Assembly (NCBI RefSeq): GCF_900964775.1
Contig: NC_041806.1
Span: 16,518,297 to 16,582,296, forward strand
Direction of reading: 5' to 3'
Source: Scleropages formosus
Taxonomy: Eukaryota
Length of the DNA stretch: 64,000 nucleotides
In this document: piece after piece, positions 1 to 64,000 of the stretch
Layout of the letters: each line of letters begins with the position of its first letter
Position numbering within the stretch: the first letter of the stretch is position 1
Notes under the pieces: model-generated
Databases searched by the model: none
What the model saw: only the letters and a program-made list of their open reading frames with translations
What the model was told of the DNA's origin: nothing
Program-made: the position numbers and the translations under genes

Positions 1-614
1 TTTTTTGACTGCAGTTGGTTGTTTGTCGGGACTCGAGGGCTCGCCTCTACACCGAGTTCAGAAAACGTGTCTATAATTTGTATATTGACGGAGGATAAGC
101 GGCAAAGGGGTTTTCGTTTTATTTCTGAGCCTCACATCCGATTGCGTTCCGCCGACAGACCGGTGGAGGTCGCGAGAACCTGCCGGTTCAGGCTGCCCGT
201 GAGACGCGTCTCCGGATGGTCTAGCTGTGCGCTTGGCTTGGTAGGACGCCTGACCCATGCCTGGACCATTTTTTTAAATTCAGCGGTATCTGAAGTAGTA
301 CAGGTGCGGTGTTCAGCGCACTGCCGGGAAACCAGTGGTTTTACGCTGTTAACAGGTGCAGCAATGCGGCGACGCCGGCGTAAACGGCCCATATGCATTC
401 TATATACATCGAATCGCAGTGTTGTGGCTGCGCTGGGCCACAGCTTGTTCACCACGTGGTGTGTGCGTGATGCAGGCGAGAAGCGCTCGCGTGGGGTAGC
501 CGTAGCCTAGGAGGTCCGTATCGGGCGCGAGCGCGCGCTGGCTTCCAGCGGGTCGGGTGGCTGATGGTACAAGGAGACAAGGGCGAAGACTTGAGACGCG
601 GTTATTTACCGAAC

Positions 615-676
615 ATGACTGAGGAGTGCAGTCGTTGCAGGTTTGCTTCCGGTGACCAGCTGCAGTTAAGAGACGG
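615..676 (+). other. Candidate first coding exon in the GC-rich block: ATG then 20 codons then a GTAAGT donor
   Basis: gaacATGa context. MTEECSRCRFASGDQLQLRDG, then gg|gtaagt at 677. No downstream exons identified. Confidence 0.2.
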
Positions 677-825
677 GTAAGTGGTGTCCACTGTGTCCAC
701 GAGGCCGATCAAAAGGCGACAAAACAAATGGTGCAGGAAGGCCGTGCTGTGATGAGTTGCATGTTAGTCCGTGTTTCACCTGAAAATCACATGATTACAC
801 ACATGCGCTGAGCAGGTCATCTCGT

Positions 826-848
826 AAACTTTTTTTTTTTTTTTTTTT
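826..848 (+). repeat. (T)23 homopolymer terminating the GC-rich 5' block
   Basis: gtaaacttttttttttttttttttttttggtctg. Confidence 0.9.
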
Positions 849-1164
849 GGTCTGTTCCTGAGTGACATTACATTTTCACTTGTATTTACATTTACCTCCT
901 GTTCTTCGGTAGATCCTGAAACCAGGAAGGAGAGGATCGCTGCTCCTACACTTCTAGACTTGTCCAGCACAGTTCTGATGCAAAATTTTATGTAGTTTTA
1001 TAACTTAATAAAATATACTGGCTATGCACTTGGTGTCTGTGGAAGTTTCTTGAAGGGTAAAAGTCCCATAATTTCCTTGTGTTCCTATAAATATGGTCTT
1101 TAAGAACTTAAAATGTTTTTCTAATATGTATTGATTTCAAATAAAACATTTCTGCATTATGTCG

Positions 1165-1375
1165 ACACACACACACATTTTCAGAACCGCTTGTCCCATA
1201 CGGGGTCACGGGAAACCGAAACCTACCTGGTAACACAGGGCGTAAGGCCGGAGGGGGAGGGGACACACCCAGGACGGGATGCCAGTCCATCACAAGGCAC
1301 CCCAAGCAGGACTCGAACCGCAGACCCACTGAAGAGCAGGACCCAGTCCAACCCACTGCGCCACCGCGCCCCCTC
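1165..1375 (-). mobile_element. tRNA-derived SINE (family A) with (CA)n at the low-coordinate end
   Basis: Reverse complement of the consensus ggggtgcggtggcgcagtgggttggac...gttcgagtcc...ccgtatgggacaagcggttctgaaaatg(tg)n. Confidence 0.85.
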
Positions 1376-2189
1376 CATTATGTAGACCTGAAGTCTATTT
1401 TTCAGTCCATTGAAGTCCAAGGGGAGACAGAAGTTATGAAATGGTGGAGACCTCATTCATAATACAACTTATCCTAAATTTACATCAATGCTCTTTGAAG
1501 AGTTTCAGTTCCTTCAAGGGCTTAATGCCAATACAAAACATCAGTTTGGAAGAGAATAAATAAGCAGGTTTGTGCAGTACTGTTGCCCTGTTTCTAGGAT
1601 TAAACTTACTTGAATGTTGTGGGGCACATTTATTGCAAGATCATATTGGAATACATAAATGAGGTATTGCATACAGTGTACTGTGCATTACTGTGGTACA
1701 ATGGGTTAAATCCTTTATTCCTTACTGCAGGAGCCAGTATGACAGCTGCCCCCCCACTCTTATCTTTGCTTCCAGTGGTTCTTGGTGAATATAAACACCT
1801 TAAATATACAAGCAGGAGTGAATTACACCAACTTTCTATAAAACATTCCTGTTAAACTATTACATACTGTATATTGATATTCTATCATTTTTGTGTGTTT
1901 TATTTTCCCTTTGTGTAAATAAAACTTATTTCAAGGTCAAACGATGTATGAATTTAGAGTGCCAGTTGGATATTAACAGTTGTCTATAGTTTTGGAAAAC
2001 TGAAAATATTCCTACGTGCATGTCTAATTTCTGGAAAACCTAGTTGAATGACCCAAGGCGCTTATTGCAGGATGGAACGCTGAATTTCTTCAGCGAGTTG
2101 GAACTTGAGCGCTTCTGTGAATGTAATTTACATTTTTGCCACTTGGCCCATGTTGGTAGTGCTCACTTCACATCCATTCTGGTGGGATC

Positions 2190-2300
2190 ACTAACCGTTC
2201 TAATTTATAAATTACAAATTACATTAAAAATTACATTTATTAATTTAGCAGACGCTTTTCCAAGCGACGTCTCATAGAAAATGTGTGTATTACCTTAGCA
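2190..2300 (+). repeat. Short repeat carrying the inverted L2-tail motif (acatttattaatttagcagacgcttttccaagcgac...)
   Basis: Shared with 19790-19870 and 57062-57230. Confidence 0.55.
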
Positions 2301-2648
2301 GAAAGAGAGACTTAAATGCAGACACGTGATTCTAAGCACAGTTATCACTTTCCACCATGTACATCACACGAGTAGCTGCCTCAAAGTTCATCCGTTATTC
2401 AACAGTTATCTGAAATGTTATAGCGCATAAACATTTCCACATTAGTGCTTAAGGGATGGGAGAAGTGAGTCCGGAAGAGGTGAATTACATTTCAGAAGAA
2501 GTACCCATTAACATATTTCTTTGCAGTACATATTAGAATTACAGAAATTTTTATATATAACAGCCAGTTAAACAAGTATTATTAAAAAATTTTCATAGAA
2601 GTTTGCGAAGGTAGGTCAAAATGTTCTGCATTGTTAGGAACGTTAATT

Positions 2649-2731
2649 GTCAGGATGGCCGAGCGGTCTAAGGCGCTGCGTTCAGGTCGCAGTCTCCCCT
2701 GGAGGCGTGGGTTCGAATCCCACTTCTGACA
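2649..2731 (+). tRNA. tRNA-Leu(CAG): tRNA-Leu (anticodon CAG), 83 nt with long variable arm
   Basis: The sequence gtcaggatggccgagcggtctaaggcgctgcgttcaggtcgcagtctcccctggaggcgtgggttcgaatcccacttctgaca is near-identical to the vertebrate tRNA-Leu-CAG consensus. It has an internal A box (tggccgagcgg) and B box (ggttcgaatcc), a T-run at 2738-2741, and one acceptor-stem change that gives a G-U pair. Confidence 0.9.
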
Positions 2732-3035
2732 AGTTGCATTTTATTTTCTATTTTAAACATTCTAGTACTTTCCGAAACTACAATAAACAGTTATTACCAT
2801 ATTGCTTTTATTCGGCGGCTGATTAGATATACGAGGCGTACGAGTAGGCAACTCCTCGGTCCAGTCGATTAGGAGACTCGTCAATCAGCGTTGCTCAGCC
2901 ATATATACGTTTCACATTAAACATAAAAGATATACATTTTTGCCTCAAAACTTAAACCCTGCTAACAGTCTTTTATTAGTTTTGCGCCATTTTGTTCGCC
3001 ACTGGATGTTAGAAAGCAGGCAACAGAGAGATAAA

Positions 3036-3150
3036 AAAAAACCCTTAAAGGAAAATGACATACCATACGTCACAAAAAGGATAATAATTAACATCCTTTT
3101 ACATTATTATTAGCAAGATTAATTGCATTTGTTGCTCACATTCAGCACTA
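3036..3150 (+). repeat. Copy 1 of a local ~110-bp duplication downstream of the tRNA-Leu gene
   Basis: ...aaaggaaaatgacataccatacgtcacaaaaaggataataattaacatccttttacattattattagcaagattaattgcatttgttgctcacattcagcactaga. Confidence 0.7.
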
Positions 3151-3390
3151 GAGGAACTGCTTTTGTTGCGAAATTCCTTTCCGTAAGTGACGTAAAACGG
3201 CATTTCTGGACAATTTGTAACATGAACAGGCAACTCTAAGTTTAGCCTCTTTTTTTGTTTTATAGCCGGAAGTCGAGGCTGTTTGTTTCTTTCTTTCTTC
3301 TCACAATTTCAAACAGTCCTGTCTCTGTAACCCTGCTTTCAAGTGATAAATCACTGTAACATAAACATTTCCGTGTTCATATACAGAATC

Positions 3391-3500
3391 GCCCCTCAAA
3401 GGAAAATGACACACGTCACAAAAATGATAATAATTAACATCCTTTTACATTATTCTTAGCATGATTAATTGCATTGTTGCTCACGTTCAGCACTAGACTA
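3391..3500 (+). repeat. Copy 2 of the same duplication (about 90% identical, 355 bp downstream)
   Basis: ...aaaggaaaatgacacacgtcacaaaaatgataataattaacatccttttacattattcttagcatgattaattgcattgttgctcacgttcagcactaga. Confidence 0.7.
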
Positions 3501-4084
3501 AAGGGACATCGGGAACCCCGCGAACTGCCCTCCCTCTCAACAATGGGCGCCATTCCCGCTCGGGAACTCGCGCACGGCACGTAAGCAGAAGTACTCTAGG
3601 GACTGGTTGCTGCATCACTAAGGGGGTGGGAATTCCAAGGAAATTCTCTGCAACATGAAACTGCTGCCTTACTGTCCAAAGTGTATCGTCATCATGGCCA
3701 GCGTTTAAAATGACTAAATTAGGTTTTGTGTAACATGTCTGCCTGAAAGCAGAAAACTGCTAACTGGCAGTGCTGCTTCAGCTCAGCTTGGGACACTTCC
3801 TAACCAAATCTGCATTTAATGGATTATTTTTGTGCTCTTAGTACATTTTATGTGAGAGAATCACTGCGAATATAAAGTTTTTTCGTTAAATTGTAACAAT
3901 TAGTATTCCACTTTGTCTTTTTGAATCATGGAAGATTATTTTATGTAGTGCCATGGTCTTGGAGGAACATTGTTTCATTTCACTGTGTACTGTACCAGCT
4001 GTATATGGTTGAAATGACATTAAAGCATCTCTTGAGTCCTGAGTCTCTATATCTCGGCCAAGAGTCTGGGAGAAACAATTGACT

Positions 4085-4990
4085 CGAGTCAGTCTTTCTG
4101 TTGGCGCATCGAAGCCGCAACCCGGTCCTGCCGATACATCCTCCATAATATTCATAGGATCTGTCCCTACCTCACAATTGACTGCACAATTACTTGTCCA
4201 GGCCATGGTGACTTCCAGTCTAGACTACTGCAACTCTCTCCTGTGTGGCCTTCCTTCTACTGCCATCAAACCTCTGTAGCTGATACAGAATGCTGCTGCA
4301 CGAGTTGTGTTCGATTTGCCAAAGTATTCCCACGTATCTCCTCTACTCATTTCTCTGCACTGGCTTCCTATAGCTGCCTGAATCAAATTCAAGACCCTGG
4401 TTATTGTCTACAAATGCATCAATAGAGCTGCTCCCAGCTATTTACAAGACTTGATCATCCACTACATCCCAGCCAGACCTCTTTGGTCATATACTTCTGC
4501 TCGATTGGTGGTCCTGCACACGAGAGGTAAAGCACAGAGGTTCTTGGTTCCGGCTCCATTGTGATGGAATGACTTTCCCCTCTCACTCAGAACTACAGAC
4601 ACTGTCTACATTCAAGAAGGGTCTGAAAACTCACCTCTTCTGGACCCATTTTGCCCAAGATCTCTCCAGCTCACCTGTGGTGTAAAAGTTTATGCACCGT
4701 AACTTCATGATCTTCTCCAGATAGGCCTTTACACAACCGCTACTCCAGTAATTGTATGTGATTGGTTGTTTGTGTACCTTGTTCTTAAAAAAAAATTTGG
4801 TAGGATTCATCTATCCTGCATTTTATGCACCTACTCAATTTATGAACATTGCTGCCTCAAGAGGAAGGTAGCAAACTAAGTTTACTTAATCACGTCTGCA
4901 GCCATGTCTCTTTCTCTTAATGTAATGCATAAATTGTATTTTTGCTGAGATGTACATCACTTTAGAGAAAAGCATCTGCTAAATGAATAA
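4085..4990 (+). mobile_element. 3' end of an L2-like LINE (ORF2 C-terminal remnant plus 3' UTR with conserved tail)
   Basis: Degenerate C-terminal ORF2 motifs (LDYCNSLL, LIQNAAARV, HVSPLLISLHWLP, FKKGLKTHLF) followed by the tail ...gctgagatgtacatcactttagagaaaagcatctgctaaatgaataaatgtaaatgta. Confidence 0.75.
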
Positions 4991-7900
4991 ATGTAAATGT
5001 ATACTGAGACAATTTTGAGACGCCCATTCCAATATCTGCTCAGGCCCACAGCTGAGACGGATCAAAAGATTATGAAAGTAGGGGTCAGTTGACGTAGTAG
5101 AGACTTGTACCTGCACAGCACCTAACAAACTAACCTGACCTAACTGTACTTGCCCTCAGAGACAGGATGTGGGAACCTGCTCCTGCGACACAGCCCTTTC
5201 ATGTGTTTTCATGTGACACCCCTGAAAGATGCTAGCTGTTAGCAATACACTACATATAGTAACTTAGTTATACACTAATGTGTTCAGCATCACCTTCAAC
5301 ACTGTCATGAGGACATTGGTGCAGCTTTTTACTCCAATTATGAAACTGTTGACACTTAGTTTGGATTATAAGAAGCCACACAAGAACATTTGGCCCTGTG
5401 TGTTAAAACTGAACAAGTGTTTTGTATCTTTGCACAGGAGAATTTCTATAGTGCATTTTGTATAGCGTGAAAATGACAAACGGGCACCTCAGGCCCAGAC
5501 TCATAGTGCTGGTTTCCCAAATCATAGGACCAAGTTCTTCTTAAGGAGAATCTCCATTCAGACAGAATTCCAGAACAAGACTTAAACTCTCCCTGTGAAA
5601 CCAGTCCATAATGTTTTTAGGGCAATTTGGAGACTTGGAACACCAAAAGATTTACAGCCAGTTTTTGGAACTGCACTACTTCTTTGAATTAAGCTTCAAG
5701 GTTGGGCTACACACATTGAATTTTGTTTAATTCTGCATACTCTGCATATAACCTCAATGTGCACTTCAGGACAGCACTACGATACCTGCACACATCACAA
5801 AAAAAAAAAAACAGAACACCTGTTCCACACATATGCATATTTATTGTAAAAAATACATATAAAACAACTTTTTTTAGACATACAAAAGATTTGGGCATAT
5901 AAACAGTATCAGAATTGAAACCAGGAGAACAATCAATTTGAATAATACATATTTACAATTTAATAAATAAATACTAAATTGTTAAATAGACTGAGAAGGC
6001 AGATTGTCCACATTTCTCAATGCAACAAATTCAAATGTCTAGGTAATGATCGTCACTGATCGTAATACATCTGCGCTTCAAAATTCATCATTACTATTAA
6101 AGCCAGAAGTTAATGTGGAGGCTGTGTGTATTTGGAGAATTATGTTTATGCTTTCAAGTCTTTTGGTTTTGGGTTTAAAAAAAAAAAAAAACACCTTGGG
6201 AATTGTACCCATGGAAGTAAACTTTAAATTATTGCACCACAAATGAGAAGGGGAAGTGGAAGGGAACGTTTAATCCAACATGATGTGGACTTTCTTTGAC
6301 CCACTGGTACAAAACAATCACCATCACCATCAACCACTAATCATGTTTAATATAATTTGTGCCAACAAAACTTACACTGTCACTGGAGTTTCCAGGGACT
6401 TCTCAAATCAAGACAGTGTATGGGAGACAAGGGCAACCTTGACAGAATCCCTACACTGTGGTGGGACCATTGCACCAAATGAGACGGGAAATTTGAAGGG
6501 GGGGGGGGGGGGGAATAAAAACCCTGCACGGAGACTACATGACCATCCCTAAACCTCACTCCAACATCTCTTGGCTACAAAACAAATGAGACATGTGGAA
6601 AAAGACAAAAGCTGTAAATAATTAAAAATAAAGAAGAAATTGTGAAAGCCGACCCCAAAGGATGTCAGCAGCAGCAGTTCTGCAGATTTCTGACCCATAA
6701 ACACACCTGCAGAAAATTAAAATGTCCACAACCAGACTGAGCCCAGCAGTTGTTTCATCCATAGAAAAACCAAAAGCATTTTAATAAACACAGCAAACAT
6801 TCTTACATGAATATCTATATGAGCTACAACCCCTTTTCTTTGAGTTACAGAACGACAGCTGCGGGTCTGCTCACACTGCTTTGTTGATCTAATCAGGGTT
6901 ATTATAATAATAAGCTCCTGGATTTGTGACCAATCTCCCAGGGAGGGCAGTAATTCTCATCGGCTGGTCACTGCTCCAGCTAGAGGCCAGACGGCAGCCA
7001 TATGGAGCAAAGTTTTGTCCCTGTGGTGCACAGGGATGTTAAAAGAACACCGGCTCTTTTAAAGCAAACAACTACGTCCAAAACATTTTCCCCTGCACCA
7101 GCTGGAGCTCCAGTAGTCAGGTCATTCAGGTAACACTGTTGGCTGTAAAGCATGGAGTGAACAGCTCCTGAGTTCAACAACCATCTACTGCAGCGTTGTT
7201 CATAACTGTCTCAAAGGTTCAGACACGGTTTTAAAGTGCTAAATGTGGCTGTGACACAGTAAGGGAGACAGTGCTTTGGGACAGGCCACTAGCTCTCCCA
7301 AATCACCATGGTACAGCACACATCAGAAAGGTAGACATATGGTTTTCCTTGGCACTGGCATGGCTAAATACTACAGCGATAATGGGTAATGTGTGTACTG
7401 GCAAGGTCTAAGCAGGAGGGAACCCCAGTGAAGACTGGCACACTACTGCTTCCCACCCTGACTTAGAGACACCGCAGTGGTGAAAAAGTAACCACAGGTG
7501 GCTGTGTCCTCAAAAAACATTTCTGGTTGTGGAAACATTACAAAAACATTGTAAAAATGTGACAACTCCAGAAGAGAGTTGCCCTTCAGATGTAACAGTT
7601 TGGCATCAACCCAACAGTTTGCTGGACAGTCCACAAAGAGAGAAAACTTGTGACAAACTAATAGAGGAACAAAAACAGCACTGAAGTCAAACACCTGGTC
7701 ACTCGCAGAAAAGCCTGCTTAGGATTCTTCCTTTCCATGACCTGGAGTCCCCTTGGCAACACCAGTGAAAACACATTGAAAACACACACCTTTCTTCGCA
7801 GAGCTCCCTGTAAAACCTATTGGTACCACGCTGGAACAGTTGAGGCTTTAATAGCAAAAGCCAAGCATCGTTTTTTTACTAACCTTAACAGTTTGGAAAA

Positions 7901-8368
7901 GTGATGAAATAAAGCGCATTCTCTTGGTTCCAGAGTGTGACAAAAGTTTACACTCGAGCGCCGAGCTGAGCTAAACACAAGTTAGCCGTGACACCAGCCA
8001 TCGCTCAGTCGCAGCAAACATAGGTCTTGAAGTTCTTCTGCATTTTCTTTTTTGCACAGTTGCAACAAATTCTGCCCTGAAGGGGGAGGAAAAGAAAAGA
8101 AGCAAATGTACATTTCAGAACTTGCAAATACAATTTGTAGTCAATCAGATCGATGAGAGACAAGGATGAGAACAAAGACACGACATGCAGACATACACAT
8201 ACACGTGTGGAGCAGACACAGGATCTCGCAGCGAAGATCAGAAGCTTTATGTCTTCACACACAAAACCAAAGCAAAGTTTGTCAGAGGAAGAGAAAGAGG
8301 AAGTGTACATATGCTCTAGCACTTGCATACATACTTTACCTGTAATGTTCAGACGCTTGACAAGAAGT

Positions 8369-8426
8369 TCAGTCAAAGGGGTGCTCTGGACAGCAGGCTT
8401 TCACTTTGCACCATGAGTCAATACAG
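8369..8426 (-). CDS. Putative terminal exon completing the RING-like finger, then a stop
   Basis: Acceptor ctctttccag|ctg. Translation (S)CIDSWCKVKACCPEHPFD*, comparable to Arkadia CVDQWL...KKCPICR; the last ligand is His instead of Cys. Confidence 0.35.
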
Positions 8427-8590
8427 CTGGAAAGAGTGAAGAGAGCTCATCATTACCTCCCACCATGAGCACTTCAATATCAAATATTATAACCACCCAT
8501 TCAGCTACAAAGACAACAGTAAAGAATGTTACTGCTATGCAGCACATCCCAACGCTGCCAACTGCTCAGGTCATTACCCATGATGCTTAC

Positions 8591-8696
8591 CTCTTGTGGT
8601 AGACACAGAGGCAGGCAAGACGGGCAATTGTCTCCCCCTGAATCAAATCCTCCAGGCAAATGGAACATTCCCCAGAGTCCTTGGCCAGAGTGTCAG
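8591..8696 (-). CDS. Putative exon encoding the first part of a RING-like finger
   Basis: Pyrimidine-rich acceptor ...tttttccctatcgcactaaag| and strong donor ag|gtaagc. Translation (T)DTLAKDSGECSICLEDLIQGETIARLACLCVYHK resembles Arkadia/RNF11-type RING-H2 (CxICL..L..GE..RRLPC.H.FH), but the H4 position is Cys. Confidence 0.5.
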
Positions 8697-8917
8697 CTTT
8701 AGTGCGATAGGGAAAAAGACAAGGTGGATCATGTCAGATAAGGCTTCTCAGCATTTAAAAACCACACAGATGCCTGTTTCTATCTACATAGATCATTAAT
8801 ATTTACATTCATTCTTCTAATAAAAATTAATTCTTTGATGCCCTGTTGTTAACTACTTGGCCCAAAGCCTATCCCTGAAGCTAACCACTGAATACATCCT
8901 CCATAGAGCAATCCCAC

Positions 8918-9132
8918 TCACACACACACACACACTTTCTGAACCGCTTATCCCATACGGGGTCGCGGGGAACCGGAGCCTAACCCGGCAACACAGGGCG
9001 TAAGGCCAGAGGGGGAGGGGACACACCCAGGACGGGACGCCAGTCCGTCGCAAGGCACCCCAAGCGGGACTCGAACCCCAGACCCACTGGAAAGCAGGAC
9101 CTGGTCCAACCCACTGCGCCACCGTGCCCCCT
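8918..9132 (-). mobile_element. SINE family A copy (in intron of the putative minus-strand gene)
   Basis: Same consensus with a (ca)n tail. Confidence 0.85.
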
Positions 9133-9134
9133 CA

Positions 9135-9300
9135 CCTGTACACACTAGGGACAATTTAGTCACCAATTCACATCTTTGGACTGTGGGAGGAAACCAGAGC
9201 ATGAAGAGAAGATGCAAGCCTCACACAGACTGAGGTGGATTCAAACCACAACACCCCCCATGACGGTGCTGCCCTTGCTTTACCAGTGGTACCATTTACT
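9135..9300 (-). repeat. V-SINE-like repeat fragment, reverse orientation
   Basis: acactagggacaatttagtcaccaattcacatctttggactgtgggaggaaaccagagcat... A similar copy lies at 51490-51700. Confidence 0.6.
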
Positions 9301-9392
9301 CTGATATCTTGCATTTTTTGTACTTGTCCTTTTTTTGCAAGAACAATTATACAATAATTTGGTGAAACAACTAAAGTGTCCAAGATACTCAC

Positions 9393-9488
9393 TGTTGTAG
9401 GGGAGTGGGGGGGACGTGAGGCAGCTCAGCAGGTGGTCTTCAATCCTACTGCCTGGAAAAGGCTTGGAGCAGAAAGGACAGCGGATTG
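9393..9488 (-). CDS. Putative exon encoding a UBZ4-type (RAD18-like C2HC) zinc finger
   Basis: Minus-strand acceptor ctctctctag|caatcc and donor aaca|gtgagt. Translation IRCPFCSKPFPGSRIEDHLLSCLTSPPLPYN has the spacing C-P-x-C-x11-H-x3-C seen in RAD18 CPVCGVNIPESHINKHLDSC. Phase 1 in and out, compatible with the neighbouring exons. Confidence 0.45.
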
Positions 9489-11189
9489 CTAGAGAGGAGA
9501 GAGGAGAGGCAGGAAGGTGTCATCACAGCATATGTGCTGCATCTGGGTAGAAACTGCAGCATTTCAAGCACACCCTGAAGGACAGTGGGGCAGGTGGACA
9601 AGGGAGCAAGACCCAGACAGACACAGTAAGAGGGTTAGTTTATACACAGCATGTGTCTTGGAGTGAGGCTGAGCAGGTAACAGGAATGTACTGAGCGCAT
9701 CCTTTCAAGACTCACAAAAATTCAAATCATTCGCCACCCAAAATTAAAAATATTGTCAGTCTCAGACTTGGGGGGATGGTGGGGGGGGGGGGGGGGGAAA
9801 CAACCCCAGACACAGACCTTCCAACTGTTGCCAATTAAACACAAACCATTAAGCCATGATTAAGAGGCTAATGGGATCATTTGCAGAAAGAAAAGAGGAA
9901 AAAAAAAAAAAAAAAATTCTCCCAGGCAGACTGAACTGTATTATGCCAGGCAACGTGACCGTGTCCCTCGGATGAATCTGTTTCCGTATCTGAGGAGTTT
10001 CTAAAATGAGCTCAGTGGAATCAAGGCAGTCCACTCATAAAAAACAAAAAAAAACAATAAAATAAACCAGACAACTGGCATTACTGCATTTTCACTGTTG
10101 ACAAGATCGCTTGTCTGCCCTCTTGACACACAAAACTGGACCGCTGCCAAGTAAACGCAAGAGACACTGACCCACTTTACCACGATGGCCTGTAGGCGCA
10201 GCTCGGCGGACAGAGGAAAGCCCTCTGGTGCACAGGCTCTGTTGGCAACGCAGGACAGACATGCACACACAGATACTCCTCCAAGCACCGCGTTCCCAAC
10301 ACACGCGGCACCGACCGCTCACACTTGCAAGGAGAACAAATACCTGTAACTCGGCTGCATAACAGAAAATGCGAGTCTCAACATGAGAATTTCTGAGCAG
10401 AGACCCCCCGGCCTTCTTCAGTGCCAAGTGCCGTTAAAAAGAAGTTTGCACAACTTTCACAACACATCCTCCTCTCAACCGCATTGCTTAAGTCATGTTC
10501 TTAGCCAACAAAAGGTGCGGCATTTGGACTACTGGTACCGATGGGTATTCTGCTCAACAAACGTGGACAGCGGTGGGGGAACCATGCTGTAACTTTTAAA
10601 GAGGTTTAGACACCACAAACAGGAGCTCATGGGGGAGAGACCACGGGGCCAGGTGTGAGACACGGCCATGAAGGCATGGTGCCTCTCCCAGGACCTTCAC
10701 TGCTCCCTTCTGGTTCAACCAGCACACCTCAGACTTCAGTCCCAACACCAAGTTATCTCACCTGCAGAGATATACCAAGAGTTGAATGTAATAGCGACTG
10801 GCAGAAGGATGATTTCACAGCCTTGGTTAAGTCTGGGGTGCGCTTGGACAGCAGGCTGGAGTGACCCAGCACCACATGAGGGCTCGCAGGTCACAGCTGG
10901 AGATGTGGACTTGGACAAAAGAGTCTGCTAAATGAACAGATGTGGATGTATGCAACAGCGTTGCTAGGGCAGCTCTACAGATGATGCCAACAGGCCGAAA
11001 AAACAAATCAGGAAGTCTGTTTCAGTCCCGTGAGTTAGGCTAGAGTCTCTGAAGGGACTTGTAGACATCCACTCTAAAACTGCTCTCCATCATAAACAGT
11101 CTCACCAGAGCTGAAGATAAGAGCTCAGTTGTGTTACCTGGGGTCCCTCTTGCCACTTGGGCTTCACAATGAGTCCTCTCACTGTTGGA

Positions 11190-11190
11190 G

Positions 11191-11222
<32 letters not shown>

Positions 11223-11260
11223 CTGCTTGACCCATACGGGGTAGCCGGAGCCTAACCCGT
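11190..11260 (-). mobile_element. Truncated SINE family A tail fragment with (CA)14
   Basis: acacac...agaactgcttgacccatacggggtagccggagcctaacccg. Confidence 0.7.
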
Positions 11261-12132
11261 CTATTGCTACGCATTTTCTTTATTTGCACACTTTCGCAGT
11301 CTCATGGACACCTGTCAAAACACGACAGTAACTGTCCAAAGTCATCTGCCACTGTATTGTTGGGTATATGCTGCTATAACCTTGTGACATTCCCCCTGGG
11401 ATCAATGAAGTTCTTACCTATCAATGTATTGATTATCAGTAAATGCATCACTCAAGGGTACTGTGGCAGTAGCATGGAGAAAGGCTGGAACTGGTGACCT
11501 CTGGGCTAAAAGTCCATGTTTGTCATGCTAATAGTTTTGTTAAATGCCTGCACATTGTCAATGAGCTTTGGAACCCATGTACTGCTGCTACTGTGGGACA
11601 GTTTTGGTCACTCGAACAAAACCAGTCATTATCACCAGGAGCAGAACTTGTGTGTGCTGAACACATAGTTCTGGAGGTAAAAAATTAATTAAAAGTAACC
11701 TCCGGTTAAAGTATTTAACATGACTGCTTATAATGCATTTTACACATCTGTGTATTATTACCATAACAGCATGTGTAAAAATTTATATAAACAAACTTCA
11801 ACTCAATACTGTCGAGTAACAAGTTTCTAATCTTACCCACAATGTAAACACCTGTCACGATAAAGGAATTTAAAAAAAATAATCTGTGTTTCTGTTTACT
11901 TTGCAAACAAACAAACAATCACAATGCATCTGGCTGGGGAAAATTTTAAAAAGCATGCAAGGTTTTATGTAGCTGCTCAGTTACTGCAAAATTGATAATC
12001 CTGTTGCAGCTTCTGCTTCTATGTGACATAGTATGTCATTGCTTAAGGCGGGCATGATTATTTTACTGTGTCTGTCTGTAAGTGAAGAGCTGATATCATG
12101 CGTCAATACGGGCGTTATGACAGGCTGAACAA

Positions 12133-12330
12133 ATGGTAGTGACAAATGGAGACACCCCACATCTCCGATTACACAGTAGTGATACAGCAGAGTACATAAT
12201 GATTATACACCACTATATTAACCCTGATTACAGTAGTGATACAGGGACAGTGATATACAGGGAGGGACAGTACGATTATGTACGTTATACACCTGATTAC
12301 AGCGTACCAGTGTACAATGAATGAATGATT
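12133..12330 (+). repeat. Degenerate minisatellite (~45-bp units, ...tgattacagtagtgatacag...) abutting the CpG island
   Basis: Repeated gattacagtagtgatacag.. units; the spurious ORF 12133-12324 reads through it. Confidence 0.6.
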
Positions 12331-12399
12331 ACAACACAGTACTCATACGGAGAGTAGTATACAGGTAGGAGAGTAAGGACAAAGCGGGAGACTGTGATT

Positions 12400-13300
12400 G
12401 TAGCCCCGCACCACCCTACAGAGCCGAGCCGAGCGCACATCGTCACCGCACGAACACGGCTTCTGCAGCACAAGCCCTCGCTTATTCTGCGACATGTTCG
12501 CACTCGCTGGCTGCGCACTCACTGACTCACCGTCCCTCGGCACAAAGAGGCGGCGGCGGCGGCGGGCGGACGGACGCGGACGAACTTACTGCCATGGCGA
12601 TTGTTGACTCGGTACAGGCCGATCCACGCATCGGAAACGGGCCGCGTGTTGGCGGCCCGGGCGCGGGCGGACCGTGCGGAGCCGTTCCGGCCGGAAGAAG
12701 AATGTCGATTCACGGGCAGGCGTTCCGAGAAAGTGCGCTGAGGGATGCGGCCTGTGTCCGCCGCGGACAGCACATCTCCGTGGCCGTCCGGCTCGGGGCC
12801 TTGCTCGTCTGTGTGTTTTCCGGGGGTGCTGCTCTCGTCCGACGGGTCCGCCTGGTCGCCACGGGGAGGGCTTCCGTCAGCCGCAATCCCGGCGGCGCTC
12901 GCATGCTGTCCCTGGTCGGAGTCGCTACCCTCTTCCGAGCGACTACGGCTCGCTTCCGAGTCTTGTTCGAAACTCCCCGAGAAACCCACCACCAGGCTAG
13001 TGGGCCTCTTGCTCCGCACGCGGCGGTACGTCTCCCGACTTATGCCGTCTTTCGCGAAAGCCGACGGCACGGCGTCTTCTTGTAGGCGACTCGACCTCGT
13101 CCCCATGACTGGACCCCTCGCGCTGCTTTTTTCCTCTTCCTTCCGCCCGTCGGTACGAGTGAGCGACGCCTCCACAAGGGTTGCGTGGTCCTCTGTCTCT
13201 CAAAAGCCGCCCTGCAGTCCTAGACTAACCGCTGGACATTTTCCGCTCTTCGACGCTCCCACACTCCTCGCCCAGGCGGTCCCTCTCGCTGAAAAAAGCG
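12400..13300. promoter_or_regulatory. CpG island / GC-rich promoter region, likely exon 1 of a minus-strand gene divergent from TEP1
   Basis: Sharp rise in GC and CpG density, with (GGC)n runs, flanked by AT-rich repeats. Long ORFs appear in several frames, as expected for a CpG island. Confidence 0.6.
12590..13175 (-). CDS. Putative first coding exon of an unknown minus-strand gene; encodes a Ser/Arg/Glu/Asp-rich, low-complexity N-terminus
   Basis: ORF from ATG 13175 (MEASLTRTDGRKEEEK...SRSRSEEGSDSDQGQ...NNRHG). A perfect GTAAGT donor sits at 12589 in phase 1, and that phase matches the next model exon. An alternative donor acg|gtgagt at 12531 is in phase 0. Confidence 0.4.
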
Positions 13301-14147
13301 AGAAGTGAGGACTGGTTTCTTCCTCTGTTGACTTGTGCTGTGACGTCACAAAGCCAGGAGAACTTTTCGTCCAACCACGTAGCAGGAAGTGGGCTTCATT
13401 TGATCTGTATTTAAATTCGTGTAACGTAGCAAATGAAATTTTCATGTCGCGGAAGCAGGCGAACCGGCCGGTTAGACACGTGATTTTACGATCAGTTTCG
13501 CAGTGCAAAAGTACATCCTTGTGTAGACGAAATGAACTCAGAAGCAAACAAACGCTGGAATCAGTCTTTGTTTTCAAACGTTGTAAATGGATGTGTTTTA
13601 TGCATTAAACAGAGAGTGTGTGCGATCGAAGCAAAGACCTGAGACGTCATAATTCACATTTGGCAGGTAAAGGTCTGTTCAAAGTGTGTGAATGTGAGTG
13701 TGTTTGATTGCCCTGTGATGGACTGCCGTCCTGCGCAGTCTACTCTGCGTCCCTGCTTTAGAGTGAGCGGCTATTTTATTTGTGCGTATTAGAAGAAATA
13801 TTTCGTTTACACGCAAAGATTGTTTACAAAATGTAAATCAAAACAACCTAAATGATAATATCATTTTTGAAATAAAGAATAACACACACGCAAAGTATTA
13901 AAACACATGGAATACAACAATTATCCAAAACTTCTCAAACACCGCAAGTACAACTAAAATTTATTAAACAAAAAAGAACTTATGTCCTCTTATTAAAAGG
14001 ACAGATGAAATTCAACACAATAAAAACCACGCTCTCATTTAATAGGCTTTTAAACTAGATTACAACAAACACTAAACCCATAATCGGATTTCAAACTATC
14101 GACTAGACTGTAGTCTAAAATCTGTTCGCATCCTTTACCCACACATT

Positions 14148-14352
14148 GACTGAAACCGCTTGTCACAAGGGGGATCGCGGCGAACCGGAGCCTAACCCGG
14201 CAACACAGGGCGTAGGGCTGGAGGGGGAGGGGACACACCCAGGACGGGACGCCAGTCCATCACAAGGCACTCCAAGCGGCACTTGAACTCCAGACCCGCC
14301 AGAGAGCAGGACCCGGACAAACTCGCTGCACTACCGCGCCACCGCACCCCCC
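14148..14352 (-). mobile_element. SINE family A copy
   Basis: Consensus match; no microsatellite tail. Confidence 0.85.
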
Positions 14353-14554
14353 TCCTTCCATGTTACATTTTCTAAAATTTGTCAAATCCATGGTAGCTTC
14401 ATTTAATAGAGTTAAAAACATCAACACATGAATACATAAAAACAACAACCAAAACACAATATAACCATTAACACAATTAAATATTAATTTAATAACAAAT
14501 TAAAATCAATTAAACCTAAGGTAAAATGAACACAAGGAGCGATAGCGCAACATC

Positions 14555-14556
<2 letters not shown>

Positions 14557-14592
<36 letters not shown>
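14557..14592 (+). repeat. (TTA)12 microsatellite
   Basis: ttattattattattattattattattattattata. Confidence 0.9.
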
Positions 14593-14879
14593 CGATTGTC
14601 CCATTATTCATATGTGTGCTTTTATAAACATAATTTCACTCAAGGACCTTTTCAAATCAACACTTCCTGTTACATCGTAAGCTGGTGGAAATCCCTTGGA
14701 TGGAACTGGTCCTTGATCACTAAACTCTCTGGTGGCCAAACAGCGGAATCATCCTGCGGATATTCCCCTTCTCCTATTTCCAGAGTAGTCCCATATTCTA
14801 TCTTCTGATTGGTTCATGGGCGTTTCCCTTGACCAATCCGCGCAGTAGTTGCCAATCCAGGAAGTAGGAGTCGACGGCA

Positions 14880-15004
14880 GCGGAGTGGCACGAACGCAGC
14901 GCCAGCTTGTATGGCGTTGTATGCTGTGTTGTTCATGTAATGGTTTAGTTTATTTCTTTCAACAAGCGGACACTAGTTACATACGACAGGAAGACACACT
15001 TTCG
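14880..15004 (+). promoter_or_regulatory. tep1: Candidate TEP1 promoter and non-coding first exon: CCAAT boxes (gaccaatcc, gccaatcc) and an ETS-like ggaagt, followed by a donor cg|gtaaga at 15004/15005
   Basis: TATA-less, CCAAT-rich segment about 2.4 kb upstream of the first coding exon, followed by a consensus splice donor. Inferred only. Confidence 0.3.
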
Positions 15005-17381
15005 GTAAGAATCAAGAATGCAGTTTGTGTGGTGTAATACACGATGTATTGTCGCGCGTCAGTTCAACTTACACACAGTAACATCACAATTTTATGATAA
15101 AAAAGCTCTGCAGTTAGCGTACGCTTATGTTAAGCATAGCGCGCATTATATAAGTAAAAATGTCTAAAGTGAGAGTGGCTTTCAGGTGTATTCTTGTAGA
15201 GTCCGACTCTGTCCGAGACAAAAGTGAACTTTGCTCTTCTTGTTCTTCCAGCAGGCTGAGCACACAGTTGATCTGCAGCCTTCAGACGGGTACGAAGTAA
15301 CACTCCACCCTCACTTATTAAATACTAGTAAATACCGTCGCCTAAAAATAACACAAAGTGTATTGCTTCTGTTCCAAACTGGCATTTGCTCACACAGTCA
15401 CACTTTGATGTTACTTTTTTGTCCCAGATGTCCTGTTCATTTATCATTTTTAGTCTTTTGAGTGTGGCGTTACTCGTATTTTATTTTAAATCACTTACAT
15501 AGAGGTTCTTGGCTTTTCAGCTACTGACCAGCTGATACCGATTCATGAAGTTTTAAGAACGATCACATAAGTAGAATAGATAGAGAACTTGGGGCAGGGA
15601 ACAGCCTGCAAGGGAGGCCAATCCAACACAGGGAAACTGGGGACTCTAAATTACGAGTAGTGTCCAACTCACCTGAAAAATGTCTTTGTGGGTGGCAACC
15701 AGAGCACCTAGAGGAAACAAAGGGCAAACGGAGAGAACATGCTGGACTCGCACTTATGTCCAGCTGCCCAGATCAGGAACTGAGGCGCCAGTGCAACCTG
15801 CTGTGTCACAATGCCACCCAATTATGTGTAAAATAACATTTTAAAAATCATTTAACTAGGTTGTCACAAAATACTTTTGCTATGTGATCTTTTAAAAAGC
15901 ACTTAATGTGTTTGAATTTGTCCTATCCAAACAAGTATTGTTTCCTTGTTTCTGATCCTTTTGATCCAGTGCATATGCAGTGTAAAATTAAGTTTAAGCC
16001 CATAATCATAACTGAATAATAAATTGCTCTTCTGCTTCAGTTGATTTGGATGATTTTCTCAGTGCTAAGGTTGATTGTACTTTTAAGGGACATGGAAAAA
16101 CTGCACATACACTGTGACTGTATACCACACCAGTTTTCTGAGCCCCTGCCCTGTATTATTACTGTTATGTTTAGCTAATTAAACTATAGTGTTTATGATG
16201 CTTCTGCTGGTATTTCTAGGAGGAAATGAATGAATGAAAGAAATGAATAACTGAAAGTATAATTGAATAATGTTTATCTAGTTATACATTGAAATGATTA
16301 ACCTTTGTTTAGCTGATGCCTTTGTAGAAAACAACTTATGATGCTGCATAAGCAGCTTCACAATAATGAAATGTTTCCATAAATGCTATTATAGGAGAGT
16401 GGATTCAAACCGAGGATGTTTAGATTTCAAAGCAATGTCTCAAACCATGTTCGTAGTTGCTCACCAGAAATGCACCCGTCCCTCAAATACTAGAGTTGAT
16501 TTGTTCCATGAAATCACCCTGTTAGGTGAATTGTTCTCATGTGGGGATCCTATAGCAACTGAATAAAATGATTAAAAATGTCATGTGTTGTATAGTTACG
16601 TTGAATTAATTTTAGGTGGCACATTTTCCATATGGAATGGATTGTTTTTCTTTTGTGTACTTTGAGCACATTAAAAATTTGATGCTCTGTAGATGTTTTA
16701 TTGTTAAATCCTTGATAAACAACTGAAACAATTGGAAGGGGGTCCAGTGTTCACAAGCTGCAGGGTGTGTAGGTTCACTTTGTTTAAAGCCATGTGGAGC
16801 TGCTCTGCAGGTTCTGTAGGCCCAACCAGTGAGCCTACAGGTGTTGGACAGACTCCAAAAAGATGTGGCAAATATTATGCCTTCCAGGACCTCTATATGC
16901 AACATATTAGCACTGTGAAAAATTATAACAATAAATCTTTAACATTTATTATTTTGATGATTTTCCTTAGGGTCCTCCTCCTTAGAGCAGCCATCTGAAT
17001 AATCTGCTCTTGTAAAGCATTCAAATTAATGTCCAAACTCAGTATTCTTGAGAACAAAATCAAAATATGCCTTTCTTTGCTACATTGTAAATCCAGAAGT
17101 TTTTGGTAAAAGTAGTGTATTCTTTAATGGGATATGGAATTTTAGCATAGATAAATGGTTAAATCCATCTATTATTATTAAATATGAGTTTGGTGTTTTG
17201 TGGTCAAATTTTGTATGTCTGCCTGTTTTTGAAGAAAAACAAGTTGATGAAGTTCCTTTTTCAATCTTTTAGTCTTTAGGATTTTGACAGTCTTAGAAGT
17301 TTATTTATTTTGTTAATAGTCTTTTTTGACAGAGGGGGAAAAACTGATGACTTATTTGCTGTTGTGTTTTTTTTAATCTTT

Positions 17382-17894
17382 CAGACTGAATTTCCCTCCC
17401 ACTACGTTAAGTTCTCTGGCACAGAGATGATGCCACTGACTCTGCTTAAAGCGAGCACAGACCTGAACAAGCAGGTCAAATCTGCGGGGCTCTTGACCAC
17501 CTACACTGAGTTAAACCTGGAGAACCGGATCCTCGCCGAGGCTTCAGCGTCTCTCTCCCACCCATGCCCCAGCCCCACGCTACAGCTCGACTGTGCAGCT
17601 CCGCTGTGGTTCTCCAAGTCACAGTCCCCAGGACTGAATCCTACTCAGCTCTCCTCTACTGTTGCCTCCCCCATCCTCTCCTCCCAGCTGTTCGGTAGTC
17701 AAGAGCTCCTCATCCCGAAGCACTGCCCTCTCCAGCCCTTGTCCTTTTCTGGTGTCATAACTTCTGGAGATCTCCTGTCTCCTTCTCTAGTGCAGTCTCC
17801 TGCTGAGGCAGAAGGAGAACAAGCAGTTGGAATTGGAGAGGAGGTGCTGAGTATGTCTGATGATGTACAGAGCAACAGGAAAGTGTGGAGTGAG
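17382..17894 (+). CDS. tep1: TEP1 exon 2, first coding exon (ATG at 17427)
   Basis: Acceptor tttcag|act. [19 protein letters not shown]...[12 protein letters not shown]...NRKVWSE. Donor gag|gtaagt. Contains one copy of the TEP1 N-terminal repeat motif. Confidence 0.8.
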
Positions 17895-20800
17895 GTAAGT
17901 CCTACATTGTCACTCTAGGTAAGCGTGTCTGTTAGCCACACCTGTGACGGTCAACCCACTTATTGGTGTATGTTGTAATCCTTGTTTGTATGTGTTTTAG
18001 AGTGTCAACATGTCTACCTTAAAATATGTATTGACTTGCATTTCACAAAGCTCTAAATCCAACTTTTGCATGTTAATGAGTCATGTGCTTTTCATACATC
18101 TTAACGTGTGTGATCTTATGTGCGCAAAAGGACTCCAGCGAGGTGTCTGTAGAGGAGTCTGCCCTGGAGCTGCCTCTGGTTGAAGAAAAGGAAGAGGAAA
18201 AGATCCCACTGGGGCATGAGGAGGAGTTTGGAGAGACAGAGGAGAGCAGTGTTCAAGAGGAGGAGCTGAAAGACAAGAAGGTGAGATAATACTGTGTTCT
18301 TACACTTTGTGGATAAACAAGTCAAGTGGATGAATCTTGGAAGGTGCTGTGCTATTCTGCTTTGCCTACAATACTTTATCACTATGTAGCTCTCAGTGTA
18401 GAAAGGTAAATATTTGTTTACCAGTGACAGACAGTTTGAGCTCAAACCCTGGGCCTAACCCCTCTCTCTCTCTGTGTCCAGTACCTCTTGCTCAACACAG
18501 TCTGCTGTTCCCTGGTGACTAAGAACACTTCTCCAGGACAGCAGGGCTGGGATGAGGAGCACAGTTTGTGGATGAGGATGAAGAGCCTGGCCCATGATGT
18601 AGCTCTGTGTGACCCAGAGTTCTTATTAAAGGTGAGTTCTTCACAGTGTACTCTTACCACAGGAATGGACAGAAACCTTCATTCAAGTCCTGCTCTTTAT
18701 TGGTTCCACTTTAACATTTCCTTCTACCAACAAACTCATGTGAGAGCCACTCTTTGACCGATAGGTGGCAGTGTACACCAGACAGGAACTGAACATCCGC
18801 ATCACTGCCAACTTCCTCCTGGCACTGGCGGCCAGTCTCCCTCACACCAAGCCACACCTGCGAAGGTATTTCTGTGCAGCTGTGCAGCTTCCCTCTGATT
18901 GGCTGGAAGTCGTCAGGCTTTATAGTACGGTGGGTTTCTGTTGCTGTCGGAATCACTGATGAATGACTATAATTCCAGCGCTGATCGTGTTCTTACTTAT
19001 TTACTATTACGATTTCATTGTGGCTTTAATTTTTAAAAAAAATAAATAACATATTTTTGTAATAAACCACATGAACATTGCTTTAAGCCAATGTAATCTG
19101 TAACCTATTCTTCATGTCCAAGACAGTGTAAAACAGATGCTTTAGTTTGACTTATTTTCTCTGACCCCTCCTTCAGTGTTTCTCCCAGTCTTTGCCATCC
19201 TGTCTGAAAAATGCTCTGGTGGACAAGTTTAAACAGTTCACTGAGTACCAGCTCGCCAAGTACAACACACGGAAGCAGCGGTGCAAACACAACCGCAACA
19301 GAGCCAAAACCAAGGTACCATGGTAACAAAAATAGTACTGCAGACACAGTAGCCACAGGGCCAGAGCCAGTGTTCCGCAGTAAGTTAAGCAGTTTGTAAA
19401 CCTCTCATGTCCCCCGTAACATAGAAAGCATCAGTACATACCAAGTGACAGTAACACGAGGTGCAGAAAGAGTCATGTGCTGTGGACACCATACTGGTCA
19501 GGCAGGAATCCACAGTCTAAAGTGATGCCCAAGTACAGCAGAGAATGCATCTCTGCTTCTTCGCTTTATCTTCACTAGATTCATTTGAATAACCATGCTC
19601 TTTTCTGTCTCCTCTCTCTGTTCCTGCACCACTTTTCTTAATTCTTTCTCATTGCCTTTCAGAGCCCGTCACCGGAGCAGTGGGAAGAGTGGGCCACCAA
19701 GCTTCGATCTAACCCAGCCGTACTGAAGAAATACGTGAGTGTTTTTGTTCCCTTGTGCAGTTGTCTCTTTGCTTGTATGATTACCAGGGAGTTACATTTA
19801 CATTTATTCACTTAGCAGACGCTTTTGTCCAAAGCGACTTACAACAGATACTATGTAATGTTACTAGCCCACACCTTATTCACCAAGGTGACTACATTGC
19901 TAGATACACTACTTACAAGGGGTTACTCATCCATGCATTAGTGAAACACACTCGCTCTGTCACACTCATACACACAGTTGTGTGAAGGACTATGCAGGAA
20001 TGCTTTGTGTCTCCCTCTTATGGTTATGTGTGAGGCTCTTGTGTTGCACATGTGTGTCTGTGTCTGCATTTGCACAGCTGAAGATGCAGGAGCGTTCTGC
20101 GGTGAATAAGAAGGCTGAGAAGTTCAACCTGAAGAAGATGATTCACAGGCTGCACATCCGAGAGCCAGCAGAGCACGTGATGGCCTTGATGGGGAAGAGG
20201 TAACAAACTGCTCTCTGGTAACTGACACACACATAGTTTACAGGTGATAAAAATACCTAGATGTGCCACCCCAAAGGGAACCCCTTAGTGGAACCTCTTT
20301 GCCCTGGACAGGTACCCCAGAGACCACCGGGAATTCTCACGCAGTGGCCTCCGGGGCGAATGGGACAGGGAAAGGGCAGGGCAGCGGATGAAGCTGGCAC
20401 AACCCAACACCTGGGAGCGCAAGCTGAGCCAGGAGGGGAACAAGGCGCGCACCTGGGAAAAGCTCATCGGTCATTCAGTTTATCGAAGACACATGGCACT
20501 GCATTTACCAGTTACACTGACTGTTTCATGCCTTCTGTTGTGCCACACTGATTCCCTTGTCCTTTGTTCTGTAAACTGTACTCTATCCTGTGTTATGCAG
20601 ACAGTAATGCTCTGCCCTTCATGGCTATGCTGAGGAATCTCAGGAACATGATCACCAGAGGCATCAGTGAGAAACACCATGAGAAGATCTTGGCTAGACT
20701 GACCAATAAGGTAAGCAGGAAAAAATCATATTGTTTTTTGGTCACTGTGTGTAGTCAGTGTGTGATTACTGGCATTGTTTATTCCAAACACTTCTAGCTC

Positions 20801-23531
20801 CTTTGAGTTGATCACAGTGTATTAATAATAATGATGGACTGTAATGAAAGGGTAAGTGATAGTCAGTAAAACTGCTGAAATATCTTGATCTATAACATAT
20901 CATAATGTAACAGTGAGGGAGGGGGAACTTTCCATCATCCCTCAGCAGCAAGGATTATTGTGCTCATGTTTTGTTGCTGACCATTGTTGTTTTGTTTCGT
21001 TGAGTTCTACCCCTTACTTGTTCTGCCTGGCTTCCTGTTTTGCTGTCTTTATGCATAAGCGCTTGTAATTTCTAATAAAGAGTGAGTTGTTCCTGCAGAT
21101 GGTAAATTGCTTCAATATGATTTGGTGGGTTGAGATGTGAATTACTGACATACCTCTTTGGTGTAAAGTGCTTCAGTTCTTCTTGAAAACAGAACAGAGG
21201 CTATTTCAAGGGATCGTTTTTCTGGAAGTGTGATGTACACGCACAATGATGCTGCATTTGTACATTTCATATGGAATACACTAGTAAATACTGTGTGTAA
21301 TGTCTGTTTCTTTGCCCTTACTTAAACATCTTTACGCTGCATATGATTTACCATCAAATTAAAAACTCATGAAGAAGCACTTTGATCCCTCGTTGTAAAC
21401 CCATGTGTGACACACGTGCATACATTTACAAAACACGCAGACAAATTTACGCCACTTGGTTCTTGTGTTCCAGGAGACAGTTATTCAAAGCAGACAGTTC
21501 CCCTTCCGTTTCCTTGCTGCCTACAAGGTGATCATGGAGCTATATGGTTCAGGTGAGCTTCATCTGTTGGCCACAGTATCTTTCTTCTCTGCCTGCAAGT
21601 TTAAAGTTGAATGACTTGAGTTCATACCTTCCACACACCTTCCTGAACAACTGCACCTTCTTCCTACCTGTGCCTTAGTGAAGCTTCCCTCAAACTCCAC
21701 GGTGCTGCAGAATATCCTGAGGAAAATCCCAAAGGTCAGGAAGTACCAGCAGCTGGACTGGCATACAGCAGGACGCAAGAGACTGAGCATAGCACTGGGC
21801 GTGCCCTTTGTGTACCGCATGTATAAGATGAAGAAGAATCAACTGCACAGGGCGAGGTATGGGTAAAGAAATGGGCAGCGCTTATGCCTGAGACATCTCT
21901 GCAGTGGGGACTGTGAATTTTTTATTTTTTTTTCTTTCTAAATTTATTTGCTCTTATCTGTGCATTTCTTTTGGCTTTCCTATTCTGCGCCCCTCCGCAG
22001 TACAAATGATCACTGGTGTTCTCCTCTTCCTCTCCCAGCCAGAAGCTCTATACTGAGGAGCTGTTGAGCCGGTATCAACGGGCCCTGGAGACAGCGGTCC
22101 AGATCTCATGTGACTACAATGTGCCTCCCCTCCCAGGCCACACTGTGCTGTTCTGCGTCACATATTTCAATAGGACAAGTAACAGGTTTACTGCACAGCA
22201 GGACTTCTGTCTTCCCCTGGATGCTGACAAGGAGGCTTCAACATGTGATTCTCTCACCCCCAGTGTAAGTCTTATTCCGTCCTCTCTTCCTATGTTTTAC
22301 CCCCTCAGACTTGTATGTCTTTCCCAGGTGAATCCATTGCTGCTGTCAAATAGGTCTCCACCACCTCACATAGTCCCTATTAACCCTTCATGCCCTCTGC
22401 AAGGTTCTCCATGTGTTCTCCTCTCATCAGTAATGTCAGTGTGCTGTTTGTCTAACACTACTCATCAGGTACCTTTTTAAAAGAAGGTGCTGTAGAACTG
22501 TAGGCGATTTCTGTTTCTACATCTAGCGTACAGTGACAAGATGCTGACAGATGCCGTTCGGCAGTCATTTATTGACTCTAACATGTCGCATTACTGCAAT
22601 TAACTTTGGACCTTTAATGGGCACCTGTTGGCTGCCCGACTGCTTTTGGATGTTACAGGGTGCCCCTTTATGGTGTCTTGATGTTATTTCTTTTAGCCCC
22701 AGGAGATGACAGTGTTGTTAGCGCTCATGATGGCTCAGCGCTGTGAACACGTTCAGCTGTTTCTCTCCAACTATAGCGGTGTTGAAGAGGTACAGCTGAA
22801 GCCTGGTGCTCTACTGCAGAATGTGAGGCATGTGTTAAGAAGATTGGAGGTGAGCCTGTGGTGAACTGCTTGCCTGTTATTGTTCAGAAAAAAAAAAACA
22901 GCTTCTTCACCCTGTGTTTTCAGTCGAACTCTGTGGGACGTCTGAGGGACGCTTTGACATCTCGGACTCCTAACTTTGTTGTTTCTCTCTCCCAGGAAAG
23001 TGAAAAGGATGACATCGTCTTCGAAGACTATTCCAAGTTGTTCTTCAACTTGAGATCACAGAACATCAAGGTACTCTGCAAGATGGGTAGCCATCTCAGG
23101 TGTTTGTGCTGCTTCGCTACCCTGTGGCAGAAGTCTGCAAACAGATAAATGATGCCAGCTGTCCCTCCATTTTCAGCAACTTGTCCTCGCTGTAATCTTC
23201 AGAAACAGTGTTATTGGTGAAATACATAAACTATCCTACCATCTTGCTCCAAACTGCTGTTGCCCTTACTTAGCTCAGATGTGGTAAAACGCATTGACTC
23301 CATATTTTGTATGCAACCTGTCTGTGAAACACTTTACTTTCAGAACAGTACATCACTTTGGATGTCACTGCACATGTGCACAGTCCTACCTATGCAGTTT
23401 CGAATCCCACTTGGTCTGTGTGGAGTTTGCATGTTCTCGTGTTCACGTGGGTTTCCCCCATGTGCTCTGGTTTCTACCTTCAGTCTAGAGATGCCATGCA
23501 GGTTAACTGGTGAATGTAGTGTCTAAATGTG

Positions 23532-23572
<41 letters not shown>

Positions 23573-25656
23573 CGCGTGTGTGAGAGAGAGAGAGAGAGAG
23601 AGAGACAGTGTCCTGGGTATACCTTCTTCAGCCCTATGCTCTGTGTTTTTGGAATGGGCTCCAGGCAGCTGTTACCCTGACTTGGATAAATGGCTACTGG
23701 TAGTGAATGAGAAAGTACTATAGTACTAGAAAAAATTGAAAGCTGTCTGCATGTTTCAGTTGTTGCTCCCTTGAAAATTATCCGTTGTGTTCATATCTTA
23801 TCTGTGTGTATGATGTATGTATACATGACAGAACTGGCATATACTATACAGTCAGTCAGTTTGTTTTCCAAAAGCGTCGTCTCTTCTGCCCTTTAGGTGG
23901 ACACAATAATAAACCTGGAGGACAATGACGGGTGTTATGACCTTGACTTGAACATTGAAAAGTACAGAAAGAGCATGAACAATGAAACCCTGCTGGTCAG
24001 ACTCTTTTTATGCTCAGAGTAAGTCTGTTGCCCTCTGTTTTTCATTATGTTTACATTATTTCTGCAGATTTAATGCTTTGTCTATTTTACGTTTTTGAAA
24101 ATTTTCATTGGGTGCCATAAAGGATGGCACAGGTACCTCATGGTGCCTGGGCTGAGCGTTTGGGCATGGGTTCAAGTATGGCTCAGTCTATTCAGAGATT
24201 GCATGTTCCCTCCATGCTTGCATCAGTTTAGTCCAGGTACTTTGGTTTCCTCCCACAGTCCAAACTTGTGTTTCAGGTAAACTAGTGAGTCCAAGTGGCC
24301 CTCTGTGTGTGTATATGTGTGATTGCCCTACAATGCACCGGCGAGGTATATGACAGTGTGCCCTGTGCCTCTGGGATAGACTCTGGACCATTATGAACCT
24401 GAACTGGACGAACAGTTATTGAAGATTACTGAATGGATAGATTTTTATTTTTTACAAAAATCTTTCAGTGCCAGAGGAGCTCCTTGACTCTCACCCCACA
24501 GCATACACAGGCACATGTAGGCATAGTTTATGTCCATTCTTGCCCATTTTTACTGACCATTGTATGTTTTTGTGTTTTTAATAGATTAACTTCAGATAAT
24601 GTATTCTTTTTTTTAAACTTTATTTTTTATCAAATGTATCAGAACATCACAACACATAAACCAACACATCCACAACCATGTACAAAACAATCTCACAAAA
24701 AACCCTCTCCTTGTACATAGTAGTGTCAGCATCCCTCCTTCCTGAACCTGTTCTTTATTCAACAGAAACAGCTAAATTTATCAGAGTAGCCTGCATAATT
24801 GACAATGTATGAGAAAGCAATTTACATTGCAAAATCCATAAACTTTCCTGATATTAGTCACCTTTACAGGTAAAAGAAAAATGTCCAAGGAGGAGAAAAA
24901 AAAGAAATAAATAAAAAATAATCATAATAAAAATAGTAATGAATGCCAGGGGGCATTAGGTTATTAAATACCTCATATATTCATTAAATCCACTTCTTAC
25001 TTTGATCACTGTATATTAAGGGGTTGTATTGTTTAGCTGTCACCTGTAGAATTAATCTTGAAATAATCCATGAAGGGTTGCCAAATTCTATAAAATTTTT
25101 CTTCTTTCTTTTTCAAGGAGAGCCTAATTTTCTCTAGCTCCGAATACTTCATAACCTCTCATTAAATTTATATGTGTAGGGGCAGATTTATGTTTCCAAT
25201 TTAATAATATTAATCTCCGTGCTAGTAAATTGACAAATGAGACCATACTGTGTTCAGCACTGTTTTTTACTATCTCGGATTCTACTATACCTAGAATCGC
25301 TGCCAGGGGGTCTAGATCAGTAGGTCTTTGCAATATTCTTGACAGCGTCAGAGAACCACCTTTCCAGTATGCTGACAATTTAGGGCAGCTCCAAAACATA
25401 TGGGCCAATGAAGCTGGCGCAAGCCCACAATGGTCACATGAAAGGTGTATATCTGGAAATATCCTGTTCATTTTTTGTTTAGACCAGTGTAAACGATGTA
25501 TTATTTTGAATTGTAAGAGACTGTGTCTAGCACACACCGATGAGCTATGAATCTGTTTAAGGGCTGCCTCCCACTGCTCTTCTGCAATTTCTACACCCAA
25601 ACCTTCCTCCTAGGAAGACTTTAAGTGATCTAAAGTTGGTATACTTGTCAACTGGA

Positions 25657-25690
<34 letters not shown>

Positions 25691-28600
25691 CCCTCTTTTT
25701 TGTGAGGATCACGTGTCAGTATCAGTTCCATTACAGATTTATTTGGCAAGTTGGGGTATAATGGATTATTTTGTATAATAAAATTTCGTACCTGTAAATA
25801 TTTAAAAAAGTTTGACCGAGGTATATTGTATTTGCTTTGTAGCTGTTCAGATGATGGAAATACTTTGTCAATAAACATGTCTGAAAAGCTATAAATTCCT
25901 TTTCCAACCCAATCATCAAATATAGTATTTTTAAATGAGGGAGCAAATAAATGATTTTTAGTAATAGGGCTTTGGAGAGAACCAGCTTGCCAACCGAAAA
26001 ACCCACGAATCTGAGATCAAATCCTGAGTGTGTGCAAAACCACTGGATTATCCAATGGATCAAGACGCGTAGTAGGTAAAGGCGAAAACAGTAGAGCTGA
26101 AAGTGAAGAAGGATAACAGCATGCTCCTTCTAAGTTTACCCATAACTGGGGTTGTTTTTGTAGCCAGTAGGCCATCATTCTTATATTACTCGCCCAGTAA
26201 TAAAACTGAAAATTTGGCAATCCCATTCCCCCTTTTGATTTGGGCCTCTGCAATAAAGCCTTCCTTATTCTAGGAATCTTTCTATTCCAAATAAATTCTG
26301 AAATGATTTTATCTAGGTTGTTAAAAAAAAAAAAAAATTCTTTAAATATATTGGTATACATTGAAATAGAAATAAAAACTTATGGAGGGTGGTCATTTTT
26401 ATTGTATTAATTCTTCCTAACAACGAGATGGGAGTATGAGACCATTTTCACAAATCCTGTATTGTTTGATCCAGTAATTTCGAAAAATTTTCTTTGTATA
26501 AATCTGCAAAGACTTTAGTGACATTGATCCTTAAGTATTTAAACTGAGTTGAAGTTTTAAAGGGCAAGTTTTCAAAAGAATTTTGGTCATCCAAGTTGTT
26601 AACTGGAAATAGTACACTTTTTCCCATATTAAGTATGTACCCTGATATTTGTCCAAATGTTTTTAAAGCAGAGACTATCCCAGGAATAGACTTGGATGGG
26701 TCAGAAATATATAATAATAAGTTGTCCGCGTATAAAGATACCTTGTGCTCCCCTCCACCTCGAGAGACCCCACTATAAACAGTGGAGCTTCGCAGACAGA
26801 TTGCCAGAGGCTCAATTGCTAATGCGAAAAGCATCGGAGATAATGGGCAACCTTGTCTAGTAGAGTGAGTTAACACAAAGTAATCTGACCTGACATTATT
26901 TGTCTGTACTGACGACATAGGTGATACATACAGAAGCTTTATCCATGAAATAAATGTTGGGCCAAAGCCAAACCTTGACAGGGCCTAGAAGAGATAATCC
27001 CACTCGACCCTGTCAAAGGCCTTTTCTACGTCCAAAGAAATAAGTATCTCAGAATGACATCTTGAATGAGAGGAGTATATTATATCAAATAATCTACGGG
27101 TATTATGAGCCATTTGTCGATTTTTAATGAAGCCTGTCTGATCTTCATGAATTATTGTTGGGAGCACTTTTTCTAACCTAATTGCCATTATTTTAGCTAA
27201 TATTTTGTTGTCTATGTTTAGCAGACTTACCGTTCTGTGTGAGGCTGGATCAAGTGGGTCCTTTCCTTGTTTATGTAATAAAGAAATTGACGCTTGGTAA
27301 AATGTAGCTGGAAGAAGACCCTTCTCTAAAGATTCATTAAACACATCTAGAAGGAGAGAGGCAATATCTGCAAGAAACATCTTGTGAAATTCAGGTGTAT
27401 ACCCATCTGGACCAGGTGCCTTTGAGGATTGTAAACTACCTATAGAAAATTTAACCTCGTCCAGAGTAAAAGGTTCCTCCAATAACTTCCTATTTCCTTC
27501 ACAAATGGAAGGGATATCTAAATTTAAGAAGTCGTCCAAGAGTTTGCCATCTTTTGTTGACTCAGTTGAATACAGTTTAACATAAAATTGCCTAAATACT
27601 TGATTAATTTCTAATTGGTCTTTTGTTATACAACCAGAATCAGTGCGGATTTCCCTTATTAATTTTGATGTCTCAAATTCTTATCTGATGGGCCAAATAT
27701 TTTCCTATTCTGTCCCCATATTCATAATATTTATGTCTGGAGCGATTTATTAATTTAACAGTCTTGGCCGATGATAAAAGATTAAATTCCGTTTGCAATG
27801 TTATCCTTTTTGTCAGAAGTTCAGTAGTAGGGAACATTGCATACTAGTGATCGATTTCTGAAATTCATTCCATTAATTTTTGTCTTTCCTCTTTCTGTAT
27901 CTTAGTCCGATAAGCAAGAAGAGAAATAATTTGACCACGTAAGTAGGCTTTCAGAGCTTCCCACAACGTGAGATAATGTATTTTTAAGATGTGTGAGGAA
28001 GTATTCTGTGTGCTAATTTCTTGATATGAGAGTGTGAAAAAGAGGTGTTTGGTGCACAGTTCTGTGCCTTTCAGCAGATCTTCATTTTCCATATTTCAGA
28101 TTCTCTTCTTCTGACAAGAAGACGGACAGGAACTGCGTGGAGCTGTTTGGATTCAGTGAACAGATCCTCAAGTAAGGATGCACTGGACTCTCAGATCCAT
28201 TTACTTCCTTTTACAAGAGGTGTCAAGGGGTAATGGCACGCTAGAGCCCTGTAAGTAAAAGGCTGCATCCCATCCTTTGAACGTGCTCTGTAATAATTTG
28301 AACAGTGCTACTAGCTTGAGCACAGGTGGCATTTTCCTCTCTTCCTGTCTTTTCTCACATTGTCAGTGGTGAGTAAAGACAGGAAGTGGCTTCACATTTC
28401 AGCAAAATGACATGAATTGATAGATCGTGTCCACTGATTTAGCTAAATGTTGATTAACAGTCCTTTTCTTCTGGGTCTTGTACAGTTGTTTCCTCTTGTT
28501 TTCCTTCAGGTTTGTGGCAGAAAGAGGCTCTGCCAGACTTCTGGACCATGTGGAGCAGATGGACAAGATTCATAACATCCCACCCTCAGCAGGCAGCACA

Positions 28601-31054
28601 GAACAGGCTGAAAGAGTCCCTGCTCTCACCCCTATTCCTTCCACCCCAAGACTGAGGTAATCATGAATTGGATGCCGGAATTATAAATGCATTGATAAGT
28701 GTTACGCTAATCCTTATTTTTCTTTGCCAGATGTATTTGTTTTTGCCCTTTTGCCTTTGTTGAGCACCCTGTGTCACAGTGTGAGAGGAGCGCTCTATAA
28801 AAATAAACTGAATTGAATTAACACCACATGTTCGGAATCAAAGTGTTTGAAAGTCTTAAAGTCTGTAACCTGAGGAGCTACAGCTGCTTTTTGGTTTTTA
28901 TGTGTTTCATTGAAAGGTTCCTCTGTCCCCCCGACCCCCCCTTTTAGGTGGCGCGGGGTGCGAGTGTTTGTGTCCTCCACCTTCCGAGATATGCACGGAG
29001 AGCGAGATGTGCTGGTACGCAATGTCTTCCCAGAGCTTCAGCGTCGCGCTGCTCCCTATGGCCTTCACCTGCAGGAGGTAGACCTGCGCTGGGGCGTGAC
29101 TGAGGAGGAGGCGGGCCGCATGGTGGAACTCTGCCTGGCGGAGGTCTGTCGCAGCCAGCTGCTGCTCGGTATTCTGGGAGAGAGGTATGGGCTTGTGCCC
29201 CCTCGGCCCACCCTGCCAGAACTACCACAGTACCGCTGGGTAAGACTCAGCTCTTTTTTTCTTGCTCTCTGGATCACATTCTTTGGCGAGAAATTAATCC
29301 CACCCCACCCCGCAGATTGAATCTGCTCCTCCTCGTCTGTCCATCACTGAAATGGAGATTCGGCAGTTTGAGTCCCTTTACCCTGAGTCTGCAGAGAGCC
29401 GCATGTTCTTCTATTTCAGGTCACCCCACTTCTCCAGGTATCTAAAAAAGAGTCTTGTTTCCTGCTTCAGCTCGGGAGAAGAGCAGCAGTTTGGGCAGTT
29501 ATTATTACACGGATTATTAACAATACAAATTTTTAAGCTCTGTTCCAGTGGCGTGGCGGACAGAGTTTGCAGCAGAATCCAAGGAGTCAGAATCCAGGAT
29601 GTCAGACCTTAGAAACAGACTTGTGTCTCGTGGACTGAAAGTAAACAAAAAGTGAGATCTGTTTCATTGAATTTTAAATGATCTCAGGATTCTAACTAAA
29701 CAAACACTACTTTTAAAACTTGATCAGGAATCTTTCAGTTTTTATTAATATGGCCAAAAGTATTGCTTTTATTCACTTGTCACAATACATTCTATCTTTA
29801 CAGTCTATTTCTGATGATTAGTAGATGTCCTGAGTGAACATATTGTGTAATTGTTTTGTAGTATTATGTTAAATATTGAAAAATTTGGCAGCATGCTGTC
29901 AGGTTTGGAGTTTCAGCCTCTTGTTTACAACTGTAATTTACTGCCTGTTCAAAATACAGACGTTCATTCTGTTAGGAGTTAGTTGTTGTGGTGCATGTTT
30001 CTGCCTTCTGTCCTGTTGTTATGTCTTCCATTTAAATTTTTTTTCTTCTGTCCATCTCTCCACCACTCCCTCAGTTACCCTTGTGAGTGGGGCGGTGTTG
30101 AGGAAGGGAAACCTTTTGTCTCAGGACTGGAGAAGTTTGGAAAGATTGTTCTTGAAGACCTATGGGAGGCGCTGCTGGCACTCTTTGTGGAAGTGAGAAA
30201 TCTTGGGTGTTACTTTGAAAAATGAGAGCCAGATACCAAAGTTTTTTGTTAGGCCAATAAAAAATGTTGAGGTTCCCTTAACATGGCTGAAAAAATAGGG
30301 TTTTCCAGTAACATAGCCAAAATTTTTTTTCCTCCACATTCTAGTGGTATTTTCTGTAGATACTATAGTCTGTGGTATAACAAGAAAAATAACACTGAAG
30401 GTAAAAGTACCACAGATATTTATTAATCTGTAGTACCATATGAATAGTGACATAGTTCTAACAGCTCAACTTGGAACTGTTTTCCTTTCAGGGCATTAAT
30501 TGTTAAATGTAAATAACTATTAAACAGGTGTTCCTTTGATCTGTGCCACCATCAGAATACTTTATTAATATGCTGAGTTGCTTGTTGGATTTCAGCAAAA
30601 TCTTTTGCAGGGGCAACTGCTTGATGGAATAGGGTGGACATTTCAAACAGGCAGTCTGAATAACAGTGGTTTCCTACTAAACATTCTTGTATATAAATGA
30701 TTAATTAGCTTTAATCTTTACAAATACGTGTTAGCACAATTAGTGTATTTTATCAACATTGTAGAGCAATTATGAGCAAAAATGAAAAGAATTAAATGCG
30801 ATATCGATGAACAATGAAAATTCGTAGAAGTATAAATATATAAACGTATATACACACAGGGGGGTGCGGTGGCGCGGTGAGTTGGACCGGGTCCTGCTCT
30901 CCAGTGGGTCTGGGGTTCGAGTCCCGCTTGGGGTGCCTTGCGACGGACTGGCATCCCGTCCTGGGTGTGTCCCCTCCCCCTCTGGCCTTACGCCCTGTGT
31001 TGCCGGGTAGGCTCCGGTTCCCCGCGACCCCATATGGTATGAGCGGTTCAGAAA

Positions 31055-31087
<33 letters not shown>

Positions 31088-31487
31088 AAGGACCCAGTCC
31101 AACCCACTGCGCCACCGCACCCCCCCCTTAAACGTATATAATAGCGTTGTAAAATTCAGGATCTTTTCAAAACCATATCAAACTGACTTTAATGTGGAAA
31201 GTACTTGAGTATATTTAAAACCATATTTTTATTCTTTTTCATGAAATTATTAAAACGAACTTACCTCCTTTCGACATTGTTACTTGAGATGTACATTAGT
31301 CTATAAAATGCGTATTCCTTGGCGTGAGTGTTTGATTAACATGTAATTTTCATTTGAGATTTCCAGTGTATATTCAATTTTATTATGCAATTTATATACA
31401 AAATGGTCAAAACTCCCATCCGCTACCAGAAATGTGACAAGGTCTCAGTACTTCATTAAGATTGGCCGGGTTGTGGGAACTGCAACA

Positions 31488-31527
<40 letters not shown>

Positions 31528-34500
31528 ATTTGGCCTTAAATTACAAGTCGAAGTACAGCGTTAATTTTGTTAGTTATATGATGCTAGACTTAACATCCCT
31601 TCTGACATTCTGGGCAACAGCGTAATTAAAGGCAACTCATTACATGTGAAAGAAAATGACTGTGTGGTTTCTAGGAAGCGGACAAGACAGAAGCTGTGTC
31701 AGGGGTCACGGAACAGGAATTTTACCAGGATGCCCAGCAACGACAGTGTCATGGGCGGGAGAAGCTCATTGCTATTGTGATGGCAAAAGTTCAGGAAACC
31801 CTGTGCAAAGGTGGCAAGGGGCTGATCCTGGTGGAGGGTGCCCCTGGAGATGGCAAGACTGTGTTCATGGTAACTATTGCCTTTTTTGTGAACACACACT
31901 AAGAAAGGGACTGCTCATAAACCACAGACAATCAATAAAGACATCACTCATTAGATATGTGTAGTGCATTGTGTCTCTTGTATCCTTTTATTTTCACACT
32001 GGAAATTGGTGTAGAATAAACTTAAAAGATGTTGTACCAGCAAGGGGGAAAGTGGGTTTTTTTTTGTTTTATTGTACATCAGAAAACCTATAGGCCCATT
32101 TAAAACAGGTTGTGTGACATGTAGCTCAGTAAAATAGCCCTCTTGGTGTACTTTATTCCTCTGTATTTGTTTACGTCACTTGTTTGTGTCCTCATTCACT
32201 CTGTCTTCTACCTGTCAGTTCATTTGACTGCTTGTAATTCTACCACAGGCGGCACTGACTAATGCCTTGAGGACTGGCCAGTCCAAAGGAACTCACAGCT
32301 GTGATGTCATTTCCTATTTCACTGCTGCCAGCCAATCAGCTTGCAATGTGGAACAGATGTTGCGCTACCTCATCAGGTCACTGAGGGAAAAGTTGGGAAA
32401 ACCAGAGGAGGTTTCTCTCCCTACCACTTACAAGTATGTTAAGGGTGATGTGATGTGAATTAGAAGGAATCATACTTACTGGATACAAAGTATCCAAATA
32501 TCCCATTAATTAGGTTTAGTGTCTCGACATGTCTAGTCATAACAAACATGAAATACGCAACCTTAAGTGTTGTTTGCACTCAAATGTATATTACCATAAA
32601 ATTTTTGGCATTGTGACCTAAAATGTAATCTGATAAATTGATGAATGCTGTCATGATCTGCAATTATATTTCTGTAGGGATTTATTAGCAGAATTTTACT
32701 CTCACCTTAATTCCCTGGAGAAACATCAGTCATTGATCCTCTTGATTGATGGAGTGGACCTTGTGGAAGATGCCAAAGGACAGCTGATTTCTGACTGGAT
32801 CCCTCATTGCCCCCCTCCGGTAAATCTGCTCAAATTAGTCTGAATCAAGTAAAACATAAATAAATAAAGCTCAAAAGTCTACTCAAACACTTGTTTCTTT
32901 GATTCAAAGTAAGTCTTTTAATGTTCTGGGCCATTAGCAATGTTAGCAGCTTAAATGTAGTTTTAACTTGATGAAAAAATGTCTACATATCTTTTAAATA
33001 AATTCTGTTGTGCCAATAAAATTAGGTACTTTCAATAAGAATACTCATATAAATTCAAAAGGCCACAGTCTGCTAGGTATTAGAACTGTCTGCTTGGTAT
33101 AACTGTCATCGTGGTTCACACTAGTGCTGACTTTATAAGTTTTAAGTGTAGAAAGTAAAACCATTACATGTGAAAATGTAATTGAGTAAAAGTAAGAAAC
33201 ATTGATGTACTAAACTACTCTGGAATGTACATTTACTGCATTTCTGTAGTAAATGTAACTCGCTACTACCCATGTCTGGTCTGAAACACAACCTCCTTCC
33301 AAATATAAATCCTTTTTAGTTGCATGATTATGTGATGTCTCTTGTTCTGTTGTGTGTGTTTGCAGGAACGTACTTTTTATTGCATCTTTCTGTGCGTTCT
33401 GTATTGTTTCTTCATTCATGAGCTTACCTGCTGTCTTTTCAGGGTGTGTGTCTGGTTCTGAGTGTCACCTCCAGCTCTTCGCTCCGGCAAATTCTGGCTA
33501 AGAAAAAAGTGTCCGTCTCGTTTTCCCTGGGTCAGCTTTCACTGCCAGACAGGAGAGAGATTGTTCAGAAGGAACTTGCCATGTATGGAAAAAAACTTAA
33601 CGATTCTGCTTTTAACAATCAGGTTTGTTCTTTACTGCAAAGGGAAACCAAATGATTAGATCATATGTGGGATGTGTACCTGTATAAACAACTTCTGAGA
33701 CATTGTGTGCTTTTTACCATCTGAATGCATCTCTGCTGAATCTCTGTTGTGTTTTTGTATGCAGCTACAGATCCTATTGATGAAGAAAGGAGCAGTGAGT
33801 CCCCTCTACCTCTGTCTTGCCTGCAAGGAACTCAGGAGCTTTGCTGTCTTTGAAAAGGTCAGGGTCACAATACTCTTGCCACCTGCTTTACCTTATTGTG
33901 AAATGAATTATGAATTCCACAGGAATGCTTTAAGATCTTGCAGAGAAGGTAAATATGGGTGTGTTTTCAGATGAAGGAGAGCCTGCAGTCTCTGCCCCAG
34001 TCTCTCAGACAGCTGGTGCAGCACTGCCTGTCCAGACTCGAGTCCCAGTACAAAGAACGGGGGCTGGGCTGGGCAATGGGAGCACTGGCTGTCAGCAACA
34101 CAGGTGGGAAGAGCACTACACACATCAGATTTCATGCTCAGCTCATGCTCAACATGTCCAACTATAATGAACCTGGATTCAAGGTCTTCTGCACTGCTAC
34201 TGTGCTGCAATACATGCATTATTCATTTTGTCACATTCTGTAAATGCTGTCTGCAGGTCATGACTTCACTATAGCTTCAAACCTCAGAGCAGCTCTTCTA
34301 GTTCTTGCTGTCATACTGACATACTTTCTTGGTTGCCTTGCAGGACTCAGGGAGATGGACCTATACACCATACTGGCCATGTGCAGTGAGTTCTGCACAG
34401 GAAGTGGACTAGTCACATGGAGGGAATTGCTGCAGTCAGCCAGGAAGCCACAGAGTCATGTTCCCATGGCAGTTTTCTCTCAACTTACTAGGAATATACA

Positions 34501-37500
34501 GAGGTTAGACCAAATTATTATGAAATGTGATAATACTCCATATTCCAAAGTGCTATAGAAGTATTTGGATAGAGTTTTCTGGTTGGCCTAAAGCCCTTGA
34601 TGGAAAATATTGCAGCCTGATCGGCCAGTCCTACTGCCAAGGCCCAGACAGCCGTCTTGCCCTGACAAACCCTGAGGTGAAACTGGCCTTTGAGGAACTG
34701 TTCCTGTCAAGAGATGATGACAGGTCCAGAGCTCACAGCTTACTGGCAGGTGGGAGATGTAGTGCAGAGACATTCTCTTCTAATGTACATAATTTCACCC
34801 ATTTTCAATAATAGCAATATGTTTTATATCTGCTTTGCTCAGCTTACCTTTGGGTGCAGTGTGATCCTGAGGGCAACAGCACCTTTCTTCACTGTGACAC
34901 TGATGCCCTTGTTCACCTGCCTTTCCACCTGGTTAGTGACTTCTGCTGTCATCCAGCACCGCCAGCCCTCACCAACTTTAAACCAAGCTTCTGACTTTCC
35001 TCTGTATTAATGATTATATAATGTCTTATCTCCTGTTATAGATGAGCAGTGGCCACTGGGCAATACTGCATTCTCTGCTCTGTAGTTTTGACTTCCTGTA
35101 TGCCAACATACGGAATGGTCTCCTTCACCGCCTACTGGAGACATACAGTCTGTTTGGTGAGTCAAAGGTTCAGTTTGTCTTCCAGACACCCTTGTACACA
35201 GTTCCTCATACTAACACTTGAAAGTACAGTATGATTATTTATTAGAAACAGGAGTGCAAGGCTCATTTCTCTTATATTGTTGCAATCATGATAAAGTGAA
35301 TTATGAAATTACAAAAACTGCAGGTAAAAGGACATTGGACAATGAGCTGGAGGCTGAAGATTTCTCAGGTGAGGAGTTAGGAAAGTTGATTTGAATTTGT
35401 GGTTGTATGGCGTGGAATTATGAATGGCAGTACATTTTTTTTTTTTTTTTTTCCCCTTTCTTCCCCTCCCCCTTATGTTCAAATTGGTAGAAACTTTGTG
35501 TGATAATGCATCTGTTTGTTTAAGGTGTTGATTGCTTAATGTTTTCCTGTTTTGTAATGTGTGCCATGAATGTCAGAACTAGACTTATGCAGGACTAAAC
35601 CTCCTTGAGTGAACTGTTTAATTTTCAGTAAGAATTCAGAAAATTTGTAACAAGGTCAAAAAATTCAGTTGAAGAAACTGTTTTATTACTTTGTCTAGAA
35701 AATTCACGAAGTATTATTATACTTTTATAGGCACTGTCCATGGAGACCTGGAAGAATGCCACACCTTTCTGAAACACCATGCACATATCTTGTCCTCTTG
35801 GCCGGCCCTCTTTGTGCAGCAGGCATTCAATGAGCCGGAAGGTGGAGCTGCCCACACCTGGGCCAAAGGTGTTTTGGAACAAGGGCAAAAAAATTCTCCA
35901 AGAGGGGTACATGTTATGAGATGGCACAACAAACCAGGAAATGCCCGCAATGAATTCAGGTACATAATTTGTGTTAAAAATTCTGTGCTTTTGTTAGAGG
36001 TTTTCTTTAAATTACTAAAGCACACAGGTATTATTAGTTGTTTAGGGTCAGCAGTCAAACCTTGGGCAGGACATGAGAACTGCATGATTGGCAACTCTGA
36101 AGTGCCCACTGCTGTCCTAACTGAATAATGATGACCAGTTGCACTCATTTAAGGGGTTGGAGGATGGACAATAAAGGTGGCTAGCCTGAGGAGTTTGGAC
36201 AACAGTTTAGGGCATGGCTTGGGAGAGTTACTTTTAATTAGCTTTCGTTTTGACCTGGAAAGTTTGGTTCTAGTTGATTACTCAATAAAAACCAGTTTAT
36301 TTTAAAACATGCCTTGGTCCCCCCCCACCCCACGAACGGCCACAATATTTACACTCATCCTTAATTATTTTGTCTCTTGATATCTGGATTTTCATGTGTC
36401 TGATCCGAGATTATTAATACCACTTATCATTAATTGGCCCAGATTTTCTTCTAGTTCCAGTTTGTCACATCCAGCCTAAACATGCGATATTTGATTTGGT
36501 CTGATAAACTGAGACCACATTTGACAACTTTGCCAGCAGCTATTTGAGAGACCCACTATATTGTGGGAGCCACATTCCCAGACTCCCAAGATGCTTCCTG
36601 CTTTCTGCACTCTACATTCTTAGCTGCATACTTTTTTTTGGCTTGCATTCTGTATTTTGCTCCCTTGTGCTTCAGTTGGCTAATAATTGATATATTTCAA
36701 TGTCACGTATGACCTTCACCTTATTTGAGCCAGTTAATGCCTACTGTCATGGTATGTTAATTTTATTAAATCTTAATTTGTTAATCTATTTTAAAGATCT
36801 AAAATTAAAAATTTCCTTTAGTACAAGATAACAGGGAATAAGTGTATAAAGCCAAAATTGTGAAGATATGTGAGTGGGTCATAACACATGTACACATACA
36901 TGCCATGTTTCAACTGTCTGCAGTGAACTGGTGTCCACCTTTCTGTCCAAACCCACCTGTGTGGCCTTGAGTCCTACAGGCAGGACCTCGGTTGTAGGCA
37001 CTGGAAAGGGTTCCCTTCATATCCTGCACATGGCAACTGGGCAGGTATGTTATTGCTTCTTTTGTTGTCTTTCCAGAACACATCCCAACATTCATATATG
37101 TCAAAAGTGTCTTTCGCATCATAAGGATTTTCATAATTGAAGAGAATAAAAATTTTGGGCCGTAATATGTCTGGTGTTTACAGGAAGTAAGACTGCTCTT
37201 TAGCAGCTGTGATGGCATATCTGGTTGTATTTTCCTGGAAGAGGGGCTTCTTGGTTCAACATCATTTAATGGAAAGATAGAAATGTGGGACACTGACAGT
37301 GGTTGTAGGTAAGATTGGTTTGCACATGCTCAATCTGAAATTAACAATGTATTACAGAATCATGCATGTATACTCAATCGTGTCAACTTTTTTTTGACTA
37401 ACATTTAATTTGAATATTCTTTTTTGTTTTGCAAGGACTGCTTGTATTGATGCCCATTCCAGCAATATCACAGGAAGTGATGTCAGTGCAGACAGAAAGC

Positions 37501-40500
37501 ACTTTGCAACAGTCTCTTTGGATACGAAGCTGAAGGTTTGGCTTAAGGGAGCAATTCTTATATGGATTCTGAAATACAGGCTTGTCTTGCATGAGGGGCA
37601 TAATTTGTTCTTGAACTCTGCTACCATAAGTGCAAGGAGAAAGATAAATAACGTTTATCCAGGCATGCAGAATCCTTACCTTATCTTTTAAACACATAGG
37701 AAATCTAATTTATATGATATATTAACAATATATTAATACGAAAGGTAAAGCACAGAGGTTCTCGGTTCTGGCTCCACTGTGGTGGAATGACCTTCCCCTC
37801 TCACTCAGAACTGCAGAAACTTTGTCTACATTCAAGAAGGGTCTGAAAACTTACCTTTTCCAGACCCATTTCGCCCAGGATCTCTCCATCTCATGTGTGG
37901 TGTAAAAGTTGATGCACCATAGCTTCGTGATGTTCCCCAGATAGGCCTTTACACAGCCGTTACTCCGGCATTGTATGTGATTATTAGTTTGTGTACCTTA
38001 TTCTTAAAAAAAAAAAAATTGGTAGGAGGTCATCAGGATTCATCTATCCTGCGTTTTATGCGCCTACTCGAGCGATGAACATCGGTGCATCAAGTGGATA
38101 GTAACAGACTAGGTTTGCTTAAGAGTCACATGTCTGTAGCCATGTCTCTTTCTCTTAATGTAATGCACAAATTGTAGTTTTGCTGAGATGTACGTCGCTT
38201 TGGACAAAAGTGTCTGCTAAATTCATAAACGTAAATGTAAATGTAATTGAAAACCATGTCCAGAATATCAAAACTACTACACCTTTAAATTCAGACTTAA
38301 TGCCCACAGGTTTAAATTGGCTTATACACAACAACTGCACAGTAATACTCTTCCTTTTCTACCCCATGTCATGTACATTACTATGATTTTTCTCTTCATT
38401 GTTTTATTTTGTTGCTCTTGGGTGGCGCAGTAGGTAGCACTAATCCCTCACTGCTCCTGGTCTATGGGTTTGCATGTAGTTTTAAATCTGGCTTAGTCTG
38501 CAGTGTTTATATCTTTTGCCTGTGTTGGTGTGAGTTTACATTTATTCAGTGTGCAGATGCTTTAGCCCAACACCCAACTTGACAAAAACAGATGCGCATT
38601 TCATAATAGAGACATGGGTACAGAAACACAATTCTCAAAGTGCAGTCAGTACAGCACAGTACAATTTGACGGATGTAAACTGGTATACATTACATGGGTA
38701 GCTCCATATACAGTTGTTTTGAGACCCTTGTGGAATGTTGAGAGGGATTCAGCGGTTTTGAGTGAGAATTATAAAAATTCCCCATTTATAGCTGTCGATT
38801 CTTATGTTCGCCTAAAGACAGTTCAATATGCACACCTTGCTGACATCGAGACACCTCAAAAGGTACTTGTCTGGAACATGTTAGTTGTCAGATATCTCTT
38901 ATGACTCACAAGTAACTCTTGAAATCTTGTAGCTCTTTACCATCAACCTTTTTTTTTTTTTTTTTTTTTTTTGCCAAGAGGCGCAATTATTATCGTGAGC
39001 TGATTTGTAGGCCTGTGTAGAAATTGCAGTGAGAGCGTGAATAGCACACACAGACTGTCTGAAATTGCTTGTCCTGAGCGGGGTCGCGGTGAACCGGAGC
39101 CTAACCCTGCAACACATGGTGCAAGGCTGGAGGGGGAGGGGACACACCCCAGATGGGACACCAGACTGCCACGAGGCACCCCAAGCAGGACTTGAACCCC
39201 AGACCCACCAGAAAGCAGGCATAGGTCATGCCCACTGTGCCACCACACCCCCCTCCGAGTGAATCGGAGATGTCTAAATTGAAAAATTATAGTTTTAGTG
39301 TAAAATGGAGCAAAAGTAATTGTTTTAAGTGCTACATTTTCTTTGTGCTTAAAGGATAAGGCAGGAATTCTCCATATGTATATATTTTCTACATTTGAAT
39401 GGAAATGAGGAGTTCTTGGTATGAGCATTCTCTTTGCAGACAGATCTTCCAAAATGGTTTTTTCTGGTTATGCAATGATAGCTGTTCTGCTCTGTTGGTT
39501 TTTTATGATTATTGCTATACAACAATATTTTTGGTTTCACATATTGTCCTAGGTGTGGGCATCTCCAAAGGGAACCCTTGCTGCCACACTCATAAACCCC
39601 TGTCCTCTCAATTGTGTGGCTTTTCATCCCGAGGGTCATATTCTGGCACTTGGCTGTTGGGATGGTTGTGTACGGCTCTGCAACTGGCTCAGTGGGGAGA
39701 TGGTTGTGGTAAGTTCCACTGGAATGGAATAGGAATCCTCTGTGAGATGAGCTGAATGTGCTGTACAGTGAAATAAGTGAATGTATAGTTATATTTTTCA
39801 TGTTCATAAAAAATTGGTTAAGCTGTCACCTTTTTTTTCCTTGCTTTATTTTTTCCTGATCTCTCTCAGGCTTTGTCTGGTCATCAGCAGTCTGTGCGCA
39901 GCCTGTCCTTTTCTCTCTCCTCCTCTCTGCTCTCCTCTGGCTCTCTGTCTGGGGAGGTAAGGCTGTGGTCTGTTCCCACCTCATCCTGTGTGGGGTGCTA
40001 TCAGGCTCACAAGGGATCTGCAGAAGTGCTGAGCTTCATGCAGGAAGGAAGACTGCTGTTGAGTGCTGGATCTGACAGCATGGTAAGATAAATATAACAC
40101 TGAATGATGAACAGTTGTATGATTTTCACACACCTTGCTGTAGATGCTGTGGTTTTGCAGAAGCAGTGTGTGTATAAAGGTTTCTAGCTATGATTAAATG
40201 TATAATTTTCCAGTTTCTCTTCCTTTCTTCCTTCGTCAGGTCAAGTTGTGGTCAGGGAGTCTTGGGTTTTCAGTGGGTCAGCTGGGAGGAGTAAAGGTAG
40301 ATCCAGTTTACCAGTCTGTACTGATACCTTTATATTGTTTCAGTTTGTTGTGTATGACTTTAGTTTGTTTGTTTGTTCCTCAGACGCAGACAGATTCATA
40401 CTGGTTCCCTGAAGTAAAATCCCCAGCCCTCTGTGTAGCTGTTGCTGGGGTCTATGCAGCTGTAGGTTACCATGGTGATGGCCTCCAGCTGTTTTCTGTG

Positions 40501-43500
40501 GAATCGGGTATGCTTAGGACACCATGTATTTATAATATCTTGAGCTTTTCTCAGCCTCATCCAGAATTCGTAACAGGAAGTTCTGCCACTTGCACATGCT
40601 TTCCCACAGTGTAGTGCTTCACTGGCCCTCTTTTCTTTTTTTAGGGAAGAGAATATGGGCCAGTGAAGATGTCAGTGTGTCCATACACTGCCTAGTTTGG
40701 GCCATGACACAGAATGAGGCGGAGCTGCTTGTCTCAGGGGGTGGGGACAGCTACATGAGGATCTGGAGGCGGACAGAGGGTGGCATGGAGCCACAGGCCT
40801 CTTTTGGAAAGCAGAAGGCACCTGTCATTGCCATGGCTCAGTCCTCGACTTACCTGGCTTCCGCATCAGGTGTTTCAACTCATCACCTACATTTTGTTAT
40901 TGAATGAATGAAACTGATCCCAAGTCAGATGCTCTGTTAAGCTTTTTATTCACTTTATACAGTCTTTAGTGATCACTGTTTAAATGTTTAGGAGTTTATT
41001 ACCTTGTCATATTGCCATGCTATGCAAGATAGTTTTATTGGCCATTGCTACACTGCTATGTTCAAAGAAATATTTTTAATAACAGTAGTGTCTTCTTTTT
41101 CTCCCCCACACTCATCTCTTTGTCTCAGAGGACTTCACCATTGCTCTGTGGTCAATTCAGGACTTGACTGCCAACCCATTTACTGACCCCAGTCCAGTTT
41201 CTCTCCTCAGAGGTCACAGTAAAGGAGTCACATGCTTGTGTTTCAGTCCCAGTGGGGAGCAACTTCTTTCAGGGGGGAAAGACCAGGTATATGATGAATC
41301 CAGTGTGTCTTTACTGGCCAGTACCACCAAAGCATATTTTTCACATTGACAGTAATTAATGGTGATGATCATAGTATTTTTGATGATGGAGACTAATTCC
41401 AGGGATTGTGAATGATGATAATGGCAGTGGTGGTTTTTGTGGTTCTCATGATTATGAAGGTATTAATGATGTTTTTGTTAGAATTATATGGGTTATGACA
41501 GCGGTGTTGATTGCAGTTTAAAGTGGTTATGGTAGTGTTGATGCTGGTTTTTGGCCTGGTGATAGTGACTTCCAACCTTTTGTGTTTCAGGCTCTGCTTG
41601 TGTGGAATGTCATGTCTTCCCCACCATCACTTTCTCAGTCCCTCCTTCACTGTCATGGAGACTGGATAACTGGCTGTGCTTGGACCCCCCATTTTGTGGT
41701 GAGATTTTCTAATAGATCAGGACTTGCACTCTAAAACTACCCCAGTAAACTGAATTTTACTGAGCTCATACCCTTTTAGATATTCCTGAATTTGCCTGTC
41801 CTCCACCTCTTTTAAATATAGATCGATAATGCTACATGTTACACAGAGGTGTTCATGGTTTTAATGGGTAAAAAAAAAAAAACTATCTTCTTGTCTCACC
41901 CTTCTTAATACCAACCGCAACTCATGTCTCCTTAGGTGAGCTGCTCTGTTGATTGCACGGTACGTTTGTGGGATCTGAGTACAGGACACTGGGTTCAAGA
42001 ATTTTCAGGGAGTGATTCCCTAACTTCAGTTTGCTGTCTGGTGAGTTTCTCACAATAGGGGACAGGTGGTATGGTACTAAGGACAGCAGTGTGGTGAAGG
42101 CTGTAGTGAAAGAGTGGATTTGAACAAACAAAATATATTGTATGGACAGGTGTGAAATAGTACTGAAGGCAAACTATTATAAATAATTGTATTTGAAGTG
42201 TCCTGTAGTAAGAAACAGTCCAGGCAATAGTATTTATTTATTTACTGTATTTATTTTCCATCCCTCTCCTTTTCTAGCAAAAGTATGTCATTGCTGGGTC
42301 AGGACAAGGGGAGTTGTTGGTGTGGAACTCTGAATCGGGGGTGGAGATTACAAAGATCCCTGCTCACAAGTCCACAATCCACCAGTGCTGCGTGTTGGAT
42401 CACACTGGTATACCACAACACGCACCACACATTAAATTAAGTGGATAGTCATTCTATAGCTGTAGAACAGGCTCCCGATACCTGTGAGAATTACCTGTCT
42501 GCTGCTGGACTAAAGACTCACCTTTTTAAACCTTTAACCCATGAATTAAATTTTGGTACTATTTACCCATCTCACTTTTAGTGGGGAGCAGTGAAGCAAT
42601 GCCACTTCTGATTAGTAATGAACAGTGTAACCAATTTTGAAATCACTGCAACAGATCTGCTGCTATGAACTGTTATTCCACATTTTTGTCACATTAGTTG
42701 TCTGGGTATAATGGGTTAGCACATGAGTTGAATTGATACGATTTACCATACATCTTTGGTTTGTTAAATTGGACCCATAGGATTGGAAATCCTTGGAAAG
42801 ATTGTTACATGATTTTTGTTTCTCTTAAACTTTCAGATTCAGGTAAGAGTCAAGAAGTCAATGAAGAAAATTTAATGGTTGCCACAGCATCTGATGATGG
42901 AATAGTTAAATTCTGGCAGCCATTGAAGGCAGGTGCTTCTATGTCTAAAACATCCATGTGGTCTTTTTAAATGTAGTTCTTGTCTGATTAACACTAAAAA
43001 CCTCTTACTTTCTCAGTATGGCTGAACTGTGTAGAGCTAAGTATATCATAAACACACTGGTACCTCCAGTTTAAAAAATTTGGGTTAGGAAATAGAGAGA
43101 GACACTTATTTTTAATAGCTTTTTCTTTTCTGTTTTATTCTCTAAAATTTTCTTCTGTGAAGTGGAAGTGACCTCTCTTTTTGCTTTCTGCCAATAGTTG
43201 GCAGCAAAACATACTCAGAAACATAAAGGTGCTGTTTGTTGTAGGGCAACTTCACAGAACTGTGCAGGACTGATTTCATTCAGCATTTTTAAAAAATTCA
43301 TTATAGCTATAGGTGAGACTTCCACGGAATCTACCTAGTGAATAAGTTAAGTAAAGCTGTACGTATCTGTTAGTAAAGCCCTTTTGATTACAAACTGAAA
43401 GTGCTCAGAAGCTGACAGACATTACATGCTTACAACCTCAGTTGTAAATGAAATACGTTGCCAGTATTTAAGGTCAAACACAATTTAAAATGTTCTCCCT

Positions 43501-46500
43501 ACAATATCCTCCATTACACTTCTGCGCCTCCAGATGTGCTGTACAGTAATGTACTGCATGTTACTGTCCTGCATGTATAAAGTGAAACCCCAAACATTCA
43601 GTAGAAGGAAATGGAGATGAGTAAGTGGAGGTTCTGGAAATAAAATAAATCATAGTCTTAAATTTAATGTTACTTCTAAAAGTAGTAAAAAAATTCTCTG
43701 ATGGAGTGTTGTTCCTTCCTCCGTATTCTGTTTTTCACACCTGATGTTTCCAGTATAGAGAAGCCATAAAACCGAGTTATGAAACTACAGTAAGTAAATA
43801 AAGGTCTTGCAGTAAATTTTTATCTGTTGAATTTATCTCTTCGCAGGTGCACCATCACAGCACTATTTCCGAGCACAGTGGAGGGATACAGGCTGCAGCG
43901 ATGGGGCAGGATGTAGTCTCAGCTTTTCTCACTGTGTCTGAAGATTTTTCATTAAGGTCCTGGTGCATTGATACAGCAATGGGTAATTGTAAATTAAGTA
44001 ATTCACACTCAGTTTTGCTGCTTTACCTTCACTGTTGCAGTTATTTAAAGGGATATGATGTAATTGCAGCGTTTTTCACTCTGCTTCTCAAATTTAACTG
44101 TAAAAAGCTGTATAGTTTACAGCTGTTAAGGAATTTTTCTTCTACTTGCAGAGGAATGTCCCATCAAAAAGGGCAGTGTCACAGCCCTCTGTTTCTCTCC
44201 CTTGGGTCAGCTGGTGCTCTTGGGCTACACCTCTGGTAGGGTGGAGATGTGGTGGTTCCAGAGCTCTGTGTTATGCTGGAAACAGGTAACGATCTCTCTG
44301 TGATTCTCTTTCACTGGATAAGCTACTGGGTTCTTGTTCTGACACTTTTTTGTTTACTGCCAATAATTTTCTCATGCGCCAATTTTTCGATTAATCATCT
44401 ATTGATAGTTTCATGCTTTCTGAACTGTGTGGTTACAGTGTTAGACGCCCTTCTTTTCAGGTGACTGAGCACATGATCACAGCAGTGACCTTTTTACAAG
44501 AGGAGCAGTTTGCCGTGAGCTCCGGTGACTGTTCTGTTTCTCTGTGGCAGCTGGCCTGGAATTCTCAACGCACATCTGCACAGTCAGTTTGTGACCTATG
44601 AAGTTTTACTTTTTTGTCCTACTAACTGAAGCACTGTGAACTCCCAGGGTTTTAATGTTTTTTTTTTAATTTCCTGTAACCAAGGTTACCATGGTGCTGT
44701 TTATTTCCAGCTTCCTTCATGTGTCCTCTTACAAAGTTCCCTCGCCAGTGTTGTTCCTTCTGTACTGCTCTGTTCTGTTCGGCATCTGCGATGATGAATG
44801 CATTTACAGCATCACAGAGTCAGAGGAGACAAGGGAGCATCATGAATTGAGGTAGGCATTTGTTCATAGCACCATCCATGTATTTGTGGAAATAAAAATT
44901 CAGGTCTTCTCTAGACTGGGTATTTGTCCTTCAGCACGTATTGTTTCCATTGCAGTTTTTCATATAACACTGTGCCCTTGGGTACAAAACTTAATGACAA
45001 GAAGAGTGCCTGGATTCTGGGAGAGTCCAAGGGTGACATTGTCCTGGGCTTCATAGTAAGTCCTCTGTCATCTTTATTTTGTAATGACAGGATACTTACT
45101 GTATCTAAATATGAAGTTTTTTTTACTGCTGCACACTGAGTGGCTCTTTACCTAATAATGTTCTTTCTAGTTTGCCATGGGTCCTGACATGGACAGATCA
45201 TGTAGTACCTTTAAGATGGATGTTTCAGAGAAAGCTGCACCTGAACTGGCCTGCAAAACCTGCTTTACTGCGGCCACTTTGGACAAGGGTACGGCAAGTG
45301 TCTTTTATGTTGGGTATATTAGCAGTCTTTGTCTACTGACTATGTAAAGAGCAGCTGTTGTTGACCCTCAGAACCTTCAGTTAATAAGTTTGTCATTTAC
45401 AAGAGTCTGTTTTTTATATATATAAAAAACGTGTGGTATGAAGTTGGTAAAGAGGAGAATTCAAGTTAAGACTCTCTGAAGATACAACTATTTTTCCAGT
45501 TGTCTTGCTCATAGCTAAATGTCTGGAGAAAGAAGAAACTAAGAGAGGTATAGCAGGTTAGCTACAGTGCTGTTGAAATTGTGACATCCTTTAGCATTCA
45601 GTAGATCCAACAAGTTACGACAATAGCAAAATACTGCTACAAAGGTTGAAAAAACCAAATTCTTGTTCTGATTTTCTAAAATTTATGTTTGCAGAGGGAG
45701 AAATATGACCTGTTTTTATCTTCACCTATGTTTTCCTTTATTTGCTGCCAGCAGATTAAATGACCAGAAGTAAGGGAACTTTAATTTAAGTCACTTTTAC
45801 AGAATTCTCTGGTATGTGTGCGTGTCAGAGATTTTGACAGAGCCAGTGAGAACAGGTGGACTCTCAGAATGAAGGTCAGAGTGGAGCTCAAAGAAAGCTG
45901 AAAATACCAAAAATTAGTTAATTCGTCAGCAATAAGCACTGAATAGGAGTTTGTGGAAACATATTTTTATTTCTTTAAAATTTGTTTTAAATGTGATGTA
46001 GCTCCCAGTTATTAAATGAATAAACGAGTAAGCTTTAAGTGGCTTCACATAAAGATGTAAAATTGAAAATTGGACCACTTCTGTCCTGGCCATGTTGACT
46101 TGTCCTCCTTCTTGCCTCTTAAAGAGTTCATGGTGTGTGGAGATTCCAGGGGGAACCTTTGGTTCAATATGCCACCAGAACTAAGCTCCTGGAAGAAGAA
46201 GATGGGGGTAAGGAGATGTAACATGTTTGGTACAGTGCTGTTCAAAATGTCAGCATTCTTGGGCAGTGTAATGACTCCTGTAACTGTGATGAGGATGATA
46301 GTGCTGGGTTTACAGGTGCACCATGACAGAATCACCGTGTTGAGACTTACAGACAACAAGATCATCTCTGCGTCACACGACCGGACCGTTAAACTGTGGG
46401 ACCTTCAAACAAAGAAACAGGTGTGTTAGATTATGGACTAAACTATACTAGTAAAAAGATGTACTTGACTGTAGATTTCCAGACTAATCAACAGGTGTTC

Positions 46501-46853
46501 TACTTGCTTGGGGGAAGAAAAAAATTATATGCATAAGAACATAAGTTATAATTAAACAGCTCAGAAAGCCGGACAGTCATTTTTATTACATTGTTCTTTG
46601 GTTTTATATGGATAATATTTGCCTTTAAAACATTTTTGTCTCTCTGGATGTCCTTTTCATGGAGAGAGTGACTAACTATGTGTGGTAAGTGTAACATCCT
46701 TGTATTAATATGGTATTTCCCCCCCCCCCATAGGTGGGACTGTTCATATGCAAAGGTCCTGTTGTGAGTCTTGAGGTGAACCCCTGTCACCCCAACGAAC
46801 TGGTGTGTGCAGACAGACAGGGACAAGTGTACTACCTGTCCTGGAGGGAGTGA
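17427..46853 (+). CDS. tep1: TEP1 ortholog, complete coding region spanning about 54 coding exons (listed individually below); predicted ~2520 aa
   Basis: Spliced translation aligns along its length to human TEP1, with TROVE ([25 protein letters not shown]), DUF4062 ([16 protein letters not shown]), NACHT P-loop (GAPGDGKT) and many WD repeats, ending ...QVYYLSWRE*. Exon phases are continuous and total CDS length is divisible by 3. The recall of the human sequence is from memory. Confidence 0.9.
18131..18280 (+). CDS. tep1: TEP1 exon 3 (acidic linker)
   Basis: Acceptor aaaag|gac, donor aag|gtgaga; encodes [24 protein letters not shown]...EELKDKK; phase 0. Confidence 0.8.
18482..18631 (+). CDS. 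tep1: TEP1 exon 4 (start of TROVE domain)
   Basis: Encodes [50 protein letters not shown]; donor aag|gtgagt; matches human ...ALLEPEFILK. Confidence 0.85.
18765..18929 (+). CDS. tep1: TEP1 exon 5 (TROVE)
   Basis: Encodes [55 protein letters not shown]; donor acg|gtgggt. Confidence 0.8.
19177..19314 (+). CDS. tep1: TEP1 exon 6 (TROVE)
   Basis: Acceptor cttcag|tgt; encodes [46 protein letters not shown]; donor aag|gtacca. An alternative acceptor 12 bp downstream is possible. Confidence 0.7.
19663..19734 (+). CDS. tep1: TEP1 exon 7
   Basis: [24 protein letters not shown]; ctttcag|agc ... tac|gtgagt. Confidence 0.75.
19790..19870 (+). repeat. Same tail-motif repeat in TEP1 intron 7
   Basis: gttacatttacatttattcacttagcagacgcttttgtccaaagcgacttaca. 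Confidence 0.55.
20078..20199 (+). CDS. tep1: TEP1 exon 8
   Basis: [40 protein letters not shown](R); donor ag|gtaaca; matches human LKKLVQRLHIHKPAQHVQALLG. Confidence 0.85.
20312..20469 (+). CDS. tep1: TEP1 exon 9
   Basis: (R)[52 protein letters not shown]; donor g|gtcatt is non-canonical at +3/+4, so the boundary carries some risk. Confidence 0.7.
20601..20710 (+). CDS. tep1: TEP1 exon 10
   Basis: [37 protein letters not shown]; matches human [14 protein letters not shown]; donor aag|gtaagc. Confidence 0.85.
21474..21552 (+). CDS. tep1: TEP1 exon 11
   Basis: [26 protein letters not shown], matching human [13 protein letters not shown]; donor g|gtgagc. Confidence 0.85.
21679..21856 (+). 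CDS. tep1: TEP1 exon 12
   Basis: [59 protein letters not shown](R); donor ag|gtatgg. Confidence 0.8.
22039..22264 (+). CDS. tep1: TEP1 exon 13
   Basis: [41 protein letters not shown]...DSLTPS; matches human NRYRQALETAV; donor agt|gtaagt. Confidence 0.8.
22697..22849 (+). CDS. tep1: TEP1 exon 14
   Basis: [51 protein letters not shown]; donor gag|gtgagc. Confidence 0.8.
22996..23070 (+). CDS. tep1: TEP1 exon 15
   Basis: [25 protein letters not shown]; cccag|gaa ... aag|gtactc. Confidence 0.75.
23330..23530 (+). repeat. Fragment of a widespread teleost V-SINE-like repeat (gtggagtttgcatgttctc...gggtttcc... motif)
   Basis: ctgtgtggagtttgcatgttctcgtgttcacgtgggtttcccccatgtgctctggtttc. Confidence 0.65.
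23535..23608 (+). repeat. Compound microsatellite (GT)n(GC/GT)(GA)n in TEP1 intron 15
   Basis: tgtgtgtg... gcgtgcgcgtgtgtgagagagagagagagagaga. Confidence 0.9.
23897..24018 (+). CDS. tep1: TEP1 exon 16
   Basis: [40 protein letters not shown](E); donor ga|gtaagt. Confidence 0.75.
24095..24430 (+). repeat. V-SINE-like repeat body/tail (ccctgtgcctctgggatagactctggacc...)
   Basis: Motifs cacagtccaaacttgtgtttcaggtaaactagtgag and gtgccctgtgcctctgggatagactctggac. Confidence 0.65.
25124..27539 (-). mobile_element. Degenerate L1/Tx1-like LINE RT fragment inside TEP1 intron 16
   Basis: Three frame-shifted minus ORFs with L1-type RT motifs ([31 protein letters not shown]). Confidence 0.75.
28100..28171 (+). 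CDS. tep1: TEP1 exon 17
   Basis: (E)[23 protein letters not shown](K); matches human TDAILKF; donor aa|gtaagg. Confidence 0.8.
28510..28656 (+). CDS. tep1: TEP1 exon 18
   Basis: (K)[48 protein letters not shown](R); matches human FIAEHGASHLLEHVGQMDKIFKIPPPPGKTG. Confidence 0.9.
28948..29239 (+). CDS. tep1: TEP1 exon 19 (DUF4062)
   Basis: [55 protein letters not shown]...[24 protein letters not shown]; near-identical to the human motif; donor tgg|gtaaga. Confidence 0.95.
29316..29437 (+). CDS. tep1: TEP1 exon 20
   Basis: [40 protein letters not shown](S); matches human SVTEMEVMQF...IYFRDSSFLS; donor ag|gtatct. Confidence 0.85.
29538..29651 (+). CDS. tep1: TEP1 exon 21
   Basis: [38 protein letters not shown](N), matching human [38 protein letters not shown]; donor aa|gtgaga. 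Confidence 0.85.
30075..30192 (+). CDS. tep1: TEP1 exon 22
   Basis: (N)[39 protein letters not shown], matching human [30 protein letters not shown]; donor gaa|gtgaga. Confidence 0.9.
30859..31128 (+). mobile_element. SINE family A copy plus (GT)15 tail plus an inverted 43-bp copy of its own 5' head (TEP1 intron 22)
   Basis: The head ggggggtgcggtggcgcggtgagttggacc at 30859 pairs with its reverse complement ggacccagtccaacccactgcgccaccgcaccccc at 31086-31128. Confidence 0.85.
31675..31869 (+). CDS. tep1: TEP1 exon 23 (NACHT P-loop)
   Basis: ...[38 protein letters not shown]; Walker A motif GAPGDGKT; donor atg|gtaact. Confidence 0.9.
32249..32433 (+). CDS. tep1: TEP1 exon 24 (NACHT)
   Basis: [61 protein letters not shown](K); donor aa|gtatgt. 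Confidence 0.85.
32678..32819 (+). CDS. tep1: TEP1 exon 25 (NACHT Walker B region)
   Basis: [47 protein letters not shown], matching human [23 protein letters not shown]; donor ccg|gtaaat. Confidence 0.9.
33443..33622 (+). CDS. tep1: TEP1 exon 26
   Basis: [60 protein letters not shown], matching human VHLVLSVSSD...ELALYGKRLEESPFNNQ. Confidence 0.9.
33765..33857 (+). CDS. tep1: TEP1 exon 27
   Basis: [31 protein letters not shown], matching human MRLLLVKRESGRPLYLRLVTDHLRLF. Confidence 0.85.
33971..34103 (+). CDS. tep1: TEP1 exon 28
   Basis: [44 protein letters not shown](G); donor g|gtggga. Confidence 0.85.
34344..34503 (+). CDS. tep1: TEP1 exon 29
   Basis: [53 protein letters not shown](R); donor ag|gttaga. 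Confidence 0.75.
34616..34749 (+). CDS. tep1: TEP1 exon 30
   Basis: (R)[45 protein letters not shown](G), matching human RSLLGEGPLERPGARLCLPDGPL; acceptor ttgcag|c; donor g|gtggga. Confidence 0.75.
34843..34931 (+). CDS. tep1: TEP1 exon 31
   Basis: (A)[29 protein letters not shown], matching human LWKTCDADASGTFRSCPPEALGDLPYHLL; donor ctg|gttagt. Confidence 0.8.
35042..35156 (+). CDS. tep1: TEP1 exon 32
   Basis: [38 protein letters not shown](G); donor g|gtgagt. Confidence 0.8.
35323..35367 (+). CDS. tep1: TEP1 exon 33 (45-nt micro-exon)
   Basis: [15 protein letters not shown], matching human KEEQKLPEADVAVF; tgcag|gtaaaagg ... tcag|gtgagg. Confidence 0.65.
35731..35959 (+). CDS. tep1: TEP1 exon 34
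   Basis: [51 protein letters not shown]...[13 protein letters not shown], matching human LRQQASILSQYPRLLPQQAANQP...RWLNKPRT; donor ag|gtacat. Confidence 0.85.
36924..37044 (+). CDS. tep1: TEP1 exon 35 (WD repeat)
   Basis: [41 protein letters not shown]; donor cag|gtatgt. Confidence 0.85.
37184..37308 (+). CDS. tep1: TEP1 exon 36 (WD repeat)
   Basis: [41 protein letters not shown](R), matching human SGCDGISACLFLSDD...LELWDLQHGCR. Confidence 0.9.
37436..37535 (+). CDS. tep1: TEP1 exon 37 (WD repeat)
   Basis: [33 protein letters not shown]; donor aag|gtttgg. Confidence 0.85.
37741..38250 (+). mobile_element. Second copy of the same L2-like 3' end (in TEP1 intron 37)
   Basis: About 85% identical to 4490-4990, including [27 protein letters not shown] and the gtctgctaaattcataaacgtaaatgtaaatg tail. 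Confidence 0.8.
39040..39252 (-). mobile_element. SINE family A, divergent subfamily, preceded by (T)22 at 38951-38972 (TEP1 intron 37)
   Basis: ...ctgtctgaaattgcttgtcctgagcggggtcgcggtgaaccggagcctaaccc... Confidence 0.8.
39553..39708 (+). CDS. tep1: TEP1 exon 38 (WD repeat)
   Basis: [52 protein letters not shown], matching human [22 protein letters not shown]; donor gtg|gtaagt. Confidence 0.9.
39870..40082 (+). CDS. tep1: TEP1 exon 39 (WD repeats)
   Basis: [15 protein letters not shown]...[45 protein letters not shown]; donor atg|gtaaga. Confidence 0.85.
40240..40296 (+). CDS. tep1: TEP1 exon 40
   Basis: [19 protein letters not shown], matching human VQVWSGSLGRPRGHLG; donor aag|gtagat. The 87-nt intron that follows is in frame and stop-free, so a single unspliced exon 40240-40507 is an alternative. 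Confidence 0.6.
40384..40507 (+). CDS. tep1: TEP1 exon 41
   Basis: [41 protein letters not shown](G), matching human SPALSVALSPDGDRVAVGYRADGIRIYKISSG. Confidence 0.75.
40645..40869 (+). CDS. tep1: TEP1 exon 42 (WD repeats)
   Basis: [47 protein letters not shown]...[13 protein letters not shown]; donor g|gtgttt. Confidence 0.8.
41129..41286 (+). CDS. tep1: TEP1 exon 43 (WD repeat)
   Basis: [53 protein letters not shown], matching human SEDFTVQLW...LRGHEGPVSCCSFSTDGGSLATGGRDR. Confidence 0.9.
41591..41698 (+). CDS. tep1: TEP1 exon 44 (WD repeat)
   Basis: [36 protein letters not shown], matching human CHRDWVTGCAWTKDNLL; donor gtg|gtgaga. Confidence 0.9.
41936..42040 (+). CDS. tep1: TEP1 exon 45 (WD repeat)
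   Basis: [35 protein letters not shown]; donor ctg|gtgagt. Confidence 0.85.
42278..42407 (+). CDS. tep1: TEP1 exon 46 (WD repeat)
   Basis: [43 protein letters not shown](G), matching human LKVWDHQGVELTSIPAHSGPISHCAAAM. Confidence 0.85.
42837..42928 (+). CDS. tep1: TEP1 exon 47 (3' boundary uncertain; phase requires a GC donor aag|gcaggt)
   Basis: [31 protein letters not shown]. The next exon must be entered in phase 0, and the only in-phase junction is a GC-AG type donor at 42929. The GT at 42933 would break the frame. Confidence 0.6.
43847..43982 (+). CDS. tep1: TEP1 exon 48 (WD repeat)
   Basis: [45 protein letters not shown](G), matching human THTLLGHSGPVRAAAVSETSGLMLTASEDGSVRLW. Confidence 0.85.
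44152..44285 (+). CDS. tep1: TEP1 exon 49 (WD repeat)
   Basis: [45 protein letters not shown]; donor cag|gtaacg. Confidence 0.85.
44461..44582 (+). CDS. tep1: TEP1 exon 50
   Basis: [40 protein letters not shown](H); donor ca|gtcagt. The boundary is chosen by phase. Read-through ends in SVCDL stop. Confidence 0.65.
44956..45055 (+). CDS. tep1: TEP1 exon 51
   Basis: (H)[33 protein letters not shown], matching human LTSLDWAPDGHFLILAK; donor ata|gtaagt. Confidence 0.8.
45171..45288 (+). CDS. tep1: TEP1 exon 52
   Basis: [39 protein letters not shown](G); donor g|gtacgg. Confidence 0.75.
46125..46207 (+). CDS. tep1: TEP1 exon 53
   Basis: [28 protein letters not shown], matching human SFLCASSDGILWNLAK; donor ggg|gtaagg. 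Confidence 0.8.
46316..46420 (+). CDS. tep1: TEP1 exon 54 (WD repeat)
   Basis: [35 protein letters not shown], matching human VTALHVLPELLVTASKDRDVKLWERPSMQ. Confidence 0.9.
46734..46853 (+). CDS. tep1: TEP1 terminal coding exon (stop TGA 46851-46853)
   Basis: [39 protein letters not shown], matching the human C-terminus LFRCEGSVSCLEPWLG...VGDVQGNVYFLNWE*. Confidence 0.9.
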   Translation: MGLFICKGPVVSLEVNPCHPNELVCADRQGQVYYLSWRE

Positions 46854-47039
46854 CTTCTATTTATGGCACATCTGAACACCCATATACACGCTTGCACCTC
46901 AACATATAAACACAGTTGAGACCAGAAGTTTGTAACTTGAATTGGACAATCCACTACATCATGGTTAATAAAAGCTCAATAATACAACTTTAATCCCTTG
47001 ATTCTTAAAAATAATTAACAATAATTATTAAATTAATGA

Positions 47040-47052
47040 TTATTAAAATAAA
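47040..47052 (+). other. tep1: Candidate TEP1 polyadenylation signal region (attaaaataaaaatg), about 190 bp after the stop
   Basis: AATAAA-like hexamers in the AT-rich 3' flank; not verified. Confidence 0.3.
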
Positions 47053-47853
47053 AATGTGCTGTTAAAACTTATTTCATTTTCCCAGAACAGCTCACATATT
47101 GCAGTGTTTGTGTTCCTCTGTACAGCAAACAATGAGCCTAAAGCAAGACACAGCAAGACAAAGCAAAATGTACTTTAAAATGGCTGAAAGGTGGATAAAC
47201 ATATAATGTCCACAACCTCCTATTCCATGTGTTGTTGTGCTTTATACATTCATAGAAGATAGTGATGTGTATCATCATCCCCTTAACCTTGAAATTTCTG
47301 GGGGCACCACTAATGACCTGCTGCATCAGTTGTATATTTTAAATAGTCAAACTAAGCCAAAAATTCATATATTTAATTTGCATGGCTGTTAAAGTCAGTA
47401 GCTTTAATTTACATGTTGAATGTTTACTTTTGTAGTCAGATGTTGTGCATTCTTTAAATGCACACGATGCCTGTACTCTGTACACATGACAATGAACTTG
47501 ACGTGATCTAGCTAAGGTGTTACGGCTGGGTTAGCATTCTTTGAATCAGTTGCAGTGTGCAACAGGCAAGGCCCACATGTTTTAAAACAAGCCTGAATTC
47601 TTGCACACTAAGATAATAAAGTTAAGAACCAACATTCTTGAAGAATAATTTTCCTGTGCAAGTACCCAACCAAGAAAAAATATTATGTACCAAAACTGTA
47701 CTGTACCATAACCTGTTTCAACTCCTCCCTGTCCTGGGTTTTCCTGCTACTAGCTAAGACATTTTAGAGTTTTTTGTGTGACCCATTACTTATTTTATAA
47801 ACTTCCTTCAGCTGTCTCATTCCTTAGTTCCCCAGGTTTTACTTGTTTCTTGT

Positions 47854-47949
47854 ACACACACACACACACACACATTTTCAGAACCGCTTGTCCCTTACGG
47901 GGTCACGGGGAACCGGAGCCTACCCGGCAACACAGGGCGTAAGGCCGGA
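47854..47949 (-). mobile_element. Truncated SINE family A fragment
   Basis: (ca)n plus ttttcagaaccgcttgtcccttacggggtcacgggg... Confidence 0.75.
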
Positions 47950-61789: not shown

Positions 61790-64000
61790 AAAACATATTG
61801 GAAAATATCAGAATTACATCCATCCATCCATCTTCCTCCGCTTTTATCCGGGGCCGGGTCGCGGGGGCAGCAGTCCGAGCAGAGTACTCCAGACCTCCCT
61901 CTCCCCGCACACCTCCTCCAGTTCCTCTGGGGGAACCCCAAGGCGTTCCCAGGCCAGCCGGGAGACATAGTCTCTCCAACGTGTCCTGGGTCTGCCCCGA
62001 GGCCTCCTCCCAGTGGGACAAGCCCGGAGCACCTCCCCAGGGAGGCGTCCAGGAGGCATCCGAAACAGATGCCCGAGCCACCTCAACTGGCTCCTCTCGA
62101 TGCGGAGGAGCAGCGGCTCTACTCCGAGCTCCTCCCGGGTGACTGAGCTCCTCACCCTATCCCTAAGGGTGCGCCCAGCCACTCTGCGGAGGAAACTCAT
62201 TTCTGCCGCTTGTATCCGCGATCTCATTCTTTCGGTCATGATCCAGAGTTCATGACCATAGGTGAGGGTAGGAACGTAGATCGACCGGTAAATTGAGAGC
62301 TTCGCCTTACGACTCAGCTCCCTCTTCACCACAACAGACCGGTACAATGACCGCATTACTGCAGACGCCGCACCGATCCGTCTGTCGACCTGCCGCTCCA
62401 TTTTTCCCTCACTCGTGAACAAGACCCCAAGATACTTAAACTCCTCCACTTGAGGGAGCAACTCCCCCCTAACCCGGAGGGAGCAATCCACCTTTTTCCG
62501 ACTGAGAACCATGGCCTCGGATTTGGAGGTGCTGATTCTCATCCCCGCCGCTTCGCACTCGGCTGCAAACCTCCCCAGTGCACGCTGCAAGTCTTGACTT
62601 GATGAAGCCAACAGGACCACATCGTCCGCAAAAAGCAGAGACGAGATCTCGCGGCCACCAAAACAGACACCCTCCGTTCCCTGACTGCGCCTAGAAATTC
62701 TGTCCATAAAAATAATGAACAGAATCGGTGACAAAGGGCAGCCCTGGCGGAGTCCAACATGCACCGGGAACAGGTCTGACTTACTGCCGGCAATGCGAAC
62801 CAAGCTCCTGCTCCGGTCATACAGGGAACGAACAGCCCGTAGCAACGAGCCCCGAACCCCATAATCCCGAAGCACCCCCCACAGGATGCCACGAGGGACA
62901 CGGTCGAATGCCTTCTCCAGGTCCACAAAACACATATGGACTGGTTGGGCAAACTCCCACGAACCCTCCAACACCCTAGTGAGGGTATAGAGCTGGTCCA
63001 GTGTTCCACGGCCAGGGCGAAAACCGCATTGCTCCTCCTGAATCCGAGGTTCGACTATCGGTCGGATTCTCCTTTCCAGTACCCTGGCATAGACTTTCCC
63101 AGGGAGGCTAAGGAGTGTGATCCCCCTGTAGTTGGAACACAATCTCCGGTCCCCCTTCTTAAAAAGAGGGACCACCACCCCGGTCTGCCAGTCCAGAGGC
63201 ACCGTTCCCGAACTCCACGCGATGCTGCAGAGGCGTGTCAGCCAAGACAGCCCCACAACATCCAGAGACTTGAGAAACTCGGGGCGGATCTCATCCACCC
63301 CCGGAGCCTTGCCACCGAGGAGTTTTTTGACTACCTCAGCAACTTCAGCCAGGGTAATGGACGAGTCCCCCTCCGAGTCCCCAGCCTCAGCTTCCTCTAC
63401 GGAAGGCGTGTCGGAGGGATTGAGGAGATCCTCAAAGTACTCCTTCCACCGCCCGAGAACATCCTCAGCTGAGGTCAGCAGCGCACCACTTCCACTGTAA
63501 ACAGTGTTCGTGGAACACCGCTTCCCCCCTCTGAGTCGCCGGACGGTTTGCCAGAATCTCTTTGAGGCCGACCGAAAGTCTTCCTCCATGGCCTCACCGA
63601 ACTCCTCCCAAGCCCGAGTTTTTGCCACGGCGACTGCCAGAGCCGCGCTCCGTTTGGCCCGTCGGTACCTGTCAGCTGCTTCAGGAGTCCCATGAGCCAG
63701 CCAGGCCCGATAGAACTCCTTCTTCAGCTTGACGGCATCCCTTACTTCCGGTGTCCACCACCGTGTTCGGGGATTGCCGCCGCGACAGGCACCGGAGACC
63801 TTATGGCCGCAGCTCCGAACAGCCGCACCGACAATGGAGGAGCGGAACATAGTCCATTCAGACTCAATGTCCCCCACCTCCCTCGGGACCTGGTTGAAGC
63901 TCTGTCGGAGGTGGGAGTTGAAGACCTCTCTGACAGGGGCCTCCGCCAAACGTTCCCAACAGACCCTCACTATGCGTTTGGGCCTGCCAGGTCTGTCCAG
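61790..64000 (-). mobile_element. Non-LTR retrotransposon (LINE, jockey/L2-like RT). The 708-codon ORF is uninterrupted to the window edge; its 3' end has a (GATG)n-like tail near 61800
   Basis: ORF 61844-63970 minus contains RT motifs (KAPGVDEIRPEF, FADDVVLLASS) and a C-terminal GRPRTRW motif. The tail ggatggatggatg is at 61800-61830. The element continues beyond 64000. Confidence 0.85.

Follow-up and report, generated by a model that had tools for sequence, protein, structure and literature searches.

A minus-strand gene of Scleropages formosus very probably encodes a ZNRF-family RING E3 ligase of a third paralogue clade

In the window, the stretch of 64,000 nucleotides of the Scleropages formosus (Asian arowana) genome analyzed here, we identified a gene of the ZNRF family of RING E3 ubiquitin ligases. 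It very probably codes for an intact enzyme of 258 aa from a third paralogue clade of this family, with a function assigned by homology. Judged by its sequence, it appears to be an intact, expressed-type protein-coding gene. An earlier note on this DNA had called the gene unannotatable; however, an identical protein is already annotated at NCBI as "E3 ubiquitin-protein ligase ZNRF2 [Scleropages formosus]", to which the spliced product shows 100% identity at 100% coverage.

Four minus-strand exons and GT-AG introns give rise to one spliced open reading frame of 777 nt (13106..12590, 9488..9393, 8696..8591, 8426..8369). The intron donors are GTAAGT, GTGAGT, and GTAAGC, all three acceptors consist of a polypyrimidine tract followed by AG, and the exon phases run 1, 1, 2 up to the TGA stop (8371-8369). 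Exons, junctions, and phases are hence as the earlier note had described them, and the four-exon model is far above chance level. That description had exon 1 begin at 13175, resulting in a product of ~300 aa. This position merely marks the opening of the frame past an upstream in-frame stop; the earliest in-frame ATG, at 13106, has a good Kozak sequence around it, with G at both -3 and +4, and the product therefore comprises 258 aa. The features of the gene are as follows.

13107..13417, minus strand: putative 5'UTR and proximal promoter region, conserved with Arapaima; upstream in-frame stop
12590..13106, minus strand: coding exon 1 (517 nt, covering codons 1-172 and one further nucleotide; GTAAGT donor at 12589), encoding the disordered S/R-rich N-terminal half, which starts with MGTRSSR
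9393..9488, minus strand: coding exon 2 (96 nt, entered and left in phase 1; AG acceptor, GTGAGT donor), encoding the UBZ-like C2HC finger with the zinc ligands C176, C179, H191, and C195
8591..8696, minus strand: coding exon 3 (106 nt, entered in phase 1 and left in phase 2), encoding the initial two thirds of the RING with the ligands C215, C218, C233, C235, and H238 and, by equivalence to ZNRF1, the Ube2N-contact residues E214, L219, and E220
8369..8426, minus strand: coding exon 4 (58 nt, TGA stop included), encoding the RING end (C241, W245, C252, P253, H255) and the clade-specific motif K-V-K-x-C-C
5814..8368, minus strand: probable 3'UTR of ~2.55 kb, an Arapaima-conserved block from the stop codon, proposed from sequence

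Upstream, the region 13417-12576 aligns with Arapaima L001 9663-10528 at 78% identity. A CpG island at ~12400-13200 (GC 0.64-0.69, CpG o/e 1.1-1.3) spans exon 1 and reaches just the 3' part (13107-13200) of the 5'UTR and promoter region. Downstream, identity to Arapaima amounts to 68% over 8698-6185 and to 87% over 6191-5814, and the 3'UTR-like block ends ~30 nt past an AATAAA at 5845.

The C-terminal 88 residues (171-258) match the solved ZnF-RING module of human ZNRF1 from one end to the other (5YWR, 5ywr_B; E = 1.8e-33), and 5ywr_B is also the top Foldseek match (E = 7e-11) of the AF2 model of this region, whose mean pLDDT is ~77-96 per 10-residue block. Collinear and gapless with ZNRF1 as crystallized with Ube2N, the module shows 61% identity (Foldseek, 84 columns). 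Both proteins have all 12 zinc ligands and the Ube2N contacts E183, L188, and E189 (ZNRF1 numbering), and both contain YHKSCIDSW and CPEHP. The finger, CPFCSKPFPGSRIEDHLLSC, follows the spacing C-x2-C-x11-H-x3-C, the RING the spacing C-x2-C-x14-C-x-C-x2-H-x2-C-x10-C-x2-H (C4HC2H). The RING scores over the Pfam zf-RING_2 cutoff, a match common with the RING-H2 domains of Arkadia, RNF165, and RNF38, and superposes on these at 1.1-1.3 A over ~52 residues; sequence and fold thus agree with the previously noted alignment to an Arkadia-type RING-H2. In contrast to these C3H2C3 domains, the arowana RING is of the C4HC2H type and has a packed UBZ-like finger ahead of it. The Cys at ligand 4 and the His at ligand 8 pointed out earlier are indeed seen in the RING sequence. 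They had been read as substitutions indicating variation or decay, yet the 12 ligands of C2HC finger and C4HC2H RING are invariant in 93 ZNRF family members from Trichoplax to mammals.

Nor is the architecture new. While the earlier note knew of no vertebrate protein with a UBZ4 immediately upstream of a C-terminal RING, this arrangement defines ZNRF1 and ZNRF2 (5YWR), and the ZNRF2 finger is termed a UBZ domain in the literature (PMC4889327). ZNRF2 displays the same overall order of myristoylation motif, disordered phospho-regulated N-terminus, UBZ, and RING (PMC4889327), and Drosophila detour (CG14435), the sole invertebrate ZNRF1/2 homologue, is a membrane-associated RING E3 with a myristoylation motif and the same ZnF-RING module (PMC10869362). 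As the gene is an annotated ZNRF-type ligase, its finger-plus-RING design is therefore ordinary for a well-known family.

Within this family, the arowana gene, neither ZNRF1 nor ZNRF2 proper, is part of a third paralogue clade, which evolves faster. Its being simply the arowana orthologue of ZNRF2, the name used at NCBI, or of ZNRF1, with no separate paralogue, is improbable. Databases name clade genes inconsistently, most orthologues being listed as "ZNRF2", "ZNRF1", "znrf1", or "znrf2", and the string YHKSCIDSW is common to ZNRF1. Neighbor joining on 82 columns, however, sets the clade, including Latimeria (98% bootstrap), apart from ZNRF1 (99%) and ZNRF2 (82%), although its placement relative to invertebrate ZNRFs is unreliable because of the long branch. 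The module is 58-61% identical to those of ZNRF1/2 (~59-61% for ZNRF2), compared to 82% between ZNRF1 and ZNRF2; likewise, invertebrate modules are ~82% identical to that of ZNRF1 compared to ~61% for the fish clade. Moreover, clade-type and ZNRF1/2-type proteins co-occur in Arapaima, Oryzias, Coilia, Danionella, Cyprinus, and Oncorhynchus. The arowana protein lacks the ZNRF2 signatures HLVMCLTKPRITYNED and YHKGCIDEW, and its clade differs from human ZNRF1 on the RING surface (P232A, F246S/C, N249K, R250P/A, S251C) and by a C-terminal F257. It has its own conserved N-terminal half beginning with MG, which showed no similarity to the ZNRF1/2 sequences compared. The genomic neighborhood differs as well: the clade is found beside TEP1(-like) and SNORD126, whereas human ZNRF1 is located at 16q23 and ZNRF2 at 7p14, with TEP1 and CCNB1IP1 at 14q11. 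The clade was seen only in ray-finned fishes and, according to a Latimeria fragment, probably also in the coelacanth. An earlier suggestion of a lineage-specific E3 thus holds in part.

The finger deserves separate consideration, since it had been likened to the UBZ4 of RAD18 and WRNIP1. This resemblance was recovered: apart from ZNRF proteins, their UBZ domains are the closest neighbors in sequence, at marginal significance (E = 0.02-0.07), and in fold, where E values of 0.5-1.2 are not significant (rmsd 0.6-1.4 A over 22-25 residues; 2MRE, 5VF0, 3VHS, 3VHT). Along with ZNRF1 itself, they are the closest folds to the exon 2 model. Both groups share the CCHC ligands in C-x2-C-x11-H-x3-C spacing, the beta-beta-alpha topology, the Pro-hydrophobic pair in the beta-loop between the two Cys, and the H-L-x-x-C-L pattern. 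Unlike the UBZ4 of RAD18 and WRNIP1, the arowana finger is directly fused to a RING. A DNA-damage reader-ligase, in which the UBZ4 serves as reader of ubiquitylated chromatin or PCNA while the RING writes more ubiquitin, would fit these features, but we regard it as very unlikely. In WRNIP1, the helix Asp D37 touches ubiquitin Arg42 (PMC4370504); in the arowana finger, this position of the UBZ4 helix is occupied by Leu, and it is hydrophobic in 93/93 family members. Moreover, ZNRF proteins are myristoylated and act at membranes. A domain search found no nuclear or DNA-binding module in the arowana protein. Fingers of the family have been assigned roles in RING stability (ZNRF1; PMC5941314) and partner binding (ZNRF2; PMC4889327), and the literature on the ZNRF1/ZNRF2 finger contains no report of ubiquitin reading.

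The arowana gene is under strong purifying selection. In the comparison with Arapaima (dS = 0.55), the whole coding sequence has a dN/dS of 0.089 and the ZnF-RING part one of 0.016; the gene is therefore not a pseudogene. Decay or recent inactivation, leaving a RING without proper zinc ligands, had been considered on the basis of the deviation from canonical RING-H2 ligands; in view of the intact ORF, the consensus splice sites, and the identical ligand pattern in the 93 members, among them human ZNRF1 with its zinc-bound crystal structure, this is hardly conceivable. Full-length orthologues are known from Polypterus, gar, and bowfin through percomorphs. It is just as implausible that the spliced model is an artefact joining exons from different transcripts: the model is known here from genomic sequence and protein comparison, but its product matches the annotated protein exactly, the Arapaima protein is reproduced by the same four-exon layout (514/96/106/58 nt) with equal phases and, exon 1 aside, equal lengths, and the arowana product can be aligned collinearly, over the full length, with more than 80 proteins from fishes.

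The N-terminal half is S/R-rich, as proposed earlier (S 15.7%, R 12.2%), and its mean pLDDT of ~50 or lower in the AF2 model fits disorder. Like human ZNRF1, the protein combines this half with an MG start of the myristoylation type; 84/89 orthologues combine MG with a small residue, such as Ser, at position 6. Across 14 orthologues, R34-P35-x-S37 and R155-P156-x-S158 are invariant, and the TFSERLP block and AWIGLYRV hardly vary.

Taken together, the arowana protein is likely a myristoyl-anchored, Ube2N-recruiting E3 ligase; what we propose on its myristoylation, its E2, the type of chain, and its substrates derives from mammalian ZNRF1/2. N-myristoylation anchors ZNRF1/2 to membranes, where targets of the family include the Na+/K+ATPase, V-ATPase/mTORC1, and the HOPS complex (PMC10869362; PMC4889327). 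By homology, a myristoylated Gly2 would tether the arowana protein to intracellular membranes, and its disordered S/R-rich half with the R-P-x-S motifs would confer substrate specificity. This half is probably phospho-regulated by analogy to the phosphorylation/14-3-3 switch of ZNRF2. The analogy is weak, however, because the R-P-x-S motifs match neither the canonical Akt motif (RxRxxS) nor 14-3-3 mode-1 motifs, and the ZNRF2 phospho-sites Ser19, Ser82, and Ser145 have no evident arowana equivalents. The UBZ-like finger may stabilize the RING, as the ZnF is required for stability in ZNRF1 (PMC5941314), and aid partner binding. The RING of ZNRF1 binds Ube2N with a Kd of ~50 nM via E183, L188, and E189 (PMC5941314), and ZNRF2 co-purifies with UBE2N/UBC13 (PMC4889327). 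Since the residues behind this nanomolar affinity are conserved as E214, L219, and E220 (55/55, 55/55, and 54/55 clade members), Ube2N/Ubc13 with a UEV partner would be the most likely E2. The enzyme would thereby build Lys63-linked chains, or other kinds with UbcH5-type E2s, on membrane-associated substrates. As the clade has remodelled part of its RING surface, its E2 affinity or preference may differ from that of ZNRF1.

We reassembled the coding sequence from the minus strand of 8200-13400 and found the four-exon anatomy, the junctions, and the phases exactly as they had been proposed in the earlier note on the basis of the sequence alone. The spliced coding sequence comprises 777 nt in total, derived from the following exons:

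13106..12590, minus strand, coding exon 1
9488..9393, minus strand, coding exon 2
8696..8591, minus strand, coding exon 3
8426..8369, minus strand, coding exon 4

The donors read GTAAGT, GTGAGT, and GTAAGC, every acceptor consists of a pyrimidine tract followed by AG, and the cumulative phases are 1, 1, and 2, with a TGA stop codon at 8371-8369. The first in-frame ATG is located at 13106 and carries G at both -3 and +4, resulting in a product of 258 amino acids. The previously suggested exon 1 start at 13175, and with it a product of about 300 amino acids, has to be corrected, as 13175 only marks the point from which the frame is open, downstream of an in-frame stop. Comparison of the spliced product to 5.8 billion proteins identified a 258-aa NCBI protein, "E3 ubiquitin-protein ligase ZNRF2 [Scleropages formosus]", with 100% identity over 100% of the length. 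The gene, which had been described as unannotatable, is already annotated with exactly the four-exon model.

Exon 1 lies within a CpG island (GC 0.64-0.69, CpG observed/expected 1.1-1.3). The N-terminal 172 residues of the product are indeed rich in serine (15.7%) and arginine (12.2%), as had been noticed. The stop codon is followed immediately by a stretch of about 2.55 kb (5814-8368, minus strand) that is retained in Arapaima with 68-87% identity, reaching 87% in its final 380 bp. It ends about 30 nt beyond an AATAAA motif at 5845 and probably represents a long, constrained 3'UTR, as judged from sequence conservation. On the minus strand, intron 1 contains a (GT)n microsatellite (about 11190-11220), a poly-T tract of about 20 nt (about 9900-9920), and a poly-C tract of about 20 nt (about 9780-9800). 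In the database entries of four orthologues, from carp (P0053), Synaphobranchus (P0058), Silurus (P0244), and Neogobius (P0246), the C-termini are wrong owing to intron read-through after exon 2 or 3, so that the last RING exon is missed. Automated annotation seems often to drop the final exons, which are short (106 and 58 nt).

Residues 171-258 of the product match positions 2-89 of 5ywr_B, the C-terminal ZnF-RING domain of human ZNRF1 solved in complex with Ube2N (5YWR), without a single gap (phmmer against PDB, E = 1.8e-33); the crystallised human domain is covered in full by this stretch. The zf-RING_2 family scores just above the Pfam cutoff. We built an AlphaFold2 model from an alignment of 93 family sequences. 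Its confidence is low for residues 1-170, consistent with a disordered N-terminal half, and reaches a mean pLDDT of about 77-96 per 10-residue block for residues 171-258. The top Foldseek match of the model in PDB is again 5ywr_B (E = 7e-11, 61% identity), followed by Arkadia-family RING-H2 domains, which superpose at 1.1-1.3 Å.

The zinc ligands of the finger are C176-x2-C179-x11-H191-x3-C195 (C2HC), and those of the RING are C215-x2-C218-x14-C233-x-C235-x2-H238-x2-C241-x10-C252-x2-H255 (C4HC2H). The RING does not show the canonical RING-H2 ligands (C3H2C3), since Cys235 occupies ligand position 4, His238 position 5, and His255 position 8. Compared to Arkadia-type RING-H2 domains, the fold is similar (about 1.1 Å), whereas the ligand pattern is different. 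The cysteine at ligand 4 and the histidine at ligand 8 had been regarded as substitutions. Both residues are present; however, they do not mark this gene out as a variant or as decaying. All twelve zinc ligands are invariant in the 93-sequence alignment, which includes Trichoplax, insects, molluscs, nematodes, fishes, birds, and mammals, and the two residues in question therefore belong to the normal ZNRF C4HC2H pattern. One of the orthologues is even listed as "mRING-CH-C4HC2H_ZNRF domain-containing protein", and the 1.47 Å ZNRF1-Ube2N structure demonstrates that a RING with the C4HC2H pattern can bind zinc (PMC5941314). With a C2HC finger directly preceding the RING and collinearity to the solved ZNRF1 domain, the product has the architecture of the ZNRF family.

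The likeness of the finger to UBZ4 domains is real, albeit marginal. The ligand spacing C176-x2-C179-x11-H191-x3-C195 is that of UBZ4, and a finger-only query against PDB sequences retrieved among its best hits, next to ZNRF1 (2e-7), RAD18 (2mre, E = 0.023; 5vf0, E = 0.046) and WRNIP1 (3vhs, E = 0.07) with marginal E-values. No UBZ or RAD18-type family was matched by the product in Pfam at E <= 1. For the beta-beta-alpha model of the finger alone (31 residues, pLDDT 80), the nearest structural neighbours were the WRNIP1 UBZ at rank 1 and ZNRF1 at rank 2, and also included Sgf11, the RAD18 UBZ, and the FAAP20 UBZ, with rmsd values of 0.6-1.7 Å and E-values of only 0.5-1.8 because the domain is merely 31 residues long. 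According to a study of FAAP20, ubiquitin is contacted in the WRNIP1/RAD18 group by Pro21-Val22 of the beta-loop (WRNIP1 numbering), which bind the Ile44 patch, and by Asp37 of the helix, which binds Arg42 (PMC4370504). The Pro-hydrophobic pair is retained as P177-F178; it reads Pro-Phe in 54 of 55 members of the clade formed by the arowana gene, its ray-finned-fish orthologues, and a coelacanth fragment, and either Pro-Val or Pro-Ile in ZNRF1/2. The helix Asp (WRNIP1 D37, H-L-D-x-C) is missing: this position holds L193 in the arowana protein and a hydrophobic residue (L, V, I, M, or A), in no case Asp, in all 93 family members. The combination of a UBZ-like finger with a C-terminal RING is not new either, since it is the published ZNRF architecture (PMC4889327, PMC5941314). 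The finger of ZNRF2 has been called a "UBZ domain", and a C160A/C163A "defective UBZ" mutant loses mTOR binding (PMC4889327). The finger of ZNRF1 is dispensable for Ube2N binding and required for RING stability (PMC5941314). A RAD18-like role of the product as a DNA-damage ubiquitin reader-ligase found no support.

We also compared the gene with its orthologue in Arapaima gigas (P0002, 90% identity), for which the chromosomal locus was found and the coding sequence was rebuilt from exons of 514, 96, 106, and 58 nt, revealing the same four-exon structure. Substitution rates between the two coding sequences (Nei-Gojobori) indicate strong constraint, with dN/dS of 0.089 for the whole coding sequence (dS 0.546, dN 0.049), 0.137 for the N-terminal half (dS 0.511, dN 0.070), and 0.016 for the ZnF-RING (dS 0.627, dN 0.010). 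Full-length orthologues with 55-90% identity were identified in eels, clupeids, cyprinids, catfishes, salmonids, percomorphs, bowfin, and gar, and one with 44% identity across the whole alignment in Polypterus. A pseudogene, whether processed or, as had been considered, decaying, is excluded by the intact ORF, the three introns at conserved positions, and the low dN/dS of the whole coding sequence. Overall, what had been observed in the sequence was confirmed, and its interpretation was borne out only in part. The gene is an ordinary member of the ZNRF family of E3 ligases, annotated and under selective constraint.

To place the gene within this family, bona fide ZNRF1 and ZNRF2 modules were gathered by searching again, this time with the sequence of 5YWR as the seed, and a neighbour-joining tree was calculated with our own distance code (82 module columns, 37 taxa, 200 bootstraps). 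The arowana gene groups with all its actinopterygian orthologues and the coelacanth fragment P0229 (98% bootstrap), next to separate ZNRF1 (99%) and ZNRF2 (82%) clades. Its module shares 58-61% identity with those of ZNRF1, ZNRF2, lamprey, and insects, whereas mammalian ZNRF1 is 82% identical to ZNRF2 and likewise 82% identical to a thrips homologue; the arowana clade is thus long-branched and faster-evolving. Diagnostic changes of the clade are found around the RING (P232A, F246S/C, N249K, R250P/A, S251C, and F257). Clade-type and ZNRF1/2-type proteins occur together in Arapaima, Oryzias, Coilia, Danionella, Cyprinus, and Oncorhynchus, among others, and the two types are therefore paralogues.

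The N-terminal half showed no similarity to the ZNRF1/2 N-terminal fragments compared, and an exhaustive phmmer search with it against 1.84 billion cluster representatives returned teleosts only, apart from one spurious insect repeat protein. A word-index-limited search seeded with P0229 retrieved only ZNRF1-type proteins (about 60% identity) and no new clade, tetrapod, or shark member. Within the reach of this search, the third paralogue may have been lost in tetrapods.

The genomic neighbourhood was likewise inspected. The features that accompany the gene in the window are:

741-818, plus strand, SNORD126 C/D-box snoRNA (Rfam, 58.5 bits versus a gathering score of 55)
2648-2732, plus strand, tRNA-Leu(CAG), called by both ARAGORN and Rfam
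About 17138-22487 and onward, plus strand, TEP1-like gene (telomerase-associated protein 1), exons collinear with the Arapaima TEP1-like gene
22016-22477, plus strand, TROVE-domain exon of the TEP1-like gene
26988-27539, minus strand, reverse-transcriptase fragment of 184 aa (Pfam RVT_1, E = 5e-14)
61847-63970, minus strand, reverse-transcriptase ORF of 708 aa (Pfam RVT_1, E = 3e-38)
1184-1375, 14154-14348, 30860-31050, and 57401-57581, example copies of a SINE-like repeat

In arowana and Arapaima alike, the gene is situated between the TEP1-like gene, from which it is divergently transcribed, and the SNORD126 snoRNA together with tRNA-Leu(CAG). SNORD126 lies inside a block conserved in Arapaima (733-866, 80.6% identity). 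In human, one of the introns of CCNB1IP1 harbours SNORD126 (PMC8148486), so that a CCNB1IP1-like host gene probably begins at the window edge. The tRNA is 98.8% identical to the collinear Arapaima position, and the Arapaima TEP1-like annotation comprises TROVE, NACHT, and WD40 domains. In human, TEP1 and CCNB1IP1 are located at 14q11.2, ZNRF1 at 16q23, and ZNRF2 at 7p14; the synteny of the arowana gene differs from that of ZNRF1 and ZNRF2. According to the annotation of the Arapaima locus (L001 9904-10001; window about 13107-13417), the TEP1-like coding sequence starts on the opposite strand 96 nt from the ATG of the ZNRF gene. Such a short distance points either to a bidirectional promoter of very compact size or to a first TEP1 exon that was mis-called ab initio, and the Arapaima TEP1 start looks like a CDS-only ab initio call. 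The SINE-like repeat of about 200 bp is present in intron 2 (8940-9140) and at least 20 other sites (73-94% identity), most densely at 47-62 kb. The two reverse-transcriptase ORFs are retroelement insertions, probably within TEP1 introns or beyond.

An assignment to the ZNRF1 or ZNRF2 orthogroup proper was rejected in view of the separate clade, the unlike N-terminus, the different neighbours, and the co-occurrence with ZNRF1/2 types. Databases name the orthologues inconsistently, as ZNRF1, ZNRF2, zgc:66427, or uncharacterized; the Hemibagrus catfish orthologue P0079, for example, bears the zebrafish-style name zgc:66427, and a literature search under this name found no dedicated literature on the third paralogue. 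We lean towards the reading that the clade is an ancient third ZNRF paralogue ("ZNRF-X"), which ray-finned fishes and coelacanth retained and tetrapods lost. It would then possess an N-terminal module of its own for regulation and substrates as well as a remodelled RING face (P232A, F246S/C, N249K, R250P/A, S251C), and therefore a non-redundant, as yet unstudied function, possibly with an E2 preference other than that of ZNRF1/2. If so, the current names conceal a distinct paralogue.

By analogy to ZNRF1 and ZNRF2, a mode of action can be proposed for the arowana product. Both relatives are anchored to vesicle membranes by N-myristoylation (PMC10869362, PMC4889327), which ZNRF2 needs for binding Na+/K+ATPase, mTOR, and V-ATPase (PMC10869362, PMC4889327). 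The N-terminus MGTRSSR fits the N-myristoylation consensus G-{EDRKHPFYW}-x2-[STAGCN]-{P} at the motif level, and 84 of 89 orthologues start with MG and carry a small residue such as Ser at position 6. The product may thus carry a myristoyl membrane anchor at Gly2. The ZNRF1 RING uses E183, L188, and E189 to bind Ube2N, with a Kd of about 50 nM (PMC5941314). The equivalent residues E214, L219, and E220 are conserved in 55/55, 55/55, and 54/55 clade members, respectively, as are I217, W245, and P253 in the clade, so that a membrane-tethered E3 preferring Ube2N/UEV is to be expected. Its RING would preferentially recruit Ube2N/UEV and build K63-linked chains, while the finger might contribute to RING stability and partner binding, and the disordered N-terminal half might confer specificity and regulation. 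The affinity for E2 enzymes could, however, be altered by the clade-specific changes on the surface of the RING. The N-terminal half contains invariant R34-P35-x-S37 and R155-P156-x-S158 motifs, a near-invariant TFSERLP block, and a conserved acidic Ser cluster. The R-P-x-S motifs are unlike RxRxxS or RSxpSxP, and Akt or 14-3-3 sites were dismissed; at most, they are possible basophilic-kinase sites.

The gene and its UBZ-RING architecture are already known, and the main value of our analysis lies in a correction: a possibly novel, seemingly unannotatable UBZ4-RING protein is an ordinary, annotated member of the ZNRF family of E3 ligases, and its "aberrant" zinc ligands are a ZNRF hallmark backed by a crystal structure. 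The only mildly new point is the distinct, inconsistently named, and so far apparently fish-restricted third paralogue. For annotation and comparative genomics, the gain is small and consists in recognizing this paralogue in fish genomes, where it is labelled ZNRF1, ZNRF2, or "uncharacterized". In zebrafish and other fish models of ZNRF1/2 function, such as axon degeneration, regulation of Na+/K+ATPase and V-ATPase/mTORC1, and autophagy, a third family member may provide compensation or act as a confounder.
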